Positions 1-64,000 of a DNA stretch of 64,000 bases are shown here, piece by piece. How positions within the stretch are numbered: the first letter of the stretch is position 1; every line of letters begins with the position of its first letter. The position numbers and the translations under genes were made by a program. The notes beneath the pieces were generated by a model. That model was not told the DNA's origin, searched no databases, and was given only the letters and a program-made list of their open reading frames with translations. Source of the DNA: Candidatus Undinarchaeota archaeon (GTDB lineage: Archaea; SpSt-1190; JASMDC01); assembly GCA_964519305.1 (NCBI GenBank), contig CAZFHY010000001.1, forward strand, positions 64,001-128,000, read 5' to 3'.

Positions 1-420
1 GGGATATTCAGGCCGTACGTAATCCTTGCTGGTCCCCTCGAGACGGACCGCAGCTGATGTGATGATCATGTCACCGATGTCGATGTCCTCCTGGATGGTC
101 GCCGTGGAACCCACGCGGATGAACGTGTCCACACCGACAGCGGCCAGCTCCTCGATGGCCACGCCAAGTGGGCTGGGGCCCAGACCCGACGATACGGTGG
201 AGACGGGTATGCCCTTGAACTTGCCAGTATAGGTCCGGTACTCACGGTGGTAGGCCACCTCGTGAGCCTCATCGAATAGCTCTGCGATGACCGGCACCCG
301 CCCGGGGTCCCCGGGAAAGAGTACGTACCGCGCGACGTCGCCCGGTTTGCACTGGATATGATACTGGATGCCCTCCTCGGATTGCGGCCGGGTGGCTTCC
401 TTCATCTTGAGCGTGCCCAT
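1..420 (-). CDS. udp: Uridine/nucleoside phosphorylase (PNP_UDP_1 family); runs off the window start
   Basis: Manual translation from ATG at 420: MGTLKMKEATRPQSEEGIQYHIQCKPGDVARYVLFPGDPGRV...HREYRTYTG...SSGLGPSPLGVAIEELAAVGVDTFIRVGST...AAVRLEGTSKDYVRPEYP. It contains the PGDPxR, REY and IRVG motifs. It is absent from the ORF track because no stop lies in the window. Confidence 0.9.
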   Translation of the reverse strand, partial: MGTLKMKEATRPQSEEGIQYHIQCKPGDVARYVLFPGDPGRVPVIAELFDEAHEVAYHREYRTYTGKFKGIPVSTVSSGLGPSPLGVAIEELAAVGVDTFIRVGSTATIQEDIDIGDMIITSAAVRLEGTSKDYVRPEYP

Positions 421-442
421 ACGGCTGACAGGGCATCCAAGT

Positions 443-450
443 TTTATAAA
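443..450. promoter_or_regulatory. Palindromic TATA box (TTTATAAA) shared by divergent udp and smc
   Basis: AT-rich box in a 65-nt intergenic gap, about 23 nt from the udp ATG (420) and about 36 nt from the smc ATG (486). Confidence 0.6.
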
Positions 451-485
451 GGATGGCGGCACCACTACCCTTTTAGGCCCCCTCT

Positions 486-3400
486 ATGCCACGTATCACG
501 AACATCACCATGAAGGGCTTCAAGTCCTTTGCGCGGAAGACCTCCGTGCAGTTCCCGGTGGATTTCAGTGTGGTCGTGGGGCGCAACGGGTCCGGGAAGT
601 CGAACATCGTCGACGCCCTCTGCTTCGTTCTCGGGACAGCGCGTTCCAAGGTGATGCGGGTCAAGAACTCATCCGAGCTCATATTCAACGGTGGTAAGGA
701 CGGCAAGGCGTCCGAAAACGCCGAAGTGACGGTCACCTTCGACAACCAGGATGCCGGGTTCCGTATCGATAGCGAGGCCGTGACCGTGAGCAGGCTCGTG
801 AAGTCCAACGGTCAGGGGGTCTACCGTCTCAACGAGAAGCGCGTCACACGTCAGGAGATCCTCGAGGCGCTCTCGCACGCCCGCATCAATCCCGACTCAT
901 ACAACATCGTGCTCCAGAACGACGTGACCCGGGTCATCGATATGAGCGCCCGGGAGCGGCGTGGGTTCGTGGACGACATCGCCGGTATCGCTTCCTACGA
1001 GGAGCGGAAGGTGAAGGCGCTGCGCGAGCTGGAGAGCGTCGAGCGTCGGATGGAAGAGATCCAGATCAGGCTCACCGAGATGCGCCGCATCCTCGACGAG
1101 ATGCGCGAGGAACGGGACAAGGCCGTGAAGCTCCGCCAGCTCAAGGAGGAAAAAGGGCTTGTGGAGGCGACACTGTGCCGCTCGCGGGTGAAGCTCGACG
1201 AGGAACGCATCACTCGCCAGCAGAAGCACATCGCTGAACTCGAAGAGAAGCGGTCCAAGGTGCATGCACTTCGCCAGCAGGAGGAGGGTACGCTTGCCAC
1301 GAAGCAGGCCAAGCTCTCCCAGGTCGAGAAGCGTCTACAGGATGAAGGGTACGGTGACCAGGTCCGTTTGACGGATAGCCGTGCTACCATCGAGGGCGAG
1401 ATAGCTCTTCTCAAGGAACGGCACAAGAGCAAGGAAGGAGAACTGTCGGCCAAGCAGCAGCGGATCAAGGACCTCGTGCACGAACTGGCCGAGAACACAA
1501 AGGGGCTCGGGCAGGCGAAGAAGGCGCTCATTGAACTGGCCCAGCGTGAGAAGGAGCTCACGGACGAGATCGAGCAGGTTGGGGACCGCATCCGCAAGCA
1601 CCGCAAGGACCATGACTCGGAATGGGCCTCCCTGGAACAGGAGCGTGAGGTGCTCGAGCGCGAGGAGCGGGAGCTTTCCGCGCGCGAGACGACGCTCAGA
1701 GAAGAGCTTGCAAAGATCCGAGCGACACTAGAGGGCAGCACCGGCAAGCGCGTGCGCCTCGACGACCTGCGAAAGAACAAGACCGGTCTCGAGAAGGAGG
1801 AGGTCGAGCTCACGACCGGCATATCCACGAAGGGCGAGGAGGCGGCACGCCTCACAAGGGCCCTGAGCGACACGAAGCACGCTCTTGAGAAGAAGGAGCA
1901 GCAATACTCCCGCGTGCGCGACAAGCTAGAGCGACAGGCGCGGGTCAGCCCCCCTGTAGAAGCGGTCCTCCGGGCCGGTATCCCCGGTGTCGTGGGCAGG
2001 GTCTACGACCTCATCAAGTTCACCCCTGAGCACGCCGCTGCCATCATGGCGGCCGCCGGTGCCAGGATCAACGCGATCGTCGTGGAGCGCGACACGGTCG
2101 CAGTGGAATGTGTCCAGCTTCTCAAGAAGAAGCGGATCGGTAAAGCACGGTTCCTTCCTATGGACAAGCTCCGACCGCCCTCCCACTCCAGAGAAGCGGA
2201 GGGAGTCGGACGGGAGGCTATGGGGCTCCTGCGCGACCATGTCCGTTGTGAGCCCCATCTAGAGCCCATGCTCCGCTACGTGCTAGGGAACACGGTGCTC
2301 GTCGAGACCATCGAGGAGGCCCGTCGTCTCGGCTTCGGCCGGGCACGGATGGTGTCCCTTGACGGCGATGTGGCCGAGTCGTCCGGCGCGGTGATGGGTG
2401 GCCACAACAAGACGGAACGCATTACTGAGGACATCGGTGCGCTCCGCAGCGACATCGAGCGCATGGGCGGGAACGTCGCTAAGATGGAGCAGCACCGGGA
2501 CGTGCTGGAGGAGGAGCTCATCCAGATGCGTCAGCGGCGGGCTGAGGTGAAGATCAGCCTCGAGACCATCAAGGCCGACCTGAGCGACATGGAGGGCGTG
2601 GACGCCGCCACCCTCGAGAAGCGTGAGAGCGAGCTAGACAAGGAGCTAGGTGCCGTGACAAAGGACCTCGAGGTCCGTCGGGGCAAGCTCACCTCGATCC
2701 AGGAGAAGGTCAGCGCCCGTAATACCGAGGTGGAGAACGAGGCGCTCGACAAGGAAGAGGCGCGTCTGACCGAGCTCAGGGACCAGCTCCGGCAGGTAGG
2801 CGCGGAGCGTGCCGTCAAGGAACGGGAGAAACGGCACGAGTTCGAGGCGAACATCCAGATGTACAAGACCACCCTGCGCGAGGAGCAGAAGGCCACCGTC
2901 ACGCTCAAGAGCGAGCTCGCTGTCGTGGACAAGGAGCTTGCTGGTAAGGAAGGGGAGCTCGCCAAGGTCGCAGCTCAACTCGCCGAGATGGACGAGAAGC
3001 TCCAGACCTTCATCGCCGAGCAGGAGTCGGTCCGGGGTGACATCCGGTCGTCCGAGAAACGTATCGCGACGCTCGACCGGGAGTCGGACGGCCTGTCCAT
3101 CACCCTGGAGAACGACAGCGAGAAGCTCGGGGAGATGGAGGGCGAGCTCGGGGAGCTTAGGCGTGAACTCGGGCAGTTCTCCCTGTTCCTGCCCGACGAG
3201 GAGGACCAGACGGTCACGCGCCTGGACGCCCGTCTCAAGTCGGTGCAGCGACGTATCGAGCGACTGGGCGGAGTGTCCGAGTACATGCTCGAACGGTACG
3301 AGGAGCGCGAGAAGGAGTACAACGAGAGCATCGAGCGCAAGACCCTCCTCGAAAAAGAGAAGGGCGTCATCCTCACGACCATGGAAGAACTGGAGGCGAA

Positions 3401-3869
3401 GAAGAAGGAGGTGTTCCTAGAGGCCTATGTCAAGGTCAAGGAGCATTACTGCGCTGTCATAGGCTCTATCGAGGGCTGGTCCGGTGACCTCTCCCTGGAG
3501 AACGAGGAGGAACCATTAGAGGGCGGCCTGGTGCTCCACGCCCATCCCAAGGGCAAGCGTCTCATACGCCTCGAGAGCATGTCCGGTGGCGAGAAGGTGC
3601 TCACAGCACTCTCCCTCCTGCTGGCTCTGCAGAAGTTCGACGGCGCACCGTTCCTCGTGCTGGACGAGGTGGACGCGGCCCTTGACAAGGTCAACCTCGA
3701 CCGGTTCACCGAGCTGCTGCGCGAGACCGCTTCGAAGTCACAGCTCATCGTCATCTCTCACCACAACGAGTCGCTCATGCGCTCGGCAGACCAGCTCATC
3801 GGCGTCTCTGCCCGGAAGGGCCAGTCCATGCTCGTGGGGGTGAACCTGAATGCCTACACAGGAGAATGA
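486..3869 (+). CDS. smc: Chromosome segregation protein SMC
   Basis: GFKSF, Walker A GRNGSGKS, long coiled coils, hinge (GVVGRVYDLI...VSLDGDVAESSGAVMGG), signature MSGGEK and Walker B LVLDEVDAALD. Confidence 0.97.
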   Translation: MPRITNITMKGFKSFARKTSVQFPVDFSVVVGRNGSGKSNIVDALCFVLGTARSKVMRVKNSSELIFNGGKDGKASENAEVTVTFDNQDAGFRIDSEAVTVSRLVKSNGQGVYRLNEKRVTRQEILEALSHARINPDSYNIVLQNDVTRVIDMSARERRGFVDDIAGIASYEERKVKALRELESVERRMEEIQIRLTEMRRILDEMREERDKAVKLRQLKEEKGLVEATLCRSRVKLDEERITRQQKHIAELEEKRSKVHALRQQEEGTLATKQAKLSQVEKRLQDEGYGDQVRLTDSRATIEGEIALLKERHKSKEGELSAKQQRIKDLVHELAENTKGLGQAKKALIELAQREKELTDEIEQVGDRIRKHRKDHDSEWASLEQEREVLEREERELSARETTLREELAKIRATLEGSTGKRVRLDDLRKNKTGLEKEEVELTTGISTKGEEAARLTRALSDTKHALEKKEQQYSRVRDKLERQARVSPPVEAVLRAGIPGVVGRVYDLIKFTPEHAAAIMAAAGARINAIVVERDTVAVECVQLLKKKRIGKARFLPMDKLRPPSHSREAEGVGREAMGLLRDHVRCEPHLEPMLRYVLGNTVLVETIEEARRLGFGRARMVSLDGDVAESSGAVMGGHNKTERITEDIGALRSDIERMGGNVAKMEQHRDVLEEELIQMRQRRAEVKISLETIKADLSDMEGVDAATLEKRESELDKELGAVTKDLEVRRGKLTSIQEKVSARNTEVENEALDKEEARLTELRDQLRQVGAERAVKEREKRHEFEANIQMYKTTLREEQKATVTLKSELAVVDKELAGKEGELAKVAAQLAEMDEKLQTFIAEQESVRGDIRSSEKRIATLDRESDGLSITLENDSEKLGEMEGELGELRRELGQFSLFLPDEEDQTVTRLDARLKSVQRRIERLGGVSEYMLERYEEREKEYNESIERKTLLEKEKGVILTTMEELEAKKKEVFLEAYVKVKEHYCAVIGSIEGWSGDLSLENEEEPLEGGLVLHAHPKGKRLIRLESMSGGEKVLTALSLLLALQKFDGAPFLVLDEVDAALDKVNLDRFTELLRETASKSQLIVISHHNESLMRSADQLIGVSARKGQSMLVGVNLNAYTGE

Positions 3870-4728
3870 TGAGGCTGCGGCCTGGATGGAGGAGCGGGAC
3901 CTGGGCTCCGACCTCACACATGCGGAGATCATGGAGCTGTTCGGTTTCGATCCGTCCAAGCGCTATGTTGTGCGTCTGGCCGACCGGTGGTCCGACATCG
4001 CGTTCCTGCACGAGCAGGGCGTGGTGCAGCTGCGGGAAAAGGGCGAGCCCCAGGGGACCTATTATCTATCTCCCGAGGACCTGCGGGTCCGAAACGAACC
4101 CAAGCTCTACGGCGCGGTTTTCTCGTCCCTCTCCGACCAGTACCGCACCATCGCCAGCGCCTTCTCCATCGCCCAGCGCATCGCCGAGGGGCTCGGGCAC
4201 GCCATCTCGCTCAAGGACTTTCTCACGCTCGTCACGTTATTAGAGAAGGAGGTGGCCCTCAAGCAGGCGGCCGTGCACGTCCCCGGCCACGGAACCGTCA
4301 CCGAGACCGAACGACGGACCATGTTCGCCGAGCTCAAGCGCCTGCGATACGCCATCCTCGAGAAGATCTACGAGGTCCGGCATGCTCGCGAGGACTTCGA
4401 CCATGCCATGGAGCGGCTGGGCGAGGGCGACGACATCCACTTCGCCGCCGAGCTGCAGCGCACGAACCTCATGCGCATGGAGCGCGCCGAGCGTGAGCTG
4501 GAGCAGGCCATCAAGGAGTACAACAAGATGGACGAGACCCTCTTCTCCCAGGAAGGGGCGTTCATCATGGACCCGGCAGGCGAGGACATCGTGGTCGAGG
4601 TGTACCGGATGCCCGAGAAGCAGCCCGAGCAGAATGACGTACCGCCGCCCAAGCCAGTGCAGAACACGCCCGTCCCGACCATGGAGCGGCACCGGCCCCT
4701 GTCGCTGGAAGCGCAGCCGCCGGCGTGA
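3850..4728 (+). CDS. Hypothetical protein with coiled coil and Pro-rich C-terminus; true start may be ATG 3886
   Basis: 292-aa ORF directly after smc with a coding-like GC3 pattern. No family recognised. Confidence 0.6.
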   Translation: MPTQENDEAAAWMEERDLGSDLTHAEIMELFGFDPSKRYVVRLADRWSDIAFLHEQGVVQLREKGEPQGTYYLSPEDLRVRNEPKLYGAVFSSLSDQYRTIASAFSIAQRIAEGLGHAISLKDFLTLVTLLEKEVALKQAAVHVPGHGTVTETERRTMFAELKRLRYAILEKIYEVRHAREDFDHAMERLGEGDDIHFAAELQRTNLMRMERAERELEQAIKEYNKMDETLFSQEGAFIMDPAGEDIVVEVYRMPEKQPEQNDVPPPKPVQNTPVPTMERHRPLSLEAQPPA

Positions 4729-4764
4729 TAAGTGTTTTAAAAACTAGGTGTCATTACTGCGACG

Positions 4765-7700
4765 GTGGCAGTGGAGGGAATAGATATCGCAAACCCTGTT
4801 CTTCCCATACGCAGGTATCGGTTCCTATCGCTCATGGCCATTCTCTTCGCTCTCCTCCTCACGCTCTCTGTCGCCGAGAGCTGTTCCGATGGCGGGTACT
4901 GCCCTCAGCAGGAACTCACGTTCACCAGACAGGACATCGGCACCATCGGCGGAGCCATCTCGACCGTATCGGCAGACATCAATGGCGACGGGAACCTCGA
5001 CGTGGTCGCCTGTGGCTTCGACGGCCAGAGACTGGCATGGTACGAGCGGACCGGCGCCACATGGGAGGAGCACGCCGTGGCCACCCTTGTAGGTGTCCAC
5101 TCAGTAGACGTGGGGGACATGGACGGGGATGGCGATGTGGACGTGGTCGCAGGCTCGTACACGGGCGGCGCCATCACATGGTACGCCAACTCAGGCACAG
5201 GCTCCGGATGGACGCGGCACGACGTGGACTCGGGTCTGGGATCCTTGAACTACGTGGGTACCACCGACCTGGACGGGGATGGGCACATCGACGTCGTCTC
5301 CTCATCCTCCGACACCGACACGATCGCATGGTGGACCAACAGCGGCGACGGCACTGCTTGGACCAAGCACGTCGTAACGACCGAGTGCGAACGCGCCGTG
5401 GCCAGGAACGCGGCTGACGTGGACCGGGACGGCGACCTCGACATCGCGGTATATTGTGCTGACAGCGATGATGTTGCGTGGTTCGAGAACGCCAACGGTG
5501 CCGGCACCCTATGGACGATACACGTCATCGATCCCTCCCTCGATAATCCAACCGACATGGACCTCGCGGATGTGGACGGCGACGGCGACCTGGACGCTGT
5601 GGCCGTGGCCAAGACCCCCGGGGACGTGGCGTGGTACGAGCAGGGCACGCCCTTCGGGACGGCGCTGGAGTTCGACGGGGCGGACGATGAGGTTGTAGTC
5701 CCCGACAGCGCTGCACTCGACATATCCAACGCGATCACTGTAGAGGCCTGGATCAAGGCGGATGCATGGGGTGTTGATCACGGGATCGGCACCATCGTCG
5801 ACAAGCACGACTGGATAAGCGGGGCGGCGGGCTACGTCCTCAGGGCGGGGGACGGGGGGAAGCTCTCGCTCAATCTCGGAGCCTCCAGTCAATGGAAGGA
5901 GGTAATCTCGCCCGCCGTCATGGAGACAGGGCGCTGGCACCACGTGGCCGGGACCTTCGACGGGTCCACCATCAAGGTCTTCGTCGACGGTGTCGAGCAG
6001 GAATCAAAGGACGTTCCTGCCTTCACGATCCGAGCAAATTCGGCCAAGCTCACGATCGGGCGTGCCACATGGGAGCCCATACGTGACCGTCTGTTCGATG
6101 GCTCTATCGACGAGGTACGCATCTGGGACACGGCCCTCGACCAGGCCGAGATCCAGGGCTGGATGCACCGGCCGGTGGACGACAGTCATTCAAGCTACGC
6201 GAACCTCGCAGCCTACTACCGGTTCGACGACAGCTCGGGCACCACGGCCGCCGACTCCAAGGGCGACAACGACGGTACCCTCACCAACATGGATGAGGAG
6301 GACTTTGTAACCAGCACCGTCCCCGGCTGGACCAGGCACCTCATCGACGGCGATTTCACCAGTGCCTTCGAGGTGCACGCTGCCGACCTGGACGGCGACG
6401 GGGACACCGATGTCCTCGCAGGCTCCCAGGGATCGGAGGTGGCGTGGTGGGAGCAGACGCTGCCCTTCGGGACGGCGCTGGAGTTCGACGGGACGGACGA
6501 CTACGTCAACGCCGGCACGGGTATCAACATCGCCAACAGCGACTTCACCGTCGAGTTCTGGCTCAAGCGGAGCGCTGCCGGGCATGACGACATATTCGTC
6601 GCCCAGGGTCCCGAGCTCATGAACCAGGGGCTCCATATTGGATTCAGGGACACCAACACGTTCACGTGCGCCTTCTGGCAAAACGATCTTAATACGGCTG
6701 CAATCTACACCGACACCAACTGGCACCACTGGGCGTGCAGCTACGATGTATCCACCAACGCGCGGAAGATCTACCGTGATGGCGTGGAGGTAGCCAGCGA
6801 CACGGCTCCGGCGGACTTCCAGGGCTCAGGGGCGCTCTACCTCGGTAGAGCGATTAATTTAGCCCGATCGGCAGGCTCCCTCGACGAGGTCCGAATCTGG
6901 GACACCGCCCTCACCCAGGAAGAGATCAATGCCTGGATGCACAAGGAAGTGGACGACACCCACTCCGATTACGCAAGCCTCGTCTCCTACTACCTATTCG
7001 ACGATGGCTCGGGCACCACGGCCGCCGACTCCAAGGGCGACAACGACGGCACCCTCACCAACATGGACGAGGAGGACTGGGTAACCAGCACCGCTCCCGG
7101 CTGGAGCAAGCATCCACTCGACACCGGCTTCACCTGGTCCTACACGCTCCAGGACGCTGACCTGAACGGCGACGGGCTCAACGACATTCTTGCCGCGGGC
7201 CGCACCAGCGACAAGGTCTCCTACTGGGAAGCGGACGTCTCGGTCTCGGGGAAGGGCCTCCCCGAGGGGATGCTCCCGCCGGTGAACATCACCACCGCGC
7301 CCTGCCCCGACGGCATGGCCCGCATCAGTGCGTACTGGGGCTCCTACTGCATCGACCAGTATGAAGCGCACGACGCCGGAGGGAGGCGGGCGCTGGCCTT
7401 GGCCGGTGGGAACGATGCCGTGGTGGACTCCGACGTGACCGAGTGGCCCACCACCGCCATAACCTTCGAGTTCTGGATGCGGTCCACAGACACAGTGCAC
7501 CGGTGCATCACTTCCTATGCCGTTGAGAGCGAGGGCAACCACTTCAGCATCTGGGGGCCCGAAGCCGTGGAGTTCACGGTCCGCGATCCAGGTACCAACA
7601 ACGCCCGCAAGGTACAGACCTCCGTGGCGCTCAACGACGGCGAGTGGCACCATGTGGCCGTCACCTGGGACAGCGTCAGCGGGGCCGTAGCCCTCTACAA

Positions 7701-10700
7701 GGATGGATCCCTAGCCCATTCGCAGGGCGACATCGCAAAGGATCTCGTCCTGTCCGCAGACGGCTGCCTGGTGCTGGGCCAGGACCAGGACGGGGGTTGT
7801 GGCGGCTATGCTGCCAACCAGGCCTACATCGGCGACCTAGACGACGTTCGCATCTGGAGCAAGGCGCTGGACGGCAACACCATCAGGACGTGGATGTCAC
7901 GCGACATCGACAGTACCCACACTGCGTTCGGGAGCCTCGTCACCCACTACGCATTCGACGAGGGCGAGGGCACCGCCGTGGGGGATAGCACCGGCAACAA
8001 CGACGCGATCCTCCAGGACATGGACACGGCCACCGCGTGGGTGGACCTTACCACAGGCGACCATAAGGCCGGCTCGGCTCCGGGGAAGACGCCGTGGGTG
8101 GACATCTCCTGGACGGATTCCAAGGCCGCTTGCACTGCTGCGGGCAAGCGCCTGTGCACCGACGCCGAGTGGATGGCCGCGTGCAACCTTCAGGGGCAGA
8201 AGTACTACCTCCATGGGGAGGGGACCGGGGAGACGTACGGTTGCTACACCCTCTGCGACGGGTGTGATAATGACGATCCCTCGTTCAACGACCTGACGGG
8301 ATCCCATCCTTGGTGCAGGTCGGACACCGGTGTGTACGACATGGTGGGTAACGTGATGGAGTGGACGGACGCCACGACCCCCACAGCAACGTGGTCCAGC
8401 ACCAATTCATGGATCAAGCTCCTCCTCGATCCACCGGAAAAGGCATGGGGTGGCGACTTTGTCCAGGGAGGGGACTCGCAGGCCGGCAATCCCTTCGTGC
8501 GGGGTGGTCCGCGGATGAAGACCGCGGGTAATGCCATTATGCCCGGATGCTTCTATCTCAACACCAAAAAAACGCCTACCACTCAAGATGCCCGCATCGG
8601 CTTCCGCTGCTGCATGGGCGACGCAGAGAGCCCCGGTGTACCAGCCACACTGGAGGAGGCGCTGGTTGACCGCAACCAGAAGTACCTCGACACCTTCAAC
8701 GAGGGGCTGGACCTGGTGCGCCAGGGTCACGGTCCACTTGCCATCTCCAAGTTCGAGGAGTGCCTTGCCATGGCCCCGGGGAACATCTTCATGTCCACGA
8801 ACATCGCCGTCCTCCAGGCTGCCCAGGGCCCCACCTGCACTGCACCCCATGCCTTGTGCCCGGGAGATTTGCAGTGCACTGACCTCTCAACCAATGTGAA
8901 CCACTGTGGTGCGTGCGGGAACGTCTGCCAGCTGGCGAACGCCGTCCCCAAGTGCGCCCCTCCCGGTGCCTGCGAGGTCCAGGACTGTAATCCCGGTTAT
9001 GGCAACTGCGACCTTAACCATGCTAATGGCTGCGAAGCGAAGCTCGACACCGATCAGAACTGCATGAACTGTGGGGTTGCCTGTACCAGCGGTAAGGTGT
9101 GTGTGGCAGGGGGCTGCGGCTGCCCCGACGGGAAGACGGACTGCTTGACCGCTTGCGCGGACGTCCAGTCGGATCCGGCCCACTGCGGCCTTTGTGGCAA
9201 CGCCTGCGACGTAGGCCAGGTGTGCGCTCAGGGTCAGTGCTCCTCCGAGTGTCTCGGCGCCACAACCGAGTGCGGGGGCGCATGTGTGGATACGAGCATC
9301 GACGGGGACAACTGCGGAGCGTGCGGGATTAAGTGCTCTGCCGTGATGGGCAGCGCGAAATGCACGTCCGGCCTCTGTGCCATTGTGTCGTGCACGGAGG
9401 GCTACGGCGACTGTGACACGGATTACAGCAACGGTTGCGAGGCACCCCTATCCACTGATAACAACTGCGGTGCCTGCTCGACGATGTGCACCGGCGGGAA
9501 GAGCTGCAAGAGCGGCAGCTGCCAGTGCCTGACAGGGGCAACCGACTGTGATGGTACCTGCGTGAACATCCAGACCAACGGTAAGCACTGCGGGAAGTGC
9601 GGCAATGCCTGCCCCGCAAGCCAGGTGTGTGCCAACGGGGAGTGCTCCACCGAATGCCCCGAAGGAACAACCGCATGCGGCAGCGCCTGCGTGAACCTCC
9701 TAACGGACGTGGGGAACTGCGGCGCCTGCGAAACAGCATGCCCCGAGGGAAGGACGTGCCTTGCGGGCAACTGCACCTGTCCCGGGAGCAACATCGAGTG
9801 CGGGGGCGCATGTGTGGACATCCTTATCGATGCGAACAACTGCGGCGCTTGTAGCAAGAGCTGTACCGCTTCCAATGCCAAGATGGGCTGCACGTCCGGT
9901 AAATGCACCCTCGCCTCGTGCACGGAGGGCTACGGCGATTGCGACCTGAACGTAACCAACGGGTGCGAGGCCGCCCTCTCCACCAAGGATAACTGCGGTG
10001 CCTGCGGCGCGACATGCACCGGGGGGATGGGATGCGTGGAGGGTGCCTGCGCTTGCACCGAGGGGAGGACTGCGTGCGATGGCACGTGCGTTGACGTCCA
10101 GTCCAATCCCGCACACTGCGGCGCCTGCGGCACCGCCTGCCCCGAGGGCCAGGTGTGCGCTGCGGGGGCGTGCTCCTCCGAATGCCCCGCCGGGACCACC
10201 GAGTGCGCGGGGGCGTGCGTGGACGTGGCCACGGACGTGGAGAACTGCGGCGCCTGCGGCGCTGCCTGCTCCGTGGCTCAAGGCACCGCCGGGTGCGCCG
10301 AGAACGTGTGTGTTGTTGCGACGTGCGACGGGGGCTTCGGCGACTGCGACGGGGCCTACGGCACGGGGTGCGAGATGGAGCTCTCCATCAATGCCAAGCA
10401 CTGCGGGGCGTGCTGGAACGCCTGCAAGGACGGGGATGTCTGCGACGGTGGCGGATGCAAGCGGACCACCAACCGCGCAAACGGGGAACCGTGCGAGCTT
10501 CCCAACGACTGTGCCTCAACCAACTGTGTCAACAAGGTGTGCTGTGTTGCGGGCAAGTCGTGCTGCACGAGCGATGCCGACTGTCTGGAGAACGAGGCCT
10601 GCGACACTGCACGCTTCTATTGTATCAAAATGGCGGCCACGCCACCTCCTGACGCTCTCGCCGGAGAGGAGCTGAGAGAAGAAGCTGCAGAACAGCTCGA

Positions 10701-11355
10701 TCAGGCCAGAAAGCTCATCGAGGAGCTTAAAGAGAAGGCTCCCGACCTCGACACATCCACCATCGAGACACTCCTCACCGAAGCGCAACAGAAGCTCGAC
10801 GCCAACGACTTCTCCGCCGCTTACAAGGTGGCCCTTGACGCTGTGAAGCAAGCAGAGGACGAGAAGAAGAACGTGAAGTACGACATCGGCCAGGAATGTG
10901 CAGCGGACGAGGAGTGCAAGACCGGTAATTGCGGCAACGGGGTGTGCTGCATGGCGGGGAAGGTGTGCTGCACAAAACCCGGTCAGTGCGACGTGGGTGA
11001 GAATTGTGACATAGAACGTAAATACTGCGTTCCCGAGGAAAAGGAGGAGCGCCCGCTCACGGCCCGTGACCGCGTTCTGGACATCCTATCAAGTCCCGAG
11101 CAACTACTAACCATCGTCGCCGCTGTCGTGGGCGGTGTCGGCTTCGGCCTCTACCAGATCATATCTAACATCCAGGACAGGAAGGAGAAGAAGAAGCTGG
11201 AGGCCATGCAACAGCAGTGGCAGGCACAGCAGCAGCAACAGTTCTACGGGGGCCCTGGTGGACAGTGGCAGACACCGGGCGGTTACCAGCAGCAGTACCA
11301 GCAATGGGGACAACAGCCAGGTGGCCAGCAGTGGGGCCGACCGCCCGGGCAGTGA
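4765..11355 (+). CDS. Giant single-pass surface protein: FG-GAP/VCBS repeats, 3 LamG-like domains, FGE-sulfatase/C-lectin-like domain, Cys-rich repeats, TM helix and Gln/Gly-rich tail
   Basis: Signal-like N-terminus; DxDGDGDxD repeats; LamG motifs (TVEAWIK, WHHVAGTFDG, IDEVRIWD); FGE motifs (CIDQYEA, KRLCTDAEW, DMVGNVMEW, IGFRCC); many D/NxxN/HCGACGxxC repeats; TM LLTIVAAVVGGVGFGLYQII. Start could be ATG 4834. Confidence 0.9.
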   Translation: MAVEGIDIANPVLPIRRYRFLSLMAILFALLLTLSVAESCSDGGYCPQQELTFTRQDIGTIGGAISTVSADINGDGNLDVVACGFDGQRLAWYERTGATWEEHAVATLVGVHSVDVGDMDGDGDVDVVAGSYTGGAITWYANSGTGSGWTRHDVDSGLGSLNYVGTTDLDGDGHIDVVSSSSDTDTIAWWTNSGDGTAWTKHVVTTECERAVARNAADVDRDGDLDIAVYCADSDDVAWFENANGAGTLWTIHVIDPSLDNPTDMDLADVDGDGDLDAVAVAKTPGDVAWYEQGTPFGTALEFDGADDEVVVPDSAALDISNAITVEAWIKADAWGVDHGIGTIVDKHDWISGAAGYVLRAGDGGKLSLNLGASSQWKEVISPAVMETGRWHHVAGTFDGSTIKVFVDGVEQESKDVPAFTIRANSAKLTIGRATWEPIRDRLFDGSIDEVRIWDTALDQAEIQGWMHRPVDDSHSSYANLAAYYRFDDSSGTTAADSKGDNDGTLTNMDEEDFVTSTVPGWTRHLIDGDFTSAFEVHAADLDGDGDTDVLAGSQGSEVAWWEQTLPFGTALEFDGTDDYVNAGTGINIANSDFTVEFWLKRSAAGHDDIFVAQGPELMNQGLHIGFRDTNTFTCAFWQNDLNTAAIYTDTNWHHWACSYDVSTNARKIYRDGVEVASDTAPADFQGSGALYLGRAINLARSAGSLDEVRIWDTALTQEEINAWMHKEVDDTHSDYASLVSYYLFDDGSGTTAADSKGDNDGTLTNMDEEDWVTSTAPGWSKHPLDTGFTWSYTLQDADLNGDGLNDILAAGRTSDKVSYWEADVSVSGKGLPEGMLPPVNITTAPCPDGMARISAYWGSYCIDQYEAHDAGGRRALALAGGNDAVVDSDVTEWPTTAITFEFWMRSTDTVHRCITSYAVESEGNHFSIWGPEAVEFTVRDPGTNNARKVQTSVALNDGEWHHVAVTWDSVSGAVALYKDGSLAHSQGDIAKDLVLSADGCLVLGQDQDGGCGGYAANQAYIGDLDDVRIWSKALDGNTIRTWMSRDIDSTHTAFGSLVTHYAFDEGEGTAVGDSTGNNDAILQDMDTATAWVDLTTGDHKAGSAPGKTPWVDISWTDSKAACTAAGKRLCTDAEWMAACNLQGQKYYLHGEGTGETYGCYTLCDGCDNDDPSFNDLTGSHPWCRSDTGVYDMVGNVMEWTDATTPTATWSSTNSWIKLLLDPPEKAWGGDFVQGGDSQAGNPFVRGGPRMKTAGNAIMPGCFYLNTKKTPTTQDARIGFRCCMGDAESPGVPATLEEALVDRNQKYLDTFNEGLDLVRQGHGPLAISKFEECLAMAPGNIFMSTNIAVLQAAQGPTCTAPHALCPGDLQCTDLSTNVNHCGACGNVCQLANAVPKCAPPGACEVQDCNPGYGNCDLNHANGCEAKLDTDQNCMNCGVACTSGKVCVAGGCGCPDGKTDCLTACADVQSDPAHCGLCGNACDVGQVCAQGQCSSECLGATTECGGACVDTSIDGDNCGACGIKCSAVMGSAKCTSGLCAIVSCTEGYGDCDTDYSNGCEAPLSTDNNCGACSTMCTGGKSCKSGSCQCLTGATDCDGTCVNIQTNGKHCGKCGNACPASQVCANGECSTECPEGTTACGSACVNLLTDVGNCGACETACPEGRTCLAGNCTCPGSNIECGGACVDILIDANNCGACSKSCTASNAKMGCTSGKCTLASCTEGYGDCDLNVTNGCEAALSTKDNCGACGATCTGGMGCVEGACACTEGRTACDGTCVDVQSNPAHCGACGTACPEGQVCAAGACSSECPAGTTECAGACVDVATDVENCGACGAACSVAQGTAGCAENVCVVATCDGGFGDCDGAYGTGCEMELSINAKHCGACWNACKDGDVCDGGGCKRTTNRANGEPCELPNDCASTNCVNKVCCVAGKSCCTSDADCLENEACDTARFYCIKMAATPPPDALAGEELREEAAEQLDQARKLIEELKEKAPDLDTSTIETLLTEAQQKLDANDFSAAYKVALDAVKQAEDEKKNVKYDIGQECAADEECKTGNCGNGVCCMAGKVCCTKPGQCDVGENCDIERKYCVPEEKEERPLTARDRVLDILSSPEQLLTIVAAVVGGVGFGLYQIISNIQDRKEKKKLEAMQQQWQAQQQQQFYGGPGGQWQTPGGYQQQYQQWGQQPGGQQWGRPPGQ
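5649..7105 (+). repeat. Paired direct repeats bordering two LamG cassettes: 5649-5679 = 6462-6492 (31 nt identical) and about 6223-6331 similar to 6997-7105 (about 110 nt, few mismatches)
   Basis: GCCCTTCGGGACGGCGCTGGAGTTCGACGGG occurs twice. GCTCGGGCACCACGGCCGCCGACTCCAAGGGCGACAACGACGG...CCCGGCTGGA occurs twice. Confidence 0.85.
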
Positions 11356-11359
11356 GCGC

Positions 11360-11857
11360 TCATTCAGGTCCGAGCTTCCTTACCATATAGGCCGCAGGTC
11401 TGCCGCCGTACACGATATCTTTCTCCTTTAGGAATCCCATGCGCTCCCAGAACGGCTCGGCGTCCTGGACGGCGACGAGCGCCAGGCGATCCAGTCCTCG
11501 TGCACGGGCGGCGGCCACCGCTTCTGTGAGCAGGATGCGTCCTATCCCCTTCCCGCGGAACGCCGGGTCCACTGCCAGGTCGTGGACGTACACGCACTCG
11601 GGATCGGGCATCGGCATGTCCTGCAGGAAGTCGATGGGCGCCACCCACCCGGACCGGGCAGGGTGGAACACTATGTAGCCTGTGACCCTGCCTTCTGCAT
11701 CGTGCACGAAGCAACCATCAGGATGCATGACCAGCTTGTGGACAAAGGCCTCGGCGCTCTCCAGGTAGCATGATGCGTAGCACTGGAACTGGATGGCCAT
11801 GATCCGGGATATATCGGCGCGGGTCATGGATCGGACAATGCCGTTCTTCAGGTCCAC
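11360..11857 (-). CDS. GNAT family N-acetyltransferase
   Basis: Acetyl-CoA-binding motif YVHDLAVDPAFRGKGIGRILL and FWERMGF. Start placed at GTG 11857 (alternative ATG 11827) from TATA spacing. Confidence 0.85.
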   Translation of the reverse strand: MDLKNGIVRSMTRADISRIMAIQFQCYASCYLESAEAFVHKLVMHPDGCFVHDAEGRVTGYIVFHPARSGWVAPIDFLQDMPMPDPECVYVHDLAVDPAFRGKGIGRILLTEAVAAARARGLDRLALVAVQDAEPFWERMGFLKEKDIVYGGRPAAYMVRKLGPE

Positions 11858-11879
11858 GAACCACTTCTCTACCGCCAAC

Positions 11880-11887
11880 TTTTAAAG
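11880..11887. promoter_or_regulatory. Bidirectional TATA-like box TTTTAAAG between the GNAT and U32 genes
   Basis: About 23 nt from GTG 11857 (-) and from GTG 11910 (+). Confidence 0.5.
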
Positions 11888-11909
11888 GCTAGCGGGCCCT
11901 CCGCTGCCC

Positions 11910-14033
11910 GTGGCGACCGTCGAGCTCCTGGCACCGGCCTCCGACCTGGACACGGTCGGTCTTGCCGTGGACGCCGGAGCGGACGCTGTCTACGTGGGCA
12001 CCGAAAGGTTCAACGCACGCCAGCGAGCATCGCGGTTGGATCTGCCTGGCCTGCGTCGCGCCATCGCCCTCTGCCATGACTCCGATGTGCGCGTCCACGT
12101 GCCCGTGAACACCTTGATCCGTGACACCGAGCTCGGGAAGGCCATGGAGCTGTGCGGCGAGCTGTATGCTGCAGGGGCTGATGCCCTCATCCTCCAGGAC
12201 CTGGGACTGGCGTCACTTGCGCGCGAGATCGTCTCGGAAGGATGCGAGCTGCACGCATCCACCCAGTGCAACATCCAGTCAACGGCCACTGCCTGTGAGC
12301 TGGCCGGTCGCGGGTTCACCCGCGCCATCCTTGCCCGGGAGCTGCCACTGGAGGATGTACGGACAATTATCCGTGATGCTGCTCCCTTGGGCATCGAGCT
12401 TTTCGCCCACGGAGCCCTGTGCTTCTCCTACTCGGGGCTCTGCCAGACGTCCGGATTCATCGGGAAGCGTTCGGGAAACCGCGGTCTGTGCGCCCAGCCG
12501 TGCCGGTTCGATTATCAGGTCGTGGGGGCCGGGAGGTCCAGGGGACCCATGCCGTTGTCCATGCGTGAGCTGAGGACCACCGACCGATTGGGAGAGATCC
12601 TCGCCGCTGGCCCCCGTGCCCTTAAGATCGAGGGGCGGAGCAGGAGCGGGGCTTACATCCACACGGCCACCCGCTTGTACCGTCAGCTCATCGACCGGTT
12701 CAACGAGACCGGGATCGCACGCCCGACAAAGGACGAACTGCGGGAGCTTTCGGTGGTGTTCACCAGAGGATTCACCAAGGGCCGTCTCCTCGGTGACGGG
12801 AACCGCAAGTTATTGGCCCCCGACCGCGGCATCAGCTGCGGGCTCCCTGTTGGACATGTCGTGTCAGTGGACGGGCGGGCGAGGACGGCCACGGTCCGCT
12901 TCACACAAGAAGTGCACGTGGGCGATACGCTCTCCGTGCACGAGCCAAGAGGCCGCCTCCTCGTTCGCCACACCATTGTCCGGAAGGCCCGGGCGGGGGA
13001 CGCTCAGCGGATCCCGTTAAAAGGTCGTCCGCAAGGCCTCATGGGGAAGGAGGTGTTCGTATCATCGACCCCGAGCATCGACAAGGCCCTCGAGGTCGCT
13101 ATGAAGCGTGGAAGGGCGGACCTTTCTTGCGAACCGTCACTGGAGCGGGAGGGGCGACCGCTACCGCGTATTAAGCTCCCTGCAAAGAAACGTGTTGCTG
13201 GAAAGGATGGGCCCCCCCTGCTACGTGCCCATCTCCCCTGGGGAACATCACCCAAGGACCATCTGGCAGCGGGTGTCGACCAGGTCATAGTCCAGGTCCC
13301 GCCACGGGCCGACGATATGCCTGACGCCTGGCTCTCGGACCGTGTCATCCTGTGGTTCCCACCCTATCTGGGCGATGCACATCGTCTTCTTGTGGAGGGG
13401 GCCGTTGACGTATATCGCAACGTCGTGAACGGTTTCATGGCAGGCGATCGGGGCACCCTTTCCCTGCTCTCTAAGCTCCTTGCGGACGAGCCCGGGAAAG
13501 TGCTAGGTGACCACTGGCTCAATGTATTCAATGCTCACGCGCTCAAGAGCGTTACCCGGTATTCACCAAGGATCTGTCTCTCCCAGGAGCTCACCCTAAA
13601 CCAGGTAGGGTTCATCACCTCCCGCAGTCCCCCGAATGTCACGGAGCTCGAGGTCGTGGCGGGAGGCAACCAGCAGGTGATGGTCACGGCCAACTGCGTG
13701 CGGGACGGGGTCGTGGGGGATTGTATACATGACCAGGGTCATTGCCACAGGACCTACGAACTGGAGGACCGCACGGGTCACAGGTTCCCTGCACGCACGG
13801 ACCCGTACTGTCGCACCCATATCTTCAACGCCAATCCCTTAGTAGCTCATGACCGCATCGACGCGTTCAGTGACGCAGGCGTCGATGTCCTTCGGCTCGA
13901 CCTGCGCGGTATGTGGCGAAAGGACGGTATCAATCTCCTAACAGCGTACCGTAAGGTGCTGGATGGCGGACATGTGCCTCCGCCGAGGCCCAACACCTTC
14001 ACGCGAGGCCACCTGTTCAAACCGGTGCAGTAG
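11910..14033 (+). CDS. Peptidase U32 family Fe-S protein with DUF3656-like C-terminus (RlhA/TrhP-like RNA hydroxylase family)
   Basis: ELLAPA, GADAVYVG, LHASTQ, LAREL, HGALCFSYSGLC...SGNRGLCAQPCR, LKIEGR; C-terminal FTRGHLFK. Confidence 0.88.
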   Translation: MATVELLAPASDLDTVGLAVDAGADAVYVGTERFNARQRASRLDLPGLRRAIALCHDSDVRVHVPVNTLIRDTELGKAMELCGELYAAGADALILQDLGLASLAREIVSEGCELHASTQCNIQSTATACELAGRGFTRAILARELPLEDVRTIIRDAAPLGIELFAHGALCFSYSGLCQTSGFIGKRSGNRGLCAQPCRFDYQVVGAGRSRGPMPLSMRELRTTDRLGEILAAGPRALKIEGRSRSGAYIHTATRLYRQLIDRFNETGIARPTKDELRELSVVFTRGFTKGRLLGDGNRKLLAPDRGISCGLPVGHVVSVDGRARTATVRFTQEVHVGDTLSVHEPRGRLLVRHTIVRKARAGDAQRIPLKGRPQGLMGKEVFVSSTPSIDKALEVAMKRGRADLSCEPSLEREGRPLPRIKLPAKKRVAGKDGPPLLRAHLPWGTSPKDHLAAGVDQVIVQVPPRADDMPDAWLSDRVILWFPPYLGDAHRLLVEGAVDVYRNVVNGFMAGDRGTLSLLSKLLADEPGKVLGDHWLNVFNAHALKSVTRYSPRICLSQELTLNQVGFITSRSPPNVTELEVVAGGNQQVMVTANCVRDGVVGDCIHDQGHCHRTYELEDRTGHRFPARTDPYCRTHIFNANPLVAHDRIDAFSDAGVDVLRLDLRGMWRKDGINLLTAYRKVLDGGHVPPPRPNTFTRGHLFKPVQ

Positions 14034-14070
14034 GACCTGCCGTGCCTTTAAATAGGGTGATGGGGATAGA

Positions 14071-14385
14071 ATGCCCATGGAGCAACCCGCCGTCTTCCAC
14101 AAGCACTACGGTTCAGGTTATGGCCTGAACTGGGAAGAGCTGGAAGAGGTGGTGCTGGATGCCCGCACCATGCAGCTGAAGCGACTGCGGTTCACGAACG
14201 GTGTGGAATGGGGTGGAGGCGCGTTCCGCGAAGGTGACACCTACGAGATGGGGAAGGCCTTGGGCGAGCTCACCCATTCGGCGGCCGATATGATGGTGCT
14301 CGCACGCATCCTCGCCCAGCGTCTCGACGCGATCGAGGACTTTCTTGCCCTCTGGGGAATCGACGGTGAACCAAAAGAGATTTAA
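14071..14385 (+). CDS. Hypothetical protein
   Basis: 104-aa ORF preceded by TTTAAATA at about 14047. Confidence 0.6.
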   Translation: MPMEQPAVFHKHYGSGYGLNWEELEEVVLDARTMQLKRLRFTNGVEWGGGAFREGDTYEMGKALGELTHSAADMMVLARILAQRLDAIEDFLALWGIDGEPKEI

Positions 14386-14440
14386 GGCACGAGTACCTTG
14401 GAATTATGGGAAATAAGCTACCCGATAGGGGAGTGGGACC

Positions 14441-14599
14441 ATGGACGATGAACCAGTCGATTCAGGGCTGAGTAGCGAAGACGACGAGGCGAACATCACC
14501 ACGTTCCAGCTCGAGGACATGGTTTGGGATATGGAAAAGGAACGGTTGGAAAAAGCCAAACAGGCCGCACCTGCCGAAGAAGACGACGATTTGTTCTGA
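14441..14599 (+). CDS. Small acidic protein, 52 aa (below the ORF-track cutoff)
   Basis: MDDEPVDSGLSSEDDEANITTFQLEDMVWDMEKERLEKAKQAAPAEEDDDLF, with purine-rich GGGGAGTGGG just upstream of the ATG. It fills an otherwise empty gap. Confidence 0.6.
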   Translation: MDDEPVDSGLSSEDDEANITTFQLEDMVWDMEKERLEKAKQAAPAEEDDDLF

Positions 14600-14663
14600 T
14601 ATCGAGCAACCTTCTGCGAGATCCATCGGAAGGGAAGGCGACACTCAGAGTCAATCCTAGGTT

Positions 14664-15671
14664 TCAGCGGGCGAACAGAGCGTCGAGCTTCATGAGAAGA
14701 ACCTCTACATCGTTCTCCTCCAAGTGAGGCTCCTTGCAGATGCTGAGTATCTCCTTCACGAACACCGATACGTCCACGGTTTCTCCTTGCATGGCCCTAT
14801 GAAAGGCGGTGTTCATCTCCCGCTCGATGAGCACAGCTGTCTCGTGATGTGAAGCGACCAGAGAGAATAACAGCGTCTTGCGCGCTTCCACGTAGAACGT
14901 CCGCACGCGCTCGGCCTTCCCCCCCACGAAGTACCCATCGTGGCGGGCCAGGATGGATATGTCCCGCCCTTCGATATGTCCGAACTCGCCGAACAGGACC
15001 CAGACAACCAGGAGGAAGAGCTTGCGCAGTACGCCCTCTCCGGCCATCCACTTCTCGGTGGTCTCGCACACCAGCACCTCTTCCCGGTACCGGCGCATGA
15101 TGGACGCGATCTCGTCCGTGGCGGCAGGAAGATCGTCCACGTCGCCGGGGATCTCCTCGTACCCGAAAGCGACCTCCTTCCCCTCGAACTCGCGCATGGA
15201 GTGTGTGAGGGCCGCCAGCACCAGGAAGAGCTTGGCGACGAACCAGATGAGCACGGCACCCATCCCCCGCAGGATGTAAAGGGGGAGACGGACGAGCACG
15301 AAGGGCACCCCTGCATCCTTTGCGGTGAGCACCACGCACCGGAGCGCTCCCGCGGTGTTATGGGGGACGAACAGTTTCTTCTCCCCGGCATAGGCCACAG
15401 CGGACTTCACCGTCCCCAGAAGGAGAGGAATGAACAGGAGGATGGCCTGCTTGACGATGATGTCAGCGGCGATGATGGGGCGAAGGATGCGGGCCCCGGG
15501 GATCATGATGATGAGCCCCTGCATCACGGCCTCGGCGGACACCCAGTAAGTGACGGTGAACAGGAGGATCCACAGTACGGCAAGCGTGAAGTTGAGCCTG
15601 CTCACCGGCGACGAACGGATCTCGCGCTCCAGCGCCTGAGCGTAGAGCCGGACGAGTGTGTGGAGCTCCAT
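14664..15671 (-). CDS. Hypothetical multi-pass membrane protein
   Basis: Several hydrophobic segments; starts 7 nt after the pyrG stop. Confidence 0.65.
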   Translation of the reverse strand: MELHTLVRLYAQALEREIRSSPVSRLNFTLAVLWILLFTVTYWVSAEAVMQGLIIMIPGARILRPIIAADIIVKQAILLFIPLLLGTVKSAVAYAGEKKLFVPHNTAGALRCVVLTAKDAGVPFVLVRLPLYILRGMGAVLIWFVAKLFLVLAALTHSMREFEGKEVAFGYEEIPGDVDDLPAATDEIASIMRRYREEVLVCETTEKWMAGEGVLRKLFLLVVWVLFGEFGHIEGRDISILARHDGYFVGGKAERVRTFYVEARKTLLFSLVASHHETAVLIEREMNTAFHRAMQGETVDVSVFVKEILSICKEPHLEENDVEVLLMKLDALFAR

Positions 15672-15678
15672 GTACTCC

Positions 15679-17322
15679 TTATTCCTTGACTTTCTTTCCT
15701 TTTAAGCGTGTGCGGGCCCGTTCGGCCGCGGCCTTCAGGAAACCAAGGAATAGGGGTGCGGGGCGCTCTAACCTGGACTTGAACTCGGGGTGCGCCTGGG
15801 TCGCCACGAAGAAGGGGTGGCCAGGTAGTTCCAGGAACTCCATGAGCTTGCCGTCCGGTGAACGTCCGGAGAAGACCAGACCCGCCTTCTCGAGCTGCTC
15901 CACGTACGCGGAATTCACCTCGTACCGGTGCCTGTGCCTCTCGTCAACTATCTCGGCGCCTCCGTAGAGGGTCCGCACCTGAGTACCGGGCGCTAGCGTC
16001 GCCGGGTAGCTTCCCAGCCGCATGGTGCCACCCATCTCCTGTAGGTCACGCTGGTCCGGTAGCAGGTCGATCACTGGGTGCTTCGTATCCGCGTCGTTCT
16101 CGGTAGAGTTGGCATGCTCCAGACCGCACACACTGCGCGCGTACTCGGCCACCGCCAGCTGGAAACCGAAGCACAGGCCGAGGAACGGTATGCCGTTCTC
16201 CCGGGCGTGGCCGATGGCAGCGATCTTGCCCTCGGTCCCCCGGGACCCGAACCCACCAGGAACGATTACACCATCCACACCTTCCAGTGCCGCACCGTCG
16301 GCCATATCGGTGGTCTCGAGCCAGGCCAGGTCCAGATCGACGCCCAGGTGAGCAGCAGCATGTGTCATCGACTCGTAGATTGAGAGATAGGAATCGCGCA
16401 GGCTGGTGTACTTCCCGGTCACGGCGACCTTGACCGTGAGCTTCTCCGGCGACTTGATCGTCTTCACGTACTTCTTCCAGGGACCGTACACTGGATTGGG
16501 CGAGAACGCCCCCAGCCGGGCGCACAGGGAGTTGGGAAGCCCCTCTTCCTCGAACACGAACGGGAGCTCGTATATGGTGCCCACGTCAGGGTCCGATATC
16601 ACTGCATCTTCGGGGACGTTACAGAATAGGGCCACCTTCTTCTTAACGGCCGGGTCCAGTGGCCTCCGCGAGCGACAGATGATGGCATCGGGCTGTATCC
16701 CTGCGCCCATTAGCGTGTGGACGCTATGCTGGACCGGTTTTGTCTTCTGCTCGCCCACTACCGACAGCTCCGGGGTCAGTGCTAATAGCACGAAGGCGAC
16801 GTTCTCCCGCCCTTTTTCACGCTGGAGCTGGCGCACGGCCTCCAGGAACGGCATGCTCTCGATATCGCCCACGGTACCTCCCACCTCGATCAGGGTGATA
16901 TCGGCGTCGTCCCGTTCCGCGATCTTCGAGATGCGCTCCTTGATCATGTCCGTGATATGTGGTATGATCTGGACGGTCTTTCCCAGGTAGTCGCCCCGCC
17001 GCTCTTTTGCTATGACCTCCCGGTAGACCTTTCCGGTTGTTATGTTGTGTTCGCGTGTTAGTGTGATGTCCAGAAAGCGCTCGTAGTTGCCAAGGTCCTG
17101 GTCGACCTCGCTCCCGTCATCGAGCACGAACACCTCACCATGCTCGTAGGGCGAGAAGAGCCCTGCATCGATGTTGATGTACGGATCGATCTTCAGTGCA
17201 GTGACACGGTACTGACGTGCTGCGAACGTCCGGGCAAGCGATGAGGTGACCCCTCCCTTGCCTAGACCGCTCATCACTCCACCAAGAACTACGATGAACT
17301 TACGAACACGCGGAGGTGGCAT
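15679..17322 (-). CDS. pyrG: CTP synthase
   Basis: GGVMSGLGKG, KIDPYIN, HGEVFV, GGTVGDIES, KTKPVQHSV, PGGFG, GLCFGFQ, RHRHRYE, HPEF. Start trimmed to ATG 17322 (MPPPRVRKFIVV). Confidence 0.97.
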   Translation of the reverse strand: MPPPRVRKFIVVLGGVMSGLGKGGVTSSLARTFAARQYRVTALKIDPYINIDAGLFSPYEHGEVFVLDDGSEVDQDLGNYERFLDITLTREHNITTGKVYREVIAKERRGDYLGKTVQIIPHITDMIKERISKIAERDDADITLIEVGGTVGDIESMPFLEAVRQLQREKGRENVAFVLLALTPELSVVGEQKTKPVQHSVHTLMGAGIQPDAIICRSRRPLDPAVKKKVALFCNVPEDAVISDPDVGTIYELPFVFEEEGLPNSLCARLGAFSPNPVYGPWKKYVKTIKSPEKLTVKVAVTGKYTSLRDSYLSIYESMTHAAAHLGVDLDLAWLETTDMADGAALEGVDGVIVPGGFGSRGTEGKIAAIGHARENGIPFLGLCFGFQLAVAEYARSVCGLEHANSTENDADTKHPVIDLLPDQRDLQEMGGTMRLGSYPATLAPGTQVRTLYGGAEIVDERHRHRYEVNSAYVEQLEKAGLVFSGRSPDGKLMEFLELPGHPFFVATQAHPEFKSRLERPAPLFLGFLKAAAERARTRLKGKKVKE

Positions 17323-17484
17323 ATGCGACACGATGGTGACAGGCTTAAATTTGTTGGCTTCACGGGCGAAAACATCGTAAGATGCTGCATCATGTGACGT
17401 CACCACATAGTGATGAATTAATGATTTTAAGGAATGTTTAAAAAGGCGCTCTCTTGCATACTTCGGCTGAAAGGGGTACAGGGC

Positions 17485-18150
17485 GTGAAGATTTTCGCCT
17501 TAGCAGACATCCACGGGGAGCTTGACAGGCTTGACCTGGTGTGCGAACGAGCTAAGCGTGAGAAACCCGACATGATACTCGTGGCGGGTGATCTGACGCG
17601 GTTCGGTCCACGAGAGGACGCTGAGACAGTCATTAATCGTCTCGCGGCCACTAACGCCAAGGTCCTGGCCATTCCAGGCAACGGGGATACGGAGGATGTA
17701 ACCGGCTTCCTTGACGAGGCAGGTATTAACCTCGACAAGCAGAGCCACCGCCACGGTGATGTGGGCCTTGTGGGCATGGGGATGCCCACCTCTATGGTAC
17801 TAGGCGGCATGCTGCTCACGCAGTACGCTACCCTGGACGATGCCATGGACGAAGTGATGGACTGTGATACGACCATCTTCGTGTCGCATATGCCACCCGC
17901 TGGCACCAAGACGGACATGATCTTCACGGAGGAGCACGTCGGCTCTAACTTCGTGAAGTCGTTCGCCGAGGAGAAGCAGCCCGAACTGCTCATCTGCGGG
18001 CACATCCACGAAAGCCGTGCCATCGACCACATCGGGAACACCCTCGTGGTGAACCCGGGAGCCGTGGCCGACGGGTACATCGCCGAGATCGACCTGGACG
18101 GCGAGGACGGGATAGACGTCAAGCTTCATCGTTTGGACGAAAAGGGGTAA
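17485..18150 (+). CDS. Metallophosphoesterase (Icc/MJ0936-like)
   Basis: ADIHG, AGDL, PGNGD, SHMPP, CGHIHE, NPG. Start GTG 17485. Confidence 0.9.
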   Translation: MKIFALADIHGELDRLDLVCERAKREKPDMILVAGDLTRFGPREDAETVINRLAATNAKVLAIPGNGDTEDVTGFLDEAGINLDKQSHRHGDVGLVGMGMPTSMVLGGMLLTQYATLDDAMDEVMDCDTTIFVSHMPPAGTKTDMIFTEEHVGSNFVKSFAEEKQPELLICGHIHESRAIDHIGNTLVVNPGAVADGYIAEIDLDGEDGIDVKLHRLDEKG

Positions 18151-18163
18151 AGGGATCCGGGGT

Positions 18164-18221
18164 ACGTCCCATCGAGGGCGCCAGTCCGTAAGCTGGAAAG
18201 CTGGCGCTCCTATTGGGATGT
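18164..18221 (+). terminator. Long imperfect hairpin filling the gap between convergent genes (terminator-like or small structured RNA)
   Basis: ACGTCCCA pairs with TGGGATGT and GGGCGCCAG pairs with CTGGCGCTC. The G-U pairs favour the + strand. Confidence 0.4.
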
Positions 18222-18890
18222 TCACTCATCCTCTTCGGGAGTTGGCAGACATACCCTGCTCTCCGGAGCGATGGCGCACACTGCGCGCTTCGCGGGCTCC
18301 CATGTGAGTAGGACGCTCTGCCATCCATAGCGCTTGACTACGTACCACAGACCCAGGAATATGAAGGCCGCTACTGTGACGTTCCCGAGCAGACCCTGGA
18401 TATGGTCGATGCTCTCACCGAACAGGTAGCCGAGGCCGCCCATCTCCACGGCCCACACGAGCTCACCAGCCACCACGTAGGGAAGGAAGGAGCGGCCCGC
18501 GCATCCGTACACGCCCGAGAGAAGATTGACCGGGATGATAAGTGGTGTGAGGAGGAAACGGCTTGTGAACACAACATCGGTCCGGCAGGTAGCGAATGAA
18601 CCACGTCCCTGGTCGAGGAGACGAGCAAGATGGCCTGGCTGGGTCTCGCTCAGCTTTGCCACATGCTTCCCCATGAGGTAGCCCAGACAGTCACCAAGGA
18701 CCGCACCCAGTGCCGCCGTGAAGATTACCAGCCAAATGGTCGTCTGTCCCTTCGCTGCGAGCACTCCTGCGACCATGACGAGCATCGATGTAGGAAGGGG
18801 TACCCCTGCCGAGCCGAGGAAGGTGCATATACCAAGGACCAGATGCGGATGAGCGCTCAATAATGAGATGAGCGACTCGTGTAATACCAT
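18222..18890 (-). CDS. DedA/VTT family membrane protein
   Basis: GVPLPTSMLVMVAG, GAVLGDCLGYLMG, VFTSRFL, LGYLFG. Confidence 0.88.
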   Translation of the reverse strand: MVLHESLISLLSAHPHLVLGICTFLGSAGVPLPTSMLVMVAGVLAAKGQTTIWLVIFTAALGAVLGDCLGYLMGKHVAKLSETQPGHLARLLDQGRGSFATCRTDVVFTSRFLLTPLIIPVNLLSGVYGCAGRSFLPYVVAGELVWAVEMGGLGYLFGESIDHIQGLLGNVTVAAFIFLGLWYVVKRYGWQSVLLTWEPAKRAVCAIAPESRVCLPTPEEDE

Positions 18891-18926
18891 CAGTTCATGC
18901 TCCGGGGCGCCCGATGATGTACGATC

Positions 18927-19211
18927 TTAGGCTATGTACCTGAGCTCCTCGTCGTCATTTACCTTCTTGCTCTTGCCCTTCTTGGGCGCCTTCTTCAGGA
19001 GGCCGTCCAGTGCCTTGGAGAGTTTCTCTGCGTCCTCGCGTTCCAGCAGTGCCCGGATAACGCACACACGCTTTCCCGGGGCATCCTGGAATAAACAGAG
19101 GTGGATGCCGCCCTTGCCGTCCTGAGAAAGGCACCAACTATCCGCCCGCACCTCGGGTGCGGCGAGCTGGACCTTCTTGTCGCCAAGAGGGCATCCACCC
19201 ATTTCATTCAC
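18927..19211 (-). CDS. Hypothetical protein, last gene of the por operon
   Basis: 94-aa ORF 13 nt after the porB stop, same strand. Confidence 0.55.
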   Translation of the reverse strand: MNEMGGCPLGDKKVQLAAPEVRADSWCLSQDGKGGIHLCLFQDAPGKRVCVIRALLEREDAEKLSKALDGLLKKAPKKGKSKKVNDDEELRYIA

Positions 19212-19224
19212 CGTCCGTCCGGGC

Positions 19225-20121
19225 TTAGAGCCCGGCCTCTGCCAGCTTCACGAGCCGGTCGTACTTGTTCTTCACGTTCTTGTCGATGAAGGCTATGTCC
19301 TTCTCATCGAGGTGCTTGAACCGGCCCTGCAGCTTCAGGTACTCGCGGATGTCCGCAGTGAGCTTCTTCGGCTGCTGGACGACGTGCTTCCCGTCCTCGA
19401 TCTCGAAGAGAGGGAACACACCGCTCTGCACCGCCAACTTGGCGATCTCGATCGTCTTGGCACCATCGCTCCGCCAGCCCGTGGGGCAGGGGGCGAGGAT
19501 GTGCACGAACGTAGCACCCTTGATCTCGAGCGCCTTCTGGACCTTCTTGAAGAGGTCCTTAGGGTGGCTGACGGACGCGGTGGCCACGTACGGCGACCCA
19601 TGGGCCGCGATTATGTGGGTCAGGTCCTTCTTCCACTCGGTCTTTCCCTTGGACTCCTTGCCCGCGGGGTGTGTCGAGGTGGAAGCACCGAAAGGCGTCG
19701 CACTTGAGCGCTGGATGCCGGTGTTCATATATGCCTCGTTGTCGTAGCACACGTACAGGACATCGTGGTTGCGCTCGAACATACCGGAGATCGGACCGAT
19801 CCCGATGTCGAACGTCGAACCGTCGCCAGCGAAGGCAACGATATTGATATCCTTCTTACGACCCTGGGCCTTGAGCGCAGCTTCGACGCCCGACGCGATG
19901 GCCGCGCTGTTCTCGAAGGCGCCGTGGATCCACGGGAGCCTCCAGGCGGTCTGAGGGTACGGGGTCGAGACGACCTCCATACAACCGGTCGACTCGACGA
20001 GCACGGTGTTGGGCCCAGCGGCCTTGGTAATGAGCCTCATGGCAGTAGCGGCACCGCAACCGGCGCACGCCCGGTGACCAGGGGCGAAGTATTCTTCTTC
20101 AGGCATTCCGAATATCATCAA
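19225..20121 (-). CDS. porB: Pyruvate:ferredoxin oxidoreductase beta subunit
   Basis: GHRACAGCG, TGCMEV, GDGSTFDIG, YDNEAYMNTGIQRS, PCPTGW. Confidence 0.95.
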   Translation of the reverse strand: MMIFGMPEEEYFAPGHRACAGCGAATAMRLITKAAGPNTVLVESTGCMEVVSTPYPQTAWRLPWIHGAFENSAAIASGVEAALKAQGRKKDINIVAFAGDGSTFDIGIGPISGMFERNHDVLYVCYDNEAYMNTGIQRSSATPFGASTSTHPAGKESKGKTEWKKDLTHIIAAHGSPYVATASVSHPKDLFKKVQKALEIKGATFVHILAPCPTGWRSDGAKTIEIAKLAVQSGVFPLFEIEDGKHVVQQPKKLTADIREYLKLQGRFKHLDEKDIAFIDKNVKNKYDRLVKLAEAGL

Positions 20122-20130
20122 TCACACCTC

Positions 20131-21282
20131 CTAGTACATCCACTCGATCTTCTTGCCCTTACCGCCCTTGAGCATCTCGTAGATGTTCTCGACATGCTCG
20201 TATTGGATATCGCGGCCGCCAAGGCCGACGATGAAGTTCCGAAGTTCGGGCTTGTGGTCTGAATCGTAATGGGCCGAGCGCACCTCGGTGAAGAGAACGC
20301 CCTCGAAACCGACAGAGATGGCCTTGTCCAGCACGGCCAGGCCCTTCAGGTCCTTCGTTGCCTCGAGCAGCTGCTCCTTGGGGAAAGGCCTGTAGACGAT
20401 CATCTTGATCAGACCGATCTTCTCGCCCTTCTTACGGAGCTTGTCCACGATGACCTTGAGGGTCCCGCATTCGGAGCCGATACCCAGGAAGGCGTACTCG
20501 GCGTCGTCCATCTGGTAGAGCTCAAGGAAGTCGTATGTCCTGCCGAACTTGTCGGCGAACTCCTTGAAGGCCTCCGTCAAGACACCGAACGAGTTCAACA
20601 TGGCCTCGTTCTGCACGTTCCTCAGTTCCATGTAGTGGGAGGGGAACGCGATCGGTCCCTGGGTCACGGGCTTTGCCGGGTCCACGTAGGCGTGGAGCGG
20701 CTTGAAGGGCGGGATGAAAGCATCCACCGTCTTCTGGTCGGGGACGTCCACGGGCTCGAACACGTGCGACAGGGTGAACCCGTCCAGGCACACGAGCGCG
20801 GGAGTGAGGACCTTGTGGTCCTCGGCCACCTTGTAAGCGAGCAGGGTCAGGTCCAGGCACTCCTGGGCGGTCTCGCAGTGGAACTGGAGCCAGCCGATGT
20901 CACGAGCGCTCATGGAATCCTGATGATCGTTCCAGATGCTGATGGGTGCCGACAGTGCCCGGTTGGCCACGTTCATCACGCAGGGGAGCCGCATGCCCGA
21001 TGCCACGAATAGCATCTCGTTCATGAGGGCGAGCCCCTGGGATGCGGTGGACGAGTAGGTGCGCGAGCCAGCAGCGGCCGCGCCGACCAGCGCCGAGATG
21101 GCGCCGAACTCGGATTCCACCCGGATGTACTCTGTCTTCAGATCCCCATCGGCCACCATCTCGGAGATTCGTTCCACGATGTGGGTCTGGGGAGTGATGG
21201 GGTAAGCAGCAACCACATCAGGTTTGATGAGCTTCACGGCCTCGGACGCAGCGTGAGAGGCCTCCATGACTGCCTTTACCAT
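20131..21282 (-). CDS. porA: Pyruvate:ferredoxin oxidoreductase alpha subunit
   Basis: AYPITPQT, VESEFGA, TASQGL, DGFTLSH, GLGGRD. Confidence 0.95.
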   Translation of the reverse strand: MVKAVMEASHAASEAVKLIKPDVVAAYPITPQTHIVERISEMVADGDLKTEYIRVESEFGAISALVGAAAAGSRTYSSTASQGLALMNEMLFVASGMRLPCVMNVANRALSAPISIWNDHQDSMSARDIGWLQFHCETAQECLDLTLLAYKVAEDHKVLTPALVCLDGFTLSHVFEPVDVPDQKTVDAFIPPFKPLHAYVDPAKPVTQGPIAFPSHYMELRNVQNEAMLNSFGVLTEAFKEFADKFGRTYDFLELYQMDDAEYAFLGIGSECGTLKVIVDKLRKKGEKIGLIKMIVYRPFPKEQLLEATKDLKGLAVLDKAISVGFEGVLFTEVRSAHYDSDHKPELRNFIVGLGGRDIQYEHVENIYEMLKGGKGKKIEWMY

Positions 21283-21546
21283 CTACTTCTCCTCCATTAC
21301 CATCTTGATGCACTTCTTGGGGCACTCGTTGGCGCAGATGCCGCACCCCTTGCAGTAGTCGTAGTCGATGATGGACTTCTTTTCCTTGTACGAGATGCTG
21401 CCCTCGGGACAGTACACCCAGCAGGTGCCGCACCCGATGCAGTCATCCTTGTTCACGATGGGCTTGATGGCACGCCATGCGCCGGTCTTGTACTTGATGG
21501 TTGAGCCCGGGTCAGTGATCGTTGCAGCAAGCGTCAGGTCGACCAT
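21283..21546 (-). CDS. porD: Pyruvate:ferredoxin oxidoreductase delta subunit (2x[4Fe-4S])
   Basis: [30 protein letters not shown]. Start trimmed to ATG 21546. Confidence 0.93.
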
Positions 21547-21547
21547 T

Positions 21548-22093
21548 TCACATCCTCTCCTTAGCTTCGTCGAACACGCGCTCGACGAGCGTCTTGTTCT
21601 TCTCGCCGATCTTACCGCCGAAGAACTCGGGGATGGCCTCGACGAGAGCGCCCTTGCTGACCTCGCCGGTGAATGCGGCGAAGGCACCGAGCATGGCGGT
21701 GTTGACTATGTCCCGACCAAGTACATCGAAAGCGGCCTTGGTCGCGTTCACCGTGCGCACCTTGAAGTCATCCAGTCCGAAGTCACTGGGTTCGCGCTCG
21801 GTGTTGATGATTATCATACCACCCTTCTTGAGCCCGGCGGTGACATCGATAACCTCGATGAGCGTGGGGTCGAGGACGACGACAACATCAGGGTCATAGA
21901 CCTGGGTCCGTGTGCGGATGAACTCATCCTTGTCGATTCGCACGAAAGCCTGGACAGGCGCGCCACGCCTTTCTACGCCGAACATCGGGAAGGACTGGGT
22001 GTAACCCCCGTCCGAGAACCCGGCGACAGCGAGGATCTGGGCGGCTGTGACCGCGCCCTGGCCTCCGCGACCGTGGAAGCGAATTTCCTGCAT
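21548..22093 (-). CDS. porC: Pyruvate:ferredoxin oxidoreductase gamma subunit
   Basis: [32 protein letters not shown]. Confidence 0.95.
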
Positions 22094-22211
22094 ATTAGCA
22101 CCTGTTACGGCGTCAAGGGGATTGGATATATAAATCTGCCGGAGCCACCGGACAGAGCATTATAATAATAATGTGTCTATTAATGTTTACAGCGGTCCTG
22201 ATAAGGCTCGC

Positions 22212-23609
22212 TCAGAGCTCACGGCACGTCTGTATCACATCGGGGATCATGTCGAGCAGGTCGCTCGCGACCAGCCCTTCACCTCTCAGTTCATATGCCT
22301 CGTCGCCTGCAGAGCCGACAGTGAACGCGGCCGCGCAAGCCGCATCGAAGGGATTCCCGCAACGAGCGAGGTATGCCGCCGTCACTCCGGCCAGGACGTC
22401 CCCGGTCCCACCGACGGTCATGCCCGGGTTCCCCGTCCGATTGTGCTTCACCTGCTCGCCGTGCACGATGAGGTCCTCCGGCCCCTTGAGCAGCACGCAC
22501 GCTCCAGTATGCTCCGAGAAGGACGCCACTGACCGCTCATCGGCCCGTGTGTCTGCTAGCCGTTTGAACTCACCACGATGGGGCGTGAGCACGACTTCGC
22601 GCTGTCCGAGCACGCCCTCCCGACCGGCCACATGGTCCAGTGCCGAAGCGTCAAGAACAAGCGGCTGGTCGGTCGATGTTAGGACCGCGTCCATCGCGTC
22701 AGCGGCCTCCTCACCGGTCAGGCCCGGCCCGGCCAGGATGACATCGACCCGCGATGCCAGGCGTTTCAGTCGTCCCCCGTCAAGACCTTTTGCAGTGATC
22801 AGGTCGGGTGTCAGAGCATTGATCGCCCAGGCGACACGCTCTGGCGCGGCCACGTACACGAGGTCGGCTCCCGCGCGCAGGGCAGCGAGACCGGCCAAGG
22901 CAGGAGCTCCGGTATAGTCCTCGGAACCGCCCACGACGAGCACTGACCCTCCGTCACCCTTGTGCGCGTCCCTTGCGCGTACCGGGAGCGCGTACACGTC
23001 CCCGGGTCCGCAGGTGACAAGTGTCTCGGGTGAGAATATCGGGTGTACATGGACATCCCCGGACATACCCTTCTTCTTCTTGTGGAAAGTGATGGTCCGG
23101 TTTGCACGTACGTAGACATCGCCGTGCTTCCCCGTGTCCGGGTCCACGCCCGATGGGACGTCGACGGCCACGACATCGGCGCCCGATGCATTGACCGCCT
23201 CAAGTAGCTCCCTGGCAGGTGACCTCACCTCGCCACGGATGCCCGTGCCGAACACGGCGTCCACGATGACGTCGAACCCGGATAGGTCGGGTACGGGAGG
23301 CACCAGGGCAGGGGGAGCCGTCAAGAGCCCGTGGTTCAGGCGCGACTCGGATGTCGTCGGTTCGCCCAGGGTGAATACGGAGCTTCCCGGGAAAAAGCGG
23401 GCGATTACGTACCCGTCGCCACCGTTGTTCCCTCGTCCGCATACCACCGCTAGTTTGCTTGGATCGAGGTCCGGGTAGCATGCATGTATATGGTCAGCGG
23501 CACCGGTACCGGCCTTTTCCATGAGCACCTTACCGCCCTCTCCGAGCCATGCTGATGTGAGCTCAAGGCTCCGCATCTTACGAGCGGTGATAGTGTCCCC
23601 CGGGTCCAT
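22212..23609 (-). CDS. nnr: Bifunctional NAD(P)H-hydrate epimerase/dehydratase (NnrE-NnrD)
   Basis: LMEKAG, CGRGNNGGDG, DAVFGTG, VDVPSG, HKGDGG, LTPHRGEF, GGTGDVLAG. Confidence 0.93.
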   Translation of the reverse strand: MDPGDTITARKMRSLELTSAWLGEGGKVLMEKAGTGAADHIHACYPDLDPSKLAVVCGRGNNGGDGYVIARFFPGSSVFTLGEPTTSESRLNHGLLTAPPALVPPVPDLSGFDVIVDAVFGTGIRGEVRSPARELLEAVNASGADVVAVDVPSGVDPDTGKHGDVYVRANRTITFHKKKKGMSGDVHVHPIFSPETLVTCGPGDVYALPVRARDAHKGDGGSVLVVGGSEDYTGAPALAGLAALRAGADLVYVAAPERVAWAINALTPDLITAKGLDGGRLKRLASRVDVILAGPGLTGEEAADAMDAVLTSTDQPLVLDASALDHVAGREGVLGQREVVLTPHRGEFKRLADTRADERSVASFSEHTGACVLLKGPEDLIVHGEQVKHNRTGNPGMTVGGTGDVLAGVTAAYLARCGNPFDAACAAAFTVGSAGDEAYELRGEGLVASDLLDMIPDVIQTCREL

Positions 23610-23662
23610 GGTGTGTCATGACCCGACCAAGGCTTAAAAAACTTGGAGGATGTGCCGCGATC

Positions 23663-24289
23663 ATGCTATCTCTTGACGACGGGAAGCTCCTCGTACGAAC
23701 GGCTCGAGCGGTCCTCGAATCCCAGCTTGGGGGCGATGTGGATGTGCCCTCCCTCCCGAAGCACTTCAAGGGGAAACGGGGTGTCTTCGTCACTCTTCAC
23801 ACACATCCCGATGACGAGCTGCGGGGTTGCATCGGATTCCCGCTACCTATCCTGCCCCTCGACGAGGCGGTTGCTGAGGCCGCAATCTCGGCCGGGACCC
23901 GGGACCCGCGTTTCCCGCCTGTCAGGCTCGCTGATATGGACCGGATCATCGTCGAGGTGTCGGCGCTGACACCGCCCGAGACCATCGAGACCAAAGATCC
24001 CAAGGACCGGGAGAAGGAGGTGGTCATCGGCCGTGACGGGCTCATCATCAAGTATGGTATGTTCTCGGGTCTGCTCCTGCCCCAAGTACCCGTGGAACTG
24101 GGCTGGGACGTCAATACCTTCCTCGAGCACACGTGCCTCAAAGCAGGGTTGACCGCCGATATGTGGCTCGAGCCCCGCGCCCAACTCCAGCGGTTCCAGG
24201 CCCAGGTCTTCAGCGAGACGTCCCCCAGGGGCAAGGTCGTCGTCAAGGAAGGTGTCACGTGCGGAGGGGATGGTGAGGACGATGAGTGA
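23663..24289 (+). CDS. AMMECR1/AmmeMemoRadiSam protein A family
   Basis: GVFVTL, LRGCIG, DPRFPPV, EVSALT, GLLLPQV, CLKAGL. Start ATG 23663. Confidence 0.93.
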   Translation: MLSLDDGKLLVRTARAVLESQLGGDVDVPSLPKHFKGKRGVFVTLHTHPDDELRGCIGFPLPILPLDEAVAEAAISAGTRDPRFPPVRLADMDRIIVEVSALTPPETIETKDPKDREKEVVIGRDGLIIKYGMFSGLLLPQVPVELGWDVNTFLEHTCLKAGLTADMWLEPRAQLQRFQAQVFSETSPRGKVVVKEGVTCGGDGEDDE

Positions 24290-24965
24290 CGCTCCAAAGT
24301 TCCGGTTCGGCTGCCTCAAGGACTGTTCCCGGGCCGAGCACTGCTGCCGTCGGGAGATAGTCATCACCCTCCAGGACCTCGAACGATGGGGTCGCGACAA
24401 CACCCTTATGCTGCTATTCCCGCACCTGCAATACGAGCTGGTCGGCGGTACCATGCCGCGCATCACTATCAAGCGAGGGGAGGACGGAGTATGTCCCCTT
24501 CTCCATCGCGAGGGCAATGCATGCACCGTCGCCCACGCACGACCTCTGAACTGCGAGGCATATCCCCTCGGCTGGTCCGGAACGGCCTACTACATCATGG
24601 ACCGCGAGTGTCCAGGTCTGGGGGCCGAGGAGATGACGGTCTCTCAATTGGAAGAGATGCGGGGCAGGGCTCAGGCAGAGCACGATGCCCGGACGTTCTC
24701 GGGCTCTGTGCTCCCCATCGTCCAAGCGGTACTTATGGGATTCTTCGAAGAACAGTCACGAATAGCTATGGACGCCATGACATCCGACGAGAAGGAAAAG
24801 ATGCGAAAGATGTTCACCGATGTGGCCGAGCGCGGGGCCGTGACAGCGAAGGAGAAGGCCGAAGAGGCAAAAGAGGCCGCGGAGGATGCCAAGAAATCAG
24901 CCGAAAAGGCCGCCGAGGAAGCTGCCAAGGCCATCGACGAGAGCAAGAAGTCAGATGAGAGCTGA
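24282..24965 (+). CDS. YkgJ family Cys-cluster protein with Ala/Glu/Lys coiled tail
   Basis: FGCLKDC...HCCRR, CPLL...CTVAHARPLNCEAYP, CPGLG. Confidence 0.8.
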   Translation: MSDAPKFRFGCLKDCSRAEHCCRREIVITLQDLERWGRDNTLMLLFPHLQYELVGGTMPRITIKRGEDGVCPLLHREGNACTVAHARPLNCEAYPLGWSGTAYYIMDRECPGLGAEEMTVSQLEEMRGRAQAEHDARTFSGSVLPIVQAVLMGFFEEQSRIAMDAMTSDEKEKMRKMFTDVAERGAVTAKEKAEEAKEAAEDAKKSAEKAAEEAAKAIDESKKSDES

Positions 24966-24983
24966 GCCGGGGCCAAGACTTCG

Positions 24984-26372
24984 ATGAGCAACCGTATCCG
25001 TCTTGACGGAGCGTCCGCGCGGAATCTGCTCTCAGGATGGGAACGCATATTCCTTGCGTCCGATCCCGATGACAAAGCGTTAATAACGGCCTTCCATCGC
25101 GTCGAGGCCTACCTCATGCGTGTACCGGACGAGCTCGAGGTAAATGCATCGGGCCACATCAGCCCTGCGCTCCAGCGTGCAATCGCCCTCACATCCAGGG
25201 GGCGCCGAGCACTGGGTCGAACCGAACCTCCATCACCTGATGAGGCGAACGCCATCCAGTTCATCAACACACTGCTAACGGCCGAACGGAGCGGCCTCCC
25301 CTCGATCGAGGAGCGCTACTCGGTGTTCGTCTCTCGCGAACAGCTGGACGCGCCCGAGGGATGGTTCGAGAGCCCTTGGAGCTGGAGGACGCGTCGGTTG
25401 CTCCACATCATCACCAGTAAAGAGGAAGGCCAAGCCCTTGTCGAGGATCTGGAGAACGGCGTGGTTATCGGGTACGATCTTGAGACCAGGGAGGAGACGA
25501 GACAGGTCAATGTCCATCCCCTCTACCGCCGCATCGTACCGGCTGAGCGCAAGAGGACCTTCATCGAAGGAGTGACGTTCACGGTGGAGGCGTCCGACGA
25601 TGTCAGAACCCGGGTGGAGGCGGTGTTCGAGGAACTTATCGAGCCTCTGCTCGAGTGCGAGCGCTTCCTCGCCATGTACAGGCTCCGCACCGTGTCGTCG
25701 GCGCTGATGAGCAGCGTGGTCATCGCTGCCCCCTTCGTTGTCCTCGGGTACTTCGCTGATTTCTACATCCTTCCTGTGGTCGTGGGCATCGGCGTGACCG
25801 GCATCATGTGGAAGGTGCTGGAGATCACCATCCGCTATATGGAGGGCAACCTCGACACCCTGATGCAGTACCGTCAGATGCGCATCGAGTGCGAGAAAGG
25901 TGGCGTGGGCGAAGAGGAGGTCGCCGCCGCGCGGATGGGTGTGTTCGCAAGCGTGTCCGGACCCGTGCTGGCCATCGCCTCGCCCGCAGTAGGAGTTGTG
26001 GAGTCGTCGGTGGGGTACTCCGTGACCGCAGCTGCCAACGCGACATCGGACAACTTCTCCTCGGCCGTCCAGAAGGCCAGGTCCGACTGGTACAATGAGA
26101 AAGCCTTCGGGAGCACCCAGACCCGGACGAGGAACATTGTGCTCGATATGTACGTGACGGGGAACATCCTCGGCTCATTCACCATCCTCTTCTCGGACGT
26201 GGGGGCACGGCGGGTGCTGGCCCCGGGGCTCTTCGAGTTCCTGCGCATAGTCTCGTGGGAAGGGTTCGTTCTGGGGATGATGGATTCCGAGGTGGCCACA
26301 ATCCTCACCAAGGTAATGATCGTGTACCAGAAAAAGAAATGGATGCGACGGTTCGACCAGCACCTCGTATGA
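24984..26372 (+). CDS. Hypothetical membrane protein
   Basis: 462-aa ORF with a central TM pair. Confidence 0.65.
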   Translation: MSNRIRLDGASARNLLSGWERIFLASDPDDKALITAFHRVEAYLMRVPDELEVNASGHISPALQRAIALTSRGRRALGRTEPPSPDEANAIQFINTLLTAERSGLPSIEERYSVFVSREQLDAPEGWFESPWSWRTRRLLHIITSKEEGQALVEDLENGVVIGYDLETREETRQVNVHPLYRRIVPAERKRTFIEGVTFTVEASDDVRTRVEAVFEELIEPLLECERFLAMYRLRTVSSALMSSVVIAAPFVVLGYFADFYILPVVVGIGVTGIMWKVLEITIRYMEGNLDTLMQYRQMRIECEKGGVGEEEVAAARMGVFASVSGPVLAIASPAVGVVESSVGYSVTAAANATSDNFSSAVQKARSDWYNEKAFGSTQTRTRNIVLDMYVTGNILGSFTILFSDVGARRVLAPGLFEFLRIVSWEGFVLGMMDSEVATILTKVMIVYQKKKWMRRFDQHLV

Positions 26373-26427
26373 CGCACCTTACTGCGAGCCAGCAGATATA
26401 AAAGTCCTAACCGCGGTGGATGGCTCG

Positions 26428-27129
26428 ATGACAGTCCAGCCCCATCTCAAGGTCGAGAAGGTCCCTCCCAACGTGGTCATCACCGGCGATCCTAAACGAG
26501 TACCGCTTTTCGAGGAGAAGCTCCGGGAACCGAGGAAGCTGGCCTCCAACCGGGAGTTCGAGATTATCGCAGGGACGTACTGGGGTGCGGAGATTTGCGT
26601 ATGCTCCACCGGTATCGGTGCACCCTCGGCAGCCCTTGCCGTAGAAGAACTGGCCAATGCCGGTGCGAAGCGCATCCTTCGTCTCGGGACATGCGGTGCC
26701 ATGAGACGGGGGATCGAAATGGGCGACCTCATCATCCCCACGGGGGCTATCAGGGACGAGGGTACCAGCGACCGGTATATTGACCAGGGTTTCCCGGCCG
26801 TCCCGAGCCACGAGCTCATCCGGGCATTGTGGAACAACAAGCCCGCACACCTCCCCTGTCACGGCGGGATAGTGTGGACGACGGACAAGTTCTATCTCTC
26901 GGAGGAAGAGCTGGCGAAGTGGTACGACACCACGGTCGCCGTGGAGATGGAGTGCTCTGCGCTCTTCGTCGTGGCCCGTATGCGAGGTCTAGAGAGCGGT
27001 GCGCTCCTCGTCGTCGACGGCAATCTACCCGAGGGCCGGCTCAAAGAGCGATTGGACAGGCCCGAGGAGTTCGACGTGGCCCTTCACAAGGCCGTGGTCA
27101 TGTCGCTCGAGGCACTGGCTAGGGGCTAA
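26428..27129 (+). CDS. Second nucleoside phosphorylase (PNP_UDP_1 family)
   Basis: TGDPKRV, NREF, STGIGAPS, RLGTCG, RDEGTS, VEMECS; TATA (TATAAAAG) at about 26397. Confidence 0.9.
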   Translation: MTVQPHLKVEKVPPNVVITGDPKRVPLFEEKLREPRKLASNREFEIIAGTYWGAEICVCSTGIGAPSAALAVEELANAGAKRILRLGTCGAMRRGIEMGDLIIPTGAIRDEGTSDRYIDQGFPAVPSHELIRALWNNKPAHLPCHGGIVWTTDKFYLSEEELAKWYDTTVAVEMECSALFVVARMRGLESGALLVVDGNLPEGRLKERLDRPEEFDVALHKAVVMSLEALARG

Positions 27130-27154
27130 CGCTCCCTAAGTGCGTGGGTGCGGA

Positions 27155-27877
27155 TCAGATCTCGCTGCCCAGCCAGCTGAATATGTTCAAGGCCAGCTGC
27201 TGGTGGTTGGGGTCCGCAAAGGACTCGTTGGCGAGCACGGACCCATCGCCGAGGGCAATGATCCGACCACTGCCGTACTGGGCCGCGACCATCACAGGGA
27301 CGTAGCCGTACTGCTCCCCGACGTCGTACTCCGAGTCACCGTCCACGTCCTTCCAGCTCCGCGGCCCGCCCCAGGCCACGATCTGGTTCTTGTATGTGGG
27401 ATTGATCGAGCATCCGGAGGTCATGACGAAGTACTGGACCTGATTCACGATGGGGTAGTTCCGGTTGAGCCCGGTTATACGGATGTTGTGGGCGCGCTTC
27501 CTTCCTGCCTTGGTTGGCTGGATGTTGTCAGCATCACACACACGGTCCTCGTTGAAGGTGATCCCGAACTTGCGAGCGAGGATGTTGAGGTTCTTGGCGT
27601 TGTCGAAGATACCACCCCACTCGGCCAACATGAGCAGGCCTCCACCGGACTGGACGAACCGGACCAGGAAGTCGACCTCGTCGGTGAATATCTTGTTCTT
27701 GGGGAACGCCACGACCGCTATGTCCACCTCAAGGTTCTCCAGCGGTTCCGTGAGCTGGCGCAACTTGTGGCCCTTGCGCTCGAGGAGGTCAGCGAGCTTG
27801 GAAAAGCCGTTGTTGTCCTCGTCATCGATGGAGAAGTTCTTGGGGTCCTTATGAGCTTCGTCGAACCCGATGATCAT
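27155..27877 (-). CDS. GldG/IFT52 (GIFT)-like, DUF4350-type domain protein
   Basis: IGFDEAH, FSKLADLL, FVQSGGGLLML, LARKFGITF, GSGRIIALGD, NIFSWL. Start ATG 27877; TATA at about 27901. Confidence 0.75.
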   Translation of the reverse strand: MIIGFDEAHKDPKNFSIDDEDNNGFSKLADLLERKGHKLRQLTEPLENLEVDIAVVAFPKNKIFTDEVDFLVRFVQSGGGLLMLAEWGGIFDNAKNLNILARKFGITFNEDRVCDADNIQPTKAGRKRAHNIRITGLNRNYPIVNQVQYFVMTSGCSINPTYKNQIVAWGGPRSWKDVDGDSEYDVGEQYGYVPVMVAAQYGSGRIIALGDGSVLANESFADPNHQQLALNIFSWLGSEI

Positions 27878-27920
27878 GAACGGAAGAACGCGCCGAAATA
27901 TTATAAATCTAGCCCCAAGC

Positions 27921-28427
27921 TCACGCCAAAGAGAGCTGACCTTGTGTCCATAAGGCCAGTAGGACGAGCCCCGCCAGCGAGCAGATGACGCCTCCGGCAC
28001 GCAGCACTTCCCGGGAGCGCGCGAAACCAAAGTGGCGCACGAGCGTCATGGGCGCCATGGGCATCCACAATATCACCTGGCCTCCCAGAAGGAGACCGGC
28101 AGCTCCGGAGGGGACACCGAATAGCATAGCGATGAGCACAAGTGAGACCACCAACCCGAACCGGAAAATCAGTCCCAGACGGTAGCGAAGGGTATACCCG
28201 CGAGCATAGGTGACGGCCACGAGCTCATGCTCACCCAGCATGTTCCGCAGTCGGCCGAGAAGCTCGCCCCTGTCCTCAGCTTCGATCAGATACACACCTG
28301 CGAGACGGCCAAGCTCGAAAGGATCCAGGTCCTCGAGCTTGGTGGGAGCCTTCCGGGCCTTATAGGGATGGGTCGCTTCGTCACCCTCGACAATATGCTC
28401 CTCATGGTCGTCCTCGTCCGACGTCAT
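27921..28427 (-). CDS. Hypothetical membrane protein
   Basis: Acidic N-terminus and about 3 hydrophobic segments. Confidence 0.6.
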   Translation of the reverse strand: MTSDEDDHEEHIVEGDEATHPYKARKAPTKLEDLDPFELGRLAGVYLIEAEDRGELLGRLRNMLGEHELVAVTYARGYTLRYRLGLIFRFGLVVSLVLIAMLFGVPSGAAGLLLGGQVILWMPMAPMTLVRHFGFARSREVLRAGGVICSLAGLVLLALWTQGQLSLA

Positions 28428-28430
28428 AAC

Positions 28431-28664
28431 TCACTCCGTTTTTTCTATCGGGCGGACTATCTCGACATGCGCAATAACGATGTCCCGCTGGACGGTGAAG
28501 CCCTTGAGCGCGATCCCATCGGTGCGGTGCATGAAGGGCATGAGATCGCGAAAGAGCTGGCGGGTCACGTTCTCCATGGACGTGAGCGGGGTGCGCAGCT
28601 CCACTGTCACCTCACGCACGACCTCTACGAGGTCGTCCGCTCGCCCGGGCCTATAGAGGAACAT
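28431..28664 (-). CDS. Small hypothetical protein (start uncertain)
   Basis: Fills the gap between same-strand genes; ends 3 nt before the next ATG. Confidence 0.4.
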   Translation of the reverse strand: MFLYRPGRADDLVEVVREVTVELRTPLTSMENVTRQLFRDLMPFMHRTDGIALKGFTVQRDIVIAHVEIVRPIEKTE

Positions 28665-28686
28665 GTCGCCCAGATGTACCGGTCCA

Positions 28687-29283
28687 TCAACTTTCCCCGC
28701 TACTATCGCGCTCACACCTCCTCCACATGATCCATATCCGCTGGACGACGGTGACACAGGTGAGCGCACAGAGGAACATTATGAACGGTACAAGGTAACC
28801 TATGTCCCAGTGGGAAAGGCCGCATCCGAAGGCCAGTACCACAAGACGTTCGGCACGCTGCCCAAGACCGCCCATGGGCACTTCTTCCAACAGGGATTCG
28901 GCCCGGGCCCGTGTATAGGACACCATCAGGCTACCGAACAGGGCCAGCATGCACCATATGGCCGGTACTGATCTAGATAGCAGCAGTCCTGTCAAGATGA
29001 ACATCTCGGTGAACCTGTCCACGACCGAGTCAATGAATCCGCCGAAGGTCGAGACCGTTCCGGTAATCCGGGCGAGCGCACCATCAAGCACGTCGAATAT
29101 ACCAACAAGTCCGATAGCGAATGCAGCGTACAACCACATCCCCTTAACGATAAGGAAGCTGGCACCCAATGCAGTAATGAGCCCGCACAGGGTGAACACG
29201 AAGGGGTTCGTGGTAATCGACATAGTAGATCGAGCTAATGACTCGAAGAACGGAGCTAACTGGGGTCTAAGCTGTGAAAGCAT
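28687..29283 (-). CDS. CDP-alcohol phosphatidyltransferase (archaetidylinositol phosphate synthase-like)
   Basis: DVLDGALAR...FGGFIDSVVDR, SLMVSYTRARAE, RAER. Confidence 0.9.
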   Translation of the reverse strand: MLSQLRPQLAPFFESLARSTMSITTNPFVFTLCGLITALGASFLIVKGMWLYAAFAIGLVGIFDVLDGALARITGTVSTFGGFIDSVVDRFTEMFILTGLLLSRSVPAIWCMLALFGSLMVSYTRARAESLLEEVPMGGLGQRAERLVVLAFGCGLSHWDIGYLVPFIMFLCALTCVTVVQRIWIMWRRCERDSSGES

Positions 29284-29292
29284 GCAGTTACC

Positions 29293-29475
29293 TCAGCGGT
29301 AGTGGCCAACATCGTTGGAGTCGTGGGATATCTCGACGAACCTCTTATAGGCCTCGAGGGCCATGTCCACGTCGGTCTGTGTGATCTCACGCGGTTGTTT
29401 GATGTTCACACCGCTCATGGATATGGAAAGCTGTCCGGTCTCGGCGGCATCCCCTTGCTCCTCTTCCTCAGGCAT
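29293..29475 (-). CDS. Small hypothetical protein, 60 aa
   Basis: Ends 9 nt before the next gene's ATG; TTCATAAAG box about 22 nt upstream. Confidence 0.5.
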   Translation of the reverse strand: MPEEEEQGDAAETGQLSISMSGVNIKQPREITQTDVDMALEAYKRFVEISHDSNDVGHYR

Positions 29476-29574
29476 AGGTGCCCGGTGTGGTTCAAAGCTT
29501 TATGAACCTTCTTTTTTTTACCCCCCTCTCGGTCGTAACGAATCTTATTGTAGTGCGGATGACGATATATCGAC

Positions 29575-29805
29575 ATGGAACCGAACCTCCGCACAGGCAT
29601 TATCGCCGCGGCCGCACTGGTCGTCAGCGCGCTCCTACTATTCGCAGCAGGATCCCTCCGCGGTACGCTCATCGCACGAAGCGCGGTCCAACAGGGGAGC
29701 TGTCAACAGAACACGACCTTGGACGTCGCACCTGGCACTGTCACTGATGCCGGTGAGGTCCCCATCGTTCGCGACCTGCGCGCATCGGGGGGTGCCAGTG
29801 CATGA
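29575..29805 (+). CDS. Small membrane/secreted hypothetical protein
   Basis: N-terminal hydrophobic helix; its stop overlaps the next ATG (ATGA). Confidence 0.5.
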   Translation: MEPNLRTGIIAAAALVVSALLLFAAGSLRGTLIARSAVQQGSCQQNTTLDVAPGTVTDAGEVPIVRDLRASGGASA

Positions 29806-30701
29806 TCCGCCAATCCCATCGGGTTGGTTTCGTGACGATGGTGCTTGTAATGGTCATTGCCTCGGCAGCTTCGCCACCCAGTGACATAGCGATCACCCTG
29901 ACTGTCCCCTCTGAAGTGCCTGCGTACACGCGAGCCAACATCACGCTGGCCATCAGTAATCCGGAAGGGGAGCGGTGCAATGCGTCCTATTACGTGAAGC
30001 TCTCGGACATTGATACCAAGGAGGAGCTGCTCAGGCCCATCGAGCACGAGGATGTACTCGACGGTGATGTTGTCAGGACCGCTCTGCCATTACTGGTGCG
30101 GTCGGGGAGCTACCGGGTGTACGCCGCTCTGTCGTGCCGTAGATCGGACGGGACGGTACGCCGCACATCAACACGGACCATGGATGTACTCCCGCAGGGG
30201 CTGCGAGTATCAGCAGGGCACGCCGATGACCTGGGCACCATCCTCGTACCTGCTGCCGTTGGTCGGCTAGTTCTCAGGTTCGCCGAGGTCATCACTGACG
30301 CGGACGGCAACATGGCATGGTCACGTCCGCTCAACGTCACCGTGACGCTTGACGGGGATACCGTTCCTCTCGACAAAGACGGCGTGGCCGTGGTCACTGT
30401 TACTGCCGGCCGCCACATTCTATCAGTGGACGGAAGGGATGAGGAGGTGACCGTACCGCCGGGCGAGACGGTCCACCATGTCAGGGAGGTCCCATCCTCC
30501 TATGGTTTGGTACGCGGCCGGTTGGTAGAGCGTGTTATGGACGGTGACGTGGTAGTGTGGAGCCAGATGCTCGCTGGACGGGTGGTGTATATCTACCGTG
30601 GTACTGTGCTGGCCGCCACGACCGATACGGATGACGAGGGAAGGTTCCTGGCGGTTCTACCCCCCGGGCGGTACGATGTCTACGCAGCTCCTTTGTCATG
30701 A
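29802..30701 (+). CDS. Secreted beta-sandwich protein with carboxypeptidase-regulatory-like C-terminus
   Basis: Signal peptide; C-terminal TDTDDEGRF...LPPGRYDV. Confidence 0.6.
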   Translation: MIRQSHRVGFVTMVLVMVIASAASPPSDIAITLTVPSEVPAYTRANITLAISNPEGERCNASYYVKLSDIDTKEELLRPIEHEDVLDGDVVRTALPLLVRSGSYRVYAALSCRRSDGTVRRTSTRTMDVLPQGLRVSAGHADDLGTILVPAAVGRLVLRFAEVITDADGNMAWSRPLNVTVTLDGDTVPLDKDGVAVVTVTAGRHILSVDGRDEEVTVPPGETVHHVREVPSSYGLVRGRLVERVMDGDVVVWSQMLAGRVVYIYRGTVLAATTDTDDEGRFLAVLPPGRYDVYAAPLS

Positions 30702-30766
30702 GTATGGAGGGTACACGCTCCTGTCATCAAGAACCACTGATACCACATCTCGCAGGATCCAGCGCT

Positions 30767-32149
30767 CTACTCCAATCCCTTGTAGAACTTGAGGAACTTC
30801 CCGAACGAGCGGAGCAGGTGCCTTGCGTCACGCCCGCCACGGACACGCGCGGCCCTTCGAGCCATGAAGGCAGGATCGAGGTAGAAGGTCCGATAGGCCC
30901 AGGTCGTTGCCTGCTTGACGTCATCTGCCGTGAACTCTGGGCGAGAGAGATGCCCGGTCTCGTCCAACCAACCCTTTCGGACGGCCTGCGAGTAGAGAGG
31001 TGTGTCTGGATATGGGAGGATTGAGCGGAATATCGTGAAGTCGGATCCGACCTCTCTGACGAAGCTCACGGTACGGGCCACGCTCTCCCATGTCTCCCCG
31101 GGGAGTCCAACGATGATGAGCGCGCCTGCTGCGATCCCCGCCTCATGGACCGCGGAGAACGCGTTGCGTACCGTACCGAGGTCCACACCCTTCCCCGTGG
31201 AGCGAAGGATGTCAGGATCGGCGCTCTCCACACCTATGTCTATTCGGAAGCACCCTGCACGAGCCAGTGCCCCGGCGACCTCCTTGTCGAGACCATCCGC
31301 ACGGGCGGTGATGACCCAGTTCACGTCAAGGTCCCGTTCCTGAAGCTCACGAGCGATACCAAGGACACGGTCGCGATCGTGAAGGAAGTCCTCGTCTATC
31401 ACCCGGAACTCGCGGACACCCAGGCGTTCGCTGACCTCCTGGAACTCGTCGGCCACGTTCTCAGGGCTCCGTCCTCGCCATTCGCGACGTTTCGAGAAGC
31501 TCCGCGAGCAGAAGCTGCATCGATGGACGCATCCCCTGCTGGTGACCATGTTCGTGTAGTGCACGTCCTCCTTTACCAGATAGTGGATGTATCGATCGAG
31601 AGGGAATAGGTGCCTTGCGGGAAAGGGGAGAGTATCGAGGTCGGTATGCGGTCGATCAGGATTGACGATCGTCCGGCCACGGTCGCTCCAAACGAGCCCA
31701 TCGACGCGGGCCGGGTCCCAAGAGCCGGACAATAGGTCCGAGATCATTCCCTCATGATCATCGATCGAGATCGCATCGACTACGTCGAGCGCTCTCTTAT
31801 GAAGAGATGGACCGATGAGTCCCATGAGCACCAGCCTTGTGTCAGGAGCGACCTCCCGTATCGCCCGGGCGTCGGTCAGCACAGGCTCAATGGATGTCGA
31901 CGAGGCAGGTATCACGATGGCATCTGGGTCCTGCTGCTCAACTTGTCCGAGCACATCATCGAAGGGCGTCTGCAGTGCGTTAGCGTCCATGACGGATACC
32001 GAGCAACCGGACGCAAGGAGCGATGAAGCAACGGAGGCGAGGTTGACCGGGAACTCTACGACGTCCACGGGAGGTGTGTCGCCGAATAGTATGTCGCGGA
32101 ACTGGTAGCAGCCCTGCGGCGGTGGATTGAGGAGGAGGATGCCTCCCAT
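30767..32149 (-). CDS. B12-binding domain radical SAM protein
   Basis: LLLNPP, DLDTLPFPARHL, SRGCVHRCSFC, RSPENVADE, IGVES, IVGLPGET, PYPDTPLY. Confidence 0.9.
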   Translation of the reverse strand: MGGILLLNPPPQGCYQFRDILFGDTPPVDVVEFPVNLASVASSLLASGCSVSVMDANALQTPFDDVLGQVEQQDPDAIVIPASSTSIEPVLTDARAIREVAPDTRLVLMGLIGPSLHKRALDVVDAISIDDHEGMISDLLSGSWDPARVDGLVWSDRGRTIVNPDRPHTDLDTLPFPARHLFPLDRYIHYLVKEDVHYTNMVTSRGCVHRCSFCSRSFSKRREWRGRSPENVADEFQEVSERLGVREFRVIDEDFLHDRDRVLGIARELQERDLDVNWVITARADGLDKEVAGALARAGCFRIDIGVESADPDILRSTGKGVDLGTVRNAFSAVHEAGIAAGALIIVGLPGETWESVARTVSFVREVGSDFTIFRSILPYPDTPLYSQAVRKGWLDETGHLSRPEFTADDVKQATTWAYRTFYLDPAFMARRAARVRGGRDARHLLRSFGKFLKFYKGLE

Positions 32150-32236
32150 ATAGGAATGACTACGCATGAATCCTTATAACGGTTGCCTCAGGGAAACGCG
32201 GCCTTCCCCGAGCGTGTGGGAAGGCCGCGAATCCAC

Positions 32237-33685
32237 CTAGACCTTGTCCACGTGGACCTGGTACTCGATCTGCGTGGGGAAGGGTATCTTGATGCCCGCC
32301 TTGTCGAAGCGCTTGAGCACCTCGGTGTTGATCTGGTGCTTGGTGCGCTTGATGTTCCCTTCGCTGGACCAGAACTCCACGTCGAAGATCAGTGCGAAGT
32401 CCCCAAGCTCCACCAGGAACACCATGGGCGGCTTATGGCTCGTCTCCATGACGTCCTCGTTCTCGTGTAGGATATCATAGAGGATCTTCTCGGCCTTTTC
32501 GAAGTCAGAATCATAGGAAATGCCGATATGCATTATCACCTTCTTCTCTGACGCCAGCTCCTTTGTGAGCTTGGAGGCCAGGGTCTGATTGTAGATGACC
32601 CTCTCGGTGATACCTGCGTTGGGCACGGTGATGAGCTCGCCACTCACTGAGCGCAGTCTCATGTTCTTGAGGGACACGGTCTCTACGTAGCCCTCCACCC
32701 CTGTGTCGAGCTTGATGTAGTCGCCCTTGCGGAACGGGCGGTCGAGGATGATGAACACACCCGAGAGGATGTTGGAGAGCGTGTCCTTGGCGGCAAAGGA
32801 CAGGGCCAGTCCCATGAACGACATCCCTGCCAGCCATGCTGTGATATCGATGCCCGCTGCGGTGACCACGGTTAGGAAAAGTAGGAGCACGAACACGTAG
32901 CGGGATACCTGACCGAACATCTGGCATACCTGGATGGCGTACTTCTTGTTCTCCTTCTCGGTGAGCGTCACCATCAGGCGCTCCTTTCCCCGGAAGTCGA
33001 TCTGCGACCAGATGACGTAGGAAACGAGCACTCCGAAGAATATCTTGACGAGGATGAGCCCGAGGTTGAGCGCGTGGCCCACAAGGAAACCGGTGAACAC
33101 CTCTACCTCCTGGAACGCGATCACGAGGCCCATAAGGTAGATCAGCAGGGAGAGCGGGTAGCCTCCCGACACGAACAGGAGGTCGTCGTACTCGAAGTCC
33201 GGTGTGAAGGCCTTAGCGTACTGGAGCCCTTCTGTCTCCAAGGTGGCCCTGAACAGTGATGCGAAAAAACCGGCGACCAGCATGATAGCACAGACCTTCA
33301 GCAAGCTGGTGACGATAATGAAGGAGTTGTCGGCAAGCTCCGCCCTCTTTGCGGCGAGCAGTTCCGGTGTGGAGAACTGGACCGGGTCCAGGCCTGCCTC
33401 CATGAGCATGGGGATCACATCGAGGAAATGGAGAGCCATGATGATGCCCACACCCCAGATGAACAGCCGGGCCGGCGTCTCGAAGTACTCTACGAACCGG
33501 TCATCCAGCTCCGTGGCGACCAGCTTGCTCTCCGCCAGTGTGCGGAGCGCCTCCCAAAGCTTTGTGAGGATCCGCTGCTGGATGAAGTAGGTAAGGATGA
33601 GGATGAGGATCGACACAAGACCTTTGATACGGTTGAACCCGTCGGCTAGGAGCTCTTGTATGATCCATGAATCCACGAGTGCCAT
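32237..33685 (-). CDS. mscS: Small-conductance mechanosensitive channel
   Basis: GLALSFAAKDTLSNILSG, RPFRKGDYI, GISYDSD, GIKIPFP. Confidence 0.92.
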   Translation of the reverse strand: MALVDSWIIQELLADGFNRIKGLVSILILILTYFIQQRILTKLWEALRTLAESKLVATELDDRFVEYFETPARLFIWGVGIIMALHFLDVIPMLMEAGLDPVQFSTPELLAAKRAELADNSFIIVTSLLKVCAIMLVAGFFASLFRATLETEGLQYAKAFTPDFEYDDLLFVSGGYPLSLLIYLMGLVIAFQEVEVFTGFLVGHALNLGLILVKIFFGVLVSYVIWSQIDFRGKERLMVTLTEKENKKYAIQVCQMFGQVSRYVFVLLLFLTVVTAAGIDITAWLAGMSFMGLALSFAAKDTLSNILSGVFIILDRPFRKGDYIKLDTGVEGYVETVSLKNMRLRSVSGELITVPNAGITERVIYNQTLASKLTKELASEKKVIMHIGISYDSDFEKAEKILYDILHENEDVMETSHKPPMVFLVELGDFALIFDVEFWSSEGNIKRTKHQINTEVLKRFDKAGIKIPFPTQIEYQVHVDKV

Positions 33686-33786
33686 GGCCCGGACCTCACC
33701 CTGTAGATATAAATCCGTTTCGTACGAGGGCGGGGACCGCGCTCACGCTGGGAGACGAACCATGAGGGGAGCGGAACGCGCCCCCC

Positions 33787-34353
33787 TCAGATCTGAGCGA
33801 AGATGTCCTCTTCGGAGAGTGTGGCCCAGTCGGTTATCTCGCCGTCAGCGTCCACGATGACCTTGTACTTCTTCTTCTTCCCTTCGAAGTAGATGTGCCA
33901 GGTCTTGACCTCACGGATGGACTTGTACGGCTTCAGGCGCCCATCGCTCACACGCTTCTTGATGTAATTCTGGGCGAGGTTCTCAGCGTCCTGGACAGTG
34001 AGTCCCTTACGCACTCTGCGAATGTACTCGCGTCGAGCCTCCTCGATCTCCAGAGCGCGCTTCTTCTTGAGCTTGCGATTGATTGCACGGTAGCCAACCC
34101 AGACGACAGACACCAATAAGAGCACTGCACCAAGGGTATACAATTGGTCTATCTCACCAGGAATCCCCGTGAGTTGGCCGGTCTCCTTCAGATAGCCTGC
34201 AGCCCCCAGGACCACACCCGCAACGAGCATGATCTTGATGACGTTGTTGGTCTCGGAGAGGAAGTCCCGGACGGTCAGACTAAGGCTGTCCAGAACGAGC
34301 CAAACCAAGAAAAAGGCGAATAGTACAAGTACACCCAGTATTAGGGGCTCCAT
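33787..34353 (-). CDS. 3-TM membrane protein with small basic C-terminal domain
   Basis: Three hydrophobic helices followed by a soluble domain ending YKVIVDADGEI (PepSY-like). Confidence 0.6.
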   Translation of the reverse strand: MEPLILGVLVLFAFFLVWLVLDSLSLTVRDFLSETNNVIKIMLVAGVVLGAAGYLKETGQLTGIPGEIDQLYTLGAVLLLVSVVWVGYRAINRKLKKKRALEIEEARREYIRRVRKGLTVQDAENLAQNYIKKRVSDGRLKPYKSIREVKTWHIYFEGKKKKYKVIVDADGEITDWATLSEEDIFAQI

Positions 34354-34493
34354 GGTGTCACCTAGTGATAGTAAGTCCCTAAGGGGTTATATATAGTTTG
34401 CGAAACGAACCGCCGGGCCCCGGGAGTGCGTTCTCCTGTTCTTGAATCCTGTCCGGTCCCTTAATAAATCTTACCTCCCACCCACCACCGGCG

Positions 34494-35477
34494 ATGAGGC
34501 TCAGGAACAAGGCCAGAGCGGGATGGGCAATACTCAAGGCCCACCTCTTCGGCACCAAGACTCCTGTCTCGGTCGTGCTCATGAGCAACGACTCGTGCAA
34601 CCTCAAGTGCAAATACTGTGCCATCTGGAAGACCAAGCGACGTCAGATGACCACCAAGGAGCTCCTTGACCTCGTGGACGAACTGGCTGACATGGGTTGC
34701 GTTCGCATATCCATCTTCGGTGGCGAACCGCTCGTCCGTGATGACATCGGTCAGATCGTCGACCATATCCATAAGCGCGGTATCAACGTCGGTCTGGGTT
34801 CGAACGGGATCCTCGTTCCCAAGAAGATCGACCAGTTGAAGGATCTGGACCATCTTCATATCAGTCTGGACGGTCCCGAGGACTACCATGATATCCAGCG
34901 CGGAAAGGGGAGCCATGCCTCGGCCATCCGTGCCATCAAGGCCGGGAAGAAGGCAGGTCTCACCGTATGGACTATGACCGTGCTCACCAAGCACAACCTC
35001 CAAGTGGTCGACTACATGCTGGATCTTGCTGACGAGCATGACATGATCGCCTACTTCCATCCGGTCTCTCCGCGGGCAGACTCTGGACCCTATGTAAAGG
35101 ACCTCGTCCCGCCGCTCGATGCATATCGAGCCACGATCGAGCTCATCCTCAAGCGTAAGGCCGAGGGACGGAGGGTGGGTAACTCAACGACTGCCCTGAA
35201 CTACTTCCTGCACTTCCCCAAGCAGACGATGGACTTCAGGTGCTGGGCAGGCAAGCTGTTCTGTCACATCGATGCGAACGGCGATGTGTTCGGGTGCCTG
35301 GAGAACAAGGACAAGTCTCCGCCCAACAACCTCCTTGACAAGGGATTCCGCAAAGCGTGGGACGAGATCACGAGAGGACCATGCCCGGGATGTTGGAGCT
35401 ATTCCACGTCCGACTTCAACTTCCTGTTCTCCCTCGAGCCCCATGTCATCTGGAACACCATCAAGCTGACCCGTTGA
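34494..35477 (+). CDS. Radical SAM protein with twitch/SPASM-like C-terminus
   Basis: CNLKCKYC, FGGEPL, ISLDG, CWAGKLFCHIDANGDVFGC, CPGC. Confidence 0.88.
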   Translation: MRLRNKARAGWAILKAHLFGTKTPVSVVLMSNDSCNLKCKYCAIWKTKRRQMTTKELLDLVDELADMGCVRISIFGGEPLVRDDIGQIVDHIHKRGINVGLGSNGILVPKKIDQLKDLDHLHISLDGPEDYHDIQRGKGSHASAIRAIKAGKKAGLTVWTMTVLTKHNLQVVDYMLDLADEHDMIAYFHPVSPRADSGPYVKDLVPPLDAYRATIELILKRKAEGRRVGNSTTALNYFLHFPKQTMDFRCWAGKLFCHIDANGDVFGCLENKDKSPPNNLLDKGFRKAWDEITRGPCPGCWSYSTSDFNFLFSLEPHVIWNTIKLTR

Positions 35478-35491
35478 TATGGCCGGGATGT

Positions 35492-36304
35492 TCATTCCTT
35501 CGTTGCCAGGAGCGAGAACATCAATGGGACGGAGCCCTTCTGTCCTTTGAGCCGCCACCACCCGTCCTCGCCCTCCTCCATGAAGGGGAAGTAGGCGTAG
35601 GTGCACACGGGATGCTCTTCGAGCCGCTTGATCCGAAGGCCGGCACCTGCGAGGGCCGATACCACGTCCCCCAGAGTGTGGGTCCACTCGTACGATGGAC
35701 CGGGTACGGTGATGGACGGATCTGCGTATGAGGGAAGACCGTCCCATCGCACGGGCCCATCGCCGGGGAAATAGGAGCTGGCCACCTCGAGACGGTCCGC
35801 ACCACCTTCGCTGTGGAACGTCGTGAGGAATGGGTGGAAGTCGGCGATGAAGAAGGTACCCCCCGGCTCAAGGGATTGGGCGATAACCTGGGCCCAGCGC
35901 TCGAGGTCCGGCAGCCAGCACAGCACCCCATATGAGGTGAAAACGATGTCGAACGTCCCGTCCAGCACGTCGGGGAGATCATCCACCGCGGCCTGCACGA
36001 ACGTGGCGTCGATACCCTGCTCACTGGCCAGGGAACGCGCCAGCTCGATGGCCTTGCCGGAGATGTCCACGCCCGTCACCGTCGCACCGAGCCGGGCCCA
36101 TGAAAGGGTGTCGAGCCCGAAGTGGCACTGGAGATGGAGAAGACGCTTGCCCTTCACGTTACCCAGCGCCTCGCGCTCGATGCTCCGAAGGGTGCTCTTC
36201 CCCGACCTGAATCCCTCAACGTCGTAATACGCGGACCGGGCGTTGATCGCGACCAGCCCATCCCAGAGCCGCTTATTGGCCTCCAAGGGGGTCTCACTGC
36301 TCAT
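35492..36304 (-). CDS. Class I SAM-dependent methyltransferase
   Basis: LLHLQCHFGLDTLSWARLGA, GVDIS, FDIVFTSYGVLCWLPDL. Confidence 0.9.
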   Translation of the reverse strand: MSSETPLEANKRLWDGLVAINARSAYYDVEGFRSGKSTLRSIEREALGNVKGKRLLHLQCHFGLDTLSWARLGATVTGVDISGKAIELARSLASEQGIDATFVQAAVDDLPDVLDGTFDIVFTSYGVLCWLPDLERWAQVIAQSLEPGGTFFIADFHPFLTTFHSEGGADRLEVASSYFPGDGPVRWDGLPSYADPSITVPGPSYEWTHTLGDVVSALAGAGLRIKRLEEHPVCTYAYFPFMEEGEDGWWRLKGQKGSVPLMFSLLATKE

Positions 36305-36615
36305 CCGGTGACCTCGTCCACCCAGTCAAGATAGGGTTTGTGCCCGGCCTCTATAGGGAGGACCAGCACGCACGGTACATCGTAGGAGTGGAGCTCGACG
36401 ATGCGTGCCATGGCCTTCTCCACCAGGTCCGCACGCGTCTTGGCGAACAGCACGGTCTCGGTGTCGTGCTGGACTGCGCCCTCCCATCGATAGACGGACC
36501 GGACCGGGACCATTGTGACGCAGGCCACGAGCCGTTCCTCCACCAAGGTGGTGGCGATGGCCTCGGCCTCGTTCTCATCAGAAGCGGTGATATAGAGCAT
36601 GCGATACATCGGCAT
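36301..36615 (-). CDS. cutA: Divalent-cation tolerance protein CutA
   Basis: LVEERLVACV, SVYRWEG, LHSYDVP, YLDWV. Confidence 0.93.
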   Translation of the reverse strand: MPMYRMLYITASDENEAEAIATTLVEERLVACVTMVPVRSVYRWEGAVQHDTETVLFAKTRADLVEKAMARIVELHSYDVPCVLVLPIEAGHKPYLDWVDEVTG

Positions 36616-36678
36616 CCCCGTTGCAGGTCGTTCTGGCCAGGCTTATAAGATTACCTCACGACCGGGACCGGACGGCCC

Positions 36679-37839
36679 TCACCCGTGATACCCATAGCGG
36701 CGCAAGGCCTCGATGAAGTCAGGGCCGAGCACCTTCGCCTGCCATCGCCGCAAGCCCTCAATGCCTTCGAGCTCCTCCGGTCGTCGGGGGTCCACGCGCG
36801 CCACCTCGTACATCACCTGTGTCGGGCACAGCACACCCGGATCGAGTTGAAGCTCGGACGATTTGGCCTCCCGCACGGGTTTGAGCGCCTCGTCGACCCG
36901 ACGCTCCACCGAGCGCGTGCGGCTCTTGCCCTTTCGCTTCGGTGGTAGGGGGAGCTTGGACTCGGGTACGTTCATCCCCGTCTTGACCGCGGCTATGACC
37001 TGGCGGCCCAGACGTCGGACCAGCCAGTCCCGGACGTCCGGTACTCGGGAAAGTTCCTCCAGGCTCCGGGGGCGGGCCTCGGTGATCGCGCCGAGTAGAC
37101 GGTTCCCCACTACCTTGAAATGAGGGACGTCACGCTTCCGGGCTATATGGTCCCGCATCTTGAGCAGGCTCTCGAGCACGGCAAGTCCTCGCCGGTCGAA
37201 CTTCCCAAGGCCCTTGAAGGAATATAGGAGCGACGCCTTGGGGTCCACATAGGGTGCACAATCGCAAGCGAGCGCGAACTCTTCCCGCGCCCACTCCATG
37301 CGTCCCTTCTCCTCAAGTCGCTTAGCGAGTATGTCCCGCAGCTGGAGGAGATGGTGGGTGTCCCTGATTGCGTACTCCAGCATGTCGTGACTGAGCGGCC
37401 GTCGTGACCAGTCGGCCTTCTGGAACCGCTTGTCCACCTCGATCCCCAGCAGGTCACCGAGCAACGATGCCAGGCCCACTGCCTCGAACCCGAGGAGCTG
37501 GGCGGCGAGCTGTGTCTCGAAGAGGTTACGGATGGTTATCCCCTGCATCGCCAGGAGCCTGACATCGTATGCACAACCGTGGAACACCTTTTCCACGGAG
37601 GGGTCGGCCAGTATACGCCCCAATGGCCCAAGGTCGTCCATGGCCAGAGCGTCCACAATGAAGTTCTCCTCCGGCGTGGATATCTGGATGAGGCACAGTT
37701 TCTCATCGTAATGGTGCAGTCCGTCCGCTTCCAGGTCCACGGCGAACACGGGATGATGTGCCAACACCACGGTCAGGGGCTCTAGGTCCTCCTGGTTCTC
37801 GATGATGGTAGCTGAGACCTGCTCGGTCGCGAGGGTCAT
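36679..37839 (-). CDS. rnd: RNase D-like 3'-5' exonuclease with HRDC domains
   Basis: VDLEAD, LCLIQIS, KVFHG...YD, LFETQLA, ADWSRRPL...YAIRDT, HRDC region. Confidence 0.88.
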   Translation of the reverse strand: MTLATEQVSATIIENQEDLEPLTVVLAHHPVFAVDLEADGLHHYDEKLCLIQISTPEENFIVDALAMDDLGPLGRILADPSVEKVFHGCAYDVRLLAMQGITIRNLFETQLAAQLLGFEAVGLASLLGDLLGIEVDKRFQKADWSRRPLSHDMLEYAIRDTHHLLQLRDILAKRLEEKGRMEWAREEFALACDCAPYVDPKASLLYSFKGLGKFDRRGLAVLESLLKMRDHIARKRDVPHFKVVGNRLLGAITEARPRSLEELSRVPDVRDWLVRRLGRQVIAAVKTGMNVPESKLPLPPKRKGKSRTRSVERRVDEALKPVREAKSSELQLDPGVLCPTQVMYEVARVDPRRPEELEGIEGLRRWQAKVLGPDFIEALRRYGYHG

Positions 37840-37942
37840 CTTGTCATCTCCGTATATCCTGTTCGGGAAGGCCAGCTTGGCTTACGAGGATACCTCGACG
37901 ATGATGACTTATATATCGTTGGGACCGCGCGATGATGCGGGA

Positions 37943-38224
37943 TCACGCCTCTGGTTTGGCCAACGTGATGGCGATCGTCGATACGTTGATGTTCCTACCG
38001 TCCTCTGCGATGAGGTGCTCGGTGGAGATCTCGATCTTTGTGTCCTTGACACCCGGCATGGCCCGGTTCTTGACGATCTCGGCAACGTCAACAGCACGTG
38101 TGATCGACTTGCCACGAGCCTTGAGACAGACCTCTTCGGCTCCGCTCTGGAACTGGGTCAAGACCGCCATGACGTAGCTCATGGGCGGTTTAATACCTAC
38201 AAATACTACGTACTCATCCGTCAT
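37943..38224 (-). CDS. albA: DNA/RNA-binding protein Alba
   Basis: FVGIKPPMSYVMAV, LKARGKSITRAVDVAEI, NVSTIAITL. Confidence 0.95.
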   Translation of the reverse strand: MTDEYVVFVGIKPPMSYVMAVLTQFQSGAEEVCLKARGKSITRAVDVAEIVKNRAMPGVKDTKIEISTEHLIAEDGRNINVSTIAITLAKPEA

Positions 38225-38294
38225 CGATATCCTTCCTGTGTCGTCGCCGTTGTCGTTGATCGTTGTCGTCGTTGCCCGATGCCGGATTCAGTGC

Positions 38295-39155
38295 TCACAG
38301 GAGTATAGGCCAATCCTGGGAGCGCTGGAAACGCCCCTCCGGAGGAGTGGCCTCAGGGGCGTCCTCCTTCTCCTCGATGACCCTCGGTTCTGCGTCGTAG
38401 ATATTGAAGAGGGCGTTGTAGGTGAGGTCACCCACTTCCGCGAGCTGGTCCGGGTTGTTGTTCTCGGGTTTATCATTTGGCGAGTGGATATCGGGGATTG
38501 AGTGCCCTTCCATGCGGCAGATAAAGGTGGCGTCGATCCCGGCCTTGATAAGGGCGGCCTGGTCGCTGGCACCGAAGCCGATGGAACGCTCCTCATAGGT
38601 GATGCCCATGGAGTCGGCGGTCTTCTCGATCTCCTCATTGATCCACGGGGTGGTCTTTCCGTAGTAGTCCTTGGTGATGATGACGAGGTCGGAGCCGTTA
38701 CCAATGCAGTCGAGGTTGACGGCACCCTTGATGTAGGACTTGTCCTCCTCGCTGAGAGAGGCCGCGTACTTGCGTGCACCGATGAGCCCCTTCTCCTCAA
38801 GACCGAAGGATGCGAACCTGATGTTGATCTTGGCCTCGTTGCGCACGAGCGCGTCGGCTAGCTCAAGGAGCATCACCGAGCCCGAACCGTTATCGTTGGC
38901 GCCAGGTGAGTTGGAAACGGTGTCGTGGTGGGCGCAAACGACAAGGTACTGGTCGGAGTCCGGGTCGCCGCGGTAGTCCGCGAACACGTTCTCGTCCTCG
39001 TTGGAGTACCAGCTGATGGGGGTCACTTCAGTGGCAAGGCCCAGCGCCTCGAACTGCTCGCGCATGTACTCACCACGTCCGGTGTTATCCTCTATCTCGC
39101 ATAGCTCGTAGAGATGGGCTATGGCCGCATCTCCATCTATAATACTCTCATACAT
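38295..39155 (-). CDS. M28 family metallopeptidase
   Basis: AHHD, GANDNGSG, FGLEEKGLIGA, NLDCIG, SDQ, IHSPND. Start trimmed to ATG 39155. Confidence 0.88.
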   Translation of the reverse strand: MYESIIDGDAAIAHLYELCEIEDNTGRGEYMREQFEALGLATEVTPISWYSNEDENVFADYRGDPDSDQYLVVCAHHDTVSNSPGANDNGSGSVMLLELADALVRNEAKINIRFASFGLEEKGLIGARKYAASLSEEDKSYIKGAVNLDCIGNGSDLVIITKDYYGKTTPWINEEIEKTADSMGITYEERSIGFGASDQAALIKAGIDATFICRMEGHSIPDIHSPNDKPENNNPDQLAEVGDLTYNALFNIYDAEPRVIEEKEDAPEATPPEGRFQRSQDWPILL

Positions 39156-39225
39156 AGCAGTATCCCCGTCAGCCAATTCCAGCAGGGTCCGATGCTTTAA
39201 TATCTTTCCCTCGAAAGGATAGACG

Positions 39226-39552
39226 ATGCCGAAGTTGACGTGCCCCGCCTGCGGGCACGGGTGCTGGGTGGAATCGAGACTGTTCACCATCGTCAAGTGC
39301 CCTCAGTGCGAGGACCCGTTCGTCGTTAGCGAACGGGATGGAGAGCTCGTGGCCCAACCGGCCTTGTGCACCGGGTGTGGAAAGGACACACACCCGGACC
39401 AACTTTCCCAGAGATGGGACTCAGGGTACGGCTGGGGCCTCTTGTGCCAAGAATGTCAGGAGGAATGGGACCGGGAGTTCCCGACAATGACACTTGAGGG
39501 CGCTGTCGCCCGGTTGCGAGAGGATAACGGGCTACCGAAATGGAGGGCGTGA
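39226..39552 (+). CDS. Small double zinc-ribbon protein
   Basis: Four CxxC pairs (CPAC, CPQC, CTGC, CQEC); TATA TTTAATAT at 39196; stop overlaps the next ATG (TGATG). Confidence 0.7.
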   Translation: MPKLTCPACGHGCWVESRLFTIVKCPQCEDPFVVSERDGELVAQPALCTGCGKDTHPDQLSQRWDSGYGWGLLCQECQEEWDREFPTMTLEGAVARLREDNGLPKWRA

Positions 39553-41876
39553 TGCCCCTGCGCGTTCACCGCGCACGAACGGTCGTGCTCGTCCTCCTCG
39601 TGTTGCTCGGGTGCGGTGCTGCGATCTCAGTGGACGGTACCTCCGAGGAATGGGACCATTCGAAGGCCGTGCAGGACCCTGCTGATGACACGCTCCTGGA
39701 CGTCCCAGGCCTCGACATAAGCTCGTTCTCCGTAGAGGTCGACAACGATACGGTCTACCTGATGGTCGGTACATGGTACCCGCTCCGTTCCGATGACCTC
39801 CTCCTAGAGCTAACTCTGGGGGATATGGTGTTGAACATTGACGGAAAAGGAGCGCGGTGGTGGCGGGACGGGACGGACTACCCGCCGGTCTGGATCGAGG
39901 AGGCCCAGGTGGCCTTCGACGAGGTCATCGAGCTGTCCATCCCTCGCTCGAAGGTACGGGGCGACCCGTTACATATCGAGCGCCTGAACCTCTGGGTCTC
40001 GGGTGACACCAGCGCGGCGGACGTGGCGGATGCCTGTCCCTTGAGTTTCGGAGAGCACCAAATCGCTCCCGTCCTCGCCGGGGTACATCAGGTCGACGGG
40101 CTCGCCAGCGAGTGGGGTGCGCCAATAGCACGTGACAGGGAGGGCGATGCTCCCGGACCGGACAGGGACATCTCTGCGATATACCTCGAGGTAGAGGGGG
40201 AGGACCTACATCTCGCCATGTCCACTGCAGGTGACAGTGTGCCGCTCAACGCCATGTTGGAGCTCACGCTCGGGGACGCAATCCTCAACATCGATCGAGA
40301 GGGAGTGCGTTGGTACGACAAGGGTACCGAGTTCCCGCCGCGGAAGCTCGAGGGGGCCGCGGTCGCCCTCGGCGAGCTGTTCGAGGTGAAGCTACCGATC
40401 GAGCACGTCCTCATAGGTGATGTGGTATACATCGAGCGCCTGAACCTCTGGACGGAGGGGCGTCCTGACGATCAGGGTGATTTCGCTCCATTGGCGTTCA
40501 ACACGACGACCAACACCATAGCCGATCCCGTCGCCTCCCTTTCCGTCGATATAAGACACGGAAAAGGCACCCATCTGGAGGTCAAGCTGACCGTCGAGGG
40601 TGCCGATGGCTTTGTGGACATGGGGTTCTTTCGTGGCACCTGCCCATTCGTCCGGCAACCGGCGGGAGGACGCGCTCGGGGCCGTGGGACATGTGGGTTC
40701 AGGATCACCCTCCCCTCCGCGCCCGTGTATTACACGGTCGACCTTGAGACCATTCAAGGGAGCGATCCGTTCGCACGGCTCGCTAACGATGTATGGGTCA
40801 TCCCGCTAGCGGTGCTGCTACCAGAAGTACGCAACGCCCGGATCTCCGAGGTGTCCCTGCACTTCGACCTACCGGATGGTTGGAACGCCGTTGCACCGAT
40901 GGTCCAGAACGAACCGGGGGTCTTTTTCGCACAGGGATTGCCGTTCACGGAGGTGCGGATGCTACGTGTCCTGCTCGGTCGGTTCGAGCGCTTGGACGAC
41001 AGGATAGAGGATGTGAGCTTCTCCCTCTTCCACGCAGGTATCCCTGCCGAACGCGTCAAGCTGTCCGTGGAGCGTATCAAGCGATACCTCCCCTATTGTC
41101 AGAAGGTGTTCGGTGAGTGGCCGGGTGGTGACCTCTCCGTTGTCGTCATCGGTCCACGCGATCCCTCATCAGGTTTCTGCCACGGGGTGGTCGAAGGTGG
41201 TATGGTGGTCGTCGACGCGCGACAACAGTGCAACGAGGAGGCTCACGAGGTCGTCCATCTCTGGATGATGGGCTCCATCCGCATCGCATCTCTCAAGGAC
41301 CGATGGCTCGGCGAAGGTGTGGCAGAGTACTATGGCCTCAAGACACGGCTGATGACCGATGAGTGGGACGAAGCGAGATTTCTCAGTGAACTGCGCGAGC
41401 GTGCAGCCCAGCCGCCAGGTTGGTACGTGGACCTCGTGAACGCCGGTGAACGGAGCGAGACCGATCCCCAGGCCGTCCAGGCCCTCTATGCAAAAGGTGC
41501 ACTTGCCATCTACCTGCTAGATAAGGAGATGGTCGAAAAGACGGGGGATGTGCGTGGGCTCGACCTCCTCATGCAGCGCCTGTACAATGAGTATGGACGA
41601 ACCGGACGGGCGGTCACGACGAGCGATGTCATCGAAGAGGCATCGTCCATAGTGGGCGAGGACCTAGGGCCGTTCATCCGGGCCCTGCTCGACGGCACAG
41701 CGCCGATCCCGGAAGAGCTAACTCCCTCCCTGGCAGCCGTGAAGGCCGATCCTAGTGACGAGAGGTGCGAGATAGAGCTGGCCCGACTCCAGAGGCGGGA
41801 ACGTTCGCTGCTCGTACTGCTCGCCCTACTCGCAGTATTCGCACTTCGGAGAGGCCGACAGGTGAGCGAGGACTAG
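39552..41876 (+). CDS. Membrane-anchored secreted gluzincin (M1/M61-like) with duplicated N-terminal domain
   Basis: Signal peptide; two similar ~150-aa domains (VDG..EW, LELTLGD, IERLNLW; 21-nt identity at 39975 and 40431); AHEVVHLW...WLGEGVAEY...YAKGAL; C-terminal TM plus RRGR. Confidence 0.85.
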   Translation: MPLRVHRARTVVLVLLVLLGCGAAISVDGTSEEWDHSKAVQDPADDTLLDVPGLDISSFSVEVDNDTVYLMVGTWYPLRSDDLLLELTLGDMVLNIDGKGARWWRDGTDYPPVWIEEAQVAFDEVIELSIPRSKVRGDPLHIERLNLWVSGDTSAADVADACPLSFGEHQIAPVLAGVHQVDGLASEWGAPIARDREGDAPGPDRDISAIYLEVEGEDLHLAMSTAGDSVPLNAMLELTLGDAILNIDREGVRWYDKGTEFPPRKLEGAAVALGELFEVKLPIEHVLIGDVVYIERLNLWTEGRPDDQGDFAPLAFNTTTNTIADPVASLSVDIRHGKGTHLEVKLTVEGADGFVDMGFFRGTCPFVRQPAGGRARGRGTCGFRITLPSAPVYYTVDLETIQGSDPFARLANDVWVIPLAVLLPEVRNARISEVSLHFDLPDGWNAVAPMVQNEPGVFFAQGLPFTEVRMLRVLLGRFERLDDRIEDVSFSLFHAGIPAERVKLSVERIKRYLPYCQKVFGEWPGGDLSVVVIGPRDPSSGFCHGVVEGGMVVVDARQQCNEEAHEVVHLWMMGSIRIASLKDRWLGEGVAEYYGLKTRLMTDEWDEARFLSELRERAAQPPGWYVDLVNAGERSETDPQAVQALYAKGALAIYLLDKEMVEKTGDVRGLDLLMQRLYNEYGRTGRAVTTSDVIEEASSIVGEDLGPFIRALLDGTAPIPEELTPSLAAVKADPSDERCEIELARLQRRERSLLVLLALLAVFALRRGRQVSED

Positions 41877-42796
41877 AGAAGTGTATCGCGGGACACAGGC
41901 GTGCCCTGGACCGGGATGAGCTCGTCCGTACCGAAACGCTCGGCGTATTCGCGCCACACGCCTTCACAGATCAGGTTGTACCTGCACACATGACATTGCG
42001 GCCCCTTACGCTTGTCATCCTCTCTGCGTGACCGCCTGTACTCACGCTCCACACGCCCAGGCTCACGCACCTCGCACGAGGCCATATGCAGCTCGATGGC
42101 CTGTTGCTTATGGTCCGGCATGAGACAGTAGGGTATGGCTTCATAGAAGGCAGGGATCCCCGCAGAGGTGGTCACGTCCAGGGCCTCGGCCACGTACCTG
42201 GCCGCCTGGGATATGACTGGGACTATGGTGTCCGCTTCGACTTCAGCGTTGCCCATGGGATGGACGAAGTCGAACTGCATGGAGTCCGGCCCGAATTCGA
42301 TAAGGAACCTCGCGATGTCAGGGAGCACTGCATAGTTCGGTTTCGCGACCACCGTATTGGTGATGACGGTCAGCGGGGCATCGCACACGTTACGCAGCCC
42401 CGCGATGGCCTGGTCAAAAGCGCCCGGCGATTTGGTGAGGTGATCATGGAGCGCGGCCACGTGCCCATGGACGGCCGGTACAACCTGGGTGAGGCCCGCG
42501 GCAACAAGGTCGTTCACGAGGTCACGATAACTGAGCATCCGGGCATTCGTCTGGAGCTGGACATCGCGATAGCCTAGACGATGCGCCATGGTGATTATGT
42601 CGACAAGTTTGGGGTCAAGGGTGGGCTCGCCACCCGTGATCACGAGGAAGTCGGCACCATCAGCTCGACCTGCGCGAAGGTCACCCTCAACATCTGTTAG
42701 GTTCTTGGACCTGCGGCCCCGCTTGTCAGCTACAGCACAGAAGCGGCAGTTATTGTTACAGCTGTAGCCCAATTTTAGGTCTAAACGATGCACCAT
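41873..42796 (-). CDS. HxsC-like radical SAM maturase (paralog 1)
   Basis: CNNNCRFC, TGGEPT, QTN, EAIPYC, C-terminal CHVCRYNLICEGVW; starts 25 nt after the precursor stop. Confidence 0.85.
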   Translation of the reverse strand: MVHRLDLKLGYSCNNNCRFCAVADKRGRRSKNLTDVEGDLRAGRADGADFLVITGGEPTLDPKLVDIITMAHRLGYRDVQLQTNARMLSYRDLVNDLVAAGLTQVVPAVHGHVAALHDHLTKSPGAFDQAIAGLRNVCDAPLTVITNTVVAKPNYAVLPDIARFLIEFGPDSMQFDFVHPMGNAEVEADTIVPVISQAARYVAEALDVTTSAGIPAFYEAIPYCLMPDHKQQAIELHMASCEVREPGRVEREYRRSRREDDKRKGPQCHVCRYNLICEGVWREYAERFGTDELIPVQGTPVSRDTLL

Positions 42797-42821
42797 CTGT
42801 CGCTACTAGTCCCCGTCCGGC

Positions 42822-43160
42822 TTAATGGCTGTTGCAGTGAGACCCGTGCGAGGTATGGCTGTCGTGGTTCGAGTGGGCAGGGTCGTAGTGGGAGTGCACA
42901 GCCTTTATGGTCGAACCGGAGTAGTGGATTCCCGCAGCGCTCTGAGAGTGATCGTACGGGTTGTTGGTATGCGACGCATGTGAACTGTGGCTGCCATGGC
43001 TCGTATGCCAACTTGTCGCTGGTTTGGCTATGAGGCTGGAGAACGCATAGCCCGACAGGATGGCCCCCATGGAAAACAGATTTCTCTTTGTGATCCTGCC
43101 CTCCTCCTCTACGAGGAAGGACTTGATGCTTTTCTGAATCTTTGGTAGTGTCTTTGTCAT
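42822..43160 (-). CDS. hxsA: His-Xaa-Ser repeat RiPP precursor (HxsA-like)
   Basis: WHTSHGSHSSHASHTN and HSNHDSHTSHGSHCNSH blocks; GGAGTGA ribosome-binding site; flanked by HxsB/C/D-like genes. Confidence 0.9.
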   Translation of the reverse strand: MTKTLPKIQKSIKSFLVEEEGRITKRNLFSMGAILSGYAFSSLIAKPATSWHTSHGSHSSHASHTNNPYDHSQSAAGIHYSGSTIKAVHSHYDPAHSNHDSHTSHGSHCNSH

Positions 43161-43214
43161 CGTTGATCACTCCAGCTAGTACTCACTCTCTGTTACATAC
43201 TATAGATTAGCTAG

Positions 43215-43222
43215 CTTATAAA
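43215..43222 (-). promoter_or_regulatory. TATA box (TTTATAAG) for the precursor gene
   Basis: Lies in the AT-rich 96-nt gap between the hxsB stop and the hxsA start. Confidence 0.55.
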
Positions 43223-43256
43223 CCTATCGTCGGCTTAAAAGGCATCCGGTACCCCT

Positions 43257-44684
43257 TTAGTCAAGCGTTCTCGCCCATTCGAGAAGGATCGAGCGGTCCT
43301 TTGGATCCACGATGATTTTATGGAATAGGTGCTCAACGAGCCCGCCCCGTATCGCGCATTCCTTATCCATGGGGAGCTTGGACACCAGATTCCCTTGGGA
43401 ACCATAGGTGCAAACGGCACACGAGCCGCAATAGGGGTGCCAGATACAGGTGTCGCACATGGTGCATACATGGGATGTCAGCCCCACGAGGTGTTGGACC
43501 TGAGGTGAGGTGAACACTCCCTTGTAAGTATCATCCCGCACATTGCCGATGCGGAATATATCGAAGGAACGTGATTCATCACATGCGTAGATATCGCCGT
43601 CCTGGGTATAGGCCACCTGGTTGAGGGCCGCACCGCAGGGTGAACCGAAGCACGTGTACGTAGAGGCTTTCAAGCACAGGATCTTACGCAGAACGATCGT
43701 GGCCATGTTCTCATGCATGCGCACGCCCTGTCGGTTGAGGTCGATTATGTACTCGAGCGTGTCCTTGTAGAAGCGCATGAACTCGTCGGCGGAGTAGCCC
43801 ACCTCTTTCCATCGCTCGGCTGCGAACCCTGCGTCATTGAGCTGGCGGATCCGGATGTTGGGGAAGCCCCATTTCACGTACTCGTCGACGATCTCCTTTC
43901 CGTACGAAAGGGAGTGCTTCGAGATGGTCGGAAGAGCTGAGAGGCCTACATGCTTGATGTTGCGGATGCGGTTGATCCAGTAGGTGACATTCTCGTATGA
44001 ACCAGCGCCACCAAAGTACCGTCGGTTCGCGTCGTGGACCTCCTCGGGCCCGTCCAGTGATGTGCAAAGGCCGAACCTGTTGGAGGCAAGATAGTCGAGC
44101 TTGTCGTCCGTCATCAGGGAGAGGTTGGTGACCATGAGGAAGGTCATCCGCTTCTTCTTGAGATGGGCCTGGTCCTTGGCGTACTCGGTTATGTAGTGGA
44201 CCATGTCGAACGCCGCCAGAGGCTCACCCCCCTGGAACTCGAGTGTAAGGTCCCGGCCAGGAGACTGCATGATGAAGTCCACCGTAGCACGGGCGGTCTC
44301 CTCGTCCATGTCCACGCCTGTCGTATCCATGGGGCGGGATTTCGCATGACAATAGACACAGGTGAAGTTGCACCGCAGGGTGGGGACCACTATGTGGAGC
44401 ACGACGCCACGGTCGAGGTGGGCGAAGCGACTGCGATATTGCTCTGCCAGTCCGTCCATGTCATCTTCATGCACCATGACACCGATACCACGGAGCGTGA
44501 GCATCAGGTTCGGGTCCTCGGTGATGCGGCCTAGTCGAAGGAGATCGTACTCACGCTTGGTAAGAACCGCCCACGAACCATGATCCGCGGTGATCAGGTA
44601 CTTGTCCTTCGCCAAACGCTTCGTCTGATAGCGGTTGATGAGGTGCGGTCCCTCGCTGAGTCCCTCAAAGAAGGTCTCTACCAT
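43257..44684 (-). CDS. hxsB: His-Xaa-Ser system radical SAM/SPASM maturase HxsB
   Basis: LHIVVPTLRCNFTCVYCHA, LEFQGGEPL, TSLDGPEEVHDANR, SPCGAALNQVAYTQDGDIYACDE, CDTCIWHPYCGSCAVC. Confidence 0.9.
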   Translation of the reverse strand: MVETFFEGLSEGPHLINRYQTKRLAKDKYLITADHGSWAVLTKREYDLLRLGRITEDPNLMLTLRGIGVMVHEDDMDGLAEQYRSRFAHLDRGVVLHIVVPTLRCNFTCVYCHAKSRPMDTTGVDMDEETARATVDFIMQSPGRDLTLEFQGGEPLAAFDMVHYITEYAKDQAHLKKKRMTFLMVTNLSLMTDDKLDYLASNRFGLCTSLDGPEEVHDANRRYFGGAGSYENVTYWINRIRNIKHVGLSALPTISKHSLSYGKEIVDEYVKWGFPNIRIRQLNDAGFAAERWKEVGYSADEFMRFYKDTLEYIIDLNRQGVRMHENMATIVLRKILCLKASTYTCFGSPCGAALNQVAYTQDGDIYACDESRSFDIFRIGNVRDDTYKGVFTSPQVQHLVGLTSHVCTMCDTCIWHPYCGSCAVCTYGSQGNLVSKLPMDKECAIRGGLVEHLFHKIIVDPKDRSILLEWARTLD

Positions 44685-44688
44685 GCAT

Positions 44689-44931
44689 CTACGCCTTCAT
44701 GATGCCGAGCACGTAGTTCAGGAACTCATAACCGAGCTGGTTGATCCTGATCTTCTTGCTCCGTGGAGTGAGGGTCACTCGCACGAGGCCTTCAGCATCT
44801 CCATCAACGTACACCCAGCAGGTCTCGAGATAGGCCTGGGAGGCCTGCATTACCGCGTCCATCGGATAGAAACGGGTATCAAGGTCGAGCACGACGGTCC
44901 TGAGATCCTTATCGACAGTGACGATCTTCAT
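44689..44931 (-). CDS. HxsD-like protein (short copy)
   Basis: LDTRFYPMDAVMQASQAYL...YEFLNYVL; clearly paralogous to the adjacent HxsD. Confidence 0.75.
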   Translation of the reverse strand: MKIVTVDKDLRTVVLDLDTRFYPMDAVMQASQAYLETCWVYVDGDAEGLVRVTLTPRSKKIRINQLGYEFLNYVLGIMKA

Positions 44932-44934
44932 GCG

Positions 44935-45420
44935 CTACTCCTCCGTTCCGCTCCAGGGCTTGGCGATCCCTTCAGGATCATCCCTGTACGAGGAGTCTCC
45001 CTCTGATGGAGGGCACCCGCACGGATCGGCGCCGGAGTCGGCGCTCTCGCTGGTCAGGAATGCGCGGCGCACGATGGCGTCCCGCACGTCCTGGTTCCGC
45101 GCTGTCTGGATCGTGTAGACCGCGTAGTTGATGAGCTCGTTGTTGAACTCTCTACCGAGCTTCTCGAGGCTCTCCCGCTTGCTCTTCGGCCGGATCTCCA
45201 CAAGGACCTCTTCCTGCGGATCACCGCCGAGGATCAGGTACGCCCTGTCCATGAGGACATAGGCTGCTGAGTAGATGATCTGGAGCGGATAGATCCGGGG
45301 ATTCACGGATACGAGTATATACCCCTCCTTTTTGTGAATCTCGAGATTATTGATCACGCTAAAACCCTCGTTCGGGTCTTTCTTCGATTCTGGTTTTTTC
45401 TTCGTCGCACGCTTAGCCAT
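44935..45420 (-). CDS. hxsD: His-Xaa-Ser system protein HxsD-like
   Basis: VNPRIYPLQIIYSAAYVLMDRAY...REFNNELINYAVY...VRDAIVRRAF, with DDPEGIAKPW near the C-terminus. Start trimmed to ATG 45420. Confidence 0.82.
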   Translation of the reverse strand: MAKRATKKKPESKKDPNEGFSVINNLEIHKKEGYILVSVNPRIYPLQIIYSAAYVLMDRAYLILGGDPQEEVLVEIRPKSKRESLEKLGREFNNELINYAVYTIQTARNQDVRDAIVRRAFLTSESADSGADPCGCPPSEGDSSYRDDPEGIAKPWSGTEE

Positions 45421-45456
45421 GGAACGCACCCCGGAAGGCCGGAAGGCCTTGCAAAG

Positions 45457-45465
45457 CTTTAATAG
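45457..45465. promoter_or_regulatory. Candidate bidirectional TATA (CTTTAATAG) between the two arms of the Hxs cluster
   Basis: Most TATA-like box in the 110-nt gap between ATG 45420 (-) and ATG 45531 (+). Confidence 0.45.
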
Positions 45466-45530
45466 TTTGCGCTCGGCCTTTCCCATTGCCTGCTCTTCCT
45501 ATGCTGGCCTCTCGTTTGGATGTTTTGGCG

Positions 45531-46463
45531 ATGGGGATCAAGAGACTTGATTTGAAGGTTGGATTCGCCTGTAACAACAACTGCCGGTTCTGTGTCGTCG
45601 CCGACAAGCGGAGGCTCGGGAACCTGAGCACAGGACAGCTCAAGGAGAACATCGTTAACGGCGCCCGCTCGGGTGCCAAGGAGATCGTCTTCACTGGTGG
45701 TGAGGTCACCCTCCGCAAGGACCTTCTGGAACTCATCCGGTTCGCCAAGAACCAAGGTTTCACAAGGCTCCAGCTCCAGTCGAACTGTAGGATGCTGTTC
45801 TACAAGGATTTCATCCACAAGCTCCTTGACGCCGGTATCAATGAGTTCTCCCCTTCGATCCATGGATCGACCCCCGAGGTGCATGATGGTCTAGTTCGCG
45901 CTCCCGGCGCATACAAGCAGACGCTGGGCGCCATCCGTAACCTCGTCGACATGGACCTCCGAGTACTCACGAACACGGTCATCACACGTCAGAACTACGA
46001 GCAGCTGCCCCAGATTGCCCAGATACTCATCGATATCGGTGTCATGCAGTACCAGTTCGCCTTCGTACATGCGGAGGGGAACGCCTACAAGTACTTTGAC
46101 GAGATAGTCCCCCGGAAGTCGGTGATACAGCCCTATGTCCACAAGGGCGTGGATCTGGGAGCGGAGTCCGGTACATCGATGATGGTAGAGGCCTACCCGT
46201 TCTGCTTCATGGTGGATCGGGAGCAGTACTGCTCTGAGCTATTCATCCCCGAGACCGAGGTCCGCGAGGCCGATCGCGTTCTTGAGAACTTCAGTGATGT
46301 CCGTCGGAACGTCGCCAAGCTCAAAGGCCCGGACTGTCCTCGATGCAGATACTACCCTATCTGCGAAGGACCATGGAAGGAGTATCCCGAGAAATTCGGA
46401 TGGGAAGAGTTCGTGCCAGTGCCCGGTCAGCCCATCACCGATCGGCTAGAACTGCTCCACTGA
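45531..46463 (+). CDS. HxsC-like radical SAM maturase (paralog 2)
   Basis: RLDLKVGFACNNNCRFCVVADKR (close to paralog 1), TGGEVT, EAYPFC, CPRCRYYPICEGPW. Confidence 0.85.
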   Translation: MGIKRLDLKVGFACNNNCRFCVVADKRRLGNLSTGQLKENIVNGARSGAKEIVFTGGEVTLRKDLLELIRFAKNQGFTRLQLQSNCRMLFYKDFIHKLLDAGINEFSPSIHGSTPEVHDGLVRAPGAYKQTLGAIRNLVDMDLRVLTNTVITRQNYEQLPQIAQILIDIGVMQYQFAFVHAEGNAYKYFDEIVPRKSVIQPYVHKGVDLGAESGTSMMVEAYPFCFMVDREQYCSELFIPETEVREADRVLENFSDVRRNVAKLKGPDCPRCRYYPICEGPWKEYPEKFGWEEFVPVPGQPITDRLELLH

Positions 46464-46472
46464 GGGGCCATC

Positions 46473-47441
46473 ATGGCGACCCACCTTTTACGGCTAGGCC
46501 ATTCCTGTGACCACGCATGCCGCTATTGCACCGTGGCGGACGATCCCGATCCAGAGCTCTCCCGGGAGGATGCGCTGGCCCGCGTCGATGCAGTGCCCAA
46601 GGGCGAGGGATTGACCATCACCGGTGGAGAACCTACTCTGCACCCCGACCTACTGGAGATAGTCCGGCGGGCGAAGGAGCGGGGACTCTTCCCCGTTGAC
46701 CTCCAGACGCACGGAGCGCACCTGTGCGATGCATCCCTGGTGGAGCGTCTACAGGAAGCGGGGCTCGATATAGCCCTTGTGTCCGTACCGTCACATGAGA
46801 AGAAGGTCTATCACGAGCTCACCGGCAAGGACGACCTTGACAAAGTACTGGCCGGTATCAGCGCGCTCCTGGAGGTCGGTATCGAGACGAACATAGACCA
46901 CGTCATCACAGCACGCACTTACCGTTCCCTCCCGGACTTCGTAGACGTCATCGGCAAGCGATTCCCGGGGGTCAACCGTATCCTCCTTGGGATGGTGCGG
47001 CCCAATGGAGCATGCGCCCGGCATCCCGAGCTGGTTCCCCGTCTGGTAGAGCTGGAACCTTTCCTGTATGATGCGCTGGACCGCCTTCGGAACAGGCGCG
47101 CGTACTACGAGGTGGAAGGTGTGCCCTTGTGCTATCTTCAGGGATACGAGCATCATAACGCTGAGACGCAGCGCGCCCTTGACGCCCCTGTTTCCTACGC
47201 TGGAGGTAAGCGGCGGCGCGATATCCACGGATTCGTGCATTCCCAGTTGAAACGCAAAGCGGCCGTATGTGAGCGCTGCCTTCTGGACCCGCTCTGTGTA
47301 GGGGTGTGGGTGGAGTATGCCCAGCTCAACGGGACGAACGAACTGTTCCCGGTGTTCACTCCACCGGACCGTGTGCGTGAACGGATGGAACGGTACTATC
47401 AGCGATGGAGGGAGGAGTATCGTAGACGTAGGTCTAGGTAA
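46473..47441 (+). CDS. HxsC-like radical SAM maturase (paralog 3)
   Basis: CDHACRYC, TGGEPT, EGVPLC, CERCLLDPLCVGVW. Confidence 0.85.
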   Translation: MATHLLRLGHSCDHACRYCTVADDPDPELSREDALARVDAVPKGEGLTITGGEPTLHPDLLEIVRRAKERGLFPVDLQTHGAHLCDASLVERLQEAGLDIALVSVPSHEKKVYHELTGKDDLDKVLAGISALLEVGIETNIDHVITARTYRSLPDFVDVIGKRFPGVNRILLGMVRPNGACARHPELVPRLVELEPFLYDALDRLRNRRAYYEVEGVPLCYLQGYEHHNAETQRALDAPVSYAGGKRRRDIHGFVHSQLKRKAAVCERCLLDPLCVGVWVEYAQLNGTNELFPVFTPPDRVRERMERYYQRWREEYRRRRSR

Positions 47442-48258
47442 CGCATGCAACAACTCGTGCGTCATGTGCACTTCCATCATGCCGCCTCCTAAGGACGTGG
47501 ATCCCACCACCGAGCAGATCAAAGCCCATATCAATGGGCTCGATGAGCCGGACATCATCATCTTCACCGGCGGCGAACCGACCCTCCGCCCCGACCTCGA
47601 GGAACTCGTCCGATATGTACGCCAGCGGTTCCCGGACACTCCGTTCAGGCTCCTCACGAACGGTCGGATGTTCTCCTATCGTGACTACACAGAAAGGATG
47701 GTATCGGCTGGAGTCGATGACGTCGAAGTATCGCTCTGCGGACCCTCCGCCGAGGTGCACGATGCAGTGACCCGCGCACCAGGCTCTTTCATCCAGTCGC
47801 TCGAAGGCATCCGGAACCTCGTGTCGGCAGGAGTGCATACGAACGTGCGCTACGTGCTCCATGAGCTCACCTACAAGAGCGTGGTCGACGTCCCGGACCT
47901 TCTGGACAGGGAAGCGCCGGGCATAGGGCAGCTGGTCGTCATGTATATGGACATAATCGGTAACGCCCTGCGCCACCGGAAGCAGCTCATCGTCCCGTAC
48001 AGGGATGTCGCACCCTACGTGGAGCGCACCGCTGATGTCGCTGTCGAACGGGGGATATCACTGGCCTTGTACCATATACCGTCCTGTGTCATCGCCCCTG
48101 CCTACCGTCATCTCTCAGCGGGCGTCACCGTCATCGAGCGACGCATCACCTATCCACCCCAATGCGAGCGATGTACCGTCCGAAGCTCGTGCTGTGGTGT
48201 GTGGAAGACCTATACCAAGGACGTGGGCGTAGATGAGTTCGTCCCGGTCATCGAATGA
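47377..48258 (+). CDS. hxsC: Radical SAM maturase most similar to canonical HxsC (paralog 4; start uncertain)
   Basis: CNNSCVMCTSIMPP, TGGEPT, LLTNGRMFS, MYMDIIGNA, LYHIPSC, CERCTVRSSCCGVW. Confidence 0.8.
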   Translation: MNGWNGTISDGGRSIVDVGLGNACNNSCVMCTSIMPPPKDVDPTTEQIKAHINGLDEPDIIIFTGGEPTLRPDLEELVRYVRQRFPDTPFRLLTNGRMFSYRDYTERMVSAGVDDVEVSLCGPSAEVHDAVTRAPGSFIQSLEGIRNLVSAGVHTNVRYVLHELTYKSVVDVPDLLDREAPGIGQLVVMYMDIIGNALRHRKQLIVPYRDVAPYVERTADVAVERGISLALYHIPSCVIAPAYRHLSAGVTVIERRITYPPQCERCTVRSSCCGVWKTYTKDVGVDEFVPVIE

Positions 48259-48270
48259 TATGACCGCTGT

Positions 48271-50628
48271 CTAGAGGCCCTCATCACCGAATATGTCCGC
48301 ATCCTCTTCTTCCTTGTCGGATGAGGTCTCGTCAGCGGTTTCCTTCGTCCCCTCATCCCCCGCCCCGGGGGCTGCCGGGTAGCGGCCTGCCGACGGGTAG
48401 CGGCCCGCGTAGGCGTCCTTTGGACCGGCCTCTTTATCCCCTCGGTGGTAATGGGCCGGTCGCGCCATCTTGGCACGAGCGTAGTAGCCCGCTTCCTCCT
48501 CCGAGCTCTCGTCCTTGAAGTGGTCCACCAACTCGCTGATTAGTCCGGTGATCATCTCCTTCTTCTCACCGAACACGGTCACATAGATCACACCAAGCCC
48601 CAGGTCCATGCGCACCCAGATGCCCAGGAACTTCTTGGAGTAGGCGCCCATCCCCGAGTAGATCAGGTCCACGGATCGCTTCTCCTTGTTCACCAGCTGC
48701 TTGACCGTGTGGATGCCTGAGAACCGCTCCGCGATACGCTTGATCGCCTCCTTGGGAGGGATGGTGAGCTCGATGGTCTGCTGGTTCGACTCAAGCTCGG
48801 TGATCCTCTTCTTGAACGTTATGGTGTCCATCGGCACACCTACGAGGAACGGACACACGCTCCCCACGTTTATTGGATCGAACTCCTCCATCTTACGCTC
48901 TCCGCGGTTGTCATGGTAGACGACAGTACCACCGATCTTGGCGTTAACGCACCGGTGTGGGATGAGCAGGAAGATGGCCGACTGGAACTCATCCGGTTTG
49001 ATGGCCCCTAGAGAGATTAGCTTCGAGCCGTGCTCCACCTCGAAGGCCTCCGGTACGTCGAGGTTCACATCCACGTCGGTTATGGAGAAGGTGGAATGGT
49101 TATGTACCTTGATGCCGATCTTGATGTGGTTACCCTCACGTGTGACACCCCGCATGATATCGACCTCCTCGTGACCGATCACACGCTTCTTGGCGAACTG
49201 GAGGCCTAGGTAGATAATACCCATGAGACCGAATATGTCGATCCACTCAGTAACGGCATCGAGCATGTTCAGGTCGAGCTTCTCCTCCATGTTACCGATC
49301 TCCACCTCGGCAAGGTTCATGTCGCTCTGGGCCTTGCATTCCTTCATGATGGTCTCGATCTTCGTCATGGAGGCGTTGAACCGTAAGGCGTCGTCGTCAG
49401 TGACGCGGAACATCACTCGCCAGACACTGCTCTTGAGGTTCGTGTCGTACATCTGGAGAACGTTGTAATACCGGTCCTTCAGCTCGACCGGTACGGTGCA
49501 GTCCTCCGAGGAGATGAGCTTGCGAACGGCTTCCAGCTCGTCAGGATTGCTGGCCACCTCGGTGGAATTACCATAGAAGAGCCTGACGTTCTTGAGCACG
49601 GGTGTGCAGAACCCATCCGAGGAGAAGAGGGCCTTGTACTGTATCCAGCGGTCGCCGATGTGGAGGCTGTTCACCCCGGAGGGCGATATCGTGTAGTGGT
49701 CTGTATTCTTATCGGGACCGAGCCACGTCGCATCCTCCAGCTCTATCTCGGTACGCGCGCTCCGGGTCTGGAGATTGATCGTGCACGGTGAGGGCGTATC
49801 CTTATCCCACGAAATCGTGGTGTAGACCGCGTCGGGCATCCCAGTATCGAACGGAGGTGACAGGAGCGTTCCCTGATTGATCCGCTTCATCTGCTTTCCA
49901 CTTGCGATATGTAAGGTCTTCATATAGAGCTTCGCAGGTCGCTCACGGGTACCGGTAGTAGATATCCTGATCGAGTTGACCTGGCTGCCGCTTTGCGTCC
50001 CCCGCAGTGCGTCACCGTGGGAAAGGAGTCGGATACCATCGCGGTAGACATTGAAGCTGGCCGAGACACCGACGAACATGATTCGCCATGTATGGTAGTT
50101 CTCCGTATCGGTCTTGCCCTCCCACTGACGGAAGCGCCGGTCCTGATTGTCAACCATGTCGATACCACTTCCATGGAACACGAAGCATGGACCACGGACC
50201 ACGGCATGGACGCAGATCCTCAGACCGCCCTGTTCTTCCATCCTGAACGTGGTCTCCAGGGTCCAATCGCTCTTGTCGGGTATGGACTCTGACCTGACGA
50301 TCATCGGATTTACCTTATCATTGCCATCATAGATGAACAATGTACCAGGTGGATCGACATCGATCACGGCCTTGACGTCATGCTGGTTCCGCTCCCATCC
50401 ATCCAGTGAAGGCCAGTTCGTGGAAAAAATGTTCCAGAGGGGGGTTTCGAAGTCAAGACGCACGGAGCCGTCAGGACCGGGAGTTGTCACATTGGAACGC
50501 GTGGTCAACAGGAAGTCATCGAGTGTATCAGTGTTCCAGATCCTGCCGGAGGCCATGGTGAGGGCTAGGAATAGAACGAGCACGATCCATCGTGCAGGGA
50601 GCCTGCTCGGGAGAATTCCCTCTACCAC
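48271..50628 (-). CDS. Single-pass membrane protein: large extracellular region, TM, and a cytoplasmic Ig-like plus platform domain resembling an adaptin appendage
   Basis: Signal peptide; TM WIDIFGLMGIIYLGLQF; then IKIGIKVHNHSTFSITDV...LGAIKPDEFQSAIF...CPFLVGVPMDTITFKK...; acidic tail. Confidence 0.75.
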   Translation of the reverse strand: MVEGILPSRLPARWIVLVLFLALTMASGRIWNTDTLDDFLLTTRSNVTTPGPDGSVRLDFETPLWNIFSTNWPSLDGWERNQHDVKAVIDVDPPGTLFIYDGNDKVNPMIVRSESIPDKSDWTLETTFRMEEQGGLRICVHAVVRGPCFVFHGSGIDMVDNQDRRFRQWEGKTDTENYHTWRIMFVGVSASFNVYRDGIRLLSHGDALRGTQSGSQVNSIRISTTGTRERPAKLYMKTLHIASGKQMKRINQGTLLSPPFDTGMPDAVYTTISWDKDTPSPCTINLQTRSARTEIELEDATWLGPDKNTDHYTISPSGVNSLHIGDRWIQYKALFSSDGFCTPVLKNVRLFYGNSTEVASNPDELEAVRKLISSEDCTVPVELKDRYYNVLQMYDTNLKSSVWRVMFRVTDDDALRFNASMTKIETIMKECKAQSDMNLAEVEIGNMEEKLDLNMLDAVTEWIDIFGLMGIIYLGLQFAKKRVIGHEEVDIMRGVTREGNHIKIGIKVHNHSTFSITDVDVNLDVPEAFEVEHGSKLISLGAIKPDEFQSAIFLLIPHRCVNAKIGGTVVYHDNRGERKMEEFDPINVGSVCPFLVGVPMDTITFKKRITELESNQQTIELTIPPKEAIKRIAERFSGIHTVKQLVNKEKRSVDLIYSGMGAYSKKFLGIWVRMDLGLGVIYVTVFGEKKEMITGLISELVDHFKDESSEEEAGYYARAKMARPAHYHRGDKEAGPKDAYAGRYPSAGRYPAAPGAGDEGTKETADETSSDKEEEDADIFGDEGL

Positions 50629-50686
50629 GGAACCATCGTTCTCTGCGTAACAATTTATTCATTTGCCCGAGGTTCCCGGGTCCAGC

Positions 50687-52006
50687 TCACTTAACGACCT
50701 TCTCCACCAGCTCCCGGAGGGGGGGGCCTGTTCGCTGCTCAAGGTCGTACCGCACCCTGAGCGCGATCTTTCCCTTGATATCGACCAGCCGCCGCAGATC
50801 GATGGGAGTTCCGATGAGCACAAGATCGGCATCGGTCCCGTTAATGGTCGTTTCAAGCTCCTTGACCTGCTTATCTGAATAGCCCATGGCAGGTAGCACC
50901 GGGCCCAGGTGGTCGAAGTTCTTGAACACGGTCTTGATGGAACCTACTGCGGCGGAGCGGGGATCGACTATCTCACCGGCCCAGAGCCGGCGGGCGGCCA
51001 CCATGCCTGCGCCATATGGCATCTCGCCATGTGTGAGCGTCGGCCCGTCCTCGACCACGAGCACCCGTTTCCCCTTCACGCTATCGGGTTCCTCAACAGT
51101 TATCGGAGATGCTGCCTCGATGACCACGGCGTCAGGATTGGCCAATGCGACGTTGTCCACCACCTCATGAAGATGGTCAGGGCGGGCGGAATCCACCTTG
51201 TTGATGATTATCACGTCGGCCATCCGCAGGTTGGCCTCACCAGGATAGTACGCGACCTCGTGGCCGGGGCGGTGGGGATCGGCAATCACGATGAAGAGGT
51301 CCGGTTTGTAGAAGGGCAGGTCGTTGTTACCCCCGTCCCACACGATGACATCGGCCTCCTTCTCCGCCTCACGGAGGATGCGCTCATAGTCCACGCCCGC
51401 GTACACGATTGCGCCCATGTCGATATGCGGCTCGTACTCCTCTCGTTCCTCGATAGTGCACTTGTTCTTCTCGAGGTCCTCGTAAGTTGCGAATCTCTGG
51501 ACCGCTTGAGCGACGAGGTCACCGTACGGCATTGGATGCCGGATCACGACTACCTTCTTCCCAAGATCGCGCAGGATCTGGAGGATGTACCGGGCGGTCT
51601 GGCTCTTGCCGCAACCCGTGCGCACCGCACAGACCGCGATCATCGGTTTGTTGGATTTTATCATGGTGGTCTTTGCGCCCATGAGACGGAAATCCGCACC
51701 TGCTGCAAGGGTGATCGATGCCCGGGTCATTACATGCTTGTAGGAAAGGTCGCTGTATGCAAGAACGACCTGATCAATATCGTGCTTCCTGATGAGCTCG
51801 GGGAGTTCTTCCTCCTTTCGGATCGGGATCCCCTTCGGATAAAGGTCCCCGGACAGTTCGGGCGGGTACCTGCGTCCGGCGATGTTTGGGATCTGTGTGG
51901 CGGTGAACGTCACGACCTCATAGTCCTCATTATCGCGGAAGAATACGTTGAAATTGTGGAAGTCACGGCCTGCGGCTCCCATAATGATGACCTTTATCCG
52001 TCCCAT
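50687..52006 (-). CDS. Cyclic 2,3-diphosphoglycerate synthetase-like P-loop protein (COG2403-type)
   Basis: IMGAAGRDFHNFN, AVRTGCGKSQT, RHPMPYGDL, TIEEREEYE, WDGGNND, EDGPTLTHG. Confidence 0.85.
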   Translation of the reverse strand: MGRIKVIIMGAAGRDFHNFNVFFRDNEDYEVVTFTATQIPNIAGRRYPPELSGDLYPKGIPIRKEEELPELIRKHDIDQVVLAYSDLSYKHVMTRASITLAAGADFRLMGAKTTMIKSNKPMIAVCAVRTGCGKSQTARYILQILRDLGKKVVVIRHPMPYGDLVAQAVQRFATYEDLEKNKCTIEEREEYEPHIDMGAIVYAGVDYERILREAEKEADVIVWDGGNNDLPFYKPDLFIVIADPHRPGHEVAYYPGEANLRMADVIIINKVDSARPDHLHEVVDNVALANPDAVVIEAASPITVEEPDSVKGKRVLVVEDGPTLTHGEMPYGAGMVAARRLWAGEIVDPRSAAVGSIKTVFKNFDHLGPVLPAMGYSDKQVKELETTINGTDADLVLIGTPIDLRRLVDIKGKIALRVRYDLEQRTGPPLRELVEKVVK

Positions 52007-52059
52007 GGCGGCGCCCATAAGGCCAAGGTTTTAGAAGGTTGGCCATGCTACGTGCATAC

Positions 52060-52314
52060 ATGTCAATCAAGTGCCCGATCCTGAAGAAGGCAGTCAAGCC
52101 CTCCCTCTGCAAGGGACGGAGCATGGGCGAAAAGGCCGTCGAGGCTTACGCTGAGCTCAAGGTCAATATGGGTAAGCCCTGCAAGCATTGGGAGCAGAAG
52201 TGCGCCCACAAGGACCACGGCCCGACCACGAAGAAGGTAGCCAAGAAGCCCGCGAAGAAGGTCGCGAAGAAACCGGCCGCCAAGAAGAAGGCCTCCACAA
52301 AGAAGAAGGAGTAG
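52060..52314 (+). CDS. Small basic protein: Cys4 N-domain plus histone H1-like KKVAKKPA tail
   Basis: MSIKCPILKKAVKPSLCKG...PCKHWEQKC...KKVAKKPAKKVAKKPAAKKKASTKKKE. Confidence 0.7.
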   Translation: MSIKCPILKKAVKPSLCKGRSMGEKAVEAYAELKVNMGKPCKHWEQKCAHKDHGPTTKKVAKKPAKKVAKKPAAKKKASTKKKE

Positions 52315-52398
52315 GTCCGACATGGTCGTGGGGGCCGTGCATGGCGTCCTAATCCTCGTGCTAGCCCGCTGCCTCGACCTTTCCCTGAAGTCATCGGT

Positions 52399-53247
52399 AT
52401 GCCGGTGGGGACGTTCGTGAGCGGTCGCGATGCTATAGTCGTGCTTGTTCTGCTCGCTCTTCTCTACGGACGACCGGTGCCGATAAGTGAGGAGCTCCTT
52501 CCTTTCCTGGGCGTCATCGGAGGGCTCTATCTCATGATCCTCATCCTTTTCACAGCTCCCATGGCAGCGCTCGGACGGCTCACCCTCCCCACCAAAGCAC
52601 CATCTGCCCTCGATCTAGACGCGCTGGCCGAACGGGTGGAGGCACGTCGGGCAGAAAAACGCAGGAGCGCTATCATCCTCGACGAGCCGGTAGCGGACAT
52701 CCCGGCCCAGTTCGTCCAGGTCGCTCAAAGGTTCGTCAACGAAGGAGGGGACGGTCCTTTGGCCGCATCGGTCATCTCCGGGGCCGTAAGCACCTTGTTG
52801 CGTCCGAGCCCTCTACCGGGGCTCCGATTAGTGACCGGGGCAGGTGTGCTCGCTATGACCGCGCTCGCCTACACAGGAGATGGGCGGACAGGTGCGGCAG
52901 GGGCCACCGTGCTCATATTGGTCACTCTTTCTCTCCTTCCAGAGATACGGAAGGTCGTGATCATGGGCAAGGAGCGGGCTGTTGAGCAGGCATGGGGTGA
53001 GCCGTTCGGTACCGGCACACTTATCCGAAGGAGCGAGGTCGAGGGGATGCGCACGTCCCCCATGTGGGTGATGTACGGCGCTGCTCTGGACCTCATCTGG
53101 CTCGGATGCCTACAACAGAGCGAGGACCTGTGCGAGCACGGACGGACGACCATGAGCGAGGTGGAGGCATGCTACTCAAGTGTCGAGACGTCCAAGGAGC
53201 TGTGGGGGCGGAACGAGAGGAAGAAGCGGTTCGGGACGGCATACTAA
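52399..53247 (+). CDS. Hypothetical membrane protein
   Basis: Four hydrophobic segments; ends 1 nt before the next ATG. Confidence 0.6.
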   Translation: MPVGTFVSGRDAIVVLVLLALLYGRPVPISEELLPFLGVIGGLYLMILILFTAPMAALGRLTLPTKAPSALDLDALAERVEARRAEKRRSAIILDEPVADIPAQFVQVAQRFVNEGGDGPLAASVISGAVSTLLRPSPLPGLRLVTGAGVLAMTALAYTGDGRTGAAGATVLILVTLSLLPEIRKVVIMGKERAVEQAWGEPFGTGTLIRRSEVEGMRTSPMWVMYGAALDLIWLGCLQQSEDLCEHGRTTMSEVEACYSSVETSKELWGRNERKKRFGTAY

Positions 53248-53248
53248 G

Positions 53249-54580
53249 ATGAGCCTCGCGAGGACAGTACTCGTTCTCGGAGCAGGGATGGTGGCGCAGC
53301 CTCTCGTGCGATATATCCTGGACCTCACGGACGTACGTGTGATCGTTGCCGACCTGGACGTTGAGCGGGCCCGACGGCTCATCGCAGACCATCCCTGCGG
53401 TGAGGCGCGTTCCCTGGACGCGGACGACCTTGGGGCAATGGTCCCCCTCGTGCAGGACGCTGACATCGTGGTCAGCCTCCTCCCCCCCGCCCATCACCAG
53501 ATTATCGCAGAGCTATGTGTCGAGAACGGCAAGCACATGGTGTGCACCTCCTATGCTGATGATGCGCTCCGCGCGCTGGACGCCCCTGCCCGGGAAGCAG
53601 GAGTGCTCATACTAATGGAGCTCGGCCTCGATCCGGGTATCGACCATATGTCCGCCATGTCCATGATAGCCCGGGAACGGGATGCTGGCTTCAAGATCGT
53701 GGGATTCCGCTCGCTGTGTGGCGCCCTGCCCGCCCCGGCAGCAGCTGATAATCATTTCAGTTACAAGTTCTCCTGGAATCCGCGCGGTGTGCTCACAGCC
53801 TCAAAACGACCTGCACGCTACCTTGAGAACGGCCAGGAGGTGGTCATCTCGAGCGATGCCCTGTTCGAGCACTACCGGTTAATGGATGTCGAGGACACCG
53901 GTTCGTTCGAGGACTACCCCAACGGCGATTCGATTCGATATCGGGACATCTACGATCTCGGTGACGTACACACGCTCTACCGTGGGACTCTGCGGTACAA
54001 GGGGTGGTGCGATACCATGAACGCCATCGGCCGGTTGGGATGGCTGGACGAGACCGACCGGGAGTGGATTCCCGGAATGAGCTATGGGGACGTAACGGCC
54101 CAGCTCATCGGCGCTCCCGCGGGTGAGGACCTCATTCAACGGGTTGCCGAGCGTCTCGGGATCGCACCGACATCACCTGCTATCGAGCGTCTCACATGGC
54201 TGGGCATCCTCAGCGACGGGGCCGTACGCGAGGAGGCGACGACACCCCTCGACGCACTGTGCGCTCTCATGGTCGCGCGGCTCGCCTACGGAGAGAGAGA
54301 GCAGGATATGGTGGTCATGCGCCACGAGCTCGAGGTGGAGCGGGAAGGGGCATGTGAACGAGTGGTGGCAACGCTCGTACAATACGGTGACAGGGGCGGC
54401 GATACTGCCATCGCCAGGACCGTCGGACTCCCAGCAGCTATCGGCGTACGTCTGCTTATCGAGGGCCGAATTGATCTTACAGGAGTGCACGTCCCCGTCC
54501 ACCCGGAGGTGTACGTCCCGGTCCTGGCCGAGCTCGAAGGTCTGGGGATCAGGTTCACCGAGCATCGACAGGAGCTTTAA
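53249..54580 (+). CDS. Saccharopine dehydrogenase/reductase family
   Basis: VLVLGAGMV, VSLLP, ELGLDPGIDHMSA, SLCGALP, YKFSWNPRG, YPNGDS, RGTLRY, ARTVGLPAAI. Confidence 0.92.
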   Translation: MSLARTVLVLGAGMVAQPLVRYILDLTDVRVIVADLDVERARRLIADHPCGEARSLDADDLGAMVPLVQDADIVVSLLPPAHHQIIAELCVENGKHMVCTSYADDALRALDAPAREAGVLILMELGLDPGIDHMSAMSMIARERDAGFKIVGFRSLCGALPAPAAADNHFSYKFSWNPRGVLTASKRPARYLENGQEVVISSDALFEHYRLMDVEDTGSFEDYPNGDSIRYRDIYDLGDVHTLYRGTLRYKGWCDTMNAIGRLGWLDETDREWIPGMSYGDVTAQLIGAPAGEDLIQRVAERLGIAPTSPAIERLTWLGILSDGAVREEATTPLDALCALMVARLAYGEREQDMVVMRHELEVEREGACERVVATLVQYGDRGGDTAIARTVGLPAAIGVRLLIEGRIDLTGVHVPVHPEVYVPVLAELEGLGIRFTEHRQEL

Positions 54581-54584
54581 TGGC

Positions 54585-57338
54585 CTAAGCGTCCGTCGGG
54601 CATCGGTTGTTCACCCATCCGCCGGGATTGGGAACGATGATTATCGTCTCTGAAGAGGTCACCTCTGTACCGTCCGGTGTCGAGCCGCGCAACGTGACCA
54701 GTTCCTCACCGGTCGTGATTATATCGGGGCAGAAGCGGACATTGACCATGCTCGCTCCAAAGGACTCCTGATATGGTGTTACAAGCACATCATAGTCCTT
54801 TCCGCGCACTGTCGCTGAGATGCGTTGGATATCTCCCTGAAGCAGGAGGTCCATGGTCAGGTCGAAGCCCCATATGGTCTGGGCTTGGAACAACTTCTTG
54901 GGCGTGACCTCGCGAATGACGATACGTGCAGGCAGCTGCTCCACAAGCTTGACAGAGCGCTCGGCCATCCCCTCCATCCCCAGGTGTGAGATATACACCG
55001 AGAACGGGACATCCGACTCCTCGAACTCGCCCATGCCTAAGAGGGTGGCGCGCCAATGGCCGCGGGCGCGATCGTACTCCAGGGAGTCGATATTGAGCAC
55101 CCGCCACCCCAGCGAGAAGGTGAAATCGTCCTGCATTAGGTCGGTGAGCTCCGTACCCGAAGCGTCGAAGGCCCGGAACTTCACGTCTAACCGCTCTCCC
55201 TTCTCGAGGCGGCGTGTGGATAGCGTTGTGGGTGCGTCAAGAATCGTTACGGCCACGTCCGCCATCCATCGCGGGTACCATACCTCCACATATGACCGCA
55301 CACTGTACACGGCATCACCATACCTGCCCGTGAGGAGCAGTGGGTACTTGCCCGGTGCGAGAGGGATGGACACGCTCCCCGGGATGTGCCAGAGGCCTTC
55401 ACCCCGTGACTCTATGGCGCCCAGCTCGATGGGGGAGCCGCCAAGGTCCAGAGAGAACGTCGGCTTGTCGGCAAGCACGTTGCCCTTGTACGTCGCCAGT
55501 ACCGTGAGCTCGAACTGTGTGCTCGCGAGCGCATCGGCCCGAACGCTCTGGGGCTCGATATGTGTGAGCTTGAGCACGAGGTCTGGTTGGACACAGCCGT
55601 CCGGAGTACAGGCCTCCCCGAAGTAACAGTTGTCCACCACCCGCGGGCCGTCCGTGCAGGCACAGAAGCCCGAGCAGACCTCACCATATGCGATGCACGG
55701 GAAGCTCTCGAGACCTTTCCGCACCATGCAATCCCCCGCGTCCCTGGCGACGACATAGGGCTGGAGCCCGAGTTCTTCACAGCCATTATCAGCGCACTTC
55801 TGGGTGTGGGTGCATACACCGACGAACGTACCTGCCCCGGCGAAGCATAAACAACCAGGGAGCTGGACCGAGGTGGGATCACAACGTTGCCCGGTATCGA
55901 TACAACGCAGCTTGCCAAGAGTGAGTGCGAACGCGCCCCCCGGACAATATCTGGAACGGTCACTGTCCACGGCGGCCTCTGGACGGGTTATGACCACCTG
56001 CTTCCGAGCAGTGGCCACGACCACGTCATCGCTGACGACCTTGATGAGAAGTGTGTACGTCCCCGACCGTAGCGTCTGAGGAGTGTCCAGGAGCACTTTA
56101 GTACACGGGTTCGGCTCGCCCATGGCCACCACATAACCTTCGGCGCTGACCATCTCGGATCGACATGTCATACCAGGGAGGTTCAGGTCGGCGATGACCG
56201 TCTCACCCGGTGCATAATCGCCCCTTTCGATCTCGACCTCGGGATCGGCGGTAGTGCTGGAAGGGAGGATGCGCAGCGGTCGCGTGGTGATTGTACGACC
56301 GGAGGAAGACTCACGGACCTCCATGATGTAATCACCGGGCGGTATATCGAGGGTGACCAGCCGAGCCTCTCCATTACACGGGACGGCGCGTGTCACCGAC
56401 ATTCGACCGTGAACGTCCGCAAGGTGGAGCGAGCACCGGGAGTCAGGATCGGGAGAGGTCAGGTGAACTGACAAAGGTTCGCCCACGAACCAGATATCTC
56501 CGGTCTTGTCATGCATGACCACTGACACGGGCACTGCAATGTCATCACCTGCAACCACGAGACGGTCCAGGGAGAGTTGGTCGGTGTCCGTGCCCAGCGC
56601 CACACCGTCGAGGAAAAAGGAGGTAGCCGTCGTCCTGACCTCGTACTCGCCCGGGGACCATGACTCGCTGGTGCCGAAGTAGGTCGGGACACAGCCCTTG
56701 ACGATCTTGGTGTCCAGATTATGAGTGCCGTTGGCAAGGGTATGTACGCACATAACCACCCGAGGTCTGTTCGCCGGGAGCAACGTCGTGAGCGACACAA
56801 TCTGCCCCAGCTGGAGTTCGGGCCCTTCCAGTTCCACGTCAAGTGGGAGGGGGGCGAGCACGGGAAAGGTGTACCGGACGTCCAACCGCGTGGGCTTCGT
56901 CCCGGTGAACGAGAGGCGTTGGCGATCGGGCATGGTCACCTTGATGGACCAGCGGTCCATATCGACTGGGAGGCGCGTGAACAGTGGATGATATCCGATA
57001 GTGAGGGTGAGCCGGTCCTCCTCCTGACCTATGTCGAGGATAGCTTCAGATATATCCTCTATTCGCACCTGGAAGAAGACCTTGCGGTTCGCTTCGTCAA
57101 TTGTACCATAGCAGGATGAGATCGGGCTGGTGAGCGTTCGTCTACACAGTTCTTGGCGTAGACCTTCGATACCAGCAGGAAAAATGTCACCTGACGCGTA
57201 CGTCACTTTTACGAACACATCTGCTTCTGGTAGGGCTGATAGGTCGAGTCGTTCCTCTACCCGGATGGCGCCACTCATAGCGAGCAGCACCACAAGTGCG
57301 GTCAGCAGCATGCGTCCGTTCTGGTCACGAATTCCCAT
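54585..57338 (-). CDS. Large secreted multi-Ig-like protein with a central Cys-rich segment
   Basis: Signal-like N-terminus, repeated xPGxY beta-sandwich motifs and a central Cys cluster. Confidence 0.7.
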   Translation of the reverse strand: MGIRDQNGRMLLTALVVLLAMSGAIRVEERLDLSALPEADVFVKVTYASGDIFPAGIEGLRQELCRRTLTSPISSCYGTIDEANRKVFFQVRIEDISEAILDIGQEEDRLTLTIGYHPLFTRLPVDMDRWSIKVTMPDRQRLSFTGTKPTRLDVRYTFPVLAPLPLDVELEGPELQLGQIVSLTTLLPANRPRVVMCVHTLANGTHNLDTKIVKGCVPTYFGTSESWSPGEYEVRTTATSFFLDGVALGTDTDQLSLDRLVVAGDDIAVPVSVVMHDKTGDIWFVGEPLSVHLTSPDPDSRCSLHLADVHGRMSVTRAVPCNGEARLVTLDIPPGDYIMEVRESSSGRTITTRPLRILPSSTTADPEVEIERGDYAPGETVIADLNLPGMTCRSEMVSAEGYVVAMGEPNPCTKVLLDTPQTLRSGTYTLLIKVVSDDVVVATARKQVVITRPEAAVDSDRSRYCPGGAFALTLGKLRCIDTGQRCDPTSVQLPGCLCFAGAGTFVGVCTHTQKCADNGCEELGLQPYVVARDAGDCMVRKGLESFPCIAYGEVCSGFCACTDGPRVVDNCYFGEACTPDGCVQPDLVLKLTHIEPQSVRADALASTQFELTVLATYKGNVLADKPTFSLDLGGSPIELGAIESRGEGLWHIPGSVSIPLAPGKYPLLLTGRYGDAVYSVRSYVEVWYPRWMADVAVTILDAPTTLSTRRLEKGERLDVKFRAFDASGTELTDLMQDDFTFSLGWRVLNIDSLEYDRARGHWRATLLGMGEFEESDVPFSVYISHLGMEGMAERSVKLVEQLPARIVIREVTPKKLFQAQTIWGFDLTMDLLLQGDIQRISATVRGKDYDVLVTPYQESFGASMVNVRFCPDIITTGEELVTLRGSTPDGTEVTSSETIIIVPNPGGWVNNRCPTDA

Positions 57339-59068
57339 TTCCCATCCACTTGTACTGGAACCAGAGGTTCCATGACTATCTCATAATTGTTCTCGGTATC
57401 GGGCTCAATCTCGACCGATCCCATATACGTCTGGACCTTGAAAGCAGTGTTCCCCATGCTATCCTTGTTCGGGTCCGCGATGACCACATAGTCGCCCGGC
57501 ACCAGGCCGTCTATAGTGTACTGTCCCTCTTCATCTACGACCGAGGTATGCTCCTCGCCGGTGGCAAGGGCCGCTGCGATGATCGTGACAAAGCTGGGTG
57601 GGTTCCCCTTGACGTACCCTAGGCGGTCTAGCCCTTCTTCCACCACGCGGTCGCGCTGGCCAGCGCAGGATTCCCGTGTACAGTACACTCGGTTCCGTCG
57701 CGATACCGAACCGGATAGGCTACCGAACTGTTTCAGCACTAGCTCAGCACTGGCCGCACGGTCAGGGTGGAGATTCACCGTGAGCTCTGCTGGGGCGAAG
57801 CCCTCCTTAGCCACATGTAGCGAGTGTGTCCCGCAAGGGATCTCACGGTACTCGTCCGAGGCGGACCCAAGGAGACACGGCCCCAAGAACACAGGAGCAT
57901 CGCCCACACCATCACCCTCACGAAGTGTGAGGTCCAGTGAGCATCGTCCCTTGCAGAGGGGTGATACGAGCGAGGGGCCTTCGAAAGGTACGTTATCGGC
58001 GAGAGCCAGTTCTACCGCCACTTTGAACTCCAGAGGTCGGGCCGTGAGCACGCTCTCGCCCCTTACTCGGGAGATGGGCTGGGTATCCATCACGGTCACC
58101 CTGATTGGAAGTGTCACGTTGTAGAACGCTTTCCAGACCCTGAAGCACTGTGCCCCGAAGGAGGTCACCTCCTTGACGACACGGTCGGTGTTACCGCGCT
58201 GGTCCAGGAGCCTCACGATGAGGTCCTTATCTTCATAATCGAGGGACCACTGGATGTTGCTCTCCTGGAGCTCGGATTCACGTACAAGGGAGAGCTCCTC
58301 GGACACGGTTAGTACCATGTTCTCCTGAAGATGGAGCCTTATCTCGTCCACGGTGACGGTCTCCTCCTGACACCCGAACTCAGGCGGGCTGTTCGGAGAG
58401 AATATACGCGGATCCTCGATGATTAGATGGCCAAGGGACTTCTCAAGCCGGCGACCGTTCTTATGTATGGTCACATACTCCTCTGCCAACCGACGAAGGA
58501 GGAGCAGGCGGACGGGGAGGTCAGCTGTGACTTCCATCCGAGCGGTGCGCTCTTGCGCATCAGTTACATCGATCGAGACAGTGGTAGTGATACGGTTCTC
58601 GTCAGCATAGCTGACGTCGACCTCGGGAGGACCAAATGTCAGGTCGGCGATATCCTTGTCCAGTATCTTGATCGCCTCTCCGAACCGGGCCCAAGTCTCC
58701 CTCTTCAGAGCGTTGGTTACCTGTTCAATAGAGGGGATCGTGGACACGTTGCCTCGGACGAACCAGTAGGGCGTAGGTCCATGACGCAGGAACGGGAGGT
58801 GTTCCCGGCGATATCCCCCATGTAGCGCGAGCTCCTCGCACGCCCCGAACGTAGCGTCCTCCAAGGCCTTGGTGAGCACGACATCGAGCTTAACCGCTTC
58901 CCCCGCATCGGTCTCGGCTTCAAGCTCATGCTGCCGGACATCCGTCTCGGCGCTGCTACGTGAGTACTGGAGGTACATGACCATGGCGACCATGAGAGCG
59001 AACGCCATCATGCCCATGAGAGCTATCTGTCCCCGGCGACCCACCACGACACCGAGCCATCGCAGCAT
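57302..59068 (-). CDS. Class III (prepilin-type) signal peptide protein with PEGA/carboxypeptidase-regulatory-like C-terminal domains
   Basis: GRRG|QIALMGMMAFALMVAMVMYL; later GTHSLHVAKEGF and DEEGQYTIDGLVPGDY. Confidence 0.7.
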   Translation of the reverse strand: MLRWLGVVVGRRGQIALMGMMAFALMVAMVMYLQYSRSSAETDVRQHELEAETDAGEAVKLDVVLTKALEDATFGACEELALHGGYRREHLPFLRHGPTPYWFVRGNVSTIPSIEQVTNALKRETWARFGEAIKILDKDIADLTFGPPEVDVSYADENRITTTVSIDVTDAQERTARMEVTADLPVRLLLLRRLAEEYVTIHKNGRRLEKSLGHLIIEDPRIFSPNSPPEFGCQEETVTVDEIRLHLQENMVLTVSEELSLVRESELQESNIQWSLDYEDKDLIVRLLDQRGNTDRVVKEVTSFGAQCFRVWKAFYNVTLPIRVTVMDTQPISRVRGESVLTARPLEFKVAVELALADNVPFEGPSLVSPLCKGRCSLDLTLREGDGVGDAPVFLGPCLLGSASDEYREIPCGTHSLHVAKEGFAPAELTVNLHPDRAASAELVLKQFGSLSGSVSRRNRVYCTRESCAGQRDRVVEEGLDRLGYVKGNPPSFVTIIAAALATGEEHTSVVDEEGQYTIDGLVPGDYVVIADPNKDSMGNTAFKVQTYMGSVEIEPDTENNYEIVMEPLVPVQVDGKWEFVTRTDACC

Positions 59069-59122
59069 TATATGTTTTTAGGATGATGAAAATATAATAC
59101 TTGAGCGGCCTATTGCTGAACG

Positions 59123-62100
59123 GTGGAAGCGAGAGCTGTCGTGATGGCCCTGTGCCTTGCGCTCGTGACGGTGTCCGCACTGGACGTAGCGCCCTCTTGC
59201 ACCGGCGCGTTCACAGATTCCGGGCCTCTTGATAAGGGTGCGGCTTCGACAACAGTAGGCGCTCTTGCGGCCTACGCTCACCAGAAGTGCGCCCAACGTG
59301 CCATCGAAGGATGCTGTTACTTCGTCGTCGGCTCGGTACCAGACGGATTCGACCACTGCGCCGTCGCCTCCAACGGTTACATCTGCGACACGGACGGCGA
59401 TCCCTGCTATCACGTGAACCAAGTAGTTGATGGCGGACATCCAAAGTGCTGCCAGGACCTTACGTCCCAGACCGCTCATGGTTCGTTCGTGGCATTCTCC
59501 CTCGAGAGTGTGGCCCCGTTCTCCTCAGTATCTCTCCGCCTCACGGCGACCTGTTCCCCCGGGACGTCCACGGTGTGCGAAGCGGGACCCTCTGTCGCTC
59601 TGGCGACGTGCACATCATCATCATGCGATGACAGCTCAATGGATGATTGTTCCCCGCGTCCCGCCGTCACTTTCACCGCGTCCGGGGAAATCCTCACCGC
59701 TGACATTTCGGCCGATGTGCTCGATACTCTGGCCGCAGGGAGCACCTCTTTAGGGCTCAGGCTCACTGCACCAGCAACGACCCATACCTTCTCCTGGCCG
59801 ACCGATACGCTCTGCACAGAGGTCTACTATGAGGATAAGGGACGGTGCGATGTCGTTGATGGGACGAAGCACACTGGCGTGCAGCTCATTGGAGACGGTG
59901 CACCAGCGCTCATCATCGACCGTTCCTGTACGAACGGGAGGGATTGTGGCCCCGGAGATACCTGGGAATGCATCCTCTCGCAGGGGATCACCGGCCAGTG
60001 CGGCGAGTGCTCGGACAATCCCGGAGCACCATGCACGACCCGGGAGGGAGCCAACGGTTTCTGCTGTGGTTCGGTCTGCGCACCCGTCCCGTTCATCTGG
60101 GCCGATGCCAGCGGGGACGGTCGCCCGCCGGGTGAGGTGTGCGGGTCCAGTACGTGCTCAGGCACCATCGACTGCAGTAATGCGGCATGGGTCTGCTCCT
60201 CGACAGGGAACACATGTTGTAAGGAGGACGCTGTGCGCTCGTGCTCGACCGCCGGGGTGTGCGATGCCGAGGTCACGACGGAGTGCGCTCCCTATCTATG
60301 CACGAACGGCTCGTGCGCCACCACATGCGTGGACGATGACGGGTGCGCGAACGGGTACGCCTGTATCGAGGGGGCCTGCCGCCAGCGGTGCTCGTCCACG
60401 CTAACCTGCGCAGGTAATCCCTGCGTGGATACTAACAGTGACGCTAAGCTTGATGCCTGTATGCCCTGCGCTTCGGGAGGGCAGCGATGCGGGCTTCCCG
60501 ATGGGGGATCAGGTTTCTGTTGTGGTGGTTCCTGTAAAGTGCCTCCGTTCAACGTCGACAAGAGCGTCGGTGTGCTCTCAGCCGATGTCGGGTGCGGGAC
60601 CGGCCAGTGCGCAGGAAAGGCCCTCTGCACCGAGGACTGGCTCTGTGATACCAAGGGCACGGGCTGCTGTACCGACGACCGCCAGGGCGCGTGTACCTCC
60701 GCGGGTTCCTGTGAGACGAAAACGGACTGCAATCCCTTCAGGTGTGACGGGAACTCATGCGCTACAAGCTGTACAGACTACAAGGGATGCACGACAGGGT
60801 GCTGTGCCGGAAAAGTATGCGTGGCCTTCGGTTCCGTGAGCGAGGGCGACCCATGCCTTGAGGGATGTCAGTGCGCCACAGGTCTGTGCGACAAGGGCGT
60901 TTGCCGCACAGCGCCCACCTGCATCAGGGCCGACGAGTGCGAGAGCGGACTGTGCGTGGAGGGGGTGTGCCGTGATACCTGTGGACCGGACGGTGCTACC
61001 TGTCGTACCTTGTCCGGTGTGGGTAACTGCTGCGCAGGCTCATGCCTGGCCGCACCTACCGGTCTCTCCCCGGACGGGGCGTGTGGGGCAGGCAACTGCA
61101 CGGGCACGGTCATCTGCCGAGGAACGTGGATATGCTCATCGAACAGTACCGCCTGCTGCTCCACAAGCGATGCTGGTTCCTCGGCTGCTGGGTCATGCTC
61201 GTCCCTGGGCGAGTGCCTGCCGTCCGAGGTTTGCCTTCCCGGATGCGATGGTGTCCTCTTCCTGGTCCGTGGATGCTCTGCAGGAGCATGTACACCGGTA
61301 AAGCAGGAGGTCTGTACGGGACGCTGTACGTCCGAAGGGTGCGTAGGATGCCTAGAGACGACCGACTGCCCTCCCACTGAATGCGAGGGTACCGTACTAG
61401 TAACACGCTCGTGCGTGGACACTACCTGCATCGAGGAGGAAGCGGACTGCGGGGCGGACGGGCTCGTATGCACGCCCGACGGTTGTACTGGCTGCAAGGG
61501 GGATACGGCGTGCACCGAACTCTATGGTGAAGGATACGCATGCCATCTACCTAGCGGTACATGTCGCCTTGCCGTCTGCAGGTCCGATGACGAATGCCCC
61601 GGCACCTGCGCTAATAATACCTTCGTCCCGGGACAATGCCATGACCTGGTATGTGTCCAAGGTGAGCCCGTACCTTGTACCCTGGGCGAGGTCTGCTCGC
61701 TCCAGGGATGTACTGCATGCACCCATCGCGTGAACTGCAGCATAGCGTACGGCCTCGGGCGCTCATGTGTCGCAGGCAGGTGCGTGGACCTCTGCGGGGA
61801 CGGTACTTGTGATGCCGAGGAGAACTGTCGTCTCTGTCCCCCGGATTGTGGATGTCCCACCGAGATCATGTGCGATCCCCTTGCCACGCAGGGTGATACG
61901 GCCGGGTGCGTTGGGGATGAGGACGATGATGGGATCATCGACTCGCGGGACCCCCGTCCCCGCGACGGGGACAACATATGCGCACGTAACCAGGACTGCC
62001 AGCCGGCCTGCTACACCAACGTACTCTACCAGTTCCGGTGCGTGAACGGGGGCTGCACGATCCTTGAGAAAACACCCTGTAGTGACGAGCATCTTGTGTG

Positions 62101-63421
62101 CGATCCTGTCGTTGGGACGTGCGGACGATGTTCTGATGACGGTCCATGCCGCACCCTCATAGGCCCCCATGGACAGTGCTTCAAAGGCACCTGCCTTCCT
62201 GATTCGGACGAGGATGGTGTGCCAGATACCATCGATCCCTGCCGCCTCGATCCCACCAACACCTGCACGATCCGGTGCGGGGACGAACTGTGTGACGATG
62301 GTGAGGACTGCGTCACCTGTCCCCAGGACTGTGGATGCGATGACGGCAACCACTGCACTAAGGACGTGTGCGATCCGGACGCCCGCATTTGCGCCAATAC
62401 ACCCCTTCCCTGTGGTAGCGGGTGCGGTGGGGGTAATGTGTGCGACGGACGCGGCGGGTGCGGTGAACCGGGTGGCGAAGCCGCCTCATGCGGCTGCACG
62501 GAAGTCTGTCGACGTGGCCTCATGTGCCTCCAAGGATCATGTATTGTAGCGACATGCGGTGACGGTAAATGCGAGAACGAATGTGGCGTCTGCCCAGAGG
62601 ACTGCCCACCGTCAACGTGTGCCGGGGACGGGACGTGCGATCCTACGACCGGCGAGGACTGTCTCACATCAGCCGACTGCGCCTGCACGACAGGGGACCT
62701 GTGCGATCCGAGATCCCCTCTCGCTGACGTCAACGGATGTGTTGGCGGATGCGGGGACGGGCGGTGCCATCCCGATGAGTGCGCCTTCTGCGCAAAGGAC
62801 TGCTCCGTGTCCGACTGCAGCGGGAATGGTGTCTGTGACACGGCCATCGGTGAGAGCTGTACCACCAGCAACGAGGACTGCGTGTGCCATGCCGACGTGA
62901 ACGTGACGTCCGAGGTCGAGTCCGAAGCAGGTACGTGGACATCCATACCCATTCAGGTCCATAACGACGGGACGCTCGCGGACCGCTTCGTCATCATGGT
63001 CAGCACGTCGCTCGATAGCAAATGGGAGCGCGTGGAGACCTCTGAGATGGAACCGAACGCCACCCAGTTCCTCACGCTCGAGGTACAGGTCCCGGAGAAG
63101 GCAGGTCGTCATCCCGTCCGGATCCGTATCACGCCCAAGAGCGACCCATCAAGTGAGGTCGAGCGCACGGTGATGGTCGAATCGGCGGTCAAGGGATGGC
63201 TCGAACGGACCCTGGAGGGCACGATCCTTGGCTGGGTCCTGGACATAAAGGACCTCCTTGAACTTGTGTTCATCATCGTGTCGCTGGCCGGAGCAGTCGT
63301 ACTTGCCTTCCGCAAGCGCGGTCAGCTGGCGCGTTCGGCCCAGACTGGTGCCCCGGCGGTCTACAACCAGCCACAGTCCATGTACAACAATATGCGGTAC
63401 TATGGACCGTACTACCGGTGA
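59123..63421 (+). CDS. Giant Cys-rich single-pass surface protein (CGDGxC repeats, TSP3-like Ca-binding motifs, C-terminal Ig-like domain, TM, Tyr-rich tail)
   Basis: Signal peptide; very Cys-rich; CGDGTC/CGDGKC/CGDGRC repeats; DEDDDGIIDSRDP and DSDEDGVPDTIDPC; VHNDGTLADRF Ig domain; TM LLELVFIIVSLAGAVVLAF. Confidence 0.88.
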   Translation: MEARAVVMALCLALVTVSALDVAPSCTGAFTDSGPLDKGAASTTVGALAAYAHQKCAQRAIEGCCYFVVGSVPDGFDHCAVASNGYICDTDGDPCYHVNQVVDGGHPKCCQDLTSQTAHGSFVAFSLESVAPFSSVSLRLTATCSPGTSTVCEAGPSVALATCTSSSCDDSSMDDCSPRPAVTFTASGEILTADISADVLDTLAAGSTSLGLRLTAPATTHTFSWPTDTLCTEVYYEDKGRCDVVDGTKHTGVQLIGDGAPALIIDRSCTNGRDCGPGDTWECILSQGITGQCGECSDNPGAPCTTREGANGFCCGSVCAPVPFIWADASGDGRPPGEVCGSSTCSGTIDCSNAAWVCSSTGNTCCKEDAVRSCSTAGVCDAEVTTECAPYLCTNGSCATTCVDDDGCANGYACIEGACRQRCSSTLTCAGNPCVDTNSDAKLDACMPCASGGQRCGLPDGGSGFCCGGSCKVPPFNVDKSVGVLSADVGCGTGQCAGKALCTEDWLCDTKGTGCCTDDRQGACTSAGSCETKTDCNPFRCDGNSCATSCTDYKGCTTGCCAGKVCVAFGSVSEGDPCLEGCQCATGLCDKGVCRTAPTCIRADECESGLCVEGVCRDTCGPDGATCRTLSGVGNCCAGSCLAAPTGLSPDGACGAGNCTGTVICRGTWICSSNSTACCSTSDAGSSAAGSCSSLGECLPSEVCLPGCDGVLFLVRGCSAGACTPVKQEVCTGRCTSEGCVGCLETTDCPPTECEGTVLVTRSCVDTTCIEEEADCGADGLVCTPDGCTGCKGDTACTELYGEGYACHLPSGTCRLAVCRSDDECPGTCANNTFVPGQCHDLVCVQGEPVPCTLGEVCSLQGCTACTHRVNCSIAYGLGRSCVAGRCVDLCGDGTCDAEENCRLCPPDCGCPTEIMCDPLATQGDTAGCVGDEDDDGIIDSRDPRPRDGDNICARNQDCQPACYTNVLYQFRCVNGGCTILEKTPCSDEHLVCDPVVGTCGRCSDDGPCRTLIGPHGQCFKGTCLPDSDEDGVPDTIDPCRLDPTNTCTIRCGDELCDDGEDCVTCPQDCGCDDGNHCTKDVCDPDARICANTPLPCGSGCGGGNVCDGRGGCGEPGGEAASCGCTEVCRRGLMCLQGSCIVATCGDGKCENECGVCPEDCPPSTCAGDGTCDPTTGEDCLTSADCACTTGDLCDPRSPLADVNGCVGGCGDGRCHPDECAFCAKDCSVSDCSGNGVCDTAIGESCTTSNEDCVCHADVNVTSEVESEAGTWTSIPIQVHNDGTLADRFVIMVSTSLDSKWERVETSEMEPNATQFLTLEVQVPEKAGRHPVRIRITPKSDPSSEVERTVMVESAVKGWLERTLEGTILGWVLDIKDLLELVFIIVSLAGAVVLAFRKRGQLARSAQTGAPAVYNQPQSMYNNMRYYGPYYR

Positions 63422-63431
63422 TGGAGCGGTT

Positions 63432-64000
63432 TCAGGCCTGGCCTTCCCAGCCACCCTGACCTGCGGCCGGGTAATGGTTCCGGTAGTAGTAGTAGGATAG
63501 TCCCTCGTACCCGCCATCGTAGTATGTCGTCACGGGCACTGGGGCTTGCTGTTGTTCGGTGGATCCCCCCGTGCGGACCACGGACAGCGCCGCCAGTACG
63601 AGAGCCAGGGCGACCAGTCCTGCGAACACCATGGTCCGACGGTCCGTGTAACCCTTCGAGCGGACCACGAGCGGTTGCTGTGGTTTCGTGGCGACCGGTG
63701 TCGCGGCGGGCGAGTCCTCCACCAGATCGAGGGGGACGCACTCAGAGTCGGGGCAGACGGACGTGACCTTGATCGTCCCCGTGGTCTTCACCGCAACGGA
63801 CGTGTCCTTGATGGCAGCAGTGATCGTGTACTCGAGCGGGCCGCTCTTGTCCTTGGGCACACGGAACGGGAGCTTGAGCACCTCGGTGGTGCGCATACCA
63901 AGGTTGTAGTGCTTTGCGTCCTTGAATAGCGCGGCGCCCTGCCCCTGGAGATCCAGCTCCAATAAGGCCGAGCTTGTGAGGTAGTTGGTAATCACGACGT
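63432..64000 (-). CDS. C-terminal part of a single-pass surface protein (starts beyond the window)
   Basis: Frame open to the window end; Ig-like segment, TM MVFAGLVALALVLAALSVV, tail QQQAP...YYDGGYEGLSYYYYRNHY. Confidence 0.7.
   Translation of the reverse strand, partial: VVITNYLTSSALLELDLQGQGAALFKDAKHYNLGMRTTEVLKLPFRVPKDKSGPLEYTITAAIKDTSVAVKTTGTIKVTSVCPDSECVPLDLVEDSPAATPVATKPQQPLVVRSKGYTDRRTMVFAGLVALALVLAALSVVRTGGSTEQQQAPVPVTTYYDGGYEGLSYYYYRNHYPAAGQGGWEGQA

Follow-up and report, generated by a model that had tools for sequence, protein, structure and literature searches.

The cluster described here is most likely a lineage-wide expanded Hxs system. We read it, with a probability of about 0.65, as a native archaeal maturation system in which a leader-bearing peptide would be modified by five radical SAM (rSAM) enzymes and then sent to the envelope. 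The host is an uncultured marine archaeon, and 'the window' below means the whole 64-kb stretch of its DNA that was analysed.

Layout and archaeal setting

Genes were called from an ORF listing combined with NCBIfam and Pfam profile scans. The features of the locus are as follows.

41873..42796, minus strand: HxsC-family rSAM 'Ca', 307 aa; HxsC4 (NF038332) is the best NCBIfam match
42822..43160, minus strand: HxsA-type precursor, 112 aa; HxS repeats, sub-cut-off match to HxsA3 (NF038309)
43161..43256, minus strand: spacer 5' of the precursor, 96 nt, 44% GC; TTTATAA box and GGAG-type ribosome-binding site
43257..44684, minus strand: HxsB, radical SAM/SPASM maturase, 475 aa; TIGR03978 above cut-off
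44689..44931, minus strand: HxsD-rel small protein, 80 aa; NF038315 above cut-off
44935..45420 (ORF to 45486), minus strand: HxsD, 161 aa from the ATG at 45420; TIGR03976
45421..45530, no strand: divergent inter-arm spacer, 110 nt; weak TATA-like TTTAATA
45531..46463 (ORF from 45486), plus strand: HxsC-family 'Cb', 310 aa from the ATG at 45531; HxsC4 is the best match
46473..47441, plus strand: HxsC-family 'Cc', 322 aa; the most divergent, of a MoaA-like subfamily
47317/47371..48258, plus strand: 'Cd', the HxsC proper of the locus, 295–313 aa; TIGR03977 is the best match

The first-pass annotation had proposed an expanded archaeal His-Xaa-Ser locus in 41873–48258, with two HxsD-like proteins, HxsB, the precursor and one rSAM in a left arm and three rSAMs in a divergent right arm. 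The ORFs and profile matches bear this out: the gene order is Ca-A-B-Drel-D and, divergently, Cb-Cc-Cd, with HxsB and Cd ∼2.6 kb apart on opposite strands, and a single precursor is accompanied by rSAM enzymes in greater number than in the bacterial four-gene system. Likewise, the CxxxCxxC motif and auxiliary cysteines attributed to each of the five rSAMs were seen in all five. The possible starts of Cd are limited to 47317, 47371 and 47377, giving an overlap of 65–125 nt with the 3' end of Cc. The eight-gene cluster is syntenic in a metagenome-assembled genome (MAG) of the same genus, at 89–97% amino acid identity.

An archaeal rather than bacterial origin, as had been proposed, is supported by the rRNA operon, which matches best with archaeal SSU and LSU models, and by the window genes, whose top profiles include SMC_prok_A, PorA_Arch and archaetidylinositol-phosphate synthase. 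The neighbours of the locus are housekeeping genes, and there is no defence island around it. A flanking gene, convergent to the cluster, encodes a 778-aa HExxH protein that is conserved within the genus only. The claim of TATA promoters is supported in part. On the minus strand, a TTTATAA box (43217–43222 region) precedes the ATG of the precursor by 62 nt; in the divergent spacer the weaker TTTAATA stands alone. The TTTAWA pattern occurs at 15 sites on both strands of the 64-kb window, one of them in the precursor's 96-nt spacer.

The putative maturation enzymes and their precursor

HxsB matches TIGR03978, one of the TIGR03976–TIGR03979 families that were reportedly first named by Haft and Basu in 2011, at 424.7 bits (cut-off 370) over profile positions 4–466 of 466. 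Pfam places Radical_SAM, Fer4_12 and SPASM domains in it, with a Cys-rich SPASM region (PF13186). The next-best NCBIfam matches are the thioether-type SPASM maturases PapB (156.8 bits) and the SCIFF maturase (123.2 bits). The models of cyclophane formers score lower, with 72.9, 64.4 and 59.1 bits for GrrM/OscB (TIGR04261), YhhB and AmcB against cut-offs of 310, 445 and 425.

The N-terminal domain of HxsB was modelled as residues 1–100 (pLDDT 74.5). Foldseek gave no match to this model at E ≤ 0.001. In a VIA structure comparison the six best rows were all RiPP recognition elements (RREs; PqqD-like, leader-binding winged-helix domains of three strands and three helices), with Z scores of 5.1–6.6 which, being below 8, are not decisive: TigE (6.6), TbiB1 (5.9 and 5.6), McbB (5.3 twice) and PbtF (5.1), aligned over 58–63 residues at an rmsd of 2.1–3.0 Å. 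The RRE-bearing ThcOx (4.1) and CteB (3.7 and 3.6) came next, and the first unrelated row had a Z of 3.5. The N-terminus of HxsB is, on this model, a putative RRE-like peptide-recognition domain.

HxsD scores 48.5 bits with TIGR03976 (profile positions 3–87 of 90), 1.5 below the cut-off of 50. Its core is alpha/beta, and a DPEGIAKPW tail at the C-terminus is conserved in an alignment of 14 sequences; the structure model of HxsD (pLDDT 76) gave no decisive fold match. HxsD-rel passes NF038315 (43.2 bits, cut-off 41), carries a conserved GYEFxNYVL motif and adjoins HxsD in nine loci.

None of the HxsC-family genes of the locus passes the curated cut-off of HxsC (TIGR03977, 267.9 bits) or of HxsC4 (500 bits); Ca, Cb and Cc reach no curated cut-off at all, nor do the precursor and HxsD reach those of their own families. 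Ca (motif CNNNCRFC plus four auxiliary Cys) and Cb are similar in their scores, with 181 and 177 bits for HxsC4 and 91 and 87 for HxsC, whilst Cc gives 75 bits with moaA_archaeal, 74 with HxsC4 and 66 with HxsC. Cd reaches 177.8 bits with TIGR03977, over profile positions 32–291 of 292, and 118 with HxsC4. Besides CxxxCxxC, the four ∼300-aa enzymes have four Cys columns in common, conserved at 0.95–1.0 over 60 HxsC-family rows with bacterial HxsC included; in all, seven Cys columns are common to Ca, Cb, Cc, Cd and bacterial HxsC in the alignment. The four enzymes have no RRE, their sequence opening directly at the radical SAM motif, and no enzyme of the locus has a signal peptide. In the trees, Cd shares a clade with two annotated bacterial HxsC, encoded on plasmids of Mesorhizobium and Methylobacter (12 rows, SH-aLRT 95; 15 rows, support 99), whilst Cb falls in a clade of 16 rows (support 97) and Cc in one of 12–13 rows (support 95–98) with members from the f2 family and from genomes G132 and G195. 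Judged from sequence, the four paralogues are distinct subfamilies, one of them grouping with bacterial HxsC.

The precursor lies directly downstream of HxsB and has eight HxS motifs and 15 His in its 112 aa. It consists of a conserved basic/acidic leader (residues 1–27), a signal-like segment at about residues 27–45 and a 66-aa His/Ser-rich core, 23% His, with two HxS arrays, an HSHYDPAH motif and one Cys close to the C-terminus. The region ahead of the hydrophobic segment has seven K+R and three D+E; the core has one and three, respectively. HxsA3 (NF038309) matches at 49.8 bits (cut-off 65), the leader aligning to profile positions 2–68 of 81, and related archaeal precursors match HxsA3 and HxsA4 weakly. 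There was no match to the bacterial HxsA model TIGR03979 in the NCBIfam scan, and Pfam found no domain of any kind, peptidoglycan-binding included, nor is there a globular one. The leader is conserved across 15 aligned archaeal precursors, and within the 3.63-Mb genome the precursor is the sole ORF to match the leader HMM (E 1e-19; runner-up 2.9). The suggestion that the product is displayed at the surface fits the signal-like segment; since its hydrophobicity is no more than moderate, with a KD maximum of 1.29 (residues 27–45), export of the precursor is a prediction.

Recurrence in archaea and the place of the HxsC paralogues

The layout is no isolated case: in the gene-neighbourhood survey it recurs across many small-genome archaea. 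Of the 401 archaeal genomes sampled, 36 have an HxsB match at E ≤ 1e-50. Among 31 HxsB stretches from other archaeal genomes, 16 have at least two further rSAM genes, eight have one and seven have none; of these seven, two are contigs of less than 4 kb, and in three cases the HxsC battery of the genome lies on another contig. Cb, Cc, a Ca-like gene and Cd are consecutive in G132, and in G102 five HxsC-family genes stand beside D, D-rel, B and A. NCBI annotation already calls HxsB in MAGs of Aenigmarchaeota, Diapherotrites/Iainarchaeum and Nanoarchaeota. We found no description of a five-rSAM architecture in the literature, and no mention there of HxsA3 or HxsC4.

It could be argued that the precursor is matured only by HxsB, Cd and the HxsD proteins, as in bacteria, and that Ca, Cb and/or Cc are neighbouring twitch-type rSAMs with other substrates (a cofactor, a lipid or another protein), kept close by tandem duplication or shared regulation. 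Ca lends itself best to this explanation. It clusters with its own genome's extra-cluster paralogues (four rows, support 99), which lie on contigs C4, C5 and C16 in varied contexts, next to HMPTM-type rSAMs or U32 peptidases, and no HxS peptide was found beside them; adjacency is therefore the sole link of Ca to the pathway. Cc scores equally with MoaA and HxsC. In addition, no HxsC gene adjoins the D, D-rel, B and A of several archaeal genomes, and one of these genomes, G116 (92% complete), has no HxsC gene anywhere at E ≤ 1e-15.

This explanation is nevertheless unlikely, because in many unrelated families the orthologues of Cb and Cc adjoin HxsB or HxsA. Cb belongs to the subfamily most widely conserved beside archaeal HxsB, its orthologues in the Hxs loci of other families being 43–54% identical, and the Cc orthologue in G132 has 38% identity (251 bits). 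Cb has 877 homologues at E ≤ 0.001; among the best 120 listed, those beyond the same-genus copy are 46–56% identical and the named sources are DPANN-type archaea and a few bacteria. A search of 61 genomes gave Cb-like genes (E ≤ 1e-30) in 11, and co-occurrence with HxsB is strict: ten of these also carry HxsB (E ≤ 1e-79), and the remaining one has part of an HxsB gene at the end of a contig. This is mirrored by the HxsC4 profile, whose matches at E ≤ 1e-45 come from eight of the 401 genomes, all eight within the 36 HxsB-positive ones; the 500-bit cut-off was reached in none of the 401. Finally, the f2 genomes, of only 0.6–0.9 Mb, retain three to six HxsC-family genes beside HxsB despite having no HxsC proper, and Ca itself follows the precursor after 25 nt in the same orientation.

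The distribution of Cd is matched by a motif in the precursor. The four lineages with an HxsC proper of at least 175 bits (G000/G001, G102, G132 and G195), which are few and related, all have H(S/T)HYDP in their precursors, and in the f2 family both the motif and the HxsC proper are absent (six precursors; seven genomes, best score 82–97 bits).

Proposed role and comparison with known systems

On our preferred reading, the expanded Hxs maturation system, the 112-aa precursor would be expressed from its own promoter and its leader recognised by the RRE-like domain of HxsB. The HxsC-family enzymes would probably reach the peptide via the small adaptor pair HxsD/HxsD-rel, a role proposed because E. 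coli HxsD binds HxsC (PMC13128918). The five rSAMs, each with an auxiliary Fe–S site, could then put several different modifications on the His/Ser-rich core, with HSHYDPAH as a possible target of Cd. By way of its hydrophobic segment the modified peptide would enter or cross the cytoplasmic membrane, which would place the His-rich part on the outer face of the cell.

A released RiPP, a metallophore or antimicrobial peptide whose N-terminal part is a cleaved leader and whose His-rich core binds Ni, Zn or Cu, would suit a short precursor with no globular domain, the classical RiPP logic of a conserved leader with an RRE-like domain in HxsB, and a core rich in His with a Cys at its end, but it is improbable given that the cluster has no transporter or leader peptidase gene (the HExxH protein being convergent and genus-restricted), that the signal-like segment follows the leader in 15 of 15 aligned precursors and that the one studied homologue, E. 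coli HxsA, remains in the envelope (PMC13128918).

For an envelope peptide, our tentative first guess would be an antiviral barrier, since E. coli HXS, the only experimental precedent, blocks phage DNA entry through matured HxsA (PMC13128918). Our second guess, a metal-binding envelope peptide, is on the unlikely side. A broader and rather doubtful proposal makes expanded Hxs one of the core pathways of the envelope in small-genome (DPANN-type) archaea rather than an occasional defence set. Every HxsC subfamily (Cb, Cc, Cd, Ca-like) would then add a chemically distinct modification at a motif of its own, Cd at HSHYDPAH for example, to yield a hyper-modified, membrane-exposed peptide. Were it so, genomes of 0.6–1.2 Mb would be spending four to seven rSAM genes on one ∼110-aa His/Ser-rich peptide of a new kind, which could keep viral DNA out of the archaeal cell or serve episymbiotic cells in contact with metals or with a host.

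Several known families resemble parts of the locus. HxsB has the RRE, rSAM and SPASM build of the RRE-bearing RiPP maturases (PapB ranthipeptide, SCIFF maturase, QhpD, GrrM/OscB, YhhB, AmcB), the RRE part being predicted from the model, although its scores with these families (59–157 bits) are all far under their cut-offs. The closest solved sequences to Cb are the twitch-type rSAMs BlsE (7vob, E 2e-17) and SkfB (6efn, E 5e-8), which like Cb combine a short rSAM core with an auxiliary cluster at the C-terminus; the matches are confined to the rSAM core (residues 8–185) and imply no functional link. The NCBIfam variants HxsA3 (NF038309), HxsA4 (NF038313), HxsD_rel (NF038315) and HxsC4 (NF038332) are resembled by the leader, the 80-aa protein and Ca/Cb, but the precursor, Ca and Cb remain well apart from the HxsA3 and HxsC4 models (49.8 against 65, and 181 and 177 against 500 bits).

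Work published in 2026 established that the E. coli system HxsD-HxsB-HxsC-HxsA defends against phages by means of a periplasmic effector, and found SHRSS altered by +8 Da (Li et al., Nat Commun 2026, PMC13128918). The HXS survey in that study is limited to bacteria (99.7% Pseudomonadota), and its main text does not contain the word 'archaea'; 99.8% are four-gene systems, and HxsB and HxsC are adjacent, in the order D-B-C-A, in 99.6%. In the archaeal locus, by contrast, there are five rSAMs rather than two and two HxsD-type proteins rather than one, and HxsB and HxsC are non-adjacent, on opposite strands and in an archaeal host. The precursor has 112 aa, compared with the 214 aa given there for HxsA, with a long conserved leader ahead of its hydrophobic segment. 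It has no peptidoglycan-binding domain and its core a single basic residue, so the electrostatic DNA binding proposed for E. coli HxsA (PMC13128918) is not directly transferable. What the two have in common is an HxsB above the curated cut-off, an HxsD homologue, an HxsC (here Cd, in the HxsC clade and with the same seven Cys), enzymes without signal peptides, and a substrate in which His-Xaa-Ser is repeated in tandem and the N-terminal part has an export signal, predicted in the archaeal case.

Gene anatomy and genomic setting

The gene anatomy proposed in the first-pass annotation for 41873–48258 was borne out by an ORF listing together with NCBIfam and Pfam scans.

Genes of the Hxs cluster and its flanks (window coordinates, strand, description; rSAM, radical SAM)
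39540–41876, plus: flanking protein, 778 aa, predicted membrane or secreted; HExxH, weak M1 peptidase match
41873–42796, minus: Ca, rSAM, 307 aa; 25 nt after the precursor
42822–43160, minus: precursor, 112 aa; 8 HxS, 15 His
43257–44684, minus: HxsB; TIGR03978 424.7 (cut-off 370); Radical_SAM, Fer4_12 and SPASM domains
44689–44931, minus: HxsD-related protein (HxsD-rel), 80 aa; NF038315 43.2 bits (cut-off 41)
44935–45420 (ORF to 45486), minus: HxsD; TIGR03976 48.5 bits (cut-off 50)
Between the two arms: divergent spacer, 110 nt, from which the three plus-strand rSAM genes diverge
45531–46463, plus: Cb, rSAM (ORF listing, profile scans)
46473–47441, plus: Cc, rSAM (ORF listing, profile scans)
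47317/47371–48258, plus: Cd, rSAM (ORF listing, profile scans)
48271–50628, minus: flanking protein, 785 aa, predicted membrane or secreted; no family match

All five rSAM enzymes carry CxxxCxxC. Ca, Cb, Cc and Cd, the four HxsC-family enzymes, have four more Cys columns in common, conserved at 0.95–1.0 among 60 HxsC-family sequences (two annotated bacterial HxsC among them), and these correspond to the ‘second 4Fe-4S’ Cys for which Li et al. describe mutants of E. coli HxsC (Nat Commun 2026; PMC13128918). Cd overlaps Cc by 65–125 nt (47317–47441), because every start codon past the Cc stop would lose Cd its CxxxCxxC. The orthologue of Cd in the same genus is called as 265 aa in the public database, which by length places its start at the Met inside CxxxCxxC; this is likely a gene-calling error. 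The 778- and 785-aa flanking genes are oriented convergently to the cluster, and were dropped as parts of it, their BLAST matches among the loci compared being confined to the same-genus locus.

The archaeal origin of the locus is supported by the rRNA operon of the window genome (G000, in which the window is C1:64001–128000; 42 contigs, 3.63 Mb, 99.8% complete, 4.3% contamination), for which archaeal models win in both the SSU (1508 bits) and the LSU, and by the best-scoring models of the window genes, which include archaeal-type SMC, PorA_Arch and archaetidylinositol-phosphate synthase. A same-genus MAG (Candidatus Undinarchaeales archaeon) carries the entire cluster in the same gene order, at 89–97% amino acid identity. 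Two studies contribute eight DNA runs of marine or seawater origin that contain the stretch and may be its source; no RNA run is listed as containing it. The genes around the cluster are housekeeping genes (SMC, CTP synthase, pyruvate:ferredoxin oxidoreductase), and PADLOC, run on 24 window proteins, found no defence genes save a BrxH-like exonuclease-domain match on an RNase D gene. Its viperin matches on the five cluster enzymes were discounted as weak (27–43 bits), such cross-matching being typical for any rSAM.

Several other features of the genome may be recorded here. The same-genus relative of G000 has a 3.8-Mb genome, and the remaining 15 sampled genomes of the class range from 0.6 to 1.2 Mb; a large-genome lineage within a reduced-genome class may bear on the origin of genome reduction. 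At 4765–11355 (plus) lies a 2196-aa protein with Laminin_G_3, FG-GAP, pentaxin, FGE-sulfatase and STIG1-like domains, which from its domains looks like a giant surface protein. The window also encodes a B12-binding, HpnJ-like rSAM (30767–32167, minus; 163 bits), a 327-aa SPASM/twitch-like rSAM resembling mycofactocin maturase (34494–35477, plus; 103 bits) and a homologue of AMMECR1/AmmeMemoRadiSam protein A (23618–24289, plus).

Recurrence of the layout and the HxsC-family subfamilies

The expanded archaeal Hxs cluster is genuine and native, and it is found widely among archaea with small genomes. Among 401 sampled archaeal genomes, 36 match TIGR03978 at E ≤ 1e-50, with 19 over the cut-off. 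The gene-neighbourhood survey that had been proposed showed that the multi-rSAM layout recurs: in 31 HxsB stretches from other genomes, at least two further rSAM genes were present in 16, one in 8 and none in 7, a tally that excludes G045 and G192, whose ‘HxsB-like’ BLAST matches (108–110 bits) were classed as other SPASM enzymes. Two of the seven stretches without a further rSAM are contigs of <4 kb, and three come from genomes with HxsC-family genes on another contig: Cb, Cc, Ca-like and Cd genes consecutively in G132, five HxsC-family genes in G195, and a single Cb-like gene opening a 6.4-kb contig in G168. In these three genomes the contig ends within about 1.5 kb of the module of HxsD, HxsD-rel, HxsB and precursor genes, so module and HxsC battery may well adjoin in the cell. 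The same module stands alongside five HxsC-family genes in G102, from yet another family; G116 (92% complete) has the module and no HxsC-family gene genome-wide at E ≤ 1e-15. Archaeal HxsB contigs (L015, L008, L033, L035, L038, L040, L044 and others) often end in the precursor gene or at most ∼1.5 kb past it; repeats may be breaking assemblies there, in which case neighbourhood surveys undercount linked genes.

Within the class of G000, HxsB is present at E ≤ 1e-79 in eight of the ten members of a family (f2) with genomes of 0.6–0.9 Mb, and a ninth has an HxsB fragment; the precursor comes directly after HxsB, with more rSAM genes adjoining. The window HxsB is 46–50% identical to those of G168, G195, G102, G322 and G132, from other families, as against 34–41% to f2, and the leader type and the HxsD-rel gene are likewise common to the window and several of those other lineages but not f2. 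These sequence comparisons suggest either that the genes moved between lineages or that f2 evolved rapidly.

An HxsB-based search of genome contigs for related loci returned three, namely the same-genus MAG and two distant rSAMs. Cb has 877 protein homologues at E ≤ 0.001; the best 120, the same-genus copy aside, are 46–56% identical, and where the source is named they come from Diapherotrites, Aenigmarchaeota, Woesearchaeota, Nanobdellota, Fermentimicrarchaeum and a few bacteria. The architecture had been put forward as possibly undescribed, and this stands in part. No description of a five-rSAM archaeal layout was found in the literature searched (main texts outside subscription journals), where the system is treated in the E. 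coli study (PMC13128918) and the corresponding preprint only; the word ‘archaea’ is absent from the main text of that study, and the accessible text of a 2022 JBC paper mentions HxsB and HxsC in passing. However, NCBIfam models HxsA3, HxsA4, HxsD_rel and HxsC4 exist, so curators have seen variants, and NCBI already uses the name HxsB for homologues 41–52% identical in several of those archaeal groups.

The HxsC-family enzymes were placed with a quick IQ-TREE tree (61 rows) and a FastTree tree (71 rows). Cd groups with bacterial HxsC and archaeal HxsC–HxsB pairs (support 95 in the IQ-TREE tree and 99 in the FastTree tree). The clade of Cb, with 16 rows and support 97, is archaeal and conserved widely. 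Cc lies in a divergent clade with members from f2, G132 and G195 (support 95–98), although a long-branch outgroup lands inside this group, leaving its monophyly and the root unsure. Ca groups with G000's own paralogues from outside the cluster (four rows, support 99), so that its link to the pathway is one of adjacency only. Those paralogues, on contigs C4, C5 and C16, adjoin HMPTM-type rSAMs or U32 peptidases and never HxS peptides; the HxsC family thus also serves outside Hxs in G000. On C5:2573–4889 and C16:14635–17051 (L028, L029) the paralogue is paired with an rSAM bearing the HMPTM-type N-terminal zinc ribbon PF23545, and the C4 locus has three rSAM genes beside two U32 peptidases.

Ca aside, co-occurrence with HxsB is strict for both Cb-like and HxsC4-type genes. 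Of 61 genomes, 11 carry Cb-like genes (E ≤ 1e-30); HxsB is present at E ≤ 1e-79 in ten of them and as a contig-edge fragment in the eleventh, and the remaining genomes carry no Cb-like gene. The HxsC4 profile matches 8 of the 401 genomes at E ≤ 1e-45, all HxsB-positive (none reaches its cut-off), and since the sampled genomes are mutually related, such counts overstate independence.

The precursor, its leader and the proposed adaptor proteins

The count of five cluster rSAM enzymes to one precursor was upheld across the entire 3.63-Mb genome. Only seven of its 30,302 ORFs of at least 40 aa passed a crude His/HxS filter, the window's being the sole real-looking precursor among them, and a leader HMM matched that precursor alone (E 1e-19, the second-ranked ORF being at 2.9). 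The precursor consists of a 27-aa N-region (K+R 7, D+E 3), a segment of moderate hydrophobicity at residues 27–45 (Kyte–Doolittle maximum 1.29) and a 66-aa core (His 15, Ser 16, Cys 1, basic residues 1). Across 15 aligned archaeal precursors the leader lPkIKKxIxSFLxEEeGxxSK is conserved, and the order of leader, hydrophobic segment and His-rich arrays is kept in all of them. In the window type, an HSHYDPAH motif separates two HxS arrays. H(S/T)HYDP is found in precursors of four lineages with an HxsC-proper gene at ≥175 bits (G000/G001, G102, G132 and G195), and in none of six precursors of f2, where the best TIGR03977 score is 82–97 bits in seven genomes; this pairing is a lead on what may govern enzyme specificity.

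The earlier suggestion of TATA promoters was partly borne out. With 15 sites over both strands of this 64-kb window (60% GC), TTTAWA is uncommon, and one site lies in the correct orientation 62 nt 5′ of the precursor ATG, within a 44% GC spacer, which fits a candidate promoter of the precursor's own. However, the divergent spacer has TTTAATA as its only TATA-like element, and the stricter pattern TTTAWATA has two matches in the window and none in the cluster.

Residues 1–100 of HxsB were modelled (pLDDT 74.5) as three strands followed by helices. Foldseek gave no match at E ≤ 0.001; in a second look with VIA, the best six rows were all RiPP recognition elements (RREs): TigE (Z 6.6; 63 residues aligned, rmsd 3.0 Å), TbiB1 (5.9 and 5.6), two McbB entries (5.3 each) and the PbtF RRE (5.1). 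The next three were the RRE-bearing RiPP enzymes ThcOx (4.1) and CteB (3.7 and 3.6), ahead of the first unrelated row at 3.5. Z values under 8 not being decisive, the model gives moderate support to direct binding of the leader by HxsB through a putative RRE-like N-domain.

The HxsC-family proteins start at the radical SAM motif, with the first Cys at residues 12–26, and therefore have no RRE-like domain. In E. coli, the main text of Li et al. reports that HxsC pull-down brings HxsD and that processing requires HxsB, HxsC and HxsD (PMC13128918). By analogy, we infer that HxsD and HxsD-rel would act as adaptors for the RRE-less HxsC-family enzymes. HxsD was modelled with a confident alpha/beta core, for which Foldseek found nothing at E ≤ 0.001 (top rows Rpb11-like subunits and type III secretion chaperones, E 0.02–0.16) and a wide VIA search gave only generic alpha/beta sandwiches (best Z 7.5), so no fold was assigned. 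Modelling HxsD, HxsD-rel and leader residues 1–50 as a complex (score 0.01, mark 0.32) gave no evidence either way on binding. In many archaeal lineages HxsD has a variable acidic linker leading to a conserved DPEGIAKPW-like C-terminal tail (44935–45060 in the window; alignment A3 of 14 HxsD sequences), which could be a docking peptide.

Possible function and comparison with the E. coli system

Small-genome archaea of this kind have few known defences and a lifestyle of attachment to other cells. That they retain four to seven rSAM genes for a single small peptide, in genomes some of which are among the smallest known, suggests that its role in the envelope is an important one. The reading we rank first, at roughly one chance in three, is that the product would form an antiviral barrier in the envelope, by analogy with E. 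coli HXS, the sole experimental anchor. A constitutive role in the envelope accounts for retention in very small genomes, and for the housekeeping neighbourhood in the window, no less well than a mobile defence island would. A metal-binding envelope peptide ranks second, as a somewhat less probable product, and a released RiPP lower than either. If the product blocks viral DNA entry, such immunity would extend to archaea; a metal-binding or contact-mediating product would be a modified surface peptide of a new kind.

An antiphage role of the bacterial HXS system was demonstrated only in 2026. According to the main text of that report, E. coli HxsA is cleaved, modified (+8 Da on SHRSS), exported and anchored to peptidoglycan, and the matured protein stops phage DNA entry, which its authors credit to DNA binding by the basic HxS repeats; the survey described there covers bacteria only, with 99.7% of systems in Pseudomonadota and 99.8% of four genes (PMC13128918). 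The archaeal precursor appears from its sequence to follow the same logic of an export signal plus HxS repeats. Unlike E. coli HxsA, it has no anchor domain and almost no basic residues, and the E. coli mechanism is therefore not simply transferable. With short, soluble-looking precursors, and distinct enzyme subfamilies whose presence varies with the motifs of the precursor, the archaeal Hxs loci offer a natural dissection of the radical chemistry that in bacteria yields the +8 Da modification.

Follow-up and report, generated by a model that had tools for sequence, protein, structure and literature searches.

The His-Xaa-Ser (Hxs) system owes its definition to comparative genomics, and to our knowledge E. 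coli is the only organism in which it has been put to an experimental test. The portions of the published account drawn on here (Li et al., Nat Commun 2026, PMC13128918) describe E. coli HXS as an antiphage system that stops phage DNA entry via a periplasmic, peptidoglycan-anchored protein; HxsB, HxsC and HxsD must be present both for HxsA to be processed N-terminally and build up in the periplasm and for a +8 Da modification in one HxS repeat, and the model built on these experiments is one of cytoplasmic maturation, then export. The same portions place 99.7% of HXS systems in Pseudomonadota (PMC13128918). For four of the protein-family names used below (HxsA3, HxsA4, HxsC4 and HxsD_rel) a literature search returned no use.

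Here, we analyse a precursor gene and its surroundings in 64,000 nucleotides of undinarchaeal DNA (the whole of this stretch is called the window; Table 1). The host is archaeal, and proteins near-identical to its own carry the label Candidatus Undinarchaeales. Judged by its sequence, the precursor is an HxsA-type substrate of the Hxs radical-SAM system, an already known class, since the adjoining HxsB and the HxsD-like protein D1 score above their cut-offs and the peptide matches HxsA3. What is new is the Undinarchaeota variant, which has four HxsC-type and two HxsD-type paralogs and lacks a peptidoglycan-binding domain. The HxsA3 match (NF038309: 49.8 bits, E 2.2e-13, residues 5-73) lies below the cut-off of 65, and the precursor together with the eight Undinarchaeota- or Micrarchaeia-type relatives scanned stays under the cut-offs of both HxsA3 and HxsA4 (NF038313); all ten high-ranking representatives scanned (P0058 to P0110) pass that of HxsA3. 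The precursor shares with these two families the N-terminal motif, the helix and the repeat layout, and differs from them in its two-block core, the HSHYDPAH spacer and the C-terminal Cys. The canonical HxsA model TIGR03979 gave no match at E<=0.01, and no Pfam domain was found in the precursor.

Table 1. Features of the Hxs locus (positions in the window; residue numbers are those of the precursor)
Feature	Residues	Position	Strand	Basis or remark
hxsA-like precursor gene	112 aa + stop	42822..43160	-	NF038309 match
Leader motif LPKIQKSIKSFLVEEEGRITKR	1-26	43083..43160	-	alignments; proposed maturase handle and n-region
Hydrophobic h-region NLFSMGAILSGYAFSSLIA	27-45	43026..43082	-	Kyte-Doolittle
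c-region K-P-A-T-S	46-50	43011..43025	-	predicted signal-peptidase cut after S50
Block 1, HTS-HGS-HSS-HAS-HTN	52-66	42963..43007	-	genus-specific
Spacer	67-95	42876..42962	-	conserved motif Y-S-G-S-T-I-K-A-V-H-S-H-Y-D-P-A
Block 2, HSN-HDS-HTS-HGS-HCN-SH, with Cys109	96-112	42825..42875	-	common to relatives
Intergenic gap, 96 nt		43161..43256	-	between precursor and hxsB; TATA-like and Shine-Dalgarno-like sites
hxsB, radical SAM/SPASM maturase		43257..44684	-	TIGR03978 424.7 bits, cut-off 370
HxsD-like D1	80 aa	44689..44931	-	NF038315 (HxsD_rel) 43.2 bits, cut-off 41
HxsD paralog D2		44935..45486	-	TIGR03976 48.5 bits, cut-off 50 (just under)
HxsC4-like radical SAM Ca		41873..42796	-	NF038332 181 bits; TIGR03977 91 bits
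HxsC4-like radical SAM Cb		45486..46463	+	NF038332 177 bits; divergent from D2
HxsC-like radical SAM Cc		46473..47441	+	NF038332 74 bits; TIGR03977 66 bits
HxsC-like radical SAM Cd		47317..48258	+	TIGR03977 177.8 bits

The reading frame starts with an ATG at 43160 (an in-frame stop lies two codons upstream), and its translation, the triad counts and the two blocks are exactly as the earlier note had given them. Eight triads are of HxS type (HTS52, HGS55, HSS58, HAS61, HYS79, HDS99, HTS102 and HGS105) and three of HxN type (HTN64, HSN96 and HCN108); they are spaced with a period of 3, and all 15 His of the precursor fall within residues 52-112, inside its C-terminal 62 amino acids. When this 62-residue core was shuffled with its composition preserved, 11 triads were reached in 10 out of 100,000 shuffles (mean 4.5). 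A search across the 3.63 Mb genome for a second tandem HxS frame found none, leaving the precursor as the sole one.

Set against the E. coli system, as far as the portions of PMC13128918 used here describe it, the locus has corresponding elements: a substrate in which a hydrophobic signal at the N-terminus precedes tandem HxS repeats, an HxsB enzyme of SPASM type, HxsC-like enzymes and small HxsD proteins. The differences lie in the archaeal host, in the multiplied genes (four HxsC-like, two HxsD-like), in their order (D-D-B-A-C plus three divergent HxsC paralogs, with HxsB directly upstream of the precursor, as opposed to D-B-C-A) and in the much shorter substrate, which at 112 residues has neither the peptidoglycan-binding domain nor the TIGR03979 match of E. 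coli HxsA. Because the core has no such domain and a single K/R, the electrostatic DNA-binding model may not transfer to it.

The leader was examined through a profile search with the precursor family, which returned 816 cluster representatives at E<=1e-3 (250 at E<=1e-10); the conservation counts that follow refer to the best 150 of the 816. An acidic EEEG-like motif is present in 123/150, an uncharged stretch of at least 12 residues in 149/150 and a basic residue no more than three positions from the helix in 147/150. The homolog alignment proposed in the earlier note for its leader motif and hydrophobic helix thereby came out in favour of both, and the core does lie behind a signal-peptide-like segment, as had been claimed. 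In the precursor T24-K25-R26 stand ahead of the helix and K46-P47-A48-T49-S50 behind it; the N-flank carries a charge of +3 (R22, K25, R26; residues 1-26 have a net charge of +4), and the C-flank is acidic family-wide. On the Kyte-Doolittle scale the h-region averages 1.29 when 19 residues are taken and 1.48 when 15 are taken, the latter being the lowest among the best 150 (median 2.41). Two positions of the helix are themselves conserved, namely G at -18 (116/150) and G/S at -11 (102/150).

The distance from the helix to the first HxS has a median of 5 residues in the same representatives, and relative to the first His an A/V stands at -4 in 121/150 and an A at -2 in 131/150. The family consensus here is D/E-A/V-F/Y-A-x-H, with the A/V-x-A site ending one residue upstream. 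A48-T49-S50|W51-H52 of the precursor stands in the same register, and the precursor has the layout of a Sec-type (signal peptidase I) signal: K25-R26, the hydrophobic residues 27-45, and the small A48 and S50 at -3 and -1. From this register and the -3/-1 rule, S50|W51 is the predicted cleavage point, which agrees with the cut earlier guessed between PATS and W. The conservation among the best 150 representatives supports a bipartite leader, in which a maturase handle would be joined to a Sec-type signal peptide. An A24 peptidase adjoins HxsD in two relatives and prompted the idea of a class III (prepilin-type) signal; this candidate was set aside, as a K/R-G/A site is missing immediately ahead of the precursor's helix and the n-region spans 26 residues.

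Homology, gene context and the conservation of the leader's parts are what the analysis shows; maturase binding, export route, cleavage and function we infer, and the reading that we consider probable is that of an HxsA-type substrate whose leader combines a handle with a Sec-type signal, and which is modified in the cytoplasm, exported and cut after S50. Residues 5-26 (LPKIQKSIKSFLVEEEGRITKR), a family-conserved motif that far exceeds a usual signal-peptide n-region in length and conservation, are most likely the handle; by these residues HxsB and the HxsD proteins would hold the peptide in the cytoplasm, while HxsB and the four HxsC-like enzymes would modify the H-x-S/N triads. Residues 27-45 and A48-T49-S50 would then act as h-region and small-x-small site of a Sec-type signal, and the core would cross the membrane in an N-in/C-out orientation before the cut after S50, giving a His-rich peptide of 62 residues (W51-H112) outside the cell. 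Modification in the cytoplasm ahead of export had also been suggested in the earlier note, and the same model is proposed for E. coli HXS in the portions of PMC13128918 used here. By homology with that system, the mature peptide would act at the envelope of the cell, where it might keep viruses from entering; the chief alternative function is metal binding. In four related loci (L031, L032, L033 and L036) the precursor is directly followed by an M50-like HExGH membrane protein whose H, E, G and H are invariant (4/4), a neighbour that fits a membrane-inserted helix. No homolog of it was found in the 3.63 Mb query genome (tblastn, E<=1e-3).

The earlier note had read T24-K25-R26-N-L-F as a KR variant of the Tat motif, so that the modified, possibly cross-linked peptide would leave via TatAC; we hold this route to be unlikely. 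The Tat pathway suits substrates that are modified before export, TatC (170.7 bits) and TatA (64.2 bits) are encoded side by side on contig C3 of the query genome, and the precursor resembles Tat signals in its long n-region, the K-R before the helix, the basic residue in the c-region (K46) and the small-x-small site. Moreover, its weakly hydrophobic, Gly/Ser/Ala-rich h-region is like those of the genome's canonical RRxF signals, which turned up in a crude Tat-motif scan (a noisy one, in which 11,407 ORFs gave 250 RR and 68 KR matches, often in spurious frames), and the export route could have changed when the query genus lost the M50-like protease of its relatives. Nevertheless, the motif is K-R and not R-R, and it is conserved in no relative outside the genus: RR is absent from the best 150 representatives of the family (0/150) and KR is found in one of them (1/150, the query's own cluster), K-E or K-Q takes this place in all ten precursors listed from the nearest relatives outside the genus, and the leaders of family f4 carry D-K-N-K. 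Such a pattern speaks against a conserved twin arginine. The position of K25-R26 is also part of a conserved leader motif, I-[TS]-[KR]-x-x-L, and the plausible Tat signals of the query genome use RR.

Still less likely, in our estimate, is that the helix stays uncut by signal peptidase as a signal anchor, with the core tethered outside or freed by a membrane protease. The conserved G and G/S of the helix exceed what a bare h-region needs, and the M50-like protein behind the precursor in the four related loci could supply the protease; yet the A/V-x-A site is strongly conserved, the query genome has no M50-like homolog within the search given above, and a stable anchor would call for a longer and more hydrophobic helix than that of the query. 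An ordinary cytoplasmic RiPP, in which the helix would just belong to the recognition leader and a general protease would free the product outside any signal pathway, is very improbable, for although many RiPP leaders are helical and the cluster has no exporter gene, nearly all members of the family show the n-/h-/c-region layout with A/V-x-A, and relatives have a membrane protease of M50-like type linked to the precursor. The periplasmic location of E. coli HxsA, reported in the portions of PMC13128918 used here, argues against it as well.

The earlier claim that the peptide is a radical-SAM substrate is supported. HxsB, which adjoins the precursor, has the thioether-forming maturases PapB (156.8 bits), QhpD and SCIFF as its next-best NCBIfam matches, and its nearest solved sequence is 5wgg (E 8.2e-26). 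In a structural model whose confidence is modest (pLDDT 63 on average, 53 to 87 in blocks of the N-domain), residues 17-461 align with residues 1-450 of the SCIFF maturase 5wgg (Z 24.8) and residues 10-460 with 8vpo (Z 21.4), whereas the alignment with anSME, an enzyme of leaderless substrates, starts only at residue 92. The model thus gives HxsB an N-terminal domain similar to the one in leader-binding SPASM maturases (in 5wgg we take the N-domain to be a leader-binding RRE). While HxsB can be aligned with SCIFF/CteB-type maturases from its N-terminus, the query peptide differs from their substrates in being His/Ser-rich, in its single Cys and in having a predicted signal peptide within the leader. 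The D2 model (mean pLDDT 71.8; likely start at the ATG at 45420, by ortholog alignment) had no Foldseek match in the PDB at E<=0.001, and its best VIA Z of 7.4 is within the range of chance arrangements, so that neither a PqqD/RRE-like nor a secretion-chaperone-like fold is supported.

All four HxsC-like paralogs score below the curated cut-offs, with 177.8, 91.1, 87.4 and 66 bits against TIGR03977 (cut-off 267.9) and 181, 177, 117.7 and 74 bits against NF038332 (cut-off 500). Since the peptide is below its cut-off too, a chemistry other than the canonical Hxs one may be at work. HxsC or HxsC4 is the top NCBIfam match of Ca, Cb and Cd; with Cc, archaeal MoaA heads the list at 75.0 bits, on a par with HxsC4 (74.3). 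Ca starts 25 nt downstream of the precursor, and Cb has a likely start at the ATG at 45531; every related cluster contains an ortholog of Cb (44-53% identity). As the earlier note had stated, neither an ABC exporter nor a peptidase family was found among the cluster genes (41873-48258). Just outside the cluster lie a putative M28 peptidase (38295-39296) and a membrane-anchored HExxH protein (39540-41876), a putative peptidase with weak M1/M61 likeness. The PADLOC 2.0 defence-system scan gave only generic viperin-type radical-SAM matches.

Within the core, block 1 is missing from the nearest relatives outside the genus. The spacer motif of Table 1 is invariant in 8/8 genus-level variants, and its segment I-x-A-x-HSHYDPAH also occurs in relatives that are about 42% identical; among the precursors seen, each one of Undinarchaeota or Micrarchaeia type has at least one Cys in or after the last repeats. 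The suggestion that the two blocks serve different maturases fits poorly with the nearest relatives, which have a single block and more radical-SAM genes (7 in L031 vs 5 at the query locus). Its counterpart for the HxN triads fares no better, as S and N are exchanged at triad position 3 between near-identical precursor variants.

The named His-Xaa-Ser system, and with it the M50-like membrane protease behind the precursor in close relatives, had been missed in the earlier note. HxsB-like genes are present in 10/17 genomes of the phylum, and the precursor adjoins HxsB in 6/6 of the phylum loci fetched. The sister genome has the same Hxs cluster, and the nearest relatives keep the order D2-D1-HxsB-HxsA together with orthologs of Ca, Cb, Cc and Cd. 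In these archaea a single HxsB goes together with three to five HxsC paralogs and one or two HxsD, to which some relatives add a second SPASM enzyme, the M50-like membrane protease and a DUF362 ferredoxin. A search of the genome-contig collection with HxsB returned only one close relative. In one family with genomes of 0.6-0.9 Mb the system is kept in 8/10 genomes, and in view of this retention one may ask if it serves there for defence or for something more fundamental. A bolder reading, to which we give little credence, would take the Hxs cluster for a retained DPANN-type envelope module and not for an accessory defence island; it would secrete a heavily modified His-rich peptide with a role of its own (for instance in capturing metal, in contact with a host or as a permanent coat against viruses), and a switch to Tat export within the query genus would be marked by three changes, namely block 1 having been gained, the K-R, and the M50-like protein having been lost.

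The locus brings the same Hxs logic into archaea without peptidoglycan, with a much smaller substrate and a leader that would merge an enzyme handle with an export signal. It also offers a compact, sequence-defined system in which to ask how a radical-SAM peptide stays in the cytoplasm for modification and then reaches an export pathway, and its four paralogs allow one to ask what individual HxsC enzymes do.

As for expression, no RNA gene was found in the Rfam and tRNA scans of the window, and folding of the 96-nt gap (z 0.24) revealed neither a structured RNA nor a terminator. A sigma-70/terminator scan had nothing near the precursor gene, its bacterial models not being applicable to an archaeal host. 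The gap contains a Shine-Dalgarno-like GGAGTGA at 43167-43173 on the minus strand (-13..-7 from the precursor ATG) and a TATA-like TTTATAA at 43216-43222 on the same strand (-62..-56). A promoter of its own for the precursor gene, as had been claimed for it, is plausible on these grounds: TTTATAA is rare and promoter-associated in the query genome, and the copy in the gap is kept in the sister genome.

By NCBIfam models, the neighbourhood of the precursor is assignable to the His-Xaa-Ser (Hxs) system, the proposal of which, from comparative genomics, is credited to Haft and Basu (cited in PMC9062424). An experimental study of the E. coli Hxs system (PMC13128918) reports that HxsB, HxsC and HxsD must be present for N-terminal processing, for a modification of +8 Da within one HxS repeat and for the periplasmic accumulation of HxsA, and that the system blocks phage DNA entry; the same source places 99.7% of Hxs systems in Pseudomonadota, with a gene order that is mostly D-B-C-A. 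The precursor gene is real, and is the substrate gene of this already named system. What is new is an archaeal variant, in which the peptide (49.8 bits against HxsA3, NF038309, E 2.2e-13, cut-off 65; no match to canonical HxsA, TIGR03979, at E <= 0.01) and the HxsC-type proteins score under curated thresholds, four HxsC-type (Ca to Cd) and two HxsD-type (D1, D2) paralogs occur, the peptidoglycan-binding domain is missing, and the core is almost devoid of basic residues and carries a genus-specific block 1, followed by a conserved spacer and, at the C-terminal end, a Cys. Literature searches (Hxs terms; Undinarchaeota plus 'radical SAM') returned no description of an archaeal Hxs system, and the names HxsA3, HxsA4 and HxsC4 were absent from the literature searched. 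The cluster is flanked by a 785-aa protein without family match (48271-50628, minus strand), and further radical-SAM genes lie nearby (30767-32167, minus strand; 34494-35477, plus strand), one with a B12-binding domain and one mycofactocin-maturase-like.

Features of the Hxs cluster and its surroundings (window coordinates; scores in bits)
Feature	Position	Strand	Best models and score
M28 peptidase, outside the Hxs cluster	38295..39296		
778-aa HExxH protein, N-terminal signal, C-terminal membrane anchor	39540..41876	+	
Ca	41873..42796	-	HxsC4 / HxsC, under cut-off
Precursor	42822..43160	-	HxsA3, under cut-off
HxsB	43257..44684	-	TIGR03978, 424.7 (cut-off 370)
D1, HxsD-like	44689..44931	-	NF038315, 43.2 (cut-off 41)
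D2, HxsD	44935..45486	-	TIGR03976, 48.5 (cut-off 50)
Cb	45486..46463	+	HxsC4 / HxsC, under cut-off
Cc	46473..47441	+	archaeal MoaA 75.0, tied with HxsC4 74.3; HxsC 66; under cut-off
Cd	47317..48258	+	HxsC / HxsC4, under cut-off

Translation of the precursor ORF reproduced the 112-residue peptide of the earlier note, and its start is not in doubt, since, counting from an in-frame stop, the third codon is the ATG. The triad counts were likewise upheld, with 8 HxS (His 52, 55, 58, 61, 79, 99, 102 and 105) and 3 HxN (His 64, 96 and 108). All 15 His fall within the last 62 residues, mostly at a spacing of 3, and 11 triads were reached by 10 of 100,000 shuffles of this core (shuffle mean 4.5). Residues 1-26 hold 7 K/R and 3 D/E, residues 27-45 form the sole hydrophobic stretch (Kyte-Doolittle mean 1.29 over 19 residues, 1.48 over 15), and the core holds 1 K/R and 3 D/E. 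The precursor is unique of its kind in the genome, and near-identical proteins carry the label Candidatus Undinarchaeales archaeon. The Undinarchaeota are known for tiny genomes, and all 15 other genomes of the class measure 0.6-1.2 Mb; the 3.63 Mb of this one (99.8% complete, 4.3% contamination; sister genome 3.8 Mb) reflects either a large-genome lineage within the phylum or a binning problem.

Of 31 candidates in the homolog search, 13 proteins reached E <= 0.01. At E <= 1e-3, a profile built from 16 precursors recovered 816 cluster representatives (250 at E <= 1e-10, 7 at E <= 1e-30). The signal-peptide-like leader proposed earlier stands, because its basic motif and helix are near-universal in the 150 best representatives: an uncharged stretch of at least 12 residues with a 15-residue hydropathy of at least 1.6 occurs in 149 (the sole exception being the query's own cluster), and a K or R within 3 residues before the helix in 147. 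An EEEG-like acidic motif precedes the helix in 123, and the first HxS follows it at a median of 5 residues. Ahead of the first His the pattern in these representatives is D/E(-5), A/V(-4; 121/150), F/Y(-3), A(-2; 131/150) and A/K/G(-1), a small-x-small site (A/V-x-A) by which the peptide would be cut one residue ahead of that His. The query's A48-T49-S50-W51-H52 is in the same register, with the predicted cut between S50 and W51.

The Tat-like reading of the twin-basic KR is not upheld, as RR was found in none of the 150 and KR only in the query's own cluster; the other basic pairs are RK (7) and KK (17), and the commonest form is R-x-K (96). In all ten precursors compared from metagenome relatives that lie beyond the genus, the KR position is taken by K-E or K-Q, and in the small-genome Undinarchaeota by D-K-N-K. 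Against this lack of conservation, Tat export may operate in the query's genus alone, considering that TatA and TatC are encoded in the genome, that canonical RRxF signals are present elsewhere in it, and that the query's helix is the least hydrophobic of the 150.

Spanning 26 residues with an acidic patch, and conserved over hundreds of clusters, the N-terminal motif appears to be more than the n-region of a signal peptide. In the HxsB model (mean pLDDT 63), residues 17-461 align with residues 1-450 of the SCIFF maturase 5wgg chain (Z 24.8, 385 aligned, rmsd 4.7) and residues 10-460 with 8vpo (Z 21.4), while the alignment with the top match, anSME (Z 27), starts only at residue 92. HxsB is thus predicted to have an extra N-terminal domain like that of maturases which bind a leader; in 5wgg this domain presumably binds the leader. 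The leader of the query may bind HxsB or HxsD.

The earlier claim that the cluster lacks an ABC exporter or dedicated peptidase holds for the query, where, the M28 peptidase aside, neither an ABC transporter nor a peptidase family turned up in the cluster or in the scanned ORFs of at least 120 residues (29.8-57.3 kb). As regards a dedicated peptidase, the claim is qualified by four relatives outside the genus (loci L031, L032, L033 and L036). There, the precursor is followed by a 180-190-residue M50-like membrane protein with invariant HExGH (Pfam M50, 28.1 bits vs 27.2); in L031 its gene (10406-10987) directly adjoins the precursor and is succeeded by those of a conserved 190-aa Cys-rich membrane protein and of a second SPASM enzyme of 628 aa. 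None of the three occurs in the window's genome, and the search for an M50-like homolog was also negative in the other seven metagenome loci (several too short to tell) and in five small-genome loci. This linkage supports the view that the family's hydrophobic segment would be a membrane-embedded helix. The 778-aa HExxH protein, convergent with Ca (stop codons overlapping by 4 nt), is weakly M1/M61 aminopeptidase-like (Pfam E 0.0054, PDB E 0.0037, atlas score 0.84) and conserved within the genus only. Two distant relatives have, immediately upstream of HxsD, a gene for an A24 (prepilin-peptidase-type) membrane protease (L031 6707-7807; L041 5136-6119); its homolog in the window's genome sits elsewhere (C5:1472-2509).

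The D2, D1 and HxsB genes are separated by 3-4 nt, the precursor is preceded by a 96-nt gap, the central part of which is conserved in the sister genome (two sequences compared), and Ca begins 25 nt after it. Upstream of the precursor, a TTTATAA box (-62..-56) and GGAGTGA (-13..-7) are spaced in agreement with a leadered transcript and a ribosome-binding site. TTTATAA occurs 4 times at 3 places in the window (0.52 expected) and 178 times on both strands of the genome, 57 of them at most 120 nt upstream of a gene start (2,428 starts, crudely called; peak -40 to -21); genome-wide, an AT-rich peak lies at -35 to -25, as is typical of leaderless archaeal genes. Since small-genome relatives have the precursor an estimated 26-35 nt after HxsB, a putative separate promoter would be at most a trait of the query's lineage.

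Of 17 genomes from the phylum, 10 have HxsB-like genes (E <= 1e-40), among them 8 of 10 in a family whose genomes measure 0.6-0.9 Mb; of 5 genomes in two further families, none does. The precursor adjoins HxsB in all six loci compared, and wherever the contig extends far enough there are three to four HxsC-like genes. The precursors closest to the query beyond its genus (40-42% identity, one labelled Micrarchaeia) have the spacer I-x-A-x-HSHYDPAH in common with it, as well as block 2, and miss block 1. Their clusters are larger than the query's, that of L031 comprising the A24 peptidase, D2, D1, HxsB, HxsA, the M50-like and 190-aa proteins, the second SPASM enzyme, Cb, Ca, Cc, a second Ca, a DUF362 ferredoxin and Cd, so that single-block relatives exceed the two-block query in their number of maturases. 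Every His and the entire spacer are invariant in 8 genus-level variants, in which changes fall on triad middle positions and S and N are exchanged at residues 54 and 110. Maturase-richer single-block relatives and this swap leave the idea of the blocks or HxN triads as separate substrate classes unsupported.

The DUF362 protein, which carries two 4Fe-4S ferredoxin motifs, lies among the HxsC paralogs (L031 17236-18351, L033, L034) and might supply the radical-SAM enzymes with electrons; its best homolog in the window's genome sits outside the Hxs cluster. All Undinarchaeota- and Micrarchaeia-type precursors seen have at least one Cys within the last repeats or shortly behind them (query Cys109, window 42834-42836), and just 32 of the 150 best family representatives have any Cys after the helix; after HxsB itself, the families closest to HxsB are thioether-forming maturases. 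Two precursor copies stand in tandem in L032 (2141-2533 and 3147-3509) and L034 (2-283 and 287-679). In the small-genome locus L026 the precursor (leader, helix, HxS repeats) is fused to a C-terminal domain of ~300 residues (9256-10536; 426 aa), and giant Cys-rich surface-type proteins adjoin the Hxs clusters there (1-5484, minus strand, >1,800 residues) and in L027 (10176-18002, plus strand, >2,600 residues).
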